Assembly: GCA_010093605.1 (NCBI GenBank)
Contig: MU004189.1
Coordinates: 1,557,834-1,621,833 of the forward strand
Direction of reading: 5' to 3'
Length of the DNA stretch: 64,000 nt
Source of the DNA: Lophium mytilinum
Lineage: Eukaryota
Part shown: one piece after another, positions 1-64,000 of the stretch
Numbering within the stretch: the stretch's first letter is position 1
Layout: each line of letters starts with the position of its first letter
The notes under the pieces: model-generated
Told to the model about the DNA's origin: nothing
Database searches by the model: none
The model's input: the letters and a program-made list of their open reading frames with translations, nothing else
Made by a program: the position numbers and the translations under genes

Positions 1-2038
1 GATGGAGTCCAATCATACCCTGGTGGCCAGTCTTTGGAGACCGTCGAAGATCATGTGGCTCGTCAAGTAACGCTTTACGTTCTAAGATTCAAGGAGGTCG
101 TGTTCGTCCAGAATTTGCTTGAAGATGACCGGTTTTCCAACGTATCAGAGTCCTACCTGAAGCGAAACCCTGTAGGCAAAGCAGTCATAGCAATCCCTAT
201 ATTGCACGGAAACGACGACATTCTACTCGGCTCGATATACGTCGAAGGACCCCCAAATAGCTTCACTGAAAGGAACACAAACGTCCTCCGACTCCTTGTC
301 AACCAAATTGCCATATCGCTTGCCAATGCTCTACTTTTCAAGCGGGTCGAAAAAGTGCGCGCGAGCAATGCAGCTATGTTGGAAATGCAAAAGAACTCTC
401 TAGTCCAAGCACGGGAAGCTGAAAACAAAGCAAAGGAAGCAGAAGCCGTCGCTATTCGCACGATGAAGTTGAAAGAGGAGGCAGCCAAGGCGAAGTCCCT
501 TTTCCTTGCGAACGTGTCGCACGAGCTACGCACGCCTCTCAACGGTGTTATTGGCATGAGTGAGCTTCTCAAAGCTAGTCCACTCAACGCTGAGCAAGCG
601 GGATATGCAGATAGCATCCGCGTTTGTGCAGATACCCTTCTTTCGATCATCAACGACTTGCTAGACTACAGCAAACTGGAGGCTGGCAAGATGAGTATGA
701 TATCGATGCCACTGAGCTTGACAGAAACAATTACCGAAGTCGTTCGTGCGTTGTCGTACACGAATGCCGAACGAGGGCTAAAAACCATAGAGCAGCTAGA
801 ACTAGATCCCGATCTATTCGTCATGGGAGATCCTGTCCGTCTCCATCAGATTTTGATGAATTTACTCTCGAACAGCTACAAGTTCACGCCCAATGGCTCG
901 GTTACAGTCAAAGCTACTGTGCAGCGAGAAGACGCAGACACAATTGACATCACTTGCAGCGTCATAGACACTGGAATTGGTATACCGGACGAGCAAAAGA
1001 AGAAGCTCTTCCTTCCATTCAGCCAAATCGAAAGCTCCAGCTCACGGAGCTATGGTGGTACCGGCCTAGGGCTGAGTATCTGCAAAGCAATCATCGAAAA
1101 CGTAATGATGGGCAAGATCTGGCTCGAGAGCACACCAGGAGTGGGAACTACGGTATCATTCTCGCTTAAGTTCAAAAAGATTCCTAAATCGGAGGCTATG
1201 CGAATGGAATGGGATTCGCGCGATCCCGATCCCATGGCGAAGTTTTCTGCTCAGGAGAACAATGGCCACGAGCAGCTACCAAACGGTTGTATTGATCTCT
1301 CTAAGGTTCCAAGGAAAGAGCTTCGTATTTGCATAGCCGAAGACAATCTCATCAACCAGCGGATAGCGATTTCGTTTGTGCAGAGGCTTGGGTTCATGTG
1401 CGAAGCTTGCGCAGATGGCCGGAAGACAATAGATGCGCTCGAGAAGGCAAGCGAAGAGGGTTTCCCGTTCCATCTTGTAAGCATAATTCCTGAAAGTATC
1501 CTTTGGGGGCAAAGCTGACATCCGATTTAGGTCTTGATGGACGTGCAGATGCCCGTCCTAGACGGCTACGACGCCACCAGAGAAATCCGACAGCACAAAG
1601 ATCCCGTAATCCGCAACGTCCTCATCATCGCCATGACCGCATCTGCTATTCAGGGGGACCGTGAAAAGTGCTTAGAGGCGGGCATGAACAATTACCTGGC
1701 AAAGCCAGTCCGGTACGCACCACGTCCCCTTTCTATCTCCCAGGTTACAGAAGTACATAAGCTAACGGTCGCATAGCGCCCAAACACTAAAAGCACTCCT
1801 CGAGTCCTATCTCTCCCAGCCTGAAAAGGACATGCCGGACCTCCAGCAACAGGCCAACACGCTCGCTAGACGGGTCATGATAGATGCTGAAAATGACGCC
1901 TCGGAAGTGAAAGAAAACCAGCGGCCCAAAAGCTCGAGGGAGAACACGGCGCTCCGGACGGGTGCGGTGCAGCAAGGGGCTCTCAAAGATTCGTCCACCA
2001 CCACCACCCCGACACCCGAAACAAATGGGACTTCTTGA
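1..2038 (+). CDS. Hybrid sensor histidine kinase, 3' part (GAF-HisKA-HATPase-REC; resembles group X/Chk1-Mak2/3 type); 5' end lies outside the window
   Basis: GAF-like segment, then H-box [16 protein letters not shown]-box [11 protein letters not shown] boxes DTGIG and GGTGLGL, and receiver AEDN...VLMDVQMP...KP. Introns 1477-1530 (GTAAGC..TAG) and 1713-1776 (GTACGC..TAG) join the ORF pieces in frame to the stop at 2038. Confidence 0.93.
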
Positions 2039-2690
2039 TGGCGTTGATATCCTAGAAGCGCTGCTTTTTGTATACGACGAGATACATGGCATCACGAGCT
2101 GTAGGAGTTCGTTCATCGTCATGGATTTTCATGATCCATTGCTCTAGAGTTATTAAATACCCGGATGGTCAGGAGGATATCTGAGTGAACGTAAAGGGCG
2201 TCTGGAATGCAGGCTTTTCAAGACAACATCTGGTTATGGTTTTGGTTAGGGGCATCGCGCTGGTGTTGGTGGGTTTTCTTCTATATATTGATTGCGGCGA
2301 CGGAGCATGATTGCAGGACTCAGCATGCAAAGGGAGGAATTCACGAACACGTATATATGAAGCGGGAGCTAGGCGTTAGTGGGTGCAGTTTTCTTGGCTT
2401 CGATTGTCCGATAGATTAGACATCTGGCACTTGAAGTCGCCACAAAGGCTACAATGGAATGAATTTGCATCTAACTTCTTATTACTACCGTGGTGGAAAT
2501 TGCAAAGATCTCGTCAGTCAGTAGTCTTATTGCTAATCTGAGCCAGTGATCTTCCGTAAAGAATGATGACCAACATTCAGAAGTCCATCAGATTAGATTG
2601 ACGTCGGAGCGGAAAATCTATTCGGCAACTCTAATGACTCCACCATCCCAGCCCAAATTCTTTTTTGGCGTGTCATACTACAATGTTCTA

Positions 2691-4193
2691 ATGCGAAAAC
2701 TCCTCTGGACAATTACAAATGTTCGCTCCATCCTCGCCCCCTCAAGCCTCCGCCGCACAACTCACTCTGTGGCGGCCACCCCTACGGATGGTCACCTACT
2801 CGAATCCGCAACGATGAGCAACACCGAGGCCACAATGCCTTCCTCCTCGCCCATGAAGACCGACATCCTCCAAGTAGACACTTCTCGTATCGGAGAAATC
2901 AACACGAGCAACACCACAGACTCCCCCTTGGATAACTGGGATATCAAATGGGCAGTCAACACTCCCGACCTCGCAAACCTGCAACGCGCAGCCTCGGAAC
3001 TACGCACAACAAACACCCCCGTCGCCTTCCCCACGGAAACAGTATACGGCCTAGGCGCCGACGCGACACGCAGCGCCGCAGTCCTCGGAATCTTCGAAGC
3101 CAAGAAGCGGCCCGCCGACAACCCCCTCATCGTGCACTTCCACTCGCTGCAGCAACTCCGAACGCTGCTGCAACCCACCACCACCGACGGCACCGACGAC
3201 CCCATCCCCGCGATATACGCGCCGCTGATCCAGCGCTTCTGGCCGGGGCCGCTGACGCTCATCCTCCCGAACCCGCCCGGCTCGGCCCTGGCGCCTGAGG
3301 TCACGGCGGGGCTGCAGACGTTCGGCGCGCGCATGCCGCGCAGCCTGCTCGCGCTGTGTCTGATCAAGCTGGCGGGTGTGCCGCTGGCGGCGCCGTCGGC
3401 GAATGCGTCGACGCGGCCGTCGCCCACGGCGGCCGAGCACGTGAAGGACGATTTGGACGGGCGCATCCACACGATCTTGGACGGGGGGCCCTGTGGGGTT
3501 GGGGTGGAGAGCACGGTTGTGGATGGGCTCAGCTCGCCGCCGTCGATCTTGAGGCCGGGAGGGATCACGTTGGAGCAGCTTCGCCAGTGTCCGGGGTGGG
3601 AAGGGGTGGTTGTGGGCTATAAGGATAAGCCGGAGCAGGAGGGGCGGCCGAGAGCGCCGGGGATGAAGTATCGGCATTATTCGCCCAAGGCGACGGTTGC
3701 GCTGTTTGAAGCGGGCGCTGGGCAGCCTGATGTGGGGACTGTGTTGAGTTATGTGGGGAAGATGAGGAGGATTGGCATTATTAGGACGAAAGTGTGGAAG
3801 GCTGCGTGTGGGTTGGCTGTTGTAATCAACAACGGCGTCGACGAGAAAGAACTTCAAAATGGAGATGCCAAGGTCCCGACTCAGGAGGAGGTTGGAGATA
3901 AGGCAACCTCCCAGCCCGGTTTCCTCGATCTCCTACACTCCCTTGCCCCAATCCCTATCCCCCGAGCCCACCAAATGTCTCTCCAACTCAACGGCTCTCA
4001 AAACATCGAGATCTGGGATATCGATCTAGGAGCAGCCACGGCAGGGGTCGCGCGCGGTCTCTTCTCCGCCCTTCGCGAACTCGACAAACATGACGTCGAT
4101 GCCATATTCGTAGAGGGCGTCGACGACACTGAGGGCGACATTGCTACCGCAGTGATGAACCGGTTGAGGAAGGCTGCTGAGGTGAGGATATAG
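2691..4193 (+). CDS. SUA5: Threonylcarbamoyl-AMP synthase Sua5/TsaC (YrdC plus SUA5 domains)
   Basis: Motifs VAFPTETVYGLG, KKRPADNPLIVH, APSANAS, GVESTV, PGMKYRHYSP and VMNRLRKAA. Intronless. First ATG at 2691, second in-frame ATG at 2814. Confidence 0.96.
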   Translation: MRKLLWTITNVRSILAPSSLRRTTHSVAATPTDGHLLESATMSNTEATMPSSSPMKTDILQVDTSRIGEINTSNTTDSPLDNWDIKWAVNTPDLANLQRAASELRTTNTPVAFPTETVYGLGADATRSAAVLGIFEAKKRPADNPLIVHFHSLQQLRTLLQPTTTDGTDDPIPAIYAPLIQRFWPGPLTLILPNPPGSALAPEVTAGLQTFGARMPRSLLALCLIKLAGVPLAAPSANASTRPSPTAAEHVKDDLDGRIHTILDGGPCGVGVESTVVDGLSSPPSILRPGGITLEQLRQCPGWEGVVVGYKDKPEQEGRPRAPGMKYRHYSPKATVALFEAGAGQPDVGTVLSYVGKMRRIGIIRTKVWKAACGLAVVINNGVDEKELQNGDAKVPTQEEVGDKATSQPGFLDLLHSLAPIPIPRAHQMSLQLNGSQNIEIWDIDLGAATAGVARGLFSALRELDKHDVDAIFVEGVDDTEGDIATAVMNRLRKAAEVRI

Positions 4194-4208
4194 AAAACCA
4201 TATAGACA

Positions 4209-5530
4209 CATTGTAACCTCCCATCTTGTCAATCCTACGATTAACAAAACGACACATCCAATTCGAAAGTGTTGTATTACTCGGGGACAGGCTTGCAATA
4301 CCATGCGTGGGTGGGGCAGCTGTGCTCGAACGGCGGATAAGTGAGATCATCTCCACGCTCGTCTCCGCTATTACTGGCCGTACACTCTTGAATTAACGTA
4401 CGACGAGGGCTGTCCGGCTCAGAACTAAATCGCCTAGCATAGAACCTAGGTAGGGAATAGTAGCATCACGTCTCCCTCTTGATCACGTTTGCGAGTGTCA
4501 GTCCAAGCGAATGAAGTCTAGGGCAACACGCGTTCGTTCCTGTGGTACACTTTCCGGGAGTGGTAGCCTTGCAATGGTAGAGTCCGGTACGCCCGCAAAG
4601 TATCCTCTCTACGAGGGTTACAAGTTGTATTTCCGGCGTCGACTTTGCGGTCCCACTCTCCTTTCGCTGATATTTGCGCGAGTAGTAGGTCTGACCAGCG
4701 TATGTACGTACGAACGCGCAATCATCAGCATCACACTTGGCAAGCTAGCCAAGCTTCGAGCAAGAAACTACGACATCATCATCGTCAACAGCTCACAGAG
4801 CGAGGGGAAGTTGCGATACGCGTTGCCCTAGCACCTCATCCGCCAAACGACGAGCTCCACACTGGTCTAGAACAGTCGGAATGCCGACGACCCCACACCG
4901 AGACATAGATGCTTGCGGGGTTTGGGAGAGTCAGTGGACGGAGAATGTCTCGGGGAGTGCTGCGGCCAACTATGTGTGGTGGAATACGCTTGCTCACCCT
5001 CGCTCCCACTCCAGTCTGAAAGCGAGTCAAGCAGAAATGACTTCCTTCGTGACTAAAATGCGAATGGTTGGTAGGAGGATGTCCGGTCTCGCGATACAGA
5101 GCGCGTCTGGCATCTGTGCATGTCCTAGACTTATGAAGTCTTGGCTAGAAATGTGGTATAGAAGAGAGTAATAAATATGGAGACGTAAAACGGTCGCTTC
5201 TTCCCGTGCCCGTGATCCAACATTATTAAATAGTGCCCATGTGAAGGACATTTGATTGGTATGGTTAAGAACCAATCACATTCCCGAAAAACGGGGTGCC
5301 TGAATTAGTGTACCAGAGTTTGGAGGGGTGCTAGTTAGTTGATTTGCGGAGGGTGAGGAGATGGTCATCATAGTAACATAAGAGGTGGATGGAGAAAGTA
5401 GGGAGTTGAATTCTGTTGGGAGTAGACTAAGAACGGGTAAGAGCATGTGGGGTGTTCGGAGCTTATGTTTCGCTGTCTAATGAATTGATGAGATTGGGAA
5501 GGAAAAAAAAGACTGTTCACCTCGACTTCG
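4209..5530 (-). ncRNA. Candidate long structured non-coding RNA of unknown family (possibly a large H/ACA-like RNA)
   Basis: No recognisable protein. Minus-strand TATAAAT at 5558-5552 is followed by a pyrimidine-rich leader. Many nested inverted repeats, including a ~25-bp stem (4507-4533 with 4818-4843). Terminal hairpin 4221-4252 is followed by ACA (4214-4212). Ends are approximate. Confidence 0.45.
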
Positions 5531-5753
5531 TATTGAAGCGTCTGACACGCAATTTATAGGCATCATGAACCCGCTATAAATGCAGAGACTGAAGAGGCGT
5601 CGTAGTCATTGGGCAGAGCGTCTCGCCTTGCTCAGTGGCGCTAAAGGCCCGGTAGGAAAGGCTAGTTTACGTGATGATGTACAAGATGAGCATACTTCAT
5701 TCAGTCTGCTTACAGGGTCTACTCAGTAAGAATAGAAGCAGAGTTCTCTCCTC

Positions 5754-7168
5754 CTAAGCAAGGACCTTGTCTGCAGCCGACACTAGCAGAAAGTTAGTTG
5801 TAGCTGCATGTTGTCTACAAGGACACTCACCACTGATTCCGGTATTGTCTGGTTCAACGAAGGCCTCTTTGACTTTCCCGTCTTCAACAAGAAGGGCATA
5901 TCGTTTGCCACGCGGGCCTCCGAAGATGGCGCTAGCATCGAAGTCAAGGTCTAAGGCCTTGGTGAAAGCTAGGGCAGGGTCGGCGATGAAGCGGATCTGT
6001 TGAGGTTAGCTAACCATCCAGTAAATAATTAAGGATGTAGGAGTTGAGATCCGAAGGATGATAATTGATGTGATTGCATGAGAGAAGAGGCTGCTTACTC
6101 CGCTCTTTCCAGTGGGATCGAGGGCCTGTCCCCATGCTTTCATTCTGATGGATGTTAGCACTAAGCATATTCGGAATTCCATGTAATTTATTGGAAAGTT
6201 TCATAGAAGCCGACGATAATTCTGTCTGAGCAAACTAGGCCTAATTGGGTGTTTCAAAGTCTGAAACAATTGTGGGGTGGTGAGGGAGAGACCCGTGGGT
6301 CAGAATGGCGCTCGAGGTCGAGACTTTATCGCCTCATCATCGAATCCACCAGCCAAGGCTCGATAACCACCATTGAAGACCGACGTTGACAGGAAAAGAG
6401 ATGATGTTTGACATACACGAAGGCGTCATTGACCGATACAACGAAGACGGGGCCGGCATCCTTCAGCTTGGGAGAGTTGATATAGCCAGGGATGTGGGAC
6501 TCGGAGCAGCCAGGACTGAAAGCCGCAGGAACACCTGCATCGCGGCTGAAGTTAGAAAGTGATACGAGTCGGATTACGAGTGACCTCTGGTATTGGAGAT
6601 GTTGCCCTGGTGCTGTTCGGTAACGAGTTGCAGTGCTATGATGTTCTACCGTGGGCGCTCGTCACTCGTGCTGAGGTGCTTCAATGCCTTTCCAAGAATC
6701 TAGGTGCAAATGACTGGCTCTTTGAATTGGATCGATGACACTGGCGACTTAGAATAGTAATATATAACTTGAAGTCCCTGAAGTCACAGGTAGGACGTAA
6801 TGAGCGCGTTAATTTTAAGAAGAGGCATTGAAACACGCAAGCAGTGATGATGGAGTGCACCCGGAGAATGGCTAGCACTGCAAACTGAGGTCATTGATGT
6901 TGTTTTTTGCTTACCCACAATCACACCCTTCCCCGTGAGCTCCTTGGCGAGGCTGAGCTTGGTGCCGGGCGAGTTCTCCATCAGGTCCACATCGGGGATG
7001 CGATCGCCAGCCTTGACGAAGACGGGCGGCGAGATGTGAAATTGGCGTCCGCTGTGGCGGCCAAGAGCGGTCCGCGCTGCGGGCTGCGAAATGTCAGGTG
7101 GAGGCACTGGCACGAAGCTGACTAGGGGTACAGACACTGGCGCGCAGGAGGCGATTTGCTGCGAACAT
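5754..7168 (-). CDS. Prx5/Ahp1-type (Redoxin) peroxiredoxin with mitochondrial-type presequence and a single Cys
   Basis: Six exons assembled by eye: MFAANRLLRAS|PAARTALGRHSGRQFHISPPVFVKAGDRIPDV...GVIVG|VPAAFSPGCSESHIPGY...VSVNDAFV|MKAWGQALDPTGKSG|IRFIADP...KRYALLVEDGKVK...|SAADKVLA*. Contains the peroxidatic PxxFSPGC motif and VNDxFVMxAW. Confidence 0.93.
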
Positions 7169-9175
7169 GCTGCAGGTGGCGAGCAGGCGAGGTGCTTGTT
7201 CGGCGAGTCAGCGGCGCTATGGGCGGCGGGTGTGGACGTGGTGGAGGTTGATGAGGTGGAGGAGATGGGAATGCCGGGTCGAGGAGTGCCACAGAGGCCG
7301 TGAAACGTGTGGTGGCCGAGGAGGCTTTCACGACATCCGACCGAAGGCCGCAAGCCCGCAAGCCGGCAAGCCCACCTGGAAAGCCGCCGTGCCAGGTGCT
7401 CGGGCCAGTGTCGATCGGCCCCTGCTTGGGGATACGGGATTTTCAAGATGTGGCGTTTCATGCGCGGATGCAGCCCGTGCGGCCTGGGATGCAGCTGTCA
7501 GCTGCGATGCTGAGCCGACCCAGTGCGTCACCATGGAGAGAAGAACAGGCCGAACAGGCCACCACTTCACGGCCCGCTCTCGCAGCCGGCATGAAAAGGC
7601 CACAAGGGTCTCCCTATGTCAGTGAACCACACCCATGTCCGGGCCCGTCGAATATCGAAAGCGGCCGAGCTGCTGCTGCCGATCCTCGCAAGCCGCCTCT
7701 CCCAAGCTGCGAGCATTCTCCACATGCACTTGTGTCGCAGCCGTCCATCTCTAATGCTCGCTATTACACTACGTACTGCACTGTGGCAGCCGTGCTATTT
7801 CAGGATGCAAAAGCACCCCAGCCGCTCCTCTTTTGCGAGTGTGCAGAGAGCCAATCGGCTGAGAGTGCAGCTTCGCCTGGCTGCGATTCGCAAGATTCAC
7901 GCCGTGCTGGTCGATCTCTGCCCGCTAGGTGTGAACCCTGGCGACACAGTAAAGTGCTTCTGTTGCTTGCAGCAGGGTTGCTTCGCTTTGGCCTGTCGGT
8001 ACGCCGCCTGCTTTTTACCGCCTTTCCGTCTTTCCTCTAGCCATTCCGCCTTCAATGAGGCGCCTGGAGAATGGCAAGAAGGCGGCGCCAAGGTTGAGGT
8101 TGACGTTGACGTTGTACTGTACATACCAACCATGGATCACTGCGAGCAATGCCACGAATACTGCATTTCGCGGGCCTATGAACTGATGACTCTGAGTAAC
8201 CGTTTCCACAAAATGCATTTGCGTGGCCTTTAAAGGGAACGTTTCTCAATTTGTAGCTTGAGCCACGCCATCGCGCGCCTGTACTTCATTTATAGACATA
8301 CTCATCTATTTTCGAACATCTCCACCTACTTCAACACACAAACGTACCTGTTGGGCATGGTCCCAACACCCGACGACGTAATCTAAAGGCTCTGCGTGTG
8401 CCGATGGACTTGCTAAGACGAAGAAGTCGAGGTAGGCATATCGCCTTAGGCGGGTTAAGAATCGAACACCGCCCTCCAGAAGGGTACCGAGAGTTAGGGA
8501 AGAGCACACCTCATTGTCCCTCCAAGACCCCCCCCGTCCTCTCCCCCCGCGTTGATTCCTCTTCGCGTTAAGGAGCACATCGCGGAGGCTAGTGGCTTGT
8601 CCCCATTCGCCCCAAGACGCCCCAGTGGACGTCCTTCAGCCCACGCCAATCTCACACCTCTCTACCGACCTGCAGCCCGCGCTAGCCACAACTAACGACG
8701 GCAAGTTCTTGCCCAGGTGGGCACATTCCTCTCATCTCGCACTAGCTGCTGCCGCTACGACAGGGAGAGGAGGGACGCCAATAACCCTATCCGCACCTCT
8801 TCATCCGCCCTTACCCAGCCCTGGCGCCGCCTCCCTCCATCCTTCTCCATCTCCACCGCACAATACCCATCACTTGAGCAGTGCTCGTTCCACACCACCT
8901 CCGCCTTTCCCTCGTGGACGTCGTCGCATCCGAAGCCTTCGCCCTTTATCGATAGCCCCCAGCAGCCATCCACCACCTCGGTTTCTCGCACCTCAAAGGC
9001 ACGTAGTGCGCCGCGCATCCCGCATTGTACTGGTCGCACTCACCATTCTCGACCATCTCACGCGCGGAGCCTCGACCCTGACCCTAGGAAGTCTCCTAAG
9101 AAAGCAACTATCGTCCCTCGATCCATTGTTGGCCAGTTGGAAGTCGAGCAGTCGCCGAAAGGCTTTGCCTTCACG

Positions 9176-11357
9176 ATGGACGCGAACCAAGGAGGCTCCG
9201 GGGCTAACTCCAGCGACTTTGTACGTCTGCCTGCAATTGCGCCCAGTCACTGGCCACATTCTAACCATTGTCACAGGTTCGCAAGCTCTACAAGTGCGTT
9301 GCCGAGATACCCAATGCGATCGTGACCCCGCTAAACTGGACAATAGAATGTTGGAAGCCCCCGCCGACGATACCGTAGTACGATGGGGCAATGAAGGAGA
9401 CAGCTTCGTCGTACTGGAGGTGGGTCCCCTCGCGCAAAGACCCTCGATAGGATGCTGAACATATGACAGAACGAAAAGTTTACGAAACACATCTTACCGA
9501 AACATTTTAAACACAGTAATTTCGCAAGTTTTGTTAGGCAGTTGAATAAATACGATTTCCATAAGGTGCGGCACAATAACGAGGAAAATGGGCAGTCGCC
9601 ATATGGCGCCGGGGTATGTTCGATTCATGGTTGACGTCGTTGCCGAAAACCAGTACGCTAAGGTTACTGCAGGCTTGGGAGTTTAAACACCCAGATTTCA
9701 AGGCAAACAACAAGGACGCGCTCGATAACATTCGAAGAAAAGCTCCGGCTCCGCGAAAAATGAACCAGACTGCGGAGGACGTTATGATCCCCACAGCGCA
9801 AATGGACCTGGTCAACACCCAATTAATAGCCACCCAACAACAGCTCCAGTCAATCTCGGAACGGTACAACGAGTTGAGCATTCACCATTCAATGCTTCTA
9901 CAGGAAGTCATCGGACTTCAGAAGACTGTCGTAAACCACGAGCACGTGTTGGGGAATGTGATGAACTTTCTGCACACGGTGGACGCGCAAAGGAGGCGGG
10001 ACAGCAGAGTAGCCCCATTCCCCCCGCCGACCCAGAACGGGAACACGGTTGACTCTCAGAACCCACAAGTCACTCCTCTCGAGGACGATGTGCCGGCATC
10101 GCCCCTGCAGAATGCATCCAAACTCCTCAGCGAGACTAATGCCGACGCCATGCTTAACCCAAGAAACCTGGAACACATGAACGAAATCACAATGCGGATG
10201 AACGGGACTTTGACGACGCCTCCACCAGAGCTAATGCGTAGGCCAGTCAGCCGTGGCGCTGCTCCAGCTTCCGCGTCTTCCACGAACTCGATGCGCATAG
10301 GCGACCTCGACAATATTGTCTACCCTGTCGGCCAGACGCACGGCATCGACCCAACGTATAGCGAGCACATTCATAACATCCCATATCCCATGCCCTCAAA
10401 ACCCGCTGAGGCAGCTGACGCGAAGCTTCAGCCAGTCGAAGGGGGAAGGAAGAAGAGCACGCAGGTAGATCCAGGTTGGATCCGCCAGCCCCAGATTTTG
10501 TTGGTTGAAGATGATCCAACCTGTCGGCGTATCGGCGGAAAGTTCTTATACGCATTCAACTGTGCTATTGACAATGCTGTAAGTACCAGCCTACAGAGTC
10601 CCAGAGGCTGATGTAACTGACCGTCCGAAGCTTGATGGACTGGAAGCAGTAAACAAAATGAACGCAGGCGCAAAGTATGACTTGGTCTTGATGGATATCA
10701 TCATGCCTAATCTGGATGGCGTGTCCGCCTGCCACCTCATTCGCCAGTTCGATAGTACTCCGATTATTGCCATGACGTCCAACATCCGAAGCGACGACAT
10801 ATCCATGTATTTCCAGCATGGTGAGTTGGCAAGAGATGCAGCAAAGAGAACCCAGCTGACCAGACACAGGCATGAACGATGTTTTACCTAAGCCTTTCAC
10901 CAAGGAAGGCCTTCTCCACATGCTTGAGAAACACTTGGCGCATCTGAAGAAACCTCTTCACCAAATGGACGGAATGGTGCCGCCTCAACTTTTGGCGTCC
11001 ACTAGACAGTCCCTGAAAGACGAGGAATCACCTGCGAAATCGCCTGCGACGATAAGTAACTGGAATTCTCCGAATCAGATTCCAGGCGTTTCTCCCGTGG
11101 GCAGCAATGTTACCGACGAATATCTGAGCACAGTACAAGCTCATCCAGCCGCTTACGGCGTTAGCTCCATGGTTGGCAACATTGGATACAACACATCACC
11201 GCAGATGCCGATGCCTCAAAGACAACAAGGTCCCCACAGAAGACAAATTTCGGATATAGCAGGGGGTGAAGATATGAATAACCCCGCCAAACGCCAGCAG
11301 ATGTATGCTCCGCCACTACAACCACAACCAATGAATCCGATGCAGCGGCCACGGTAA
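9176..11357 (+). CDS. SKN7: Stress response regulator Skn7/SrrA/Prr1 (HSF-type DNA-binding domain, coiled coil, receiver domain)
   Basis: Spliced HSF domain (DFVRKLY..ML..., [39 protein letters not shown]) and receiver ([33 protein letters not shown]). Multiple short GT-AG introns. Confidence 0.97.
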
Positions 11358-12902
11358 CGGAACCTATGTCGAGGACCCAGTTTTGATCTTCTTTATCAGT
11401 CGACCGCTGGTGTTCTGGAGTGGCTCATTCGCCGGTCGGCAGCGCGTGTTTCATCCCCCCGTCGCTCACACTAGCGAAGTCAGTCTCTTGCATCCGCGTT
11501 CGAATTGACTTCATCCGCCTTTCAAACCTCACTCTCGACTTCGAACCCAACGTCATGTCTCTCCGCCTTCAAGAACTATGAACTCTATCTATGGTGGCTG
11601 CTATCTAATAGCAAGGACGCAAAAGCAACTCCAGACAACCTTATACCCAATCTCAACCTAATCGTGCCTGCAGACGATACCTTTGACTCTCAGTTGGCCA
11701 CTTATTCTTACACAACACTTATGCCGCATCGAGCAGTCTGCCGCGTCTGCTGTTACCTTACCTCACACTGCGTTCCCAAAGGTAGTCAAGACGTTGACGC
11801 AGGCCGTAAACCTCGGATACCATGCTGGGCATGATTCGCCCTCTTGTGTCCTGGACTCCTTATTGGATGTGGCCGCGGTGCGGTGTGCGTGTATTAATGG
11901 GCGTATCTACGGATACGTGCGCGAGGCTGATATTTCATGTGCTCTGTACACTGCGCTGTTCTTCTGTCTCTACTGGGTTGTATTTCGGTGCGTCGTTGAA
12001 AAGGTGGTTCAGTGAAATGCACTGACGGGAATGTCGCGGAACGTGTTTCAAGTGGCTGGCGTCGCTTTTTCCAAGATACTTGAATGCGAAAGAGGGCCTC
12101 TATAGACAAAGAGTGGCTCGTGGGGAGGGCAAGAAACGAGTATTGAAGTAAAGATAAGGTCTTGCGCAGAATCCTGCAGAATATCCGGGGACATGCCCGA
12201 AGAGTATTCACTAGGACAGTGATCTGTCAAAACTACCATATAGTGTTCTTGAATATATGGGCTGTTCCAGTTGGCTGCTTGACCCATCGACAGGGGTGGT
12301 CTTGTATGTGTCTGGTCCGTCACAATATTTTTACAATTACCTTGAACACTAAGCTAGTGATGCCTATAATATGGAAGCTTAACCCTGATCGAGCACTCCG
12401 GCTCATAGTGAAAGCGCTTAGACAATCATGTTTCTAGTGCTAGATCCAGACGAAGCTACCTGTTGGGCCTTTGTTTGTAAACGAGATTTTTTGGATGCGG
12501 CAGACTGAAAGTTTGGTAGCGGGCTTGGCTTTGAGACCCAATCCCTTAGTGGCATGAATTATCTGTTCTTAAGAGTTTCTAATGCTTCTGCAAGCATAAT
12601 CAAGTGAAGGCTGCAAATTGATGAGCTGTAGTCGTATTAAGGTGTGTCCCTAGCAACGGCCAAGCACAGAATCTAGACCTCTCGGACTCCCCCAGGATCA
12701 GCCCAAAGCCACGACCTCGACCGACGACAAGCAGCACAATCCCGAGAGCGCGTCACCCCAGGGCCCTGATCTGCTCCAGAGCTGCGGCTAGCCGCCTGAC
12801 TCATATTTTTTCTGCAGCCCGCGCGTTGAGGCCGGCGTCACACCTTGTGGCTGCGAAGCTCTCCCCACCACCCACCTCCCACTTCACGTTTTCGATACAG
12901 AC

Positions 12903-15253
12903 ATGGGCCCCAAGGGCAAGAAGGGCCAAGCCGCTGACAAGGCGAAGTCCGGCGAGGTCGAGCGCGAGGACCCACTGCAGGCGGTTGTGCGTAGCTTTGT
13001 GCACTCTTCAATTCAGTCGGCTTGTACTGACTCCCACAGATTCTCGCAGATCCTTTTGAGACTAGATTCAACCCCTTCACACTCGAGCGCCCACGAGTAT
13101 GCTAATCTCTCAGAATTCACTATGTCAGACGGCCCTGACTGACGCTCTATAGTGTTTGCTACCCCTCGCGAATACCCCACTTATCGAATATACGTTTGAA
13201 TTTCTGGCAAACGCTGGCGTCGAGGAGGTCTTTGTGTATTGCGGGGCACATACTGACTTAGTTGACGACTATGTTCAGTAAGGCCGATGGGCTCTAGAGG
13301 TCGCTCCATGTGCTGACCAAATAACAGGCGTTCAAAATGGTCGTCCTTGTCCTCCCCGTTCTCGAAAATAAATACCATACATTCAACCGCACAATCGATA
13401 GGAGATGCTATGCGGGATCTAGACGAGAAGGGCATATTGACCGGTGACTTTCTCCTGGTGTACGGCGATGTGGTTAGCAACCTGCCTCTCGAATCTGCCC
13501 TGGCTGCACATCGAGCACGTCGCGCAGCAAACAAGGACGCTATTATGACAATGGTACTCAGAGAAGCTGGCACTACACATAGGACCAAAGCTCAGGGCAC
13601 CTGCCCGGTCTTCGTAATCGACCCCAAGAAGGACCGGTGTCTACACTTCGAGCAGATGCCAAACAAGGAACACAATAAATTCCTCTCGATTGACCCCGGG
13701 CTGCTATCGAGCTACCAGGAGCTGGACATCAGGCAGGATCTCATCGATTGCGGGATAGACATCTGCACCCCGGATGTCTTAGCGCTATGGAGTGACAACT
13801 TCGACTTCCAAGCCCCACGGAAGGGGTTCCTTCACAGTGTGCTCAAGGACTACGACCTCAACGGCAAGACTATCCATACGCATATTGTTACCGACCACTA
13901 CGCCGCTCGTGTGCGGAATTTGCACGCCTACGACTCGATCTGTAAAGACATTGTTTCGAGATGGGCATATCCGCTTTGCCCGGACAGCAACCTACTCCGA
14001 GGCCAGTCGTACCGGTTGCAGAAAGGAAACATTTACAAAGAGCAGGGTGTCATATTAGCGCGATCTTGCCATATCAATCGCAAGACAGTGATCGGACGTG
14101 ATACCAGCGTCGGCGAAGGGACCGTGATATCCAACAGCATCATAGGAAGAGGATGTGTTATTGGCCGGAATGTTTCTATTGAGGGGGCATATATTTGGGA
14201 CAATACGAGGATCGGGGATTCCTCCACAGTTGAAAGAGCGATCTTAGCCAGTGAGGTATCGATTGGAAGGAAGTGCCATGTCAAGCCCGGGGCATTGATC
14301 TCGTTTGGGGTTACCATTTCGGACGGAATGACGATTGGAGGCGATCACCGAATCACGAGGGCTAAGAGGAGGCGCGAAAAGAACGAAGACGTCGAACGAG
14401 GAGAGCCTAATATCGCCATAGTGGGCAAGGGTGGCGATGGCTTCGAGTACTTAGACGATGAGGAAGAAGAGGAAGACGAGGTGGTGGAGGGGCTTACGCC
14501 CACGGGACTCAGTAAGCATCAGTATTGCTATCTGGCAATTTGACGTCTCTAACATTTCTAGTCTACAACTTGTCAAGCATGGCGCTGTCAACAGACTCGA
14601 TCTCTACTTTGAACTCAGAATCAGACATCAGCCACGAAGATTTCGCCCAACGGTCTGCCAGCGGAAGCTTCGTGTCGATAGATTCAGTCGAGAGCGAGTC
14701 GGGCCACGCGAAGCACTTCGATCACGACGCCGCATCGAGCATCTACGACTCGCTAGAAGCAGGCCACGAGTCTGCAAATATCCAGCTCGAACTGACCTCG
14801 CTCCGCATGAGCTTGAACGCCTCGGAACACCAAGTCCGCCGCGCGGTGGCAGTCGCGTTTGTCAGGCGGGTCAATCAAATCATAAAGTCAGGCGTCGAGG
14901 CGAAACAGGCAGTCGCGCAGGTGTTTGATCCGCACAAATCGCTGCTGAAGCGGATCTCGTTCGACATGGAAGAGGCAGCCAAGGTCGACCAGGTCGACTT
15001 CTTACTCCTGCTCCAGAAGGAACTCGCGAGCCGCGAGAAGGGCGATACCATCCTACTACATGCCTCGATGAAGCTGTACCAGATGGACGTTCTGCAGCAG
15101 GAGGCGGTTGAGCAGTGGTGGGCGGATGTGAAGGGGACTGAGACGGAGGCACTGGCGAATGTAAGGCAGAAGACGCAGCAGTTCGTCGACTTCCTCGACA
15201 ATCAGTCCGAGGGAGAGTCGGACGAAAGCGAGGAGGAGAGCGATTCTGAGTAG
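12903..15253 (+). CDS. GCD6: Translation initiation factor eIF2B epsilon subunit
   Basis: [19 protein letters not shown] nucleotidyl-transferase-like N-terminus, DCGIDIC, hexapeptide left-handed beta-helix repeats, and C-terminal W2 domain (QWW...FVDFL plus acidic tail). Several short introns. Confidence 0.95.
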
Positions 15254-16161
15254 CTCTACCATCTAAGACAGTGGAAAGGAAAGAAAAGCGGTCAGGATCT
15301 GTCGTGCACGTTTTCGGAAGTATTTGCCAGTGTGCTATAAATGTGTGATGCGGTGACAAAGAAGAAGTGACCAACGACTGTTTTTGGAGTAGAGTACCGT
15401 GCTGATTGATTATGGGACGATACATATGGGAGCCTGAGAGTAGTGCGCAGCAAGTTCTTTAGGGCGACATTAGGCACCTACTCTATGCGGTGCCCTCATA
15501 CGCTTTTAGGTGAAACTGCGGGAGGTTCCGTAGCTGGCACATGTCACACTGCAGACTCTAGGTATTCCAGACAACCCATACACATGTAGAGTGCACGCCG
15601 TAGAGCCGCCATTATTGTGAAGGGTGAATAGCAGGCTTGCAGAAAGTGCACCCGTGACAGCTCCGTTGCAGCCCGGCCCGCAGCTATCTCGGGCGTTGTC
15701 CAGTGCCACTTCCTGCGCCGCCACAGCCCACGAACGACACCACCAGCTGGAGAGTCAGTGCCAGGCAGAAACATCCCCGAAGCCTTCCCAGCTGACCAAT
15801 ATCCTCTTTCGAGCAGCCAGACCCGCCCTTCACCCTCTCATCGCCCGGCCCCTACCTGCAACCCAACCCTGGCCCCGTTGACTCCACCGCTCACCGTCCA
15901 CGCTGTCCACGAGCCGCGCCACAGCCGCACCCCTCCAACCCGTCTCGAGCGTCGCGCAGTCACAGCCTGGTCTCGTCATTCCGGCGAGGCGAGGCCCTCT
16001 TAAAGGTCACCACGCCTTCTCAGAGCAAGAAACGCAAAGCTTCCGACGTGCTTGAACCCGCCCAGCTTGTCGAGCGTCCCCGCAAGAAGGTCGATAGCGG
16101 AAACACCCCGAAGCCCACCACCACTCTTCCAGCTACCCCGGCCACGCTTGCATCTGCCAGT

Positions 16162-17940
16162 ATGGACTCTGACGACGAGTTCAACAGCTCCGCCTCCGGC
16201 AGCGAGGGGGACTTTATGGGCGACAACGATAGTGACGCCAGCTTTGGGGGTGGCGATGATGGTCAGTATTCCCCAAGTCTGTAGTGGTAGTGGTAGTAGG
16301 CATAGGCTGACATCTTCGGGATTAGACTCCGACCTGGACATGGAAGACAACGATATAGGCTTCGAGACCCAGGATAAGGACATCAAGAAGTCAAAGCAAA
16401 AGTACGAGGTCGACTTCCAGGTCTTTGGCCCTGAGCAGGTCCAGGCCCAGCAGGACAACCAAATCGAGGAGGTTGGCAATATCCTGGGACAGCCGCCAGA
16501 GGCAGCAGCTATCCTCCTACGGCACGCACGATGGAACAAGGAGCGACTGATCGAGTCGTACATGGACAATACGGAGAAGGTGCTGGAGAGTGCTGGTCTG
16601 GGCGAGGCTGCCTTGCACCCGCCCAAGATCGAGGTGGTGAAGGGATTCACTTGTGATATCTGCTGCGAGGACGGCCCTGGGCTGGAGACGTTTGCTATGA
16701 GGTGTGATCACCGCTTCTGCGTGGACTGCTACAAACACTACGTGGAGTCTAAGATTAAGGATGACGGCGAGGCGGCTCGGATCCGGTGCCCGGGAGACGG
16801 CTGCAACAGAATAGTGGACGCAGTGTCATTGGACTTTTTGGTGACGTCGGATAAGCTAAGGGACAGGCATGTGGCTTCACTCTTCCTGATTTGCACGTAC
16901 TAACCGCACGAAGATATCAGGAACTCCTCACTCGAACATACGTCGATGACAAGGACAACTTAAGGTGGTGCCCAGCCCCAGACTGCGAGAACACTGTCGA
17001 GTGCGGAGTCAAAGACAAGGACCTGCCGCGGATTGTACCAACTGTACACTGTGACTGCGGCCATTTCTTCTGCTTCGGCTGCTCCTTAAACGACCACCAA
17101 CCGGCGCCATGTGGTCTCGTTAAGAAGTGGCTGAAGAAGTGCGAGGACGACTCCGAAACTGCGAACTGGATATCCGCAAACACAAAGGAGTGCCCCAAGT
17201 GCCACTCCACCATCGAGAAGAACGGCGGCTGCAACCACATGACGTGCCGGAAGTGCCGCAACGAGTTCTGCTGGATGTGCATGGGCAACTGGGCCGAGCA
17301 CGGCACGAGCTGGTACAACTGCAACCGCTTCGAGGAGAAGAGCGGCTACGAAGCCCGGGACGCGCAGGCCAAATCGCGCCAGTCGCTGGAGCGCTACCTG
17401 CACTACTATAACCGCTACGCCAACCACGAGCAATCCGCCAAACTCGACAAAGACATCTTTCTCAAAACAGAGAAGAAGATGACGCAGCTGCAGATGCAGA
17501 CGGGCATGTCGTGGATCGAAGTGCAGTTCCTCGACTCAGCCTCACAGGCACTCCAACAATGCCGACAAACCCTCAAATGGACGTACGCCTTCGCGTACTA
17601 CCTCGCGCGCAACAACACGACGGAGATGTTCGAGGACAACCAGAAGGACCTGGAGATGGCGGTGGAGAACTTGAGCGAGATGTTTGAGAAGTCGACGGAT
17701 CAGCTGGAGAGCTTGAAGGTGGAGATGATGGATAAGACGAGTTATTGTAGCAAGCGGCGCATCATTCTGCTGAATGATACGGCGGAGAACCTGCGGAAAG
17801 GTGAGGGCCTTGTTGTGGATTTGTTTTGATTCGTCGAACCTTTTTTTCTTCTGTAAGGTTTGATTGGGTTTGATCATGATCATGAGACTGACTTTGATGG
17901 GATAGGGGACTGGGAGTTTAATGTTGCTCTTACTACATGA
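16162..17940 (+). CDS. Ariadne-family RBR E3 ubiquitin ligase (Hel1/ARIH1-like)
   Basis: Acidic N-terminus, UBA-like LLRHARWNKERLIE, RING1 (CDICC..CDHRFCVDC), IBR (WCPAPDC), RING2 (KECPKCHSTIEKNGGCNHMTC) and Ariadne domain. Introns at 16262-16325, 16867-16913 (GC-AG) and ~17801-17905. Confidence 0.95.
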
Positions 17941-19369
17941 TTACGAGCCCGGTGCGGGTTTGGGGGCTGTGGAGTGGGGATCGCATGAGATGGGGGGCAC
18001 TTTGGCGTCAGGGGTGGGATTGGGAGGAGGGGTTTATAGGGGCTGTATTTAGGTCTTAAGTGGCTCTGCAGGTTCTTCGTTCTGCTTTCTGAGATGAGAT
18101 CAGATGAACCCCTCCTCCCCCTCTCTCTCCCTGGTCTAGGATTTTTGAGCGCGCAAGGATTGAGTACAGTTTCAGACGCGCGATGAGAGCTGGTGCAGTT
18201 CCTATCCTCTCTCTCTCCCCTCTATCTTTATCATTCGTCACGAATACACTCATGTCGCACGCATTTTTGCTATGTCTGTTCAGTGGGATTGGGTAGGGGG
18301 TGTCTTGGCTCGTTTGTCTGTGGTGTATTGGGCGGCATATTGGTGGGTTTTTTGGGTCTGGGTTAGTCCTGGTGTCTTCCCCTCTCTCGATCTATAGGTG
18401 TAGATGTGGCGAGGATTGTTGTAGATGAGAAGTTAGCATTGTGCGGTTTTGTATGATGTTTTTGGGTGTGGTTGTGATTGGTGATTGGAGGAAAGTGAAT
18501 TGAAGGTCGTAGAGGTGGATATGAGTGCGTGCGGAAGAGGGCATGCATAGACCGAAGGTAAAGAAGTAGAGGTGGGACGTGAATGTATGGGGAAGAGGGC
18601 ATATATTGAGCGAAGGTAAGAGTGTGCATGGGCTGGTGTGAAGGGCATATGAGTCTAAATGTAAATTGAGCGGATGGAGGGAGTGAATGGACAGTAGTAG
18701 TGGACAGATGGGATGGAAACAAGTTGTATCGCAGCACCACGAGAAGATACAAACCACGGTCTGCGTTGACGTGCTTTCCGATGTTAATATATGAGCTTGT
18801 AAGTTTGGTGTTGATACGAGCACGCCTTTAGTGTTCTTTTTGCTCTTTTCAATTTGTTCTACGTGAAGACTGTAAGATCAGCTCTGAGCTGAGAGTAGCG
18901 CACATAAACGGTCCGATCTAAGCCCTAAACCCCAGTTTTGCGTCGGCGGTCCGGATGGGTAGTGACGATGTTTCCCGTCCCGCTCGGCTCGCGGCGAGCA
19001 AACTGCCACTACTGCCAGGCTTTTTGGGAGGTCTAGAGTTCGAGGTGCGGCATTATGGCCACGGATTCCTCTCCGTATATCCTGGTAGTCTTCGTATCTG
19101 GACCAGTGGCACGGTAGTGTTGTTGCAACTATCGTCATGAGCGGAGAGCTATATGCTTATTGGTTCGGCGAGCCATGTGGTAGGGATCTGCGTTGCGGAG
19201 CGTTTGTGGCTCTCATGTGGCTATGACATATCGTTTTTTGAATCGGAGGGTATATAAAGGTGATGTACGCCAGGGCAGATCAGATTTCTTTAGATCCTTT
19301 CTGCATAGTTCTATTGCAGATATAAAAATACTTCTCCAAGTAGAAACCCTTTACGTAAACACCTCAAAT

Positions 19370-19653
19370 ATGTCCGCCCAACAGAACATGGAAGGCGCCG
19401 GCCATCAGATGAACGCGGCTGGCTACAGCGAGGCAGAGCAGAAGATCGACCATTCGACGGAGGATATTTCGCATGCAGCGCAGGGGCATAAGGCGAATAT
19501 TAGCAACCCTAGTACGCATGTTGTTACTTATCAAGTAGAACATCTGAGGGTACGGGTGCTAATTGGATTACAGACACGAGTGAGAAGTCGAAGCAGCACT
19601 CCAAAGAAGAACTGGAGATTTTGGGAGGCAACAAGGCTTTTTATGGGAAGTAG
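19370..19653 (+). CDS. con-6: Conidiation protein Con-6-like small hydrophilic protein
   Basis: Spliced across intron 19512-19573 it reads ...HAAQGHKANISNP|NTSEKSKQHSKEELE, which matches the Con-6 GHKA.ISNPN.SE..K.HS pattern. TATA-like boxes at 19251 and 19321. Confidence 0.8.
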
Positions 19654-20597
19654 GGACTTGGCGAGTAGGTGGACGAGAGGGTATAGTTAGGATGAGAAGT
19701 AAAAAAGTTTGTACTGTAGGGTCGAATTAATCCTGTGGCCTTCACTTTTGTAAGACTACACGTTCTCGCTATGTGAGACGTGAACACTTCGTACAACAGA
19801 GAAAACACCTAAACGGTCCAATCTGCGATGTCCATGTCGAGGACCCTGGTTGCGTCATGTGGCGCTCCAATCAAGTCTACTCGGTCAACATCTGCACTGA
19901 GGTGTTTATCTCGACATCCGTTCTTAGTGGCATCTCTTCACAGTCTTCCCAGAGCTCTTCAAGTCTTTTAAGGACATCACTTGCAGAGCAGAAAGCCTGA
20001 GCAGCCAATTTCGGCAAAGCTTAGAAATGCAGGTATTCTACGCATGGGCCAACATGCGAGATCCACACAGCAAACGTCAACGGTTCAAAATGCCCAACAA
20101 CGACGTCCAGCCCCGCTAAACTGGAGCTCTATCAGTAGCCGCCCCGTTATTGTTCCAATCGCCGCCGGAGGATCTGCTGCAAGCATGTTGGAATAGCAGC
20201 TCGACGCTTGTCACGCGAGGGCGCGTTCTGAACATCACATACTGCGCGTCTTTCACTACGCTTTACCTTTACACCGCCTGAGGGCTTCCCGCCCTTAGAT
20301 TCCCCCTCATCTAATACTGTTCCGGCCGCTTGGACCAGGACATGATTTTTTGGCGTGCAGCGACTCCACTTCACTTCCTCTTGTTCACTGTTTGTTAGCG
20401 CGCTTCCACCTTCATCCTCCACCTTCATTCTTCTGCGCTTTTGCGTTAAGGATTCTTTCCCCGCGTCGCTGCGCGTTTTTGGTTCTGCTGCTTATCTTGG
20501 TTTCACCGGATATGCTCGGAAAGAAATAACTGCAAGGTAAGCCGTCTGATCGGACTTTCAAGAGATCTCCAGTCAAGCTGACTGCAATTGTGACTAG

Positions 20598-23500
20598 ATG
20601 TCTTCGAAGAAGGGTCACGTTTTTGTAGCGCCTTCAGATCTCACACATCCGAAGTCCGTCTTCGAAGGCGGGTCGCCGCCATGGCCGATCACACAGGAGG
20701 GTTCCGCATTTCAAGCTCTCAAGGTTGTTGATACCGAGGTACTCTGCGAGATGTTGCGAGCACTAACACTGCATAGGCTGAACGAAACACACAAGGACTC
20801 GACGGTGACTACGTCGTTTTTGAGCTTCAGGAATTCAGAGTTTACCGTCCAGACTCTGGGCGTCTTGCGAATGAGTTGGAGCCATTGCAAGCCCTCAGAA
20901 CGGTACCCGGTCTTCACAAATTGCTTTTCGATGGCATACTAGTCTGTGGGAATGTGCGCCGATATGTGCAAGCGGTCGAGTTCGGAGTTCTGAGCAACGA
21001 GTGGAACCCAGATGTCGAGGCCCCAACCCTCAGCACTTATATTCAGTCCAACTTAGGCGAACAGTACGGCTTCTGGTACAAGTTGGGTGAACCAGCCTCG
21101 GAATACCGAAGATATCACAAACCGTATCTATGGATTGCCAGCTTTGGTTTACACGTTGTTGACTATCTATACGACCACAAAAGTGTTTGTTTGGATGATT
21201 TCAAGCAACATTTCCATGATTGGCTCCGCGAAAAACACCAGGTTGGCATCTCAGAATGGCTTGCGGAATATGGCAGAACAGATTTTAGGGTTGCAGTGTC
21301 AGCTTATGTGGAGTATCTCTATCATGAGAGCTGCTCCATCAAAGAGAGCTTCGGAAACAGGCCCATGTGGAAGGAAACTTTGCCTTGGGCGCTTGCAGCG
21401 GTGAAGGTTTGGGAAGCGAAGACATCCAAAACGATATGCTCACCGCACGTTTACGAATGCTTTCGGCGTTCTTACTTTGGGGACCAGCTGGAGCTGAGCG
21501 AGCCCGCTCCAGAAATTGCGGCTGTACAGGAAAAGAGAAAGAAAGAGCTTGGGTTCATGAAAGCTTCCACAGATCCGAAGGCAGAGAAGATATCAAATGG
21601 TGTCACCCCAAACGACTGGGAGCCGTCAAAAGGCGACGTGGTTGCTTTGAGCCGCGAAGCTAACTCACTGTGGAAGAAATCGAAGGCTGACATCTGGATG
21701 GCATACGTTCAAGAGACCCATCGCGACAAGAAAGGGGAGCTATTTCTCTCCATTGTATGGCTGTATGGACCGGAAGACACCACAATAGATATGGAGCATT
21801 ACCCATATCAGAACGAACGATTTTTCTCGGATCATTGCGAATGCAGTGGCCCGAAGCGACCAGCTAGCGACGTCCTGGACCGAGTTGATGTGTCGTGGTG
21901 TCCAAGTGTCATGCCTGCGAACGATCAAATCTTCGTGCGTACAAAATATTGTTCGCAAAACGAGTCGTTCGTTACGCTGGATATGACAGATCGGTCATGC
22001 TCATGCCAGAAGGAGTCTCGAACAGCTTTTGAGGGCATCGTGGAAACTAGAAAAGTTGGCGATACAGTTTATTTTCTGGAGAAGAAAGCGCAGTCACCAA
22101 CTGGACATGACACTCTGGAACCTGTTGTCATAGAGTCTTTTGATTACCTGGACCAGGCTGTTAGGATTCGTCGTCTGCTGCGCCGTGCAAGGGACTGCTC
22201 GACGCTTGAGATTCAGTCTTTCCAGAATATACGACCCAATGAGTTAGTATGGACAGAAGAGACCATGCTGGTTCGAGCAGACAGAATTGCCCACAGCTGC
22301 AACATTCGATTCCTTACTACCAAGGAAAATGTACCAAGTCCGTACAACCGCGACGGAGTTGCTGATTGTTGGTACATTCGTACTGCTCTCATATCAGACC
22401 AACTTCAAGCCTTCGAAGAAATCACATTCAAGCCAAACATGAGCGAAGGCTTTGAACGCACAGACTTGGAAGTGAAGCTTGTTGGCCTCAGCCTTTTCAG
22501 TGGAGGTGGGAGTTTTGACCGATCTTTGGAGGAGTGTGGAGCTGTAGACTTCGTGCTGGGAGTGGACATGTTTAGTGCTGCGATGCACACATGGAAAGCA
22601 AACCTTCGGGGGGGTCCCACTTCCGCTAGCACATACTGTGGATCTGTTGACGACTACTATCTGGCAATTCAACAAGGCGACCCAGACGTGTATCCCCATG
22701 CGAGGATTGGTCAGATAACCTTCATCTGCGGAGGTTCCCCTTGTCAAGGCTACGCCCGCATGAACCGGCACAAGTTATCCGAAGCGAGCAAGCGAAACTC
22801 CTCCCATATCACAACGTTTGCATCAAATGTCGATCTCTACAGTCCGTTATACGCTATCTTGGAGAATGTTCCTGAAGCAGCTGGTAGGATCAGTAAGGAC
22901 ATCCCGGACAACCCCTTTGCGCAACTGATTGCTTGTTTGGTATCAATGGGATACCAAGTTCAACAGTTCAAGCTTGATGCCTGGTCCCATTCTAGCTCGC
23001 AAAGTCGATCTCGCTTGTTTCTCTCAGTGGCGGCACCGGGTCTGAAACCCTTACCTCCGCCGACATCTACACATTCGCATCCGCCGACGAAGACGCGTGT
23101 GAATGCGATTGGGAAGCTGCCCAATGGCGAAGCCTTCGGAGAGCGAACAGTTGTGGTGACTCCATTTGCGTACACGACGAGTGAAGCGGCTTCTCAGGAT
23201 CTTCCTTCAATACAGGATTCGCGGGTTCAGACCTGTATCCCATATCCTGATCATATCAACTCCACTATTTCAAAATGGGCCGACAGAAGGCTGTTTTCCC
23301 TAATCCCAACCTATCCATATGGGCAGACCTACGTGACGACATTAAAGGAGATGGCCACGTTCAATGAAATGAGCAGGCTAAAGGAAACAGTCATGCCCCA
23401 GTTCTTTCTCGAGAAACAAATCCGACACACTGAAGAGTCAGGTGGGAAATCCTATGGACGAATACGACCGGATGGACTGTTTCCAACAATCGCAACCGTC

Positions 23501-24298
23501 TTAAATCCCAGATGTAAATATGTCGGCCAGGTCCTTCATTGGAGAGAACCAAGAGTGATGACAATACAAGAGGCGAGGCGTGCCCAGGGAATTCCGGATG
23601 ATGTTGTACTAATTGGAACTCTGGCTGAAAAGCTCAAGATAACTGGAAATGGAGTCGATTATTCCCTGGGTCTCACCTTGGGATACAGCTTGCGGCAGTC
23701 TGTCTCGCCCAACCAGAATTATCCCATTCCGTATAATAGGAGCGGCCACTCGGGACAAGAAGTCATCGCCGTCACTAAAGGGAGAGCGTTGATAAATTAC
23801 ACTACAGTTGAAGGTATTACAGGCTCGAGAACTTTCTTGAATGTCGAGAGTACCGAAACGACGGAGAGGTTCCGGAACCATACCCCGGGTCGGCCAGACA
23901 TCTCCAGGAAACAAGAGTCTCGGAAGAACAATCTGAATAACCTCAGCATGAACAAAATCCAGCGTGCGCTGTCCGAAGCTACCGAGGGCCAGAGGTTTTC
24001 AAAACATGAAAAGAAGGCTCATAGAAGCATTGATAGGAGCAGTAGGCATCGGGCTCTGCCAAATGCTGCGCCGGACCAAGAGCCGCGGAAACGAACTCGT
24101 CAGAACACTACCGGTACGGAGTTAGTAGCTCCAGCCGACTTTTCTAAAATCCCAGAAAAGTTGTCCAGGAAGAGCATTACTACAAATACTAGTACCACGA
24201 GCAATGACGAGGGCGATAGCGAGGATGAAGGCCCTTTCATGCCTAAACAATTATGGAAGAGGGTAACGAAGACGGATGGGGTCGGGAGCTTTGAGTGA
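20598..24298 (+). CDS. dim-2: DIM-2-type C5 cytosine DNA methyltransferase with BAH domains
   Basis: BAH-like regions (WLYGPEDT...YPYQNERFFSDHC; NELVWT) and MTase motifs I (LFSGGGSF), IV (GGSPCQG), VI (ENV), VIII (QSRSR), IX (EARRAQG) and X (GNGV). A short intron ending at 20776 links ATG 20598 to the main ORF; its donor is at 20724 or 20739 (uncertain). Confidence 0.88.
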
Positions 24299-24813
24299 TA
24301 GGGCGAGTTGGTCTCCTGTCGAAAAGCTAGATGCTTTGCAATGAAAGACGCTCTCAGATAGAGGAGCACTTTACCTATAGCTAGACTCAGAGAAAGAATG
24401 AAACCAAAAGCCTAATAAGCTTGAACACTTGAACACCATCAACAGCGAACTTGTCCAGTATGTATAGTTACTCGTGGATGATATCTAGTCTAATTGGGGA
24501 GGTGGGGCGTTTTAAGTCACGTGTACGATTTATGCCGGTTCGCTAATGCCCCCGACGTTAAAAGTTGCGTCTACCTATAGCTTTAACGGCCGAGCTCTAC
24601 TCACTTACAAGGTTGTCTTCGTAGCTAGGAGCCTGACACAAACTACCTTATTGGCTTGTGTGACGTGCGTCAACATCTTAACATGCGGCAGTGATTTTCG
24701 CACAGGCGGCAATCTACAGGTTCTACCTTCTTTCCTCCATAGTTGTCGTCGCGCTACACTTTCACCACCACTGCGCATCTCTACCCTCATAATCCTTCTC
24801 TCCGGTCCCAAAT

Positions 24814-27294
24814 ATGGCGCCACCACGCGAGCGAAACCCCGAAAAACTCGATGACCTCCGTCTACGGTCTCGGCAAGACTACCTCGCGAAACGAGAAGCA
24901 GAACAGCTTGCGCTCCTTCGCAAACAAGTCCAAGAGGAGGCAGAAGAAGCGCGGGCAAATCCTGACCTGAGTCGGCAAGAGCTCCAAGAGTTTCAGAGGA
25001 ACCGCGAAACCCTACGCCTCGCCGAAGAGCGTCTCGCCATCGATGACCACCTCGAAGGATACCTCGTACCCGATGCCGACTACAGCAATAAGACGGAGGT
25101 GTTGAACAAGCGGCACAAGGACGACAAATACGTTACCGAGCACGATGAGTGGGAAAACGAACAAACGGCGCGCGCGAAAGCGCAGATATCAAGGCCAGTG
25201 CGCGAGGAAGACTATGAGTTCGTTTTTGACGATACCCAGGGCATAAAATTTGTCGCAGATGTCGCCTCGCGACTGGACCCGGAGAAGCAGATGCTTCAGC
25301 GGATGCTGGATGCTGCGGAACAGAAGGCTGCTACCATCGAGGAAACTAGAAAGAGCTTGCCCATGTACACATATCGGGAACAGATCTTAGCTGCGGTTGC
25401 GGAATATCAGGTCCTGATTGTCGTGGGGGAGACTGGCAGTGGAAAGACTACACAACTACCACAGTTTCTTCATGAGGCTGGATATACCAAGGGTGGGCTG
25501 AAAATTGGATGCACACAACCGCGGCGAGTGGCAGCCATGAGTGTAGCAGCTCGCGTGGCGGAAGAGATGGGCGTGCGGCTGGGCCAGGAGTGCGGATACG
25601 CTATTCGCTTTGAAGACAAAACATCTGACAAAACGATTTTGAAGTACATGACGGACGGCATGTTACTACGCGAGTTTCTCACGGAGCCGGATCTTGGTGG
25701 TTATGCAGCGCTGATGATTGACGAGGCCCACGAGAGGACGCTACATACGGACATTCTATTTGGGCTCGTAAAAGACATTGCTCGATTCAGGCCCGACCTG
25801 AAACTGCTAATCTCCTCGGCCACCATGGATGCTCAGAAGTTCAGCAAGTACTTCGACGATGCTCCAATTTTCAACATTCCGGGTCGGCGTTACCCTGTTG
25901 ATATTCATTACACACCTCAGCCAGAGGCAAATTACCTAGCTGCAGCAGTCACTACTATTTTCCAGATCCATCTCTCGCAGCCCGCTGGAGATATCCTAGT
26001 TTTCTTGACCGGCCAAGATGAGATTGAAGCTGCTCAGCAAAATCTTGAAGACACCGCTCGAAAACTTGGCTCACGGGCGCCGGAACTCATTATATGTCCT
26101 ATCTACGCAAATCTCCCGACTGACCTACAAGCTAAGATCTTCGAGCCTACCCCTCCAAATGCTAGGAAAGTGGTCTTAGCGACCAATATCGCAGAAACAT
26201 CACTGACAATCGATGGCATTGTCTACGTGATTGACCCTGGACTAGTCAAGGAAAACGTATACAATCCAAGAACCGGCATGGAGTCTTTGGTAGTGACACC
26301 GTGCTCCCGAGCCTCCGCAAACCAACGCGCGGGACGTGCGGGGCGTGTTGGTCCGGGCAAATGCTTCAGGTTGTATACCAAGTGGGCTTTCTATAATGAG
26401 CTGGACGAGAACACTACTCCGGAAATTCAGCGTACGAATCTCAACTCAGTGGTTTTAATGCTCAAGTCTCTAGGAATCAACGACCTCATTAACTTCGACT
26501 TCATGGATGCACCACCCGCCGATACCCTCATTCGCGCGCTGGAACAACTCTATGCCCTCGGAGCCCTAAATGATAAGGGCGAACTCACCAAGATTGGACG
26601 ACAGATGGCAGAGTTCCCTACAGATCCCATGCTCGCTAAAGCCGTCCTCGCGGCTGACAAGTACGGTTGTGTCGAAGAGATCCTGTCCATTGTGGCCATG
26701 CTGAGCGAAGCGTCCGCACTCTTCTTCCGACCCAAGGACAAAAAGATCCACGCCGATTCCGCACGCGCTCGATTCACGAATAAAGAGGGGGGCGATCATC
26801 TAACGTACCTGAATATTTGGAACCAATGGCTCGACGCAGATTTTAGTCCTATCTGGGCGAAAGAAAATTTCCTGCAGCAACGAAGTCTCACGCGCGCCCG
26901 CGATGTTCGAGACCAACTTGCCAAGCTCTGCGACCGCGTCGAGGTCACTTTATCCACCAGTGGTATCTCAGATCACATAGCCATCCGTAAAGCCATCACC
27001 GCTGGCTTCTTCCCCAACGCCGCCCGTCTTCAACGCGGAGGAGACTCATACCGGACGGTGAAGAATGGCATGACGGTCTATCTACATCCTAGCTCTGTCC
27101 TTATGGAAAGCCGGCCTAAATGGGTCATTTTCTATGAGCTGGTGTTGACGTCGAAAGAATACATGCGGAGCAATATGCCGTTAGAACCCGAGTGGCTGGT
27201 GGAGGTCGCGCCACATTACCATAAATCAGCGGACCTCGATAAACTTGGAGTCGATAAAAAGATGCCCAAGGGTCCAGGCAAAAGTGGAGTTTGA
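24814..27294 (+). CDS. Spliceosomal DEAH-box helicase Prp2/Cdc28 (DHX16)
   Basis: [19 protein letters not shown] and QRAGRAGR motifs with HA2/OB C-terminus. The N-terminal [13 protein letters not shown] is typical of DHX16/Cdc28. Intronless, 826 aa. Confidence 0.95.
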
Positions 27295-27974
27295 GTTACC
27301 ACAACGGAGGCTGCCGTCTAAGGGCGGCTAACGAACCATGGACAGAAGTCAGGAAAAGGGTGCGGCTCTAAGGGGGTCCACACACGTGCCTCTCAACATG
27401 AGAGTGAGGATATACAATACAAGTAATATATGGATGCTTACAAACTGTAGAAAAAGCTTCGGACATCGCAAGGGCCGTCCTCCTTCGATGTGATCGGGAC
27501 TAGCAAAGACTAGTCATCTCCAACCCCCATTTCGGAGAATTTGAAGCAGTCGTGCTCTGGAAACTGTTAGCAGAAGTAATAGCTGCCTCTACGAACTGAC
27601 AAGAGCAGGAAATCTCGACGGTAGCTTACTGTACGCGACCACTGGACTTTGATAGTCGTGATGCGGCGAGGGTACGTGCGTAGCCTATCTAGACCAACAT
27701 TACCACGGTTCCATACCACAAATTTCTCCTCTTCATCGTGCTTCCGCAATCGCTATGGTAATATCCCACCAATAAATAAGCTCTGCGCTTTGCCCAGCAG
27801 CCCTCTGCGCACACCCAAAACCTCGTCGCCTCCCCGTCCCTCTTCTCTCCTTTGCCTTCGGGCACTCAAGATCTCACCACCACCCGCTTTCATCACATCA
27901 CCCCTTTTGTATCCTCTCCCTCATCCCCTGTTTCTGTTTCATGTACTGTTAGTGTTTTCCCCCCTCTCCTTCAC

Positions 27975-28420
27975 CTGTAGTTCCATGCAAGCCCAGCATG
28001 AGGAACCGCCTCCACAGCCCTCTGCAGTAGGCGGTAACGCCCGACACTGGGGGAGAGCTTGCCGGCTTGCTGGCGGCTCGATCCTGGAGGAAGAAGTCAA
28101 CAGATAGCAACGTCTTCGGACTGCGCAACAGGCCCTTTGGGGTCCCTGGCATGTTTTACTCAGAGGCACCTGTGTGATTGTTGAGTTTAATCGCTTTTCC
28201 TTTTTTGTGTTTGGTGCTTGGTTTTGGTGGAGGTTGGGAGGGCTTGGAGCGGCCGGAGCGGTGGTGGTGAGAGGATCTTGTACGGCTTTGGGGAGGTTTT
28301 TCATCCCCGGGGGGTTTGTCCCTGGGGGTTTTCCTCCCGCGAAACTCAAAAAGATAAACACTAATTTCGTTGGTTTTGCTTGTGATGTCTTCACTTTGCG
28401 TGTGCTGGGTGTCTATATGG
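27975..28420 (+). ncRNA. Candidate structured RNA element(s), possibly intron-hosted snoRNA-like
   Basis: Dense hairpins: ACCGCCT 28005/AGGCGGT 28029, CCCAG/CTGGG, GAGC-TGCCGGC/GCTGGCG-GCTC, GTC-TTCG-GAC, and GGGAGG..CCCCGGGG/CCCTGGGG..CCTCCC. They lie between a GTACGT donor-like site (27672) and a TAG acceptor-like site (28458). No credible protein. Confidence 0.3.
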
Positions 28421-31400
28421 AGTATCTATCCAAGCTTGACTGTTGGGGTGTTGCGTAGGGGCTACGTGGGTGTTGGACGCTCTTCGTCGGGTGGCGAGAA
28501 GTATAGATGGATGGTAATTCTTTGCAAGACCTGTTAGAGGCGTTCGTAAGTTTAAGTAGCTCTTTGGTGATGTCCGGATTGCTTCAGAATATTAGCTTGT
28601 CCACGATTGAATGTCGCTTCCTTTAAGCTACACGTCTAGCAGGCACATACAACTAAGAAAGCTTCAGTTTGATTATAAAGCTTCTAATTAAAAAGGTTTC
28701 AAGTCATCTCAAGCTATATTGACTGCTTGAATCAATCACTTCGCACGTGAGAGACTTGCCGACAAGACCTGGATTACCTCAACAGTTAGTTCATGACTTT
28801 CGAGAGTCAAGAGAAGCGCTTCTTGGCTCATTACTATTGTGACACCGTGGATAAGTATATTCACGAAACCCTCCAAGCTGAAATCGGAAGCTTGAGAAAA
28901 TAGGCGGCGGGAGGTTCAGAACCCCTATGTTGTGACGTGAAACACCCGGGATGTGGTTGAATCGTCAGTCTGCCGGGCGGTGTGGTTGTAAGCTCCAATA
29001 ACGGCAACTCACAACAACTAGGAAGTAAAGTTAATAGCCGTAATCTTAACGTTCCTAACGTATTTCCGCGCACGCACTAATACCCGCACTGGCCACCATA
29101 TTAAATCCGGCTGAGCCCCTTATTAGCCCCCTCTCCACGGGTATACGCGTTTAATATAACTTATTTCCAATATAGATAGTAGCTAGATATATAATTTAAA
29201 CGTGCCTAATTTAATGCACCCGCTTATTAGGCGCGAAAATTATAAAAAATAGGTATTTTTAGCCTTATTTTAAATAAAAATTACTCTAAATTATACTCTC
29301 TCCCTTCTATAGCCTACCTACCTCCTTTTCTACTACTTTGCAACGCTATATTAACTTATTCTAAACGCTAGGTATCTAGTATATACTTAAACTAGGTATT
29401 AGAATATTAAGATCTATATTAGAATAGAAAATTCTATTTATATAAGAAGCCTACTAAAATCTTACCTAGCGCGTTTTAAACGCGCTATTAAAGAAGATTT
29501 TAATATTCTACTATATAAGATTAAATGTTTAAGATGTTTCTAGAATATACTTTAGTACTTCTTAGCCCTTATTAGCACCCTATAAAGGGCCTAGTAGTCT
29601 TTATTAGTAATAAGTAGCTTAGTAAACCTTATAGCTAAATATTATACTATATAGTAATACTACACTATATAGTAATACTATATAATTATACTATATAGCT
29701 ATATAGTTTATCTATAATAAGTTACTTAGTAGATCTTATAGCTATATAGAAGTATATAGATTTAAATAGAGTTATATTTATTTATAATAATATCTAAGTA
29801 TTATTATTCTTATTATTATCCTCTATAACGTTCTACCCCTTCTTCTTAATATCTTAAGGTAAGGCTCTACCTATATTACGCCTAAATTTAGCTATAATTA
29901 CTTAAGGGGTTTATTTAATTCTCTAGTTTAAGCTATACCTATAGAGATACTTCTTATTAAAACTATTACTCTAATAGGCCCTTACTCTCTTTATATTCTT
30001 TTTATTAACCTTCTTTTGCCGGAGCTTAATAGTATTAAGAAGAGAAGACTATTTTAATAGTTTAGGCTTCTTCTTCTTCTTTAGTATAGTAGAATACTGC
30101 TTCTAGAATAAAAGGTTATTATTAAACTCTCTTCTTTTATCTATAAAAATCTATAAAAAATAAGCATTTATCTCTAATAAGAAGAGGGGGTATTTATTTC
30201 TAATAAGAATAAGAATACTTACTTTCTAATTACTATACTTCTACTTAAGTTTTATCTATATTAGATTTCCTTTATACTTCTATATATTAATCTAATACTT
30301 AAGTAGAATAGAAACTCCCTTAATTATTAGAAATACTTCTGCTCCTTAAGGTATTTTCTATCCGCCTTTAATCTTTATAATACCTAAAGTACTATTAATT
30401 AAGATAATAGGTAGTATAGAAACATTACTACTAATAAAAGTTACTATTCTATGCGGTATAATAATAGTTATCTCCTTCTTATCCTTCTCTAGCGTAGCCT
30501 TCTTCTTTCCCTTTATCTTAGGACGCTTTATTAGAGACGGCTAGTCCTAGTACTAGTAGTTAGTAGGAGAGGGGGGGCTTTTAACTTATTATTAATAAGT
30601 TAGAGACATAAAAGAAGGCTATAGCTAGTGCCGCTTAGAAAGGTTATAGATATAATAGTATATAAATAAGGCAGTAATACTACTACTAGCTAGAGGATAG
30701 TTCTCTAGTATTAATATAATTTAGCTTTACTCGCTAGGGCTAGAACGGGGGCTAAAAGAATCCTCTAGGCGTAAGGGTACCTGCGTTATATATAACTAGC
30801 CCTGCTATCTAAAAATAGGCTGCATTATATATAACTAGCCTACCCGCGGTACCTAGAATTAATTACTTTCTAGAGGCATTAGTTTCTACTATAGATTTAT
30901 TAGTAATAACTAAGGCTACTATAGATGCGTTATAGATAATTATATTAGTAGAGGCTACCTAATAGAAGAAATAGAGAGGGTATAGCTAGGTACTAGTAGT
31001 AGAGAGTTTATTATAGATAAAAAAGGTTTCTATATAGGTAGTAGAGTATATTCTTAAGATATAGTAAACTACTTATATAGTCTTAGATATACTACTTTTA
31101 CTACTACCTTACTTTCTTCTTAAATTTAAATTAAAGTCTTAAAGTTATAGAAGATATAGCTTTTAATCTATACTTCTAGCCTACTTATCTTAGCCATTAG
31201 CTAGAAGTTATTATCTAGAAAAGTATTATTTTAGGGGGGCTAATTAGCCTGCTACTTTAGCTATTCTTTAGCTAAACGCTCTTAAAGAGAAGCCTTTAAA
31301 ATAGCGCTCGCTTTTAAGGGTATACTAATTTATTTTAAATAAGTTAAAGAATAGGTAGTATATAGATAGGTAGTATATAAATAGATAGGCTAGTAGATAG

Positions 31401-33551
31401 GCTAATACTAGGGGTTTATAGATAATAAAGGGTGTAAAAAAGTATATAAAAAGAGGTCTTTATTAATAATAAGGTAGCTTATTCTAATTTAGACAACGGC
31501 TATTACTAAATATAAATAAGCCTAGCGTATACCTATATTAAATTATGCGTTAAAATCTACCCTTCTATCTACTTATTAATAATAAACCTATACTTATTAT
31601 TCTCTATACCTCTATAAAAAGCTAAAATAGCTAAGGCTAAGTCCTCGCCGCTGTAAACCCTAAAGAGCGCGTTAAAAATAAAGCCTAAGAGAGGGAAGAA
31701 AGCAGTTATTATAGATAAAGATAAGCTAGAGCAGCTTAAGAAGCTTATAGTAGCTATACCTAAGTCTATAGTAAAGTAAGTAACTTAAGAAGAAATACTT
31801 AATAATGCTAATAAGGAGGAGGGCGTTAGTAATAAAGGGGAGATTATAACTAAGATTATCCGCCAGAATACTAAGTTAGTAGTCCTTAGCTATTTAAATC
31901 CTAATTTATTAAAGTTAATTAATAAGCTATAGAGTAGAAAGCTTATAGAGAAAAATAAAGAGTACTAGCTTTATATAACTAAAGGGAGCCTTATATAAGG
32001 TACTATAAAAGCGTATTAAGGGTATATTCTAGATAAAGATATATCTTATTTATTTCTAATAAGTACTAGGTAGTAGGCTAAGTTTCTAAAATAGCTAAAG
32101 TTCTATAAGCTACAGGCCTATAAATATATTAATACCCTGGATAAATAGGCGCTAAACTATTTTATATAATAGATTTAAGGGATAGTTAAAATAAGAAAGG
32201 TAATAAAAGAAGACTTAGAGTAGAAAGCAGGTATAAAGTAAGGCTAAAAGAAGAAAGTAAAGCCTTATTCTAGATAAGCATCTACTACTACATCTATTAC
32301 TTTAGGCGCTATATCTATTACTTTAGGCGTTAGAGATAAAGATAAGAATATATAGAATTCTAGCACTTTATACTTCTATACCTAGAAGATAAGGGCTATA
32401 ATTAGCTAGCACTATTTATATTATTATTAATAAGAATCTAATCTTTAGGTAAGGCAGGCTAATAGTATATATACTAGAAATCTATTAGTATCCTATACTA
32501 TTTACTACGCAATAAAGTAGCTCTAGAGGGAGAAGGTATACTACTACTATCTATTAGCTTTATTTATTACTAATAATAGCCTAGGTTATAGCTAGAGAGG
32601 TACTAGAAAGCGCTTAAGCTATCTAAGAGTAAGATCTTTAAAAGATATATAAAGATACTAAGGCTTATTTTAAATAACTAGAGAAAGAAGATACCTCTTC
32701 TTTCTCTTATCTAAAGGATAAAGATAGAAGAGCACTCTAGGCAGGCTATAGGTAGAGAATAATAATACATCTAGCCTATGCTATTATATTTACCTACCTC
32801 TTATAACTTAAAGAGGTTCTTTAAATTAAGATAAGTAATATACGCGTTTTTAATAAAAATCCTAGGTCTATTAAGATTACTCTTTTTTTCCGGAAAACTT
32901 ATTAATATAGAGGTATACTACCCCCTTATTTCTAATAAACCTACTTATTATTAACGCATAAATAGAGGTAAAGCCATTTATTATCTATATATAATAGAAG
33001 AACCTATAGATTTCTATACCTAATCTACTACTTAAATAGCTTTATCTATTAGGTATTTACTCCGGCCGCCTATTCTAAAAGTTTAACCTATATAACTAGC
33101 CCGTTATTAATAAGAATAAGTTAATTATAGGTTCTCCTTTATTATAAACGCGCCTGCATCTTTATTAATAATAATAGTCCTCTTCTTAATTTATTTTTAA
33201 CTTTTAAAACAATCTTATAGATATTAGCTATAACCTAATTACTTTCTCTAGCTATTCCTTTTACTAAGGTAGCTGCTAGTAGCTATCTAGTAAGCGGCGC
33301 TAGAATATATAAAAGATCTATAATTAGAGTAGCTAGTTAGAGAACTTCTTATCTATAATAATTATAAAGTATCTTATTAGTTAGAATAATAGGCTAACTT
33401 ATAAGCAGCAGGACTTTATAAACCTAAACTTTTATTATAAATAAGTATACTATAGTTATAATAGAACGTGCAACTATATATAGCCTTATACCTTTATCTC
33501 TAATAAGTATAAGCTATACTTATTAGGGACGAAGGTACTATATAGCTAAAT

Positions 33552-33638
33552 TATAGCCTTTCTATATAGCCTCTCTATATAGCCTCTCTATATAGCCTCT
33601 CTATATAGCCTTTCTATATTATATATAGCCTTTCTATA
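33552..33638. repeat. 13-bp minisatellite (TATAGCCTYTCTA)n inside the RIP island
   Basis: About 5-6 consecutive copies are visible. Confidence 0.8.
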
Positions 33639-34414
33639 GTTCTACTTTATTTTAAATAAATATATAGAATAGGCTTAAGGCTTAAGTATTAGTACTAGTA
33701 GATTTTTAAGGCTTAAGTATTAGCGCTAGTATAATAGTATATAAGAGCGTTAGAAATAAAGGTATAAGACTATATTAACTTAGAAAGAAGGTAAAGAACT
33801 CTAGAAGTATTAAAAATAAGTAAAGAGCTATAGAAGCGTTTAAAACAAAGATATAAGACTATAAAAGAAAAGAAGATATAGAATTATAAGAAGAAAACGC
33901 CTAGAATTATAGCTATATTAGAAATAAAGGTATATAACTATAACTATACTAGAAGTAAAGGCATAGAACTATAACTATATTAAGAATAAAGATATAGTAC
34001 CTCTATAGCGTTCTTAACGTACTCTTATATACTATATTATATTACTAATCTTACTATACTTTCTAAGCGTTCTTAACGCACTATATTATATTACTAATCT
34101 TACTATACTCTCTAATAGTCCCCTAGTAATCTTCTATAGTCCTCTAGTAATCTTCTATAGTCTCTAAGTATTTCTAATATAATCTTATACCTTACTAATC
34201 TTACTAATCTAGCATACTCCCTAGTAGTCTCCTAGCATTCTTAACATTCTTAATATAATCTTCTATAGTCCCTAGTATTCTTAATATAATCTCCTATAGT
34301 CTTTTAATATTTCTAGCGTTTTTAATATAATCTTCTATAGTCTCTTAATATCCTATATAAATACTACAGTTATAAGGCTTATTATTAATAAATACTACTA
34401 TATTAACTTCCTTA

Positions 34415-35120
34415 GGCGCCTTATTTTAAACGCATACTCTCTATACTTAAGAGAGGGGAAAAGATTTAAACCTTATACTTACTTATTCTCTATAGTACTA
34501 TACTTATTTTAAATGCATACTATATATACTTTATAGAAGAAATAGATTTAAACCTTATACTTACTTATTCTCTATAGTGCTGCACTTATTTTAAACGCAT
34601 ACTGCATATACTTTATAGGGGGGATAGATTTAAACCTTATACTTACTTATTCTCTATAGTGCTGCACTTATTTATAATAAATACTACCTATACTTTATAG
34701 GGGGAATAAATCTAAACCTTATATTTACTTATTATTCTCTATATAGTTATACTTATTTATAATAAATGCTGCCTATGCTTTATAGGGGGGATAAATCTAA
34801 ACCTTATACTTACTTTTTATCCTCTATATAGTTATACTTATTTATAATAAATGCTGCCTATACTTTATAGGGGGGATAGATTTAAACCTTATACTTACTT
34901 ATTATCCTCTATATAGTTATACTTATTTATAATAAATACTACCTATACTTTATAGGGGGGATAGATCTAAACCTTATACTTACTTATTATTCTCTATATA
35001 GTTATACTTATTTATAATAAATACTGCCTATACTTTATAGGGGGGATAGATCTAAATCTTATACTTACTTATTATTCTCTATATAGTTATGCTTATTTAT
35101 AATAAATACTACCTATTTTA
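34415..35120. repeat. Tandem array of about 8 copies of an 82-85 bp unit inside the RIP island
   Basis: The anchor AAA-CCTTATA recurs at 34471, 34553, 34635, 34717, 34802, 34887, 34972 and 35057 (steps of 82,82,82,85,85,85,85). Confidence 0.9.
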
Positions 35121-35930
35121 TTCTTCTTCTCTATATAGTGCCGGTACTAGCACTATATAGAGAAGAATAAGGGCCTTATACTAATACTACTATTTAGACA
35201 GCGCGCTATTAATATATACTACGTATTTTAGTATATACTAGTAAAGAAGTATGCTCTCTAGAAGTTATAAGCCTAATTTCTAGAGTTAAGAGACTTATTT
35301 ATAATAAAGATTAGCCTTATAAGCTTCTTAGGTACTAGTATAGAAGTATACTCTCTAGAATTATAGTAGTTATAAGCCTATTTCTTAAAGTTAATAGGCT
35401 TATTTATAATAAGGATTAGCCTTATAAATATATTAGGTAGTATACTCTCCTAGAATAGCATTACTATATAATAGCTTTTAGTATTATACTACCTATTCTT
35501 ATACTAAAGCTTATACTAATACTAGAAATAGATAGAAAGATATACTCTATAATCTTATTACTAGCGGGGTATATAAAGTTATCTTCCGCTATCTTAGAGC
35601 TTTTCTTCTTTATTCTCTAACCTTCTATCTCTTAGGCTTATCTAGAATAACTTCTTTATTAGCTTTTATTACTCTTCTATTATTACTCTTTTATCTCTTT
35701 AGCTTATCTAGAACAACCTTCTCTTTACTAAAGCATCTCTTTAGCTTATTTAAAATAATCTATCTCTTTATAGCTTTATAAGCTTTATTAACCTTATCTA
35801 CTTTTTACTCTACTTATTAATAATAATACCTTCTAAGGCTATTCTATATTACTAGCGTATCGCTACCTATTACGCTAATATTCTAGCTAACCCTATAACT
35901 ATAGCTGCGCAGCAAGTATAAGTTCTTTAC

Positions 35931-35978
35931 CTTACCTTCTTACCTTCTTACCTTCTTACCTTCTTACCTTCTTACCTT
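35931..35978. repeat. 8-bp repeat (CTTACCTT)6
   Basis: Six direct copies read from the sequence. Confidence 0.85.
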
Positions 35979-37259
35979 TTTACCCTTCTTTAGCTTTATT
36001 TTTAATAATCTTCTAGGGCTATTACTTAGTATATAGCTTATTAAAACCGTATAAATAAGCTATAAAATACTATAGATATTAAGAAGCTCTATACTTATCT
36101 CTAGCGCTCTATAAATAGTATTTCTAAATACTAGAAATATTTTTATAAATATAAGCCTATACTAGGTATACCTTATAGTATAAATTAGCCTCTAGACTTA
36201 ACTACTATTCTAATTAGCCTTAATATAGAGGACCTTATACCTTATAGATGCGCCTAGCAGGAGGTAATAGTTAAAGAGTACCTTATTATAAAGAATATCT
36301 AGCCTTCTAACTCTCTTTCTAGCACCTCTAAGCTTCTAGTAAGGCTTTTTTTCTTTCTTTCCTCTTACTTTATCTCTAATAATCTTAGGTTATATCCTTC
36401 TATATTTATCTAGCATTCTTTAAACTACTAGATAGTATAATTAGTATCTTTTAAACTCTAGATACTATAAGTCTTCTCTTTCTTTCTTATTATTAATAAA
36501 GCTAATAAGATATAATAGCTAATTAATTATAATCTATATATTATAGAGATCTAGCTAGATATTATATAATATAGGCCTAATACTAATATTAATACTTCTA
36601 ATATCTAGCTACCTTATCTAGTATAAAGATAGCTAGTAGGTAATAATTAGATAATAGCCTCTATAGAATTAACTACAGTTTAAGCTTATCTTAAATAAAG
36701 GCCCCTATACTTTTAATTTCTTAATTTCTTAATTTTTCTTTTCTTATTTAAAATAAGAAGGCCTATAGGCATGCAGCTATACTCTAGAAGGTGCCTAATA
36801 TAATCTATTATATTAAAAATTAATAAAAATAACTTAATAAATATAATAAGAGATAGAATACTAAAATATAACTATAAGAAATAAAAGAAACTACTTATTT
36901 AAAATAAGGCCAAACTAATTAATTTCTAGCTAATTTTTAGGCCTTATATAATAGAAATTACCTTATAAAAGTATTATATATTACTTTTAAATAGTATTAA
37001 AGATTATTAGTAATATATTATAATTATTTAAAGCTTTCTAGTATATAGAAGAGTATTATTATAATTTTAGTAATAGTGGTGTTAACGTTTAATTTTAGTG
37101 GGGTGGCCCAAGCGTCAGCCCCCTGTTAGCGCGGATGGGAACGTCAAGTTGGCACAAGAAGTTGTTTTGGGGCTGTGAGGTAAGAGCGCGCTCCTTTTTG
37201 TCCTCACAGCTTCAACGCGTCGATGAGGGTATAACGGACGCTCCCTCTACACCATAACT

Positions 37260-38586
37260 ATGTTGGCCGGCCCTCCACGCCTCCTGTCGGTTGTCTCCGT
37301 CGCCGTTGTATTGCTGCTAGGCTGGTGGTACCTCAGCCTCGTTCACACTACGTCCGCGACACCTCCCCTCAAAACCGACCATTCTCCCCCGCCAAAGTCG
37401 CCCAAGAAGAACACGGGCTTCAGAGCGAGCGTCGACCCTCTCGACTTCAGCATCCCTCTCATCTTCACCCCAGGAACACCCAAGCCCGCAGGCTCCAACT
37501 ACTCGCGCATCCTCGTGCTGCCCAAGACCCAGAAAGAAGACATATTCTGGATCCATGCCGAGCTCCCAGACATCCCACTCGCCGTCTACCAAGTCGACAA
37601 TGACACGGCCGAGTTCCGCGTGCCCAAGAACAAGGGCCGGGAAGCAATGGTACGCCGCACTCATATATACACATCCTCACCCCAACGCGCCCTTACCTCC
37701 ATCCCATAACTCCAAACTAACCAACCAAACCACCGTGCAGGTCTACCTCACCTACCTAATCGACTTCTACAACGACCTCCCCGACACCATCATGTTCTTC
37801 CACTCGCACCGCTACGCCTGGCACAACAACATCCTAATGGGCCTAGACACCGCGCAAGCCATCCGCCGCCTCAGCGACGCCCGCGTCGCGCGCCTAGGCT
37901 ACATGAACACGCGGTGCCACACGGACCCAGGCTGCCCGGACTGGATCCACATGGACCGGCCCGTAGTCGACTTCGACGACTTCCACAAGCCGGAAGAGAA
38001 GTACTACCGCAAGGGCGTGTGGGACGAGCTGCACCCGGGGGCGCCCATACCGCCATCGCTATCCGCGCCGTGCTGCGCGCAGTTCGCCGTCAGCCGGGAG
38101 CGCGTGCAGCAGGTGCCGATTGAGCGGTTCATCCATTACCGCAAATGGCTGCTGGAGACGAGCATGGATGACCAGTTCAGCGGGCGCGTGTTTGAGTATA
38201 TCTGGCAGTATATATTTACGGGGAATGCGGTGTATTGTCCGGCGGTTAGCTCGTGTTATTGTGATGGGTATGGCATTTGCTTTGGCGGGGAGAAGAAGAC
38301 GCAGCATTGGTTTGAGGTGATGGATGAGCGCAATAAGTATTATGAGGAGTTAGATGGGCATAATAAGGAGAAGACGAAGGCGGAGGAGGAGGGGAAGGCG
38401 TTTGAGTTCACCGAGGAGGTGAAGGCGAGGATGAAGGAGTTGGAGGCTAAGATTAGGAGTATGGATGACGAGATGAATAAGTTGAGGGATGCGGCGTATG
38501 AGAGGGGAAAGGAGATACGGAATCAGGAGGCGGAGCGGGAGACGTATGATGATACTCATATCTGGGATAAGGTGGAGCAGAGATAG
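37260..38586 (+). CDS. DUF3431 family type II membrane protein
   Basis: N-terminal TM anchor, VPKNKGREAM|VYLTYLIDFYNDLPD..FFHSHR..WHN, CCAQFAVSRERV and SGRVFEYIWQYIF. Intron 37650-37740. Confidence 0.88.
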
Positions 38587-39107
38587 GCGTCTGCAGTGGG
38601 TGCGATGAAGTTGGTTGGATGGGTTTTGGAGTACGTTTGGACTCTTATCACGTTAAAGGCTGTACGCTTAAGGGTTTGTATACCGTGACTTTAATTTTAG
38701 CACGGCGCATAGCAATGGGCGTTCTGTTATTGTTAGTATCAAGTATATGATGGCTTGCGAAGGCTTCAGGCTTAACAGACACTGCACATGCCGAAGGGCT
38801 TCAAAGTCCTCCACAGTAGAATATATATTGTCGAACTTGCATCTTTACACAGTCAACATTAATCTGTTAATGTAATTGAGAACACACTCTAGACTCTGGT
38901 TCTCTTTGACTTAGGGTCTTGATATCAGACTGGATCCCATTCATACGTTTCTTATGTGTCATACTTCCACATTTCCCGTAGCATTCAGCATGTCCGACAG
39001 GATGTCAAAAATGACACGCCTCAGATCAGGGTAATTTCTCCTGTACCAATTGTCAAACTGACTCCATTCATACATATCTCTCAGCTTCCAAACCCTGCTC
39101 TCTTCCC

Positions 39108-40508
39108 TCACGCCTTCCACTCCACACTCCAACACTTCTCCCCCCTCCTAAACGGCACCACCTCAACCTCCACCCCCTCTTTCCTCAACAACCCCATAAC
39201 CTCCTCATCCCCGTTCCTCAGCACAATCCTCTCCCCCTTCCTATCCTCAACCCCATAAAACTTCCTCCCCGCCCCACTAAGAAACCCCTCCAGAACCTCC
39301 TTCGTCACCTCCCCTTCCTCCAACACCCCCCTCTCCACCCCCTCCTCCAACGCCCCCAACACCAGCTGCGCCGCATACGGCTGCGTAAACACCCCCGCCG
39401 CAATCCGGTCCCCGCCCCTCTTCGCCGTCGCTGCGTGCGGCGCGCTATCCGTCCCCAGGAAGAACTTCGGACTCCCCGACGCCGCCGCGCGCAGCAGCGC
39501 GTCCCTGTCCTCGGGGGTCTTGGCCACCGGCTTGCAGAAGCAGAAGGGGTCGCCGGCCCAGTCGTCGACGGTGATGTAGAGGTGGTGGGCGGTGATGGTG
39601 CCAGCAACCGTCGGGCCGAGGGCGCGGACGGTGGAGATGGCGGCGGCGGTGGTGCAGTGCTCGAGGATGATGCGGAGGCGCGGGAAGCGGGCGTGGAGTT
39701 CGCGCAGGGTGGGCAGGAAGCCGGCTTCGGCGTTGAGGACGGTGATGGAGGAGCCGGAGGGGGATTCGCCGTGTAGGTTGAGGATCATGTTTTGGGCTTC
39801 GAGCTCCGCGAAGATAGGGTAGAAGAGGGTGTAGTCAACGACGCCGGAGGAGGAGTTCTGAGAGGCTGTTAGAGAGAGGGGTATGGGGTAGGAGGGGGAT
39901 AGGTACGGTTGTGACGCCGGCGGGGTAGGATTTGACGCCTGTGATGCCGGCTTTTTTGGCTTCTTTGATCACGTCGGGGGTGATACTTTCGTGGAGGTAG
40001 AGGGACATGAGGTATTCTACGTTTGGCTCTAAGGCTTGCAGGCGAGCTCGGTAGTCGAGGGCTTGTTGGACGGTGGTGATGGGTGGGACGAGATTGGGCT
40101 GGATATGGGTTAGATCGGGGTTTGAAAAGTCTGAGATACGGATAGAGATATATAGGGAGTTGAGAGAATATCGGTTCACTTGTATATCTCAGATATTGCC
40201 GTACTGTTGACAATCTGGCTTGGAGAATGAAAAAGTTGGCGCTAGGAAAGTCTTTTTCAGATACGAAAGGTAACATAAAACATAAAAGAACTTTACACTA
40301 TAATGAATTGAACGTTCTTACCATGACATAGACCGTATTTGCTCCTCCCTTTCAATCGTTAGTCAAGATAGTAAAGGTGGTATTTTATCATGGTATGAAC
40401 CTGTCTGATAGTGGGTACAACGAGTTCAGACATCGCCCCATCTCGGAGGTGGACATGGGCATCGAAAGCAGCCGGCAGCTCGACATCTTGAAATTTATCG
40501 AAGACCAT
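39108..40508 (-). CDS. URA4: Dihydroorotase (homodimeric type)
   Basis: DAHVHLRDG, VYVM|PNLVPP, GVKSYPAGVTT, LNLHGE, LEHCTT, HHL, FCKPVAK and FFLGTDSAPH. Three introns. Confidence 0.96.
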
Positions 40509-40840
40509 ATTGATGTCTTGAGTCACGCTATATCTGTTTCACAAATTGAAATAGAGGAGAAGGATGGAGCGACTTCGGCTGCTCGAAAATTCAAGAGCTA
40601 AAAGCGCTAAGAGTGGAATTTAGGCTTTTCTCGGCCAATCATATACCTTCAATTAGTCTAATTCTGTTTTCACTCTAAATCGCATGCGCAGTCAATCTAC
40701 ACATTAAGTGCAACGGCTGTTGTTATATCGATGCGAAAAATAGTAGAACTGTAATAGGGCAGCTTTGACGTTGATAGTTTCTATTTAAATTCTATCCAGA
40801 TACACACTGAGACAGATGCTAGTCTTGCTTAACGACCAGA

Positions 40841-42035
40841 TCAGGCCTTCGTGTAAGCCGCAGCAGTCTCTTGTTTGCCAGCAGCATCACGCTGGTAGAT
40901 CTCTTCCACGAGCTTGTGCCTGAGAAGTGCATACGACCAATCCTTATACCCATCCGTTCTCTTATCGGCAAAGGCTTCGTAAACACGGCCTACGTTCTGT
41001 GTGAATAGGGGCAACTTGCTCAGATCATCCTCGTCCGGCTCGACCTTGGTAGTCTCGCCCGTAGTGTGGTCTTGAAGTCGAATTGTCATGTCCTCATGCC
41101 CGGCCTGCAGGTACGTGCCCGACGCCGTGACTTGGATCTCGCCGGTCTCGCCGTAAATGCGCCAGATAAGACCTTCGTTGCCAGCGAATGCCGCACCGCC
41201 ACGCATATGATAGGATAGCAGTGCACCGGACTCGAGGTGGCCTTGGAGAAGGAATTGGTCGTGGGCCGTACGCGTGATAGTCTTCACAACAGCTCCCTTT
41301 CCATCCACGATTTGGACCTCAGGCCGTTTTATGTCGATGATGGAATTAAAGGAGGAGATCTCTCCTAACGAGTACAAGAGGCCTTCCATGGCTATTCAAT
41401 ACACGATAATTAGCTCTCTGCACTTTGAGTTGAGATGAAGGGGCGGAGATATACGTACCATGCATAGAGTAAATTGTCAGCATGTTCGCTCCGTTTTCTT
41501 GATAGTTGCAGTATTCAGCATAGTCTGGCTCCTTGAGCCCGCTGAAGCCCGAATTGCCGACAAAGGTAACACTGAGGACCTTTCCGATCTTTCCACTTTC
41601 CACCAGTTGCTTGACCTTTTTCACGAAAGGTGACTGGCAAGCCTGGAGTCCGACCACAGTGCGAACGCCCTTGCTCTTCGCTACACTGATGAGCTCTTCT
41701 GCCTCAGCGACGTTTTTGGCCAGCGGCCACTCGCAGAAGATGTCCTTTCCCGCCTTCAGGGAGGGCATGATGGTAGCATAGTGATGGGGAACCTTCACGG
41801 AGCAGACGACTAGCTCGACATTAGGATCGTCGGCGAGCGCTTGCGGAGAATCGTAGGCTTTCGTGGTTTCGGGCAGCCCGTGGGCCTTGATGGCGGCCTG
41901 GGCGGCTTCCACGCTGGTGTTGCAGAGGGCGACGATGGAGTATTTGGAGGTGTCTTTCAGGTAGGTAATATGAGCCCATGCAGCCCAGCTCTGGCCGGCA
42001 CTAAGGCCGATGAAGCCAATACGGATGGGAGCCAT
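40841..42035 (-). CDS. Gfo/Idh/MocA family NAD(P)-binding oxidoreductase (Gal80-like)
   Basis: IRIGFIGLS..WAAWAH, DPNVELVVCSVKVPHH, CEWPLA and WRIYGETGEIQVT. One intron at ~41399-41457. Confidence 0.88.
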
Positions 42036-43012
42036 GAGGAGTGCTTAGGTCTGAGAGATAAAGAGGAATGAGTACAGAGAATTTAAATGATGAATGTTCT
42101 AGATTGAAGAGAGAAGAAGCTGGAGGTTTGGATAGAGAGACATGGCGTTCATATCTTGTTGCTTTTATACTTCAAAATTGTATCTAGTGTCTCAAAAACT
42201 GAGGCACCAAGGGGCTGCGGAGAGGCTGCGGAGGTGGCTGCGGACAGCCTCCGCAACGCCGTCCGCAAACTGATGATAAATGCAATAGATTCACATGGTA
42301 TGGAGAGCTGAGCGCCAGTTACCAGCTGCGGATGAAAGACTGGGTCGGAAGCATTGAAGGGCTAATTTTGTGGTGTTCAGGACGACGCCGTGTATGGAAA
42401 TGTACCACTTAATGTCTCAAGCTGTAGGAAGCGTGTATAATCAGGATAATTCAACCATATATGTTATTACTCAGCCTTAAATTACAGAATCTGTCGGAGT
42501 ATAGATGTGTAGAAATAGACTCGAGCAGAGATGCATAAGCAAGCCAAAGGGCGAATCGCCACGGAGCTTGCGGAAGCTGCGGAGGTCGTTGTATCGTGCA
42601 TAGCTGACCTAGGCTTGAAGGAGGAAACATCTCAATGAATAGGCCGCAATGAGGGCGTCAACACACAGCCAAAGTAGCCATCGCCATGTCTTGGCGGGTG
42701 TTGAGCAGATGATTTCACAAAATGTGCAAATGGGTGATGCAGGCCCAAGGAACGTGGGCGCAGCGAGCCCTCTCTTTCGCCAGCGCGCGGACAGCCTGGA
42801 TTGCTGTCGGCAGGTGGGCAGGGTGGCAAGGCAAGCTTCAGTCAAAGCTCTCCTCAGACTTTGCGCGGGGAGCTCCCCAACCTCCTCAGACCCTGTATCT
42901 CGTTGTTGTCTCTTGCGCCTCGCCCGTCTCTCCATTCATCTCGACGCTCTGCAGCAGCTTCTTCGTGCCGCCGCCATCTCAATTGGGCTCCAATTGGCCA
43001 TTTCAGCCCACG

Positions 43013-45628
43013 ATGAGGTGCGTGCTAATCCCGACAGCTCGCCTCGCCGCCCCTCTGCCTTCATCCAATCACTGCTGACCCACGACTCTGCAGATTCGGC
43101 GAGCAGCTCAAGTCGTCGCTGATCAAGGACTGGTACTTCTACTACATCTCCTACCAGGACCTTAAGGACAGCCTGAAGACGCCCTACGAGTCCGAGCCCA
43201 CCTACCGCGTTACCAGCAATTTGTCTGTAGTTCCCGATGGCCCCAAGCCCAAGCGCCGCCCGTGGACCGCCGATGATGAGCAGCGCTTTGTGAGCGAGTT
43301 GGAGAAGGAGTTGGATAAAGTCTACACCTTCCAGAAGGTCAAGAGCCAGGAGATTATCCGCCGCATCCAGGCCTCGGAGAAGGAGGTGAACGACGTCCTC
43401 GGCAGAGCAGATGCACAAGATGGCCAAGCTGAGGGGCCGTCTGAAGACGACTTCTCGCTGCTGGAGGAAGACTTGAGCGACATCATTGCCGACGTCCATG
43501 ATCTGGCCAAATTCACCCAACTGAACTATACGGGATTCCAGAAGATCATCAAAAAGCATGATGTATGATGCTATACAAGCCCCCCCCATTTGGCACGATA
43601 CTAATCGTCTCAGAAAACTACAAAGTGGATGTTGAAGCCCGTCTTCGCAGCTCGCTTGCGGAGGAAGCCTTTCTTCCAGGACAACTACGATGCCTTCATC
43701 ATTAAACTATCCCGCTTATACGACAATGTGCGGACACGGGGCAACCCAGTCAAAGGCGACTCTTCTGCCGGTGGAAAACAGCAAAACTTCGTTCGGCAAA
43801 CGACTAAATACTGGGTGCATCCGGACAATATCACAGAGTTGAAGCTCATCATCCTTAAGCATCTTCCCGTTCTTGTCTTCAACCCCAACAAGGAGTTTTC
43901 CATGGACGATACGGCCGTCACTTCCATCTACTACGACAACACAGATACCTGGGAGCTATATCAAGGGCGTCTGAAGAAGACCGAAGGAGCCGAGGCCATA
44001 AGATTACGTTGGTATGGAGGCATGCAAAGCGAAGCTATCTTCATTGAACGAAAGACGCATCGGGAAGATTGGACCGGGGAAGAGTCAGTGAAAGCCCGTT
44101 TCAAAATGAAAGAAAAGAACGTAAATGCATACATGTCTGGCGAGCTCACCGTGGAAAAGCTGTTTGAGAAGGAACGCAAAGATGGCAAAAGGAGCGAGAA
44201 GGATATTGCTTCCGATGAGGCACTCGCGAAAGAGATCCAGTATCGAGTCATTGCCCGACACCTCGTCCCAGTAACGCGGTCGTTTTACCACAGGACTGCC
44301 TTCCAACTACCCGGAGATGCTAGAGTTCGCATATCACTAGACACGGAGCTCACTATGACGCGTGAAGACAACTTAGATGGGAAGAAGCGGGCTGGGAAGA
44401 ATTGGCGACGAATGGATATTGGCGTCGACTGGCCCTTCTCACAGCTTCCCGCCGAAGACATAGAACGCTTTCCATATGCCGTTCTTGAAGTAAAGCTACA
44501 AACGCAAGCTGGCCAGGAACCGCCAGACTGGATTCGACAACTCACGGCGAGTCATCTTGTGGAAGCCGTGCCCAAGTTCAGTAAATACATCCACGGAAGC
44601 GCAACCTTACAACCAAAGCGTATCAACCTTCTACCATATTGGGCTCCGCAGATGGACGTTGATATCCGAAAACCGGTCACTCATCGTTTTGGCATCGAAC
44701 GTCCAGGCCAGTCCAACGACATCTCCACAACGGGAAATCTAGACGACGACTCGGATGACGATGAAGACGGCTCTACTGGGCTCCCTGGAGTACACCAACA
44801 TGAAGACGACACCGAGGAAATGCGTCGCCTTCGCGCTGCTAGAGACGCAATGGAACAACATGACATGGACCAACGGCGAGACTACGGCACAGTCACGAAC
44901 GGAGAGGGACCCAACGCGCTCGATATTGAAGAGCGTATTGCAGCTCAGCCTATCCCAGAAGACGACTACCCACTTTACGACTCTGACGACGAAGATGACG
45001 ACCTAGAGGAAGCACGCTACGTGGGCGGATGGCCGTACTACGCGAAGTGGCTGAAGCAGCGTGGCACCCAACTAGGGAAGACAACCCTGGATTGGGCCAA
45101 GATGCTGATCCCGAGGCCGAAAGCAACACTCATGCCGACCAATGGGCCAAGTATGGGCGTACCGAAGGTTATGGGCGAAGTCAAGCGATTCAAGGCACCA
45201 AAAGGAAAACGTAAGTCCCAGCTCCCTCTCGAGAAATATTCCTCTCAGTATAGCTACTAACAATCCATCTAGGCATCCACGTCCCCGTCCGCGTCGAGCC
45301 AAAAGTCCAGCTCGCCACCGAGCGCACCTTCCTCGACTGGCTCCAGTTCAGCATCCTCCTCGGCTCCATCGCGGCCACGCTGCTCAATTTCGGCGATAGC
45401 GTCTCGTTTGCGGCGGCGTGGTGCTTCACGATCATCGCGCTCGTGTCGCTGTTCTACTCCATGGGGCTGTATATGTGGCGTGTGAAGATGATTAGGAAGA
45501 GGAGGGCGGTCACGTACCACGATAAGATCGGTCCGACAGTGCTGTGTATTGGGCTCTTTGCGGCTGTGGCGGTTAGTTTTGGGGTTAGGTTTGCGGGGGG
45601 CGAGTGGAAAGGGGGTTTGAAGGGATGA
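43013..45628 (+). CDS. VTC4: Vacuolar polyphosphate polymerase Vtc4 (SPX-VTC-DUF202 TM)
   Basis: MR|FGEQL SPX domain ([14 protein letters not shown]), VTC domain ([37 protein letters not shown]) and C-terminal [17 protein letters not shown] region. Three introns. Confidence 0.96.
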
Positions 45629-45916
45629 AAGAGGGGAGGATTGGAGTGTACATGCGGGATGTTGGGACGGTATATGGTTGACATGGTTTCGACGTTGGCT
45701 TGGGAATCGCACATGTCGGGAAATGGTTTGAAGTGATACAGCGCTTGGGCATCGGTCACTGGAGTGCACTGTATCATAACCCGCTTTCGTGAAAAACCCG
45801 TTCATACAACGCTGTAGCATCTATAGCAAGCCCGTCAAGTCATCTATGTCTATACCCATATCTCTAGTTCTCTCGGTATCCCTAGCAACCTCGGTTTCTA
45901 TCTGCATATATGGCTC

Positions 45917-47008
45917 TCACTCCTCTCCCTCTTCTCTCCTGAGCAGCGCCTCCCGCTCTCTTTCGTCTATCCCTTCTTCTGGTACGCTACATTTTGACTT
46001 CGTCAGCACCACGCAATGCCCAAGCATCGGAGAGGTAAGGAAGGGAAAAGGGTCACTCACGACACGAACCCGACAAACGCGAGGATGTAGAACGCGCCTA
46101 CAAACGCCATGCTCCACTCCAGGATGCCGGCGATGCGCCAGTGCTTGGCGCGCATGAAGCCGTACATGGCTACGCCGAGGGCGAAGTCGGCGAGGACAGT
46201 GGCGGCGCTGATGGTTGCGCTGGAAATGGTTAGGACATGATTGATAGAGGTGGGGGCTTAGGAGTTATTATATGGAGAAAGTGGTGAAGAGGGACGTACT
46301 AGAACCGCAGATTCCGAAACGGACTCGGCTTCCACACCTGGTCCCAGTACACGACCGTCGTGCTGACAGCACTGCCGACGATTCCGAGCAGGCAGGCGAG
46401 GAGCAGCCACTGGTGCGCGAGGCGGTAGCGGGCCGTGTCCAGGATGCCGAGGAGGACGAGGCCGAGGCCGGCGATGATGCCGCAGACCATGGCGAAGATT
46501 GAGAGGGCTTTTTTCCACCGGACGTCGGCGATGCCGTAGACGCGGTGGTCGTAGCGGGCGAAGTGGACGAGGATGACGGTTGCGATGTAGGTTATGCCGG
46601 TGATGGAGGCGCCGGTGAGGAAGAATGGTTTAAGGGTGAAGGCGCCGATGTCGGATATGAAGCTTTAGAGAGGAGCAAGCGTCAATATCAAAGTGGCTTC
46701 AAGGAGGTTGTTGGAGTACTATGAAGACTTGAAAGTCGAAATGGAGACTGGTTTGGATTCATGATGTTCACTAGAAAACCTTGACATGGAGATAGAAGAC
46801 TTATGCGATAGAATAAGAGAGAGCATTAGGAGTAGGACAACGAGAAGAAAGCAACGCACGCAACGTATGGGTTACTTTGCAGCGGGTACTTGGGCATGCC
46901 CTTTGCGAACCAGGTAATCAGCAGCACTGCTAGCGTCACAAACCACGCGGTGCCGGATATGAATGGAAAGAGCCATAAATGCTGTAATGGTACACGAATG
47001 CGATGCAT
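45917..47008 (-). CDS. Sfk1/Frag1-DRAM family multi-pass membrane protein
   Basis: LWLFPFISGTAWFVTLAVLLITW, FISDIGAFTLKPFF, LLGILDTARY and AGILEW motifs, spliced across three introns. Confidence 0.82.
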
Positions 47009-47657
47009 GACGACTGGAATGATCTAAAATGCAACTCTAAATGCAGTTCTATTGTATGGCAAAGCAGAACGAGACAAAAAGCAGATAACGATGTGAAGAG
47101 CAGGATGGTAGGATAGCAGAGTGGAAATCCCATGCTTCGGGTATCGGATGTCTAGCTCCGGGCTTACTATATCAGGCAGTGATCGGCTTTGTTTGTGCAA
47201 GAGTGCTCGACCATGACATTTATTTTGGAGTAGTGATGATTCATGGTCATCGGCTTTCTAAATACCAATATTACTCTCGCAGTTTGACTTGATCTACTTC
47301 CATAGCTTTGGCGTGAATAACAATGCAGTAAGGGACAGCGGAGCATGCAAGAGACCTTCGTATGATGCAATAGATATAAATCCATATAGAACTTCAGCAC
47401 CAGCTTATACGTAATGTAATCAAGCTGAGAGACAAATCACTGGCGACCTGTGTACTCGGAGTCCTCGGGAATGTTCTGTGAAAGCGCCATATGGCAACAT
47501 GCCCGACCCCGAGATCAATTTGTCAGCAGCTTCATTGTCGTTCCGCAGGCGTTGCCACGATGAATTGAACTGTATAAAGCGTCCAGACTCTCGGAAACTC
47601 TATCTACACAACCAAAGCAATACCGTCATCGTGGCTTTCCGTCAAAGTGTTCGCAGA

Positions 47658-48401
47658 ATGACCAACTTCGACATCAAGATCGTGTCAGATACAGTGTGCC
47701 CGTATGCTGCCCCACAACACTTTAAGTAGTCAACATCTATACTGACTACATCCAGCTGGTGCTATGTAGGAAAGAAGAGACTTGAAAAGGGGATCGAACT
47801 CTACAAAGCCGCGCATCCCGACACCAAGGACACATTCTCCACAACATGGTATCCATTCTACTTGCAACCAGACGCTCCGAAACAGGGAATCGACAAGCAG
47901 CAATACTACCTTAGTAAGTTCGGCGAGGGCCGTACGCAGATGATGTTCCAGCGACTTGCGCAGCTGGGCCAGAGTGACGGCATCGCCTTCAAGTTCGGCG
48001 GGAAGACAGGTAACACGCGCGACTCGCATCGCCTGGTTCAACTCGGCAAGACCAAGTCGCCAGCCGTGCAGACGAGGGTCATCGAGGAGCTGTTTGCGGC
48101 ATACTTCGAGAACGAGAAGGACATCACTTCTCGCGAGACTTTGCTCGATGCAGGCACCAAAGCCGGACTGGACGCGGCCGAGGTGAAGACATGGCTGGAC
48201 AGCGGAAAGGGAGGGCCTGAGGTCGATCGGGAAGTGCAGGATGCCTACGAGCAGTCCATTTCTGGCGTGCCCAACTTCACCATCCAGGATCGATTCGAGA
48301 TTGGTGGAGCGCAGGAGCCGTCAGCGTTCGTGCAGCTGTTTGAGCGGATCAAGAAGCAGGATGGGGGTTCTTCGAAGAGCCAGTCTGGCGAGACATGCTG
48401 A
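47658..48401 (+). CDS. DSBA-like thioredoxin-fold protein (FrnE-like)
   Basis: IVSDTVCP|WCYVGKKRL (CxxC split by intron ~47702-47756), GNTRDSHRL, ISGVPNF and GAQ. Confidence 0.92.
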
Positions 48402-49152
48402 AGGGGCGGAATCCGTGGGATGGACTCAACTTCTCGTTTGGCAACTGAATTGTATGAAGGGAAAAGAAAGCTTCATCATGCCAAGCGTTTGAGGATCTTG
48501 TGCTGAGACTGTGATTTATGCAGGGGCTTAACTAGCTGCCGCAAATCTCCCGGCCCTGACGCCTCGTTAAACCTTGCTTCTTTCACTCACAACTGTTGAG
48601 ACATCAACGTTGTGATAGGACTTCCTGATGCTGGAACTCGTGACTCGATACACCTCTCAACGCCATGGCGTTAACCCGCCCTGCTATGCATGAACACAGC
48701 GACGGGATGGCCTGGCTTTCTCCTCGAATCAACAGCCAGAAGTCACTAGACTGGCGAGGGCAGTCCATGGGTCGAACTGAGCATCGATGAGTTGGTGGAT
48801 CGCCAGACGCCGCCGGCGTCAATACCAGGCTCATCAGTGGTGTTGGCGTCTCTCTTTGAAAGGGGTCCAGACGCATCTCAGCCACAGGGCCATCCCTCTA
48901 CCCAAGCTATGGTGGTGACACCGAGGGGCTGTCTCGCCTTCAGCTCTAGCAGGTCAAGAAGGCAGAAGGCTACGGTTATCAAGCATTTTATTCAGTTGGT
49001 GCCCTCCCGTAGATCTCATCTCGTTTCTAATCTGCGGTCTTTTCTATCGTCGGCTTGCTTTACTACATTCTACAGTCTCTCGTTTTAGTGTTCCTTAATC
49101 GCATAATTCTACCTCGAAAACCTCTGCTAGTTCAGGGGTTCCTCATTCAGCT

Positions 49153-50465
49153 ATGATTCTTCCAATGCAAATTCTAGCTGTCGCTGTTCTCGTTCCTACC
49201 GCTACGTGTATTGCATTCGCTGGACCAAGAGCAACGCCTCCAGTTCCTCAGAGGTTGATTGATGGATGGAGTCCGAAACCAACACAAGGCCCATCGCCGA
49301 AAGAGCTTCGAAAGAGACAATTTGACTCTGTAGAGACATGTGGATGGATCGATGGCGACTTTTGTTAGCTCTGGTCTGCCCGCTCATATCTGCTTCTTCA
49401 ATACTAACACTAAACCTAGCGTCTCAAATCGGATGTTCAGCTGGAGCCACTTGCATGCTTCTCACCGATGTATTACCTGGAATGGCAGGCTGCTGCTCCG
49501 ACTTCGACTTCCAGGACTGTGGTTACGTCAATACATGCATCGACTACTCCAGCATGATGGGCAGCGGCTGCAATTCCGACTGCATGTCCAATACATTTAT
49601 CAAGAAGTGCACTGACACTATCTCCCCATACTGCGTCTCCTGGACATATATATCCGACAACGTGCAAGATTACGGCTGCGGGACCGAATCCTTCTCTGTC
49701 TTCGAGACCCTCCAACAGGACGTCACTGACGCGGCAGACTTCATCACGACCTCGCTCTCCCTCCCATACGTCGGCGCCAATATCGTCACGGGCTACCAAT
49801 CAACGGCATCAGCGGACGCTGTCACTATCACTAAGACTGCAAAGGTATCACAAACGGCCTCGGACACAACCGACACAACCGACCTCTTCTCCACAGCTAC
49901 AGCCGCCGCCTCCACCAGCTCCAAAACCACCAAAGTCTCTGTCGGCCTAATCGCCGGCGTCGCAGGAGGCGTCTTCTTCCTCCTCCTCGCCATCGCCGGC
50001 TTCATAATCTTCCTCTGTCTCCGCCGCAAACAAAAGCGCGCCGCCGCCTCCAACGCCGCCGCACTCGCAGCCGCAACAGCATCACGGCCTCAATCCCAAT
50101 ACTATCCCAACAACGGTCGACCGCAATCGCAGTACCAGCCCATGCAGCAGACCCCCAACCTCGCCCCACCCATGCCCACGGCACCAGAGGGGTACACCTA
50201 CTTTGGGCAGCCAAATCAGCCGTATAACCCCGAGTCGAAGTTCGCGACGCAGACAGTCAGCCCGGTATCTGCGCCGCAGACGCCCGCACCGGCCTATGCT
50301 GCGCCCGTTGAGTTCCAGACGCCCGGGGTGGGTGGGTATGCGACATTGCCGACGGCGAGTCCGGGACCGCTGCCGCTGGGAGTGGTGGAGGTGGATGCGA
50401 CGAGTAGGCCGCATCTAGCTCAAGGGGGTGGGCCGATATATGAGTTGGGAGGGGGAGGGAGATAA
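49153..50465 (+). CDS. Type I membrane protein: signal peptide, Cys-rich ectodomain, Ser/Thr stalk, single TM, Pro/Gln-rich tail
   Basis: Hydrophobic N-terminus, ELRKR Kex2-like site, TCGWIDG and about 12 Cys, TM GLIAGVAGGVFFLLLAIAGFIIFLCL followed by RRKQKR. Intron ~49364-49419. Confidence 0.8.
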
Positions 50466-50864
50466 AGCATGAGATCTAATCGTCGGGAAAAGAATGGAAA
50501 AGGCGAAGGGGGACGATTCTGTTTTTAGTTCTCTTATTAGGACGGCAAGGGAGCTGACCGGCAACGCTAATGTATTGGATGTGCTATGAACTGGACGGCG
50601 GTAATCTGGAAGGGATATAAGCTTGGGAATGTACGATAGACGGGGTCTGTGGGTACCCTCGAGAAGCGTGAATAGGAGCTAGTCTGGTATCTAGATCTTA
50701 GACTATTCCTATACTCGTTCTATGGAGACCCTGATGTAGCTCGAGTGGCTTTTCACGTTCTGTTTAAGCTGGATTGTCACTCGTTATTTCCATGTCAAGT
50801 CTAGTGCCTTCTAAATTAGACCTTGGAATAACGCTGAAATACAGTGGGTTGAGATGTACAAACT

Positions 50865-51330
50865 GGAGCCCGTCCGTGCGATTTCAAGTCTCTTTGGGCA
50901 TATCATTGCTCGATACCCTAAATTAGCTTAATCAAGTAAGCAGTTGAGGACTGCCAGATTTCAAGTCGTTTTACGATGTCTATATGTCCACTCATTTGAA
51001 GCGAACCCGGCGTCTCGTCGTGTCCCATCTCACTTCCCAGATCTTGAACGACCCGATTCAGGTCCACGCCAATAACACAACCAGACTGAGCACAAATCGC
51101 ACTGACTAGCTCCCGCTGGTTCCTCCCAATAATGCAAACTGAAGGCAAACCCCCGGTCTGATTCACGAGCAACGCCAATACTATGCCAAAACCAACCCCA
51201 TATCGCACGGACTGGCTCCCGTTACCAAATCTCAATGCCTCATAAACCTAGACTATCCTGGCGCTTAATTTGAGGTGTCTTGTCGTGACCATGGCAAACC
51301 TGAGAACAGACTGCACAGACTGGCTCCCGT
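50865..51330. repeat. Four copies of a ~18-bp motif (GCACNGACTRGCTCCCG): three direct at ~107-bp spacing and one inverted
   Basis: Direct copies start at 51099, 51205 and 51313. The inverted copy GGAGCCCGTCCGTGCGATT is at 50865-50883. Confidence 0.7.
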
Positions 51331-51529
51331 CATGTTTTCACCTCTCTTTTTGATGAGTTTCACCGAAGGTTAGAATACACAAGATGGTCAGGAAATTGCA
51401 TGTCATCGAGGCGTTCGCAATTCTATGCATTGATAATGTCCGCCGCCACTACTGGCGCGAACTTGTCTACTACGAGACCATGGGATAGTATCGTACACCC
51501 GCCTCCATCCCGCCGATCCAGCCCCAACT

Positions 51530-53081
51530 CTATAGCCCATCATAGTCTCCAGCAGCCTCATCTTCATCAATATCGCCATCCTGGATCTCCTTGGCAAGTT
51601 CCCTTTCACGCTCCCTCGCCTCTTGCGCGTTCTTCAGCTCCAGACGGTGCTGGTTCATGGGGTATCTCATTGCCTTAACACACTCGTCGTGTAGCGACAA
51701 GCATGCGCGGATGCGATCATGGAAGGCTTCGCCGGGCTCGCGGGTGGCGTAGACGTCCCCAGCTTGCTTGGTCTGCATGTAGCCCTTCTCGTGGTCGATG
51801 GTGGCCTCTATAACGCCGTCGCGGATGGCCTTGGCAACAATGTATTCTGCCGACTCTTCGCTTTCAAGTCCAAGTCGGATGCAGATGTCGCGGAGCGAGA
51901 TTCGGGAGTAGGAAAGAGATAGCATGCGAATGCCAGTTTTGATGACGTTTTGGCGGAGACGGAGGATCAAGGTGTAGGTTCCGTCACGGTGGAAAACGGA
52001 AGAGTATGTCTGTACGACCTTCAGGAAGCCCTGGAGATCACCGACTCTGACGGCCTGGACGAGGCGGAAATACGGCTCTAGTGCGCGCTCGAGGTTGGGC
52101 TGGCTGAACACGGCGCGATCGGGAATATCACCCATAAGCAGCTCGACCACAATGAGCAGCTTAGTCGACGCCTGGTAGAAGCCTGTAGCCACGGCGTTGG
52201 TTGGCGATTTTCGGGTTGCGCTAATCAGATGTTCGTGCGCCTCCGTATATGCTAGCTGGATTGCTCGTATGCGTCCGAGGTAGAATAGGTACCGTGCAAC
52301 CTGGTTGTTGGGAGCAGTTGAGGGGAACTGGGTCTGTGCCACCAATAGATCGGCTTGTGTAATATCGGCGGTCGAGATATAGTTCCGTAGAAGGAGAGTC
52401 GTCACCGCAGCCTGAGTATCCTGGTCCTTGCGGAGCACTGAACTGCGCAACGCCGCGAGAAGCTTACCACGGATGGATATGACGGGCGATTGTTTGGATG
52501 GAGGCTTGGGATCCAGTTCCTCGTGAAATAGGGAGAAGTAGAAGTAAGACTTTGCGGCGAGGGAGTCGAGTGTTCTTCGGTTGAGTTCGCGGATCTTGTC
52601 TACGAGAGTCGAGGAGAATTCGGCGCCATCATCAAACTCCTTAGTATCATAGAGATAGACCTGTTCAACGTATCAGCTCCTGTTCTCAACAAGACCACTA
52701 AGAGGCACCTACCTGGATTAAGATGGCTATGTAGACATCAATCTCCGGGATAACCTCCTTCGGGTTCGCCTTCAGAATCGCCAGCTCTTCCTTGTATTGA
52801 GAAACAACACGACTTATCTCCTCTCCTTCTAGACCAGTTGCCTCGATCAAAATGCGGGCTGTGGGGTTACTCGGGAGGTAAGTCAACACAATGACAGAGC
52901 ATAGGATGCGGCCATCCAAGGTCTTCCGAATGGAAGATATCGACCGAAGAGCACGGAGGGTGAAACGGCTATCGAACTGAGCAACAGCGCGCTCTAAGAG
53001 AGCGAAGTTGCTGCGGATATCCTTGACAGGCTGATCGGGGTTGACGGCGGGTTGATCGACCTCCATGGTGTCGACTGCCAT
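51530..53081 (-). CDS. RPN3: 26S proteasome lid subunit Rpn3 (PCI domain)
   Basis: FDSRFTLRALR, NRRTLDSLAAK, RYLFYLGRIRAIQL, LRQNVIKTGIR, AKAIRDGVIEA and KAMRYP. One intron at ~52662-52711. Confidence 0.97.
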
Positions 53082-53348
53082 ATCGAGCTAGAGAGAAACG
53101 AATCAACTTGAGGTGATGTTGAAGAGACCGAAAAGCTGGAAGTAGATGTGACAGAGAGCAGAGACGTGCAGTGGGCTTGAGGTGATGTGTTTAGGCGGGA
53201 GCTCGAGCTGGCGATGATGAGGCAAGCACGCCAAGCACGGGGATGGATTAACTACACGCTCCGAAGCCTATTTGTTGACAGTCGATTCCCAATCTCACTC
53301 TTTTGCGCGTCAAATACCCTCTGTCCCAATTGGAGCCTCCAAACTCTC

Positions 53349-54241
53349 ATGTCAATAATGACTCTCCTCGACGCTCATCTAGAACAGATTTCTTTCTGCG
53401 CTGCCTCAATCGCAGAGCTCCCGTATGCGCTAGATCCCAACTTTTGACCCCTCCTCCTAACGCGTAATAAGATTTCCTCCACCAAAGATATTCACAAACG
53501 CCCTACTTCATCCGCACGACATTACGACGCTTATACGAGATACCGAGTTACACGAACGCGCTCTGTTCTCCGTGCCGCCCCCTCCAGCTCAACCCAAGGC
53601 GCAGGACCCATCCGCAAGCTCAAACCGCCGAAACACCATCTTCAACCCAAATGGAGGAACTACTAGTATCACTGGTGGCGGTGCAAACGCCGTCAGAGCT
53701 CCGCGGAGAAATACTGCCGTAGCAGCTGTACTAGGAACAGAGCTCGTTGAAAGGATACGGAAAGGAGGAGGTGGGGGAGCTGGTACTGGACTCGGATACA
53801 GGACCTTTGATGGCACAAATCGAAATGAGGTTGACGTGGAAGTCTTACTAGAAGGGGCAGAAAAGCTGTGTGGCGTATAGTAAGCCTTACTGTGGCCATC
53901 ATTGATCACACTGCTAATCATCAACCAGCCCAATTCCAGGCGCAAAAGACAAAATAGCGGCATTACGCCAACGACATAGACGTCTAGAGGCGTCCATCGA
54001 GAGCTATGAGATCCGAGTAGCCGAACAAAACGCGCAGCTCAGCCGAATGAATAGACCTCGCGATTTCGACGACGAGCCCGAGGAGGAAGAACATGAACCA
54101 GACGCTCTACCTGAGATAATCTTCACCAAAGAAGACCTCAGAAGAGAAGAGGAGGAGATCCGAGAGCTAGAGCGGAAGAAGCAAGGACTGGAAGATAGGG
54201 TGAACTCCATGGGGAGAGATATCACTGGAGTCCTCCGATAA
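53349..54241 (+). CDS. SPC34: DASH/Dam1 kinetochore complex subunit Spc34
   Basis: LDAHLEQISFCAASIAELP|FPPPKIFTNALLHPHDITTLIRDTELHERALF and VDVEVLLEGAEKLCGVY|PIPG, with a C-terminal coiled coil. Two introns. Confidence 0.9.
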
Positions 54242-54848
54242 TCAACAAAGGAAATAGCGCTATCAAACTGCAGTCCTCCACTTTAAAGCTACAACTCGTG
54301 GCCTTCAGGACGAACTTCTCACTTCAAACATAGGTTGTATGGATTAGAGGTACGTTCAAGTGATTTTGAGTATGGCATCCGGTCGATTAACATTTATTTG
54401 CAAAGATAAAACCACATGCCGCTAAGCCGCACGAAGCCTTCCAGCTACGAGGCTGCGTGCGTAGACGTACCCCAAGTCGTTGCAACTAGGTGAACTTCCT
54501 GGTTGGAATGGGAAATCATCGAGGTGTGCAGAAGTGTGGTGGATGTCGTGTACTTAGTCCTGATTTCTCATCTACGTCTCCTAATCCTCGTTCATCACAA
54601 CTATTCTCGGATATACATGGGTGGAACACATCGGTGCAGTAAATTTGGCTAATAAGCGGAGAGACCCCGCGATGGCGGGGAGATTCCGCTGATATAGAAT
54701 TAGATGTATCCGCCCCACGGACTCCAGGGTGTGCGCCCTGGTATTCAGAGAGCCAAGAGATCTGACTGCATCTATTTATCAACCCCCTCACTACTCTAAA
54801 CTCAGTTCGAATCCCATTACTACCCCACCTCTTGAGAGCGTTTTTATC

Positions 54849-56256
54849 ATGATCGACTTTACTCTCACTGAAGAACAAACTGCCCTTCGCAATGGCGCTC
54901 GCACTTTCGCGCAAACCGTCCTAGCTGGTGCCTCTTCGGTCTACAGTCAGCTTCTAGATCAAGCATCACGTTTCCAATCCACTTACCCCATTCGCAAAGC
55001 TGTCGAGGCAGGGTTCATAAAAGGACAAATTCCCGCATCCCTTGGGGGAACCGCTGGCAGTCTTGTCAACGCAGCTATCCTGGTGGAGGAGCTTTACGCG
55101 GTAGAGCCTAGTGCTTCATTGACTGTCCTTGGAACGGGGCTAGGCCTCACCCCATTGCTGTTAGGGGGCAGTCAAGAGCAACATGCACGTCTATTGAAGC
55201 CTTTCCTGAGTAGAGAAGGCGAGCCCTTAGCAAGTTTGGTGCACTCAGAGCCAGAAGGGACAGCGAATTGGCTAGAGAAAGGGTCGCCCGGGTTGCAGAC
55301 AACGGCAAGGAAGGAGGGAAATGAATGGGTTATCAATGGGGAAAAGGTCGCCAAATACCCTTCTTCTAAGTGTTGTTTAAAGTTCGCTCACATCCAATGT
55401 AGCTTGGGACTACCAACAGTGGCGGTTGGGATGCCAAAGGAGCAGACCTTCAGTGCGTTGTCTGTCGTCAGGCGCAATCCAATCAACCTCAAGATCCCAA
55501 CAGCGATCCAGCTTCCTCGATCCTTATTCTCATGGTTACATCCACAGAGCTAGCAAACAACAAACCAGGCGCCTTCGTCGTCCTAGGCGACCCCGAACTC
55601 GCGGGCCACAAAGCAGCGTCTGGTCCTCATTCTCGCTTCACAGATTTTTGCGTGCCAGAGAAGAATCTCCTCGCGCCACCAGGCTCTGGCGCGCAGCTCG
55701 TGGAGCAAACGTTCGGTACTAGTGCCGCTATCGTCGGCGCCATGGCTACTGGTATCATGCGCGCTGCTTTCGAAGCCGCGATAGCCTTTGCAAAATCAGA
55801 CACCAGAGGCGGCACAGCTCCGACTTGTATCGACAGAGTGTTGCGGATCTCCTGATTGATGTCAAGATGCTTGTAGAAGCCGGGAGGGCGCTGACTTGGA
55901 AAGCTTTAAGCTGCTTAGAGAAGGGCCCAGGCACATTCGAAGCGAGATTGGAGATTGCGCTTGAGGCTAAGAGCTGGTGTTCTGATCAAGCTGTGAAGTG
56001 TGTTTTGGATGCCATGAAGGTTTTCGGGATGTGAGTATCAACCAGCGCGGCTAGTTTCAATCAATTAGCCAATCTACTAGCCTTGCTAACTCTTTCCCAT
56101 AGGACCGCTTATAGTAAAGATCAGCCATTTTCTAGGCTCCTAGAAGATGCTGCTTGTTTGCCATTATTTGATGGTGGAAACGTAGGCATTCGACGACGCC
56201 AGGTAGAGAGGATTTTCCAAAGCGACGATTACTCGCCTTGGGCAGCGACGTACTAG
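54849..56256 (+). pseudogene. Nitroalkane oxidase-like acyl-CoA dehydrogenase family gene with an apparent frameshift
   Basis: MIDFTL, HSEPEGTANWL, NSGGWD, QSVADLLID and PLFDGGNVGIRRRQ. The reading frame breaks at ~55823-55827 with no room for an intron. Confidence 0.7.
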
Positions 56257-56521
56257 TAGTCCCATCTGGGGCTTTTGGAACATGCAAGCGTGAGATATTT
56301 GAAGCGGTTTGATGTGGTGGTATTTATACACCTATTAGCGTCCAAGCTTGACCAATGACATCATCGCGTCGCGACTTTCATGTGACAGCCGTCAACGTCA
56401 ATCATCGTTGTTTTCCCCTTCCGCACCACTCCGTAACTCCATTTACTTCCCGTTAGCTCCTCTGTCCCGACTTCCGTAAATTGCTATCGCTCGCCTCTCA
56501 GAAATCAAACCAATTGCAACA

Positions 56522-57420
56522 ATGGAGAATCCAGGTAAGCATCTCCTTTTTTCAGCTGTTTGAAGACCTATTAGTTTTAGAGTCTGCACGGGTTCTTGTT
56601 CAAGGCGCCTTTCCCAAGCGCAGCTTTCATTCAATCTTATGGTCTTTCATGCTTACATTCGCTTGCTACAGTCGATGAGATCTCCGGTGTCATCCACAGC
56701 CTCACTCAAGACCCGACGCCACAGCAGATGGACACGATAGAAACCTACTTTACACCCGATGCTACCTTTACCCATCCCTTCTGTCGTACCCTCGCTAGCG
56801 ATTCGAAGACTCAGATCACTTATATCTACCGCTGGTATAAAATCATGAGCCCCAACATCGACATTACAATCAAATCTGTTGGTACGTTGCCTGTCTAATT
56901 GCCTCAGCCACACGAATCCCTTAGGAAGTAGTCCATGCGGCTCCTGATACGTGCCTATCAGGTCTCTTCATCATGCATTTCATCACGTGATCTCCATACT
57001 TTACGATATCCTGGCCAGAATGGCAGTCATTGATTCTCTAACTGTATCCCAGCCTTCGACAAACAGAACCTGACTCTCTACGTCTCTATGTCACAAGTCT
57101 TCAAGCTGTTCATCGTCCCATTCTACAAAGCTCCAGTTTCTCTCGTTACAGTCCTACAGCTCGAGCGCCGCGACAAGAAATACTACATCGCCAGCCAGAA
57201 TGACCTATATCAGACCGATGAATTCGTCAAGTTCGTGGCACCATGGGGAGGCGCTTCCCTAGTGCGACTATGGCAATTAGTAGCCACACCATTTTGCGTG
57301 CTTGGTGTGTGGCTTCTTTGGCCGTTGGGTGTATTATTCGACCTTGTCGTACGGCCAGAAGGCACGCAGAAAGTTGTCGGAGCGAGGGGAGAAGTAAAGG
57401 AGCTAGGGAACAAGGACTAA
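56522..57420 (+). CDS. Fungal NTF2-like (SigF-like) domain protein
   Basis: MENP|VDEISGVIHSLTQ..IETYFTPDATFTHPFC..YRWYKIMSP..|FD...YYIASQNDLYQ. Two introns. Confidence 0.8.
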
Positions 57421-58156
57421 TGGTAACATAGAGTGGAGTGTTGTAAGAGAGTATAAATTGAGAGAAGGGCTAGCGTCCAAAACGTGTGCTGATAAACCAT
57501 ACTTTTCACCAGCCTTAAACATGCACCGCCAGATACTGATGGAAATAACCTGAGTATCTCAAAGACTGAGAAAGGCAAGATAGACGTCGCAAAGACTAGC
57601 TCGAAGTGAAGGGCGGTCTGGACATCATCTGTACACTTTATTGTGTTGTTTCTCTATTTGTCCGTGCTGTCTGGGTATTCTTTCATCCACGTAGGTCTCA
57701 TACACCACCTGCCAGTGATGTAAGAGCGTGCGCTGTCAAATCATACCCGAATTTTCCAATATCGTGTCTCATTGTTTTTTATCCGCTCCTTTTCTCTCAG
57801 TGTCTGATACCAAAACACCGACTTTATCAAAGCAGCTCACCAGCTTATAATATACACAGTACTGGGCCAAACGTTCAGTCTCACGGAACTACTACCACTG
57901 CTCGGCTAGCACTCTTGGTTGATCGACGCTACAGCGAGAACTACGCCAATAAGCAGGCAGGCAGTCAGTCAAGAGGCAGCCTGGTTTCTACTACATCAGA
58001 ATATCCATCGTGTCCTCACTGCATAATCAGGTCATAGGTTTGGACCCGCCAATATCTTACTTATCTAGCCCGACACCACTGTAAGAAGGCCCCAACTTAC
58101 AGGTAGCTGGTCCTTTAGTAGGCAGCCTACTATACACTGCAGCTATTCTCACAGAG

Positions 58157-60232
58157 ATGTGCATAGTCAGTGTAACCGAAGCCGCATCCTGCGGCCACCC
58201 CGTCGAAGAGGAAAACCAACTTTGCGGCAAAGCCCGCCGCAATTACAACCAGGAATGCGTCCCGTCCACTCGCATTATCGAAGGTAGGGTCCCTGGCCTC
58301 TGTCGCGGCTGCCGCGAAGCAGACATGGACCGCCGTGACATGGCCGACACAGCTCGCGTGACCGAGGCCTCACGTCGCGCTGCTGCTGCCAAGGAAGATG
58401 AACGCCTCCGCTCTACTCTGGAGGCATCACGCCGCCAGGCGCCCGAACGGTGGGAGGCCAACCTGCAATCGGTCCTCGAACGCTCCAAGCGCGAAGCGCC
58501 CCCAGCAGGCTGGGACAGCGACATCGATGCTGTGCTCGCTGCTTCCCGTGCAGACTTCGAGGCCCAGGAGGCAGCACGGGAGGCGCAGGAGGTTGAGATG
58601 CTGTTGGCGGCGTCGATGAGGGACTGGTCAGAGCAAATTGCACGTGCGCCGAAGGAGTACTACCGCTTCAATGTGAAGTTTTCGTGCGGGCATAAGGTCG
58701 ATATGGGGCAATCGAAGATCGAGAGGCAGCCGGGTGCGCAGGGGCCGGGTTACTTCGAGCAGGATGACCCGTTTGAATGTCCAGACTGTCAGGGTCGGGG
58801 AGGGTCGAGTATGGGGCCGGCGGTGAGGTGGGAGGCGCTGAGTCGACCGAGGCCGGAGAAGAAAAGAGAGGAGAGCGGAAGTGTGACGAGCGGTCAGGCA
58901 CCGGTAGGCAAGAGTCAGGCACCGGTAGGCAAGAGTCAGACGCCGATAACGAAGAGTCAAACAACGAGCTATATGGACGAGTTCGAGGACTTAGCGCCAG
59001 GGACAAAGGGGAAAGGGAGAAGGGACGAGGCGAGTGTGGCGAGGAGTGAGAGTCCGGCAGCAGTAACGGTATCGACATCTTCGAGAGTCGGAGGGTTGAC
59101 AAAGCAGATGGAGAAGATGGGTATTGAGAAACTGAAGCCGTTGGAGCATATCTTACCTTCAGCTGAGCAGATGCGCCAGAAACGTCTTGCTCACCTCGGC
59201 ACAATGCCAAAGACCTCAAGTCGGACAGGACAGCCTACTCCTCAGAGTACTACAGCTGCCTCCACATGTGGCCAAAATACTTCCCAAGCGCAAAGCTCTT
59301 CTTCCGGGCGTAAAGACTCCCAGTCCCAGATAGGCCTAGCAAGCCCGAAACCCCAGGCAGGTGCTGCAAGCCTTAAGACTACAGCAAGCCCCGGAAGCCA
59401 GCTGAATCTGGCGTTCAAAAAATCCGCGGAGACAAAAGCACCGGAGCCAGTATTGCCTCCCACAGAGAAGATGCGGCAGCAACGTCTCGCCCACCTGAGC
59501 GCATCGCAGCAACCATCCACATCGAAGAGAGGTACGCCTTCGCGAACTGAAGGTGCTTCCTCCGTGCGTGGCCCCACTGTTCCTCGACAGCAGGACACTA
59601 CTTCGGTACATGGGCAGCCTAGCTCACAGGTCGGCACTTCAGGTTCAAGCACTGTACTGGGGAGCCCTCGTAGTCAGCTGAGTCCAACAACTAAGAGACC
59701 CGCGGACGCAAAGAAAGCTGTCGAAGTAAAGAAGCCCATGGAGATCAAAAAAGAAGCGCGGCCTTTCTTGACTCCTGCAGAGAAGATGCGCCAGCAGCAT
59801 CTTGCGAATCTACGTGGATTGCAGCATGCTACTAGCGAGAGAGGGGAGTCTGCTTCACGAGCTGGAGGGTCTTCTTTGATGCGTGACGATAGCGCCTCAC
59901 AACGAAGTGACTCCGCTTCTTTGCGTGGGCAGCCTGACCCGCAGGTACGTACGGTGGGCCCGAGGACTGTAGTGGACTCTCAGGGTCTGCAAAGCCCGAC
60001 AGCCAAAAGACCTACAGAAATGAAGGGACCCGTCGCGGCCACGAGACCTGTGCAAGACAAGCCCGCAGTGCCCAAGCTTGGAGCAGTCAGTCAAGTTGCA
60101 GACAATCGAAGTACCGTAGGCAAGGCTCTGGAGCCAGTGGAAGAAGCTGAGGAGGAGAAAGACTCGGAATCTGAACCTGAGCCGGAAGACCCTGACTATG
60201 TCCGTCAGCAGCGCCTGGCGCGCTTCAAGTAG
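58157..60232 (+). CDS. Orphan 691-aa protein with Cys/His motifs, UIM-like repeats and four (E/D)xxRQxRLAx(L/F) repeats
   Basis: Single long intronless ORF with a good ATG. Internal repeats are visible in the translation. Confidence 0.8.
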   Translation: MCIVSVTEAASCGHPVEEENQLCGKARRNYNQECVPSTRIIEGRVPGLCRGCREADMDRRDMADTARVTEASRRAAAAKEDERLRSTLEASRRQAPERWEANLQSVLERSKREAPPAGWDSDIDAVLAASRADFEAQEAAREAQEVEMLLAASMRDWSEQIARAPKEYYRFNVKFSCGHKVDMGQSKIERQPGAQGPGYFEQDDPFECPDCQGRGGSSMGPAVRWEALSRPRPEKKREESGSVTSGQAPVGKSQAPVGKSQTPITKSQTTSYMDEFEDLAPGTKGKGRRDEASVARSESPAAVTVSTSSRVGGLTKQMEKMGIEKLKPLEHILPSAEQMRQKRLAHLGTMPKTSSRTGQPTPQSTTAASTCGQNTSQAQSSSSGRKDSQSQIGLASPKPQAGAASLKTTASPGSQLNLAFKKSAETKAPEPVLPPTEKMRQQRLAHLSASQQPSTSKRGTPSRTEGASSVRGPTVPRQQDTTSVHGQPSSQVGTSGSSTVLGSPRSQLSPTTKRPADAKKAVEVKKPMEIKKEARPFLTPAEKMRQQHLANLRGLQHATSERGESASRAGGSSLMRDDSASQRSDSASLRGQPDPQVRTVGPRTVVDSQGLQSPTAKRPTEMKGPVAATRPVQDKPAVPKLGAVSQVADNRSTVGKALEPVEEAEEEKDSESEPEPEDPDYVRQQRLARFK

Positions 60233-60838
60233 ATTATGGAGTAGAGTTGAAGGGGATGACAGGTAAGTTGGGAACCTAGCTGCTGGAATGGGCTAGTAGA
60301 TTTAATTCTGATTTGAGAAGATAATTGAGCAATGGAAGTTGAGAAAAACAGCTTTGATGTGAGCCTGATTTGAAGCCTGACGGACCTTGCGCTATACTGA
60401 TACTTTTACGATGTATTGGAGGACTTCAGACAGTACCAGGTAGGAAAGAGCGCAAAAATAGAGCTCAGATGCCAGCATGATATATGGCATGCAAAACTCG
60501 TATGTACATACATTGCAGCTTTTTAAATGCCCCGCTCAGGTTCTTCCTGAGCATTCTTTGACCAGACTCTGCCTTCTTTAAAGAACAAAATATCTTGCCG
60601 AGTTCTTCCCATCCCAGCTGTGAAAGTTAAATGCCTGCCTAGGTGGAGGTGCAATTTAATGAGCTAAAAACAGACGACTCTCATCCCAATCAGGAAGGTC
60701 GCTTTGACGCGTTTGCACGTGCGCCAATTGTGCCGCATCCCCTACCTTTGTAAGTACCTCACGCCCTCGCTGTTGATGGCAACCCTCTAAGGGTCATTTG
60801 CGGAGTCTCATCTTCGAGCTACTTGACTCATTGGGAAA

Positions 60839-63800
60839 ATGAACAACTCTATATCATTCCGCTGTGACGCGTCGGCGGACACCGCTTTCGGACCCGCTGT
60901 CAAAGGATGTCGCGACAACTTTGACTTTACCCTCGCTTTTGAGCAATATTTCTTTTCGATAGCACCAACAGTCGTGTTTCTTCTTGTTGCGCCCTTGCGA
61001 CTTCACCATCTTAGCTCGAAGCAAAATACGGTCGCTGGAAAGCCGCTGAGATCTCTCAAGCTGGTTCGTATGTTTGTATAATTCCATCTCATTATAGCTG
61101 ACAACGTGTATAAAGATCGCTATTGGCATATTTGCCTCTTTACAATTAGCTACTGTGGTGATATGGGCAACTCAAAGCCATTCCGACCTCCGAATCGCAT
61201 CCTCTGCGGCTGCTGGCCTCTCCTTCATTGCCAGCTTCTTCTTGTGCGGGCTGTCTTACCTGGAACACTCTAGATCTCTTCGCCCTTCCATTCTCCTCAA
61301 CGCCTATCTTTTCATCACTATGATTCTGGATGCAGCCATGCTTCGAACCTTGTGGCTGATGCCCACAAGCCGCCTTTCCCGTGATATCTTTACCGCGTCA
61401 TTCGCATTGAAAGGCGTAATAGTCTTCCTGGAAGCCAAAGAAAAGCGGCATTATCTCCTCCCCGGTACGAGGGGTAGTCCTGAAGACACTAGTGGGCTGT
61501 ACAACCAGACATTCTTATGGTGGCTTAACTCGATTATCAAGCAGGGCTTTCGTCATATTCTCAAGCCAAGCGATCTCTACCCAATGGATGAGTCTTTATC
61601 ATCGGAGGCTCTAAACAATAGGTTCTGGCAAGAATGGGAAAGACGTAAGTGATAATGTCCATGACATCGAGTTGGATGCTAATTGACTTATTAGCCCATA
61701 GTAAGAGCAAGCATGAGCTTGCCTTTGTGGTCACGAAAATGCTCAGATGGCCTTTGATTCTTCCAATTTTTCCTCGATTAGCTCTTCTAGGATTCACATT
61801 CTGTCAACCTCTTTTAGTCGGTAGACTCTTAGATTTCTTGCAAAACTCAGACCAGAAGCAATCCATCAACATTGGCTATGGGTTGATTGGTGCTTACGCG
61901 GTGGTTTACTTTGGTATGGCGGTAAGTGCCACAATCGAAGAACAAAGTGCCATAGCTGATGCGTAGTAGGTCTCAAATAGTCTCTATTCTCATCGCACGT
62001 TTAAATTTCTGACGATGCTTCGGGGAACCCTCGTGTCCGCAATTTATACCAAGACCACCGAGATCAGTATCGGTGCCCTCGATGACTCCGCCGCTGTTAC
62101 TCTTATGAGCACAGATGTGGAGAGACTCGTTAAAGGTCTTCGGGGCATGCATGACCTTTGGGCAAACGTTCTCCAATTCATCCTGGCTACATGGTTGCTA
62201 GGGGAGAAACTTGGGTGGGCCTGCGTTGCTCCTATCATAGTCACGATAGGTACCCGTCCAGCAGCCTTTAGCATCGAAATCCTGCTGATGGCATTCAATC
62301 TATAGTGTCCGCCGCGGTAACTTTGCGCCTCTCGTCAACGACCCAAAAGAAGCAGCTCAAGTGGATCATGCGAATTCAAAAGCGCATTGGTAGGTAGCAA
62401 CCTTCCGTATCTTGAATGCATGCTGACATCTAAATTCGTCCCAGGTGTTACTTCGAGTATGCTTGGTTCTATCAAAGGCATTAAAATAGCGGGTTTGACC
62501 AGAAAGCTCACGGACCTCATCCAAAATTTACGAAAAGATGAAGTCAAAGATGCCAAAGGCTTTTGGTTGCTCGGAGCTTATACCTCTACGCTAGGATTTG
62601 TTCCCCTCTTGATATCGCCCGTCGCAACGTTTGCCATCTTTGCCGTCATTGCGGCTAAAGACCATTCTACCATGGACGCCCCACGCCTCTTTACTTCCTT
62701 GTCATTACTGATGCTTTTGACTCAGCCGCTATTTTCCCTGTTCGGAGATATCGTCGACCTGAGGGCTACATTTGGATGCTTTGAAAGGATTGAGAAGTTT
62801 TTGCTATCCGAGACTAGATCCGACCACCGACTTGTGTTGTCCCCTCCATCCACATCATCGAGTCGAATGTCCCAGCCTGCACTATCCTCCAGGAGTCAGA
62901 ATTGGGATGCATCAAACGACAATATTGAGCTCGTCGGCATATCCCAAGTCTCCAGGAATCAGAACAGCATCGGGTCTAACTCCGGGATCGTAAGCATACG
63001 AGACGGCGCCTTCGGTTGGAAGCAAGACGAGGAGCCCGTGTTGCGAGACATTAATCTGGAAATTCGGTCATCGGAGCTGACGATGTTAATCGGTCCCGTT
63101 GCTTCTGGAAAATCCACTCTGCTGAAAGCTATTCTGGGTGAAACCCCAAGCTCAATGGGATTCGTTCATGTCTCAACACTTGATATAGCGTGGTGCGAGC
63201 AAACTCCTTGGCTCTCAGTAAGCCCCTAAACACTCACTGGCTCGTCTCCTTGCTGATGATATACTTCTCAGAACTCTTCCGTCCGAAAGACCATTCTTGG
63301 CTTCTCGAGCTTCAACCAGGACCATTACAAGGCTGTGGTCTACAGGTAAGTTCTCGGGCGCTGTTTTACTTCTTGGCTATACTAACTGTCCACAGCTGCG
63401 ATCTTGAGAATGATATCGACTCTTTTCCCAATGGTGATCAGACTATCGTAGGAAGTAATGGCGTTTCCTTGAGCAGCGGCCAGAAGCAAAGACTTGCAAT
63501 CGCTCGAGCAATCTACTCTAAGAGGAAACTTGCAATCTTCGATGATGTTTTCAGTAGCATGGATGCCACTACTCAGAGTAACGTTTTTGATCGTTTGTTT
63601 GGGCCTCATGGCCTATTGCGTCAGTGGGGAACAACGGTCATCATCGCTACGCATGCAGGTACTGTTCCTTATTTCGCGGTTTCTCCCTTGCGCTCCACTA
63701 ATGTAACGTACGTAGTGACACTTCTTCCACACGCTGATCACATCATTGCACTTGGAACCAATGGGAGAATAATAGAGCAGGGCACTTTCGACGAGTTGAA

Positions 63801-64000
63801 CGTTGCTGATGGATACGTTCGGAGCTTTTGTCTCAAGAGCCGTGTTCAAAGGCCCGCCGATGAGATAACGCCGACTGATGCAACTACGAGTGACGCCTCA
63901 AACCCGCCCAAGAAAAATGAGCCAAAATCCGCCGCTGCCGGAGACAAAGCCAGGCAACTCGGCGATTGGTCAATTTACCGCTATTATTTCCAAACTATTG
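60839..64000 (+). CDS. ABCC/MRP-type ABC transporter, 5' part (continues beyond the window)
   Basis: N-terminal DTAFGPAV.GCR..FDFTL.FEQ, TMD1, Walker A GPVASGKSTLL, signature LSSGQKQR and Walker B IFDD. Many short introns. Confidence 0.93.

Follow-up and report, generated by a model that had tools for sequence, protein, structure and literature searches.

Several kinds of described system bear on a long, apparently structured stretch of DNA between two fungal protein-coding genes. H/ACA RNAs are built from hairpins with a pseudouridylation pocket, and in the mature RNA their ACA box stands 3 nt short of the 3' end. Miniature inverted-repeat transposons occur as dispersed copies that share common terminal inverted repeats and are flanked by a target-site duplication. 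Telomerase RNA is the one known large structured RNA polymerase II product of filamentous ascomycetes; in Pezizomycotina it is marked by a template-pseudoknot core and by a P6/P6.1 three-way junction. According to an excerpt from PMC3592445, the telomerase RNA of Pezizomycotina is a Pol II non-coding RNA of 1–2 kb in these filamentous ascomycetes, and the Neurospora template is 9 nt long, or approximately 1.5 telomere repeats. In the excerpted part of a second account, the telomerase RNA of Ustilago maydis is made from the precursor of a protein-coding mRNA (PMC9564094). Lastly, fungal messages may carry long 3' untranslated regions (UTRs) or exist as poly(A) isoforms.

The interval considered here, positions 4209–5560 of the window (by which we mean the entire 64,000-nucleotide stretch of DNA that was analysed), lies between SUA5 and a peroxiredoxin gene. 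It had been predicted to specify a single structured RNA of 1.1–1.3 kb, transcribed from the minus strand behind a TATAAAT, perhaps spliced at 5300 and ending in H/ACA fashion near 4212. Compared with the systems above, it is most like a long fungal 3' UTR or poly(A) isoform in being contiguous with a coding region, in having no open reading frame (ORF) of note and in carrying AATAAA near its end, although at approximately 990 nt it is well above the tails of neighbouring genes. The likeness to foldback or miniature inverted-repeat elements lies in a 337-bp unit with inverted ends of approximately 25 bp that folds on both strands; unlike them, it is a single copy in the 64-kb window, its composition is not AT-rich, and a clear target-site duplication is lacking, there being only 3 bp of CAA on either side. 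H/ACA RNAs, the large snR30/U17 included, resemble it in that an ANANNA and an ACA flank a hairpin, here on the minus strand, but there is no pocket, the size is far outside that of the family and no Rfam match is found here. Pezizomycotina telomerase RNA bears a template, whereas this locus has no template of 8 nt or more and no Rfam match. To judge from the excerpt on U. maydis, that case would be the closest parallel for a 3' tail that yields a functional RNA, being likewise a large non-coding stretch behind a conserved coding region in one transcript; it differs in that the present locus has no telomere template and no sign of processing, and belongs to another phylum. Our best reading is that two convergent messages meet in the interval, which is not one RNA gene.

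Gene setting

SUA5, which acts in the universal t6A tRNA-modification pathway and whose yeast homologue also affects telomeres, encodes threonylcarbamoyl-AMP synthase. Its coding region occupies 2814–4193 on the plus strand (Pfam Sua5_yciO_yrdC, E 3.6e-51; Sua5_C, E 8.7e-29), downstream of a plus-strand hybrid histidine kinase gene. The nearest named SUA5 proteins come from Mytilinidiales (Dothideomycetes), with 100% identity over the aligned part in the closest case and 88% in Mytilinidion resinicola; among the matches listed, the literature on the species of the closest match consists, by title, of taxonomy and comparative genomics. The C-terminus, ...NRLRKAAEVRI, is common to the named homologues: two of the four close homologues fetched have exactly this end, and in all four the conserved ...NRLRKAA motif closes the alignment. 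Hence, the stop codon at 4191–4193 is the real one.

The peroxiredoxin gene (Redoxin family) converges on SUA5 from the minus strand. Its exons lie within 5755–7036, as defined by joints in RNA-derived contigs and by Pfam Redoxin matches to two exon ORFs, and the same joints place its introns at 5783–5830, 5997–6098, 6145–6416 and 6533–6912. The stop codon, TAG, is at 5757–5755, so that 1561 nt separate the stop codons of the two genes, a long spacer by the typical standard of convergent fungal genes.

A metagenome scan with SUA5 returned five loci at 41–63% protein identity. When positions 1–12000 of the window were compared with these five loci by blastn, only SUA5 coding sequence matched. 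The 3' flanks of three of them (L001, L002 and L004) align with one another and not with the window, and in L001 SUA5 is followed by a different ORF, convergent with it, 357 amino acids long and with no Pfam match.

Transcript extents and the strand of the probable SUA5 tail

One public sequencing run contains 84% of the sampled words of 4100–5700. Four contig joints fall exactly at the GT..AG introns of the minus-strand peroxiredoxin gene, which establishes that RNA is in the run. These contigs are unstranded, come from this single run and carry one depth figure each, and overlapping transcripts could merge into one contig; their cover lacks 2470–2717, 5183–5400 and everything from 7098 onward, gaps that we have not counted as evidence. 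One contig of 2465 nt (record 2) is collinear with 2718–5182 and contains no joint. From the SUA5 5' leader it runs through the complete coding region and the stop codon and continues for a further 989 nt, at a depth of 652.6, a single figure that cannot separate SUA5 from its tail. The stretch 4194–5182 is transcribed, and in the RNA-derived contigs it is contiguous with SUA5; it is physically continuous with the coding region in the manner of a 3' UTR, although contigs can merge transcripts. A second contig (record 3) joins 5401–5782 to the peroxiredoxin exons 5831–5996 and 6099–6144 across minus-strand GT..AG introns, and on this evidence we take 5401–5754 to be peroxiredoxin 3' UTR.

These extents divide what had been proposed as one unit of 1.3 kb running from the TATAAAT: 5401–5782 goes with the peroxiredoxin exons and 4194–5182 with SUA5. 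The TATAAAT itself is present on the minus strand at 5558–5552, but the interval is not led by it, since the motif falls within the contig whose other segments are spliced exons of peroxiredoxin. Nor does the proposed end of an intron at 5300 find support, because all four joints are peroxiredoxin introns; none is reported between 4194 and 5700, and the contig ends at 5182 and 5401 conform to GT..AG on neither strand.

The end of the SUA5 contig carries information on the strand of the tail. An AATAAA hexamer at 5170–5175 on the plus strand, a putative distal poly(A) signal, precedes that end by 7 nt, a distance counted from contig position 5182, which is no measured RNA end. Outside the AT-rich block, only 0.3% of plus-strand positions have an AATAAA ending 4–30 nt upstream, rising to 1.2% if AATGAA is also allowed. 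The contig of the upstream plus-strand kinase gene ends in a similar way, at 2469, 6 nt past an AATGAA, and a hexamer identical in form stands at 4510–4515 on the plus strand, where, from its letters alone, it may be a proximal poly(A) signal. No hexamer of this kind precedes the peroxiredoxin contig end (5401) on the strand of that gene, so the pattern holds at two of three contig ends. Given that two plus-strand contig ends lie just behind A-rich hexamers, a plus-strand poly(A) site near 5182 is the best reading, and we infer that 4194–5182 is transcribed from the plus strand with a poly(A) site there. The position of this contig end, 7 nt past a plus-strand AATAAA, argues for a plus-strand 3' end and so against the minus-strand RNA of the original prediction.

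On balance it is probable, by no great measure, that 4194–5182 is a 3' UTR of approximately 990 nt belonging to SUA5 and that 5401–5754 is the 3' UTR of peroxiredoxin. The SUA5 mRNA tail would run from 4194 to approximately 5182 and end at a distal poly(A) site just past the AATAAA at 5170–5175, while 5401–5754 would be the tail of the peroxiredoxin mRNA on the opposite strand, leaving approximately 220 nt between the two. The long SUA5 tail is possibly one of two poly(A) isoforms, the other using the AATGAA at 4510–4515. In favour are the unbroken course of the contig from the SUA5 leader to 5182, the scarcity in the background of an AATAAA so placed, the like ending of the kinase contig, and tails of at least 354 nt in peroxiredoxin and at least 431 nt in the histidine kinase, which are also long. 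The ORFs of the interval show neither coding signal nor homologues, no Rfam family is recognised, and folding is ordinary except in one domain, where the two strands fold to about the same degree. On the other side, an unstranded contig laid over two overlapping transcripts would look like one transcript; the case depends on one run with a single depth figure for each contig; the tails of the neighbours fall far short of 990 nt; and UA-rich motifs, which are typical of fungal 3' ends, directly adjoin the SUA5 stop codon (4189–4207). The two best helices also read better on the minus strand, and minus-strand CCAAT, TATA-like and CT-rich motifs lie upstream of 5182. If this reading is right the locus is ordinary, and the value of the analysis lies in correcting the gene models: the extents of the UTRs, and an intron call in SUA5 that has no support from the RNA contig.

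Because the contigs carry no strand, a separate non-coding transcript, from whichever strand, is conceivable, but we hold it doubtful. In its plus-strand form a Pol II transcript would start shortly past the SUA5 stop codon and finish near 5182 at the AATAAA, overlapping the end of a short SUA5 message. The same AATAAA 7 nt before the contig end would serve it, the TATA-like TATAGAAAA and CATATAG at 4189–4207 could be taken for its promoter elements, the stretch has no ORF, and unstranded contigs would merge such overlapping tandem transcripts. We nevertheless think it unlikely: there is no evidence of an internal start, the promoter would have to sit within the last codons and the UTR of SUA5, and a single transcript is simpler.

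Inverted repeats and folding

The stems named in the original prediction are all present at their coordinates. The interval 4209–5560 contains nine perfect inverted repeats of at least 9 bp, where dinucleotide shuffles average 2.6 and none of 200 reaches nine; among 40 tiles lying outside the AT-rich block, the one that overlaps the interval has the highest inverted-repeat count. They had been described as nested. However, 11 of the 36 pairings among the nine repeats overlap or cross, so the repeats do not compose one nested fold. Folding energies are mostly unexceptional. Windows of 200 nt within 4201–5600 have z-scores from -2.4 to +1.7, no better than the flanks, and the whole of 4194–5182 scores -1.62 on the plus strand and -2.36 on the minus strand (40 shuffles; -2.25 with 20 shuffles). 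For five control tiles the ten z-scores, two per tile for the two strands, spanned -2.97 to +2.60, and a single one was at or below -2.36, a rough comparison at 10 shuffles each.

The exception is a foldback domain of approximately 350 nt at 4500–4851, formed on both strands, which is closed by a helix of approximately 25 bp (4507–4533 with 4818–4843) and contains hairpins at 4593–4650 and 4666–4729. Taken as 4500–4850, limits that were chosen after the helix had been seen, it has z-scores of -4.89 (minus) and -4.36 (plus), equalled by none of 100 shuffles on each strand. An unbiased RNALfold scan of both strands scored 4500–4851 at -4.02, fifth of 38 clusters of at least 200 nt outside the AT-rich block; the top cluster of that scan is another foldback, at 6628–6884, in a peroxiredoxin intron. 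The claim of base pairing beyond chance holds, then, for the excess of inverted repeats and for 4500–4851, and does not extend to the 200-nt windows or to the stretch as a whole; when fold energies were compared with those of shuffles, as had been proposed, the domain was clearly better and the rest of the interval ordinary. Of the shorter stems, a perfect 9-bp stem that either strand could form, CCGAGACAT/ATGTCTCGG (4898–4953), has local z-scores of -0.71 and +0.42, not better than shuffles. An 8-bp inverted repeat, also independent of strand and made of two opposed CCAAT boxes, TGATTGGT / ACCAATCA (5253–5278), scores -3.02 and -2.00 and lies in the stretch that no contig covers.

If the tail belongs to SUA5, the 350-nt foldback and the excess of short repeats would be a property of the DNA, from an old inverted duplication or foldback, rather than the folded form of an RNA with a structural function of its own. 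Any regulatory role that they may have would be, at most, that of a UTR element with an effect on stability or translation.

A more specific form of this idea, compatible with any of the transcript models, is that a foldback or miniature inverted-repeat transposon, or else an inverted duplication, was once inserted in the spacer and left the repeats and the 4507–4843 foldback as its relic. The near-equal folding of the domain on both strands agrees with this, as do terminal arms of approximately 25 bp with CAA on either side, the occurrence of an unrelated second foldback in the peroxiredoxin intron (6628–6884) and the mutual incompatibility of the nine repeats. Against it, the interval is a single copy in the 64-kb window (where it also shows no tRNA and no tandem repeats), no dispersed copies even of the helix arm being found there; the nine best foldbacks of the window lack common ends; G+C is approximately 52%, which is not AT-rich; and a 3-bp match of CAA flanks is weak evidence. 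We regard a relic as improbable.

The strand bias of two helices is one argument for an independent minus-strand transcript, a long non-coding RNA, convergent with SUA5, that would start from a CCAAT/TATA-like/CT-rich promoter near 5182 and overlap the 3' end of that gene. Under that account the 350-nt domain and the hairpin at 4221–4252 would be real RNA structure. The long helix (4507–4533/4818–4843) scores 49.5 on the minus strand, a value that 1 of 200 shuffles reaches. On the plus strand its score is 32, which 48 of 200 reach. The hairpin exists on the minus strand only; its 14-bp stem includes four G-U pairs, runs without an internal loop and is capped by a loop of 4 nt. In an 81-nt window its z-score is -2.53 on that strand (2 of 200 shuffles) and -0.87 on the plus strand (37 of 200). 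As had been pointed out in the original prediction, the mismatches of these two helices become G-U pairs only on the minus strand; their non-Watson-Crick pairs number six, all of them G-U there. The whole stretch also folds better in this direction (z -2.36 against -1.62), and minus-strand motifs of promoter type lie upstream of 5182, comprising CCAAT boxes (5258–5254 and 5271–5278), a TATA-like TATTTAATAA (5231–5222) and a CT-rich run; the spacer of 1561 nt is also long for convergent fungal genes. However, the long helix has two mismatches, both transitions, and the chance that these fall on one strand is 1 in 4; helices that score as well or better occur in 6 of 92 tiles of the window. A minus-strand origin further requires that an AATAAA of the opposite strand stands by chance exactly at the contig end, as is the case for 0.3% of positions, while a second contig, of a gene known to lie on the plus strand, ends likewise. 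Such a transcript is quite unlikely.

To about the same low degree we entertain the notion that the domain at 4500–4851 and the hairpin at 4221–4252 are RNA structures under selection. Their bearer would be a long non-coding RNA of the minus strand, lineage-specific and convergent with SUA5, or else a stable non-coding RNA that is freed from the 3' UTR of SUA5, much as the basidiomycete telomerase RNA is cut out of an mRNA. Should the foldback prove to be conserved with compensatory changes in Mytilinidion, it would represent a structured element of a new kind, or an RNA derived from the 3' UTR, in either case attached to a gene of t6A modification.

Known RNA families and coding potential

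With Rfam 15 at the gathering score, there is no match in the whole window, and neither RNase P/MRP, SRP, U3, snR30 nor any other Rfam family reaches its threshold. At E up to 10, positions 3900–6000 give only two matches, both of them chance (mir-598 and PVT1_3). This covariance-model search agrees with the earlier remark that the interval lacks recognisable motifs of U3, SRP, RNase P/MRP or snR30.

The H/ACA motifs are where they had been placed, on the minus strand: ATACAA at 4277–4272, the hairpin at 4252–4221 and ACA at 4214–4212. As an H/ACA box RNA, the candidate was rejected. The hairpin is an uninterrupted 14-bp stem with a 4-nt loop and has no pseudouridylation pocket; the Rfam search contains no H/ACA match at E up to 10, which removes the suggestion of a giant H/ACA-type RNA. 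Chance alone gives each of the two boxes, ANANNA and ACA, once in every 64 positions. The ACA at 4214–4212 would mark a 3' end, but the SUA5 contig continues through it into the coding region.

The minus-strand model from which these claims came is largely refuted. The motifs lie at their predicted places, and the excess of inverted repeats and the minus-strand bias of two helices are genuine; against these stand the joining of 5401–5782 to spliced peroxiredoxin exons, the lack of any joint in 4194–5700 with contig ends that are not GT..AG on either strand, a pocketless hairpin without an H/ACA match, and the commonness of the two boxes. In its original form, as one structured RNA led by TATAAAT, the model now seems extremely unlikely.

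That the interval contains no credible protein, as had been stated, is confirmed. The longest ORF that begins with ATG has 106 amino acids, and both this and an ORF of 96 amino acids lie on the plus strand. At the gathering score, Pfam has no match for the six ORFs of the interval or for one that overlaps its left edge; the six have in-frame codon log-odds between -0.10 and 0.06, where SUA5 scores 0.25 and a peroxiredoxin exon 0.19. A protein homologue search with the 106-residue ORF found none, and none of eight interval ORFs is present in a collection of 15 billion proteins. The interval is non-coding on this evidence. An unannotated small protein gene, for which the existence of the plus-strand ORFs of 106 and 96 amino acids is the argument, is hardly credible given the empty Pfam and protein-collection searches, codon scores of about zero, the want of homologues for the longer ORF and, for the shorter, a stop that would fall 11 nt short of the contig end.

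Least credible of all, to the point of being negligible, is telomerase RNA, the size class and the lack of an ORF notwithstanding: it was rejected on its template, for which neither strand of 4100–5760 holds any 8-nt permutation of CCCTAA (a TTAGGG telomere being assumed for the species), the single 7-nt TAACCCT (4620–4614, minus strand, in a loop closed by a 9-bp helix) being about what chance would give, and Rfam reports no telomerase match. When the peroxiredoxin introns were searched against Rfam, they yielded one chance match.

Gene models of SUA5 and the upstream histidine kinase

The coding region of SUA5, the threonylcarbamoyl-AMP synthase gene (2814-4193, plus strand), contains 64 residues in frame at 3819-4010 that are absent from P0001, a 382-aa model from Mytilinidiales and the closest named SUA5 protein. 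An RNA-derived contig retains 3819-4010 unspliced, and hence the intron annotated in P0001 may be wrong or used only in part. Upstream, the plus strand carries a hybrid histidine kinase gene, of which the window includes the 3' part (1-2469), with GAF, HisKA, HATPase_c and Response_reg domains. Its 11.4-kb RNA contig ends at 2469, with AATGAA 6 nt before the end, so that the histidine kinase 3' UTR is at least 431 nt long.

The region downstream of SUA5

Between two convergent 3' tails, that of the minus-strand peroxiredoxin gene and one that probably belongs to SUA5, lies an 8-bp inverted repeat consisting of two opposed CCAAT boxes (5253-5278), for which the folding scores relative to shuffles were z -3.02 and -2.00 (41-nt window). 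Among metagenome contigs with SUA5 homologues, three (L001 at 11411-11640, L002 and L004) have near-identical SUA5 3' flanks, which are mutually conserved but bear no relation to the window sequence. Approximately 480 nt beyond the SUA5 stop in L001 lies a convergent ORF of 357 aa, which had no match in Pfam.

Peroxiredoxin introns and 5' end

The peroxiredoxin intron at 6533-6912 is unusually long at 380 nt. Within it lies a 257-nt foldback (6628-6884; z -5.45 on the plus strand and -5.01 on the minus strand), which ranks first among structures outside the AT-rich block; no Rfam family matches the intron that bears it. For contigs in which this intron and the gene's 272-nt intron are retained, depth is approximately 41-48, compared to approximately 1400 for the exons.

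On the minus strand of 7079-7170, an ATG at 7168 starts a presequence-like peptide, MFAANRLLRAS. After it comes a 54-nt candidate intron of the form GT..CTGAC..CAG, removal of which would join the peroxiredoxin frame. The sequence suggests that the first exon of peroxiredoxin may lie farther upstream and that a mitochondrial form may exist.

The AT-rich block

The AT-rich block occupies 28300-37900, with a G+C content of 0.26 within 33001-33989. The lowest RNALfold z-scores of the whole window (to -11) fall here, and perfect inverted repeats number 22-54 per 1352-nt tile; the block looks like degenerate, RIP-type repeat DNA.

Follow-up and report, generated by a model that had tools for sequence, protein, structure and literature searches.

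A candidate ubiquitin-to-Cdc48 adaptor combining UIM-like helices and VBM-like tail motifs in the fungus Lophium mytilinum

Cofactors guide Cdc48/p97 to its many substrates, and most of those known are enzymes or proteins with globular UBX/UBA domains. ZFAND2B/AIRAPL is a non-enzymatic protein composed of AN1-type zinc fingers, a linear p97-binding helix, and tandem UIMs, its p97 motif being a VIM (Rx5AAx2R) and not a VBM. Adaptors of the UBA-UBX type (p47/Shp1, FAF1, UBXD7, and others) are also non-catalytic, and join ubiquitin-binding elements to elements that bind the p97 N-domain (PMC5559722). In Ube4b/Ufd2 and Hrd1, which are E3/E4 enzymes with U-box and RING domains, a short helical VBM located at the extreme terminus binds the N-domain cleft of p97, as described in PMC5559722. 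The presence of a UIM and a VBM in one protein is known, as far as PMC5559722 and PMC5389986 cover it, for ataxin-3 and RHBDL4. Ataxin-3, a Josephin deubiquitinase, harbors tandem UIM helices and an Arg/Lys-rich VBM in a disordered C-terminal part; the original prediction had drawn on this pairing, in agreement with PMC5559722. RHBDL4, a seven-helix rhomboid protease of the ER, possesses a C-terminal UIM beside its VBM, and its complex with the N-domain of p97 is available (PDB ID: 5EPP). The VBM consensus is given as ΨRxxRxxR in PMC5559722 and as EhRRRRLxhh, in which four basic residues stand in a row, in PMC5389986, where the RHBDL4 form is RRhRLxRF.

The gene described here lies in a 64,000-nucleotide window of L. 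mytilinum contig MU004189.1, which is the whole stretch of DNA that was analysed, and it occupies positions 58157 to 60232 of the forward strand, as do all protein features given below. Its coding sequence is a single exon that starts with ATG, contains no internal stop, and, from the open reading frame list and its translation, specifies 691 residues followed by a stop codon. A 669-residue protein of Mytilinidion resinicola (P0002) is collinear with it from end to end, with 73-76% identity. Since the frame is intact and an orthologue is collinear at this level of identity, the gene is a real one. Neither Cdc48 nor ubiquitin is encoded among the 25 open reading frames of the window that were scanned.

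The protein resembles the ataxin-3 and RHBDL4 families in motif architecture only. In contrast with ataxin-3, it has no Josephin or other catalytic domain in Pfam, carries two CxH…CxxC modules instead, and displays four VBM-like copies rather than one, their core being Gln-rich and not Arg-rich. The RLxRF ending of the RHBDL4 motif is matched by the terminal RQQRLARF, although Gln stands where RHBDL4 has Arg (PMC5389986, PMC5559722), and at E up to 10 Pfam gave neither a rhomboid domain nor any other family. This search detected no known catalytic domain in the protein, as had been predicted, and the U-box and RING of Ube4b/Ufd2 and Hrd1 have no counterpart. Where the UBA-UBX adaptors use globular UBA and UBX domains, the L. 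mytilinum protein, which displays no homology to them, would use putative linear helical motifs for both tasks. ZFAND2B/AIRAPL is similar in plan, with its small zinc modules, tandem UIMs, and linear p97-binding helix, but no AN1 match was obtained with Pfam. No part of the protein matches a solved p97 cofactor in sequence or fold. A fungal non-enzymatic cofactor with UIMs and a VBM was not found in the open-access literature, which is not proof of its absence from print.

The protein may be a soluble, non-enzymatic adaptor from ubiquitin to Cdc48, with a UIM-type head and a VBM tail. This role is plausible and unproven, and we hold it tentatively, at somewhat less than an even chance; from the sequence we infer zinc, ubiquitin, and Cdc48 binding as well as the role. 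In the N-terminal third, two small CxH…CxxC modules would bracket ~110 residues of helix, in which four to five UIM-type motifs would bind ubiquitin by avidity, the likely targets being chains or multiply ubiquitylated clients. The C-terminal two thirds would be disordered but for four basic amphipathic helices, Ψ-R-x-x-R/H-L-A-x-[L/F], serving as VBMs and docking in the interlobe cleft of the Cdc48 N domain. The primary Cdc48 site would be the invariant C-terminal VRQQRLARF, the three internal copies would contribute avidity toward several N domains within one hexamer, and the whole would bring Cdc48 to ubiquitylated clients.

In the AlphaFold2 (AF2) model, pLDDT is below 50 for 396 of the 691 residues, and the four motifs are the only predicted helices of the tail. 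The first VBM-like helix (LPSAEQMRQKRLAHLG, residues 333-348, positions 59153..59200) is a conserved internal copy, with 88% identity to P0003, a homologue that is 36% identical to the L. mytilinum protein overall. The same alignment columns read IRQQRVQRF in P0007 and LRQQRVHAF in P0012. Its predicted helix spans residues 336-348, where the pLDDT of 10-residue blocks is 72 and 69, the tail being below 50. The second (LPPTEKMRQQRLAHLS, residues 433-448, positions 59453..59500; predicted helix 435-449) is a lineage-specific duplicate found in P0002, with just 6% identity to P0003. The third (LTPAEKMRQQHLANLR, residues 538-553, positions 59768..59815; predicted helix 540-555, block pLDDT 86) is also a lineage-specific duplicate, in which His replaces the second Arg, and its identity to P0003 is 12%. 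The fourth (DYVRQQRLARFK, residues 680-691, positions 60194..60229) ends at the C-terminus and shares 100% identity with P0002 and 83% with P0003, with a predicted helix at 679-690 and a block pLDDT of 90; the C-terminal fragment P0009 ends with DPDWVRKQRLARFK. It is directly preceded by an acidic Ser/Glu/Pro patch (residues 663-679, positions 60143..60193) of net charge -9, which shows 100% identity to P0002 and 76% to P0003. The tail upstream of this patch (residues 333-662) is strongly basic, with a net charge of +24.

The RQQRL-type motifs begin at residues 337, 437, 542, and 680; the internal ones lie 100 and 105 residues apart, in line with the ~100 of the original prediction. The pattern R..[RH]LA.[LF] occurs four times in the tail, where 5000 shuffles average 0.000 occurrences, and these four are its only matches in 26,209 residues of six-frame open reading frames of at least 100 residues from the window. 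The four tail motifs are not a product of chance. The internal three are not independent of one another, because they stand at the heads of three tandem ~100-residue repeat units, detected by pairwise alignments against shuffles (z = 19.6 for units 2 and 3, 9.2 for 1 and 2, and 5.4 for 1 and 3); motif 2 heads unit 2 and motif 3 heads unit 3. The tail around motif 1 and the terminal motif is only 23-28% identical to P0003, and these two motifs stand out as islands of conservation where the disordered tail has diverged. The predicted set of four VBM-like motifs overstates what is conserved: the first and terminal copies are kept in P0003, but motifs 2 and 3 result from a recent duplication and are absent from it. 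Conservation across homologues, on which the prediction had been staked, is likewise partial: a like motif is present in five of the nine tail-bearing members (P0001, P0002, P0003, P0007, and P0012), as well as in the fragment P0009, and missing in the other four (P0004, P0005, P0008, and P0013).

The resemblance to VBMs is best at the C-terminus. The terminal V-R-Q-Q-R-L-A-R agrees in full with ΨRxxRxxR, as do the sequences of P0003, P0007, and P0009. The internal copies (M-R-Q-K-R-L-A-H, M-R-Q-Q-R-L-A-H, and M-R-Q-Q-H-L-A-N) agree in part, with His or Asn for the third Arg. The terminal V-R-Q-Q-R-L-A-R-F also contains the RLxRF of the RHBDL4 form, located at the C-terminus, and the VBM trait of a single short helix, usually at an extreme terminus, is found in the AF2 prediction, where the fourth helix ends the chain. 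The longer consensus EhRRRRLxhh is not matched, all four motifs having QK or QQ at its two central positions. Arg is found at the first basic position in all copies and at the fourth in all except copy 3, and the L, x, and hydrophobic end are present, the terminal copy ending with RF. The assignment as VBM-like stands for the fit of the terminal motif to ΨRxxRxxR and RLxRF, and is weakened by the Gln/Lys that replace consensus Arg in all four copies. PDB sequence searches at E up to 10 gave no match for the terminal 34 residues. For 24 residues around motif 1 they gave 11 rows, all of them apolipoprotein A-I helices at E 0.24-1.4, which we read as chance.

A different partner for the tail is rather unlikely, with a real chance nonetheless of being right. 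The UIM array would bind ubiquitin, and the basic helices would dock elsewhere than on Cdc48: as a MIM1-like C-terminal helix on a MIT domain (of Vps4 or another protein), on an importin or calmodulin, or on nucleic acid. Such a scaffold shares the UIM, conservation, and helix evidence with the adaptor reading, and it draws on the partial match to the Arg-rich VBM consensus, with two of the four Arg of EhRRRRLxhh; the basic charge of the tail also suits nucleic-acid or importin binding. The MIM1 pattern is (D/E)xxLxxRLxxL(K/R), and the terminal D-Y-V-R-Q-Q-R-L-A-R-F-K agrees with it at five of six positions. MIM1 motifs are described as leucine-rich C-terminal helices in PMC7240154. However, Arg takes the place of the first Leu of MIM1 in each of the four copies and in P0003, P0007, P0009, and P0012, and the VBM forms require that Arg. 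Furthermore, the i, i+3, i+6 spacing of Arg and the terminal RF fit a VBM better than any of the alternatives named. As a separate candidate identity for the tail motifs, MIM1 was rejected, the sequence departing from the pattern by the Arg at the first Leu position.

The putative ubiquitin-binding part of the proposed adaptor is a helical region with five UIM-like helices (residues 57-163, positions 58325..58645), whose core Ser are S72, S91, S110, S130, and S153. AF2 predicts helices at 50-93, 97-112, and 119-163, with pLDDT of about 75-96. In a UIM, hydrophobic residues stand three and seven positions ahead of a conserved Ser, the N-terminal flank is acidic, and the hallmark Ala, four positions before the Ser, contacts Ile44 of ubiquitin. 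The pattern [LIVM]xx.[LIVM]xxS is matched at residues 84 (LRSTLEAS), 103 (LQSVLERS), 123 (IDAVLAAS), and 146 (VEMLLAAS), hence four times; 5000 shuffles of residues 57-165 average 0.089 matches, and none of them reaches four. These four helices have one to three acidic residues within the five preceding positions. S91 is invariant in the 12 alignment rows, and conservation of S153 is at least 90%. Five repeats had been predicted: four fit the pattern, while the first (TARVTEAS, residues 65-72) is degenerate here, although homologues have clean helices at this place. The hallmark Ala position is occupied by T87, V106, V126, and L149. Among 36 pattern matches in the family it holds Ala in 10, Val in 8, Ile in 7, and other residues in 11, and none of the 10 canonical Ala belongs to the P0001/P0002 clade. 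A search for UIM domains, suggested at the outset as a check, gave a divided answer. The L. mytilinum protein has no Pfam UIM match at E up to 10, whether taken whole, as five fragments of 23-25 residues, or as the 106-residue region. Its homologue P0004 passes the gathering score of PF02809 (21 bits) with 22.7 bits at residues 123-138, in the helix aligned with the fifth one here. P0008 scores 19.4, just below this cut-off, and 10 of the 12 homologues have no Pfam UIM match. The helices of residues 57-163 thereby occupy places at which members of the family carry canonical UIMs.

That the protein stands outside the ubiquitin system altogether is unlikely. It would then be a zinc-finger and disordered protein, such as a nucleic-acid-binding or condensate-forming regulator, its helices forming a structural coiled coil or hairpin between the two zinc modules and its likeness to UIMs and VBMs being convergent and functionless. 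Against this, distant members possess textbook UIMs (acidic flank-L-x-x-A-Φ-x-x-S) at the same positions, one of them passing Pfam. In addition, the number of helices varies between two and five among members, with the UIM pattern kept in each, which points to independent binding motifs and not to a fixed structural coiled coil.

The protein had been called an orphan, a term that proved too strong, as it belongs to a small family. Its plan recurs in about 15 sequences, of which the three with names all come from Dothideomycetes. A search among 1.84 billion representatives returned 12 proteins at E <= 0.001, and a profile of the second Cys/His module, for which 8000 word-sharing candidates were scored, returned 13 at E <= 0.01. 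The word-indexed profile search with the full-length alignment A3, in which 8000 candidates were also scored, yielded two rows, both members of A3; we suspect that low-complexity words of the tail filled the scored candidates. Members of the family have a CxH…CxxC module, two to five UIM helices, a second CxH…CxxC module, a conserved KGKG motif, and a disordered tail.

The end of this tail varies. Five distant members (P0004, P0005, P0007, P0012, and P0013) end with an acidic stretch and then P-x-Y-[AG]-T-[VI]. The AIM/LIR core is [W/F/Y]xx[L/I/V], and the five ends fit it. A broader version of the adaptor proposal, which we consider improbable, would make the protein the first purely UIM and VBM non-enzymatic cofactor and the first tandem VBM array, with a constant head and a tail motif that is swapped so that clients go to Cdc48 or to autophagy. 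An undescribed pair of CxH…CxxC zinc modules would hold out the UIM array for ubiquitin chains, and up to four VBM helices on the flexible tail would grip several N domains of one Cdc48 hexamer. The L. mytilinum clade carries the VBM-like RQQRLxRF, distant members carry the acidic, AIM/LIR-like P-x-Y-A-T-V, and both are present in some. An autophagy adaptor, whose UIM-like helices would bind the UIM-docking site of Atg8 instead of or besides ubiquitin and route clients or Cdc48 to autophagy, is very improbable: it could draw on these five tail ends and on the binding of UIM-like sequences to that site of Atg8 proteins reported in the review PMC7615515, but by that review's own statement structural support for such docking is absent, the L. 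mytilinum protein has no AIM-like core (Y681-V-R-Q has Gln last), and chance AIM/LIR-like cores are very common.

In the adaptor that we tentatively favor, the UIM-like region is flanked by the two Cys/His modules. The first (residues 1-56, positions 58157..58324) contains C2, C12-G-H14, C23, C34, and C49xxC52, and the second (residues 164-216, positions 58646..58804) reads YYRF..KFxC177-G-H179 ... IER ... DDP.EC208-P-D-C211-xG; these residues are placed as originally described. The Cys positions of the first module are conserved in the family alignment. AF2 gives it strands at 3-9, 15-21, and 38-45, and its CxxC knuckle opens the first long helix. Nothing in the family is better conserved than the second module, which has 74% identity to P0003 and C177, C208, and C211 at least 90% conserved, and its predicted strands are at 167-175, 180-190, and 199-204. 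In P0008, Cys replaces His in both CxH knuckles, the behavior expected of metal ligands, and both modules may bind zinc. The paired modules match neither a Pfam family nor a known fold, and might by themselves make up a small, uncharacterised domain. Structure rows of the ESM Atlas are leads only: they are small clusters of Ascomycota hypothetical proteins, with TM <= 0.29 for residues 1-240 and 0.52-0.60 over just 39-43 residues for the second module. The ESM Atlas feature search gave no usable match. A complex prediction of module 1 (residues 1-58) and module 2 (residues 160-218) with two Zn, run control-free and with family alignments unused, returned a score of 0.00 and a mark of 0.34, which speaks neither for nor against packing of the two modules.

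Between the second module and the tail motifs, a conserved DLxPxxKGKGxR motif (residues 276-290, positions 58982..59026) has G285 and G287 at least 90% conserved in 12 rows. Its region is 80% identical to P0003, against 37-43% in the flanks. The SHP box, another motif for the p97 N-domain, is h(x)1-2 F/W (x)0-1 GxGxxL as given in PMC5389986. The stretch PGTKGKGRRD (residues 281-290) was considered as such a box and set aside, GxG being present but with no preceding aromatic residue and no following Leu.

If the adaptor reading is correct, linear motifs alone would suffice for a complete ubiquitin-to-Cdc48 adaptor, and could be multiplied by simple motif duplication, as the three ~100-residue repeat units would illustrate. 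Dothideomycetes, a class that includes many plant pathogens, would gain a lineage-specific Cdc48 cofactor, and the protein would be a test of how much departure of the VBM consensus, from RRRR to RQQR, is compatible with binding. If the motifs do not bind, the protein would merely be a fast-evolving fungal one of unknown function.

At the RNA level, a contig of run X1 spans positions 58271-60195 and is joint-free over the open reading frame. Contigs of this run display eight GT..AG intron joints in the neighboring genes, which indicates that spliced RNA is present. They also contain a joint at 60195/60512 with CT..AC ends, which on the minus strand reads as a GTATGT donor and an AG acceptor. 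It corresponds to a canonical intron of an antisense transcript (60196..60511, minus strand) that overlaps the 3' end of the gene and lies outside the protein. Because the contig over the frame is strandless and terminates exactly at this antisense splice acceptor, it is not proof of a sense mRNA. In the tail, SQ/TQ clustering is weak, with 13 occurrences against 8.2 expected, 3.6% of shuffles reaching 13. A 21-bp tandem DNA repeat (58893..58967, forward strand; Tandem Repeats Finder: period 21, 3.6 copies, 83% matches) encodes GKSQAPV-type repeats at about residues 246-271.

The window protein (P0001, 691 aa), encoded by the ORF at 58157-60232 (+), had originally been predicted to be an orphan. 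This is too strong, as about 15 related sequences exist. A phmmer search of the complete set of 1.84 billion representative proteins yields 12 matches at E <= 0.001. P0002, an uncharacterised 669-aa protein of Mytilinidion resinicola, is 73-76% identical and collinear with the window protein from the initial Met-Cys through the final RFK; P0003 (671 aa) shares 36-50% identity, and ten distant matches have E-values from 1e-8 to 6e-4. A module 2 profile, scored against 8000 candidates, retrieves 13 proteins at E <= 0.01 and adds two fragments to the family. Searches with the window protein and its homologues found no Pfam model for it. The three named members, from M. resinicola, Lepidopterella palustris, and Patellaria atrata, are all Dothideomycetes. 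The family is small, fast-diverging, and lineage-restricted, limited to a handful of poorly studied fungi. Its members share the same order: module 1, two to five UIM-type helices, module 2, a "DLxPxxKGKGxR" motif, and a disordered, variable tail.

Both predicted Cys/His modules are present, with C2, C12-G-H14, C23, C34, and C49xxC52 in module 1 (aa 1-56), and C177-G-H179 and C208-P-D-C211 in module 2 (aa 164-216). The family pattern of module 1 is M-C-x9-C-x-H-x8-C-x10-C-x14-C-x-x-C. Seven of the N-terminally complete proteins start with Met-Cys, and the P0003 gene call places a 50-aa extension ahead of this same Met-Cys. Module 2, with the pattern PKxYYxxxxxFxC-G-H-E-x-D-x-G-x-T-x-I-E-R-D…PYLxxDD…C-P-D-C-x-G, is the best conserved part of the family (74% identity between P0001 and P0003). 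In P0008, Cys replaces His in both CxH knuckles, which is the behaviour of a metal ligand, unlike that of a catalytic His; each module would thus offer a candidate Cys3His (or Cys4) metal site, and module 1 holds three further conserved Cys. AlphaFold2 (aa 1-240, 12-row alignment; mean pLDDT 82.6, pTM 0.34) predicts three strands per module and helices 50-93, 97-112, and 119-163 in between. hhalign sets the CxH and CxxC of the two modules in register, albeit weakly (probability 26.8%, P 6.8e-4), and they may represent an internal duplication. The putative zinc modules are uncharacterised: fold searches returned no match, and since these hardly covered module 2, no new fold is claimed.

The "DLxPxxKGKGxR" motif (aa 276-290, 58982-59026) is family-wide, its two Gly residues showing at least 90% conservation, and retains 80% identity to P0003 within a diverged region. 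The motif does not qualify as an SHP box, and no match to it is known. Distant members carry D-D-L-I-D-L before it, a sequence resembling a SUMO-interaction motif.

The four predicted tail motifs are also found: EQMRQKRLAHL (337), EKMRQQRLAHL (437), EKMRQQHLANL (542), and the terminal DYVRQQRLARFK (680-691). The pattern R..[RH]LA.[LF] thereby occurs four times, against 0.000 expected, and has no further match among the window's long ORFs (26,209 residues in total). In the full-length AlphaFold2 model, 396 of 691 residues have a pLDDT below 50, and the only tail helices, 336-348, 435-449, 540-555, and 679-690, are exactly motifs 1-4 (10-residue block pLDDT of 72/69, 69/67, 86, and 90; surroundings 30-46). 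Such isolated predicted helices in a disordered tail are the usual signature of motifs that fold on binding, a reading with which their conservation agrees. This conservation in homologues holds for motif 1 and the terminal motif (88% and 83% identity to P0003; flanks 23-28%) and fails for motifs 2 and 3 (6% and 12%). The tail contains tandem units of ~100 aa (unit 2 vs 3, z = 19.6; 1 vs 2, z = 9.2); motifs 2 and 3 each head one, which makes them a recent expansion that the window protein has in common only with Mytilinidion. The motif 1 columns read IRQQRVQRF in P0007 and LRQQRVHAF in P0012, and fragment P0009 ends DPDWVRKQRLARFK. The RQQRL-type motif is absent from P0004, P0005, P0008, and P0013.

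The VBM, as described in PMC5389986, has the consensus EhRRRRLxhh (RRhRLxRF in RHBDL4) and is an α-helix lying in the Nn/Nc cleft, its RF imitating the FPR loop of UBX. A second form, ΨRXXRXXR, relies on three important Arg and hydrophobic contacts, and VBMs are mostly found at extreme termini (PMC5559722). The terminal V-R-Q-Q-R-L-A-R-F fits ΨRXXRXXR fully, with an RLxRF ending and a C-terminal position; against EhRRRRLxhh, it misses the two central Arg, replaced by Gln-Gln. In the internal copies, the third Arg of ΨRXXRXXR is replaced by His or Asn, and in copy 3 the second Arg is also replaced, by His. The basic helices might instead dock on another partner, the best named alternative being a MIM1-like helix for a MIT domain; every copy departs from the MIM1 pattern at the first Leu position by carrying Arg there. 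Cdc48 binding by at least the terminal motif comes close to an even chance.

The C-terminal parts of P0004, P0005, P0007, P0012, and P0013 display a conserved acidic run, then P-x-Y-[AG]-T-[VI]-D-[DN]-L, of which P-x-Y-[AG]-T-[VI]-D is AIM/LIR-like. A basic helix, R-[IVA]-E-R-L-R, also lies close to the C-terminus of P0004, P0005, and P0012. The corresponding place in the window's clade holds P-D-Y, followed by the VBM-like helix (VRQQRLARFK in the window protein). This difference suggests that the output motif is exchangeable across the family. SQ/TQ dipeptides are mildly enriched over aa 236-691 (58862-60229; 13 observed vs 8.2 expected, 3.6% of shuffles reaching 13), similarly in P0002 and P0003, which hints weakly at a phosphorylation cluster of the Mec1/Tel1 type.

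Among the five predicted UIM-like repeats, those with cores at aa 84, 103, 123, and 146 stand, and the one at 65 is degenerate. The pattern occurs four times against 0.089 expected (0/5000 shuffles reach 4); neither this set nor the tail set arises by chance. The Pfam UIM model gives no match in the window protein, whole or in fragments, at E up to 10, but the last helix of P0004, aligned with the window's VEMLLAASMRD, passes (22.7 bits vs a cut-off of 21) despite Val at the Ala position; P0008 falls slightly under (19.4). Ala is the most conserved UIM residue; the window helices have T, V, V, and L there, and it is present in 10 of the 36 pattern matches across the family. Distant members carry textbook UIMs at the same alignment positions (DDLERAIQES, QELEAALQAS, DELEKAMQAS, EELQAALKAS). 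The UIM Ser is invariant at S91 (12/12 rows) and nearly so at S153, and the helix count varies from 2 to 5 with the pattern retained, as expected for independent binding motifs. We conclude that the window helices are UIM homologues, degenerate in the window's clade. On a rival view they form a structural coiled coil, and the protein, made of zinc fingers and disordered regions, has nothing to do with ubiquitin; the canonical UIMs of distant members speak against it. Binding of the helices to Atg8 via its UIM-docking site lacks structural support, according to a review (PMC7615515). Ubiquitin is the probable ligand of the helices.

In function, the window protein would work as the ubiquitin-binding p97 adaptors do. 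Its motif architecture resembles the UIM and VBM combination of ataxin-3 and RHBDL4, and also ZFAND2B, which associates zinc fingers, a VIM, and UIMs. Pfam detects no Josephin, rhomboid, AN1, UBA, or UBX domain in it, which places it outside the ataxin-3, RHBDL4, ZFAND2B, and UBA/UBX groups. No description of a tandem array of VBM-like helices was found in the literature searched. This architecture is suggestive and lends itself to direct tests, but its motifs are off-consensus in the window protein; a complete ubiquitin-to-Cdc48 adaptor remains a tentative, somewhat doubtful proposal.

The window DNA is fungal and nuclear. The coding-gene case rests on conservation and on the intact ORF, uninterrupted from its ATG over 691 codons. 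Run X1 contains 90% of the sampled words of the locus, and its contigs show the flanking genes spliced at GT..AG joints. One strandless contig spans 58271-60195 free of joints, consistent with a single-exon gene. The contig over the ORF stops exactly at joint 60195/60512, with CT..AC ends that read GTATGT…AG on the minus strand (donor GTATGT, acceptor AG); 60196-60511 (-) is a canonical intron, and the antisense transcript to which it belongs extends into the final 37 nt of the ORF. As contigs are strandless and this one ends at the antisense joint, it does not prove sense expression. The antisense splice cut falls exactly at codon 680, ahead of the terminal motif, and the upstream exon sits in the 600-bp gap before the downstream ABCC-type transporter gene, a gap that may act as a bidirectional promoter. 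Within the ORF, a 21-bp tandem repeat (58893-58967, 3.6 copies, fewer in P0002) encodes GKSQAPV-type repeats.

Upstream lies an intron-split SigF-type NTF2-like domain gene (PF24840; 56596-57420, +), with alternative joints 56880/56961 and 56880/57052 in RNA contigs. The window also holds an ARIH1-like RBR ubiquitin ligase (16052-17829, +; UBA-like, RING, IBR, and Ariadne domains, in two ORFs with an intron between) and the proteasome lid subunit Rpn3 (51530-52450, -), for which no functional linkage to the 58157-60232 gene is claimed, together with Sua5, eIF2B-epsilon, a DEAH helicase, and others. An AT-rich block at ~29000-37000 (GC 0.28 vs 0.52 on either side; TpA/ApT 1.69; (CpA+TpG)/(ApC+GpT) 0.19) bears a strong RIP-type signature. 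About 5 kb upstream of this block is an ORF of 1140 aa (20876-24298) that encodes BAH and C-5 cytosine methylase domains.
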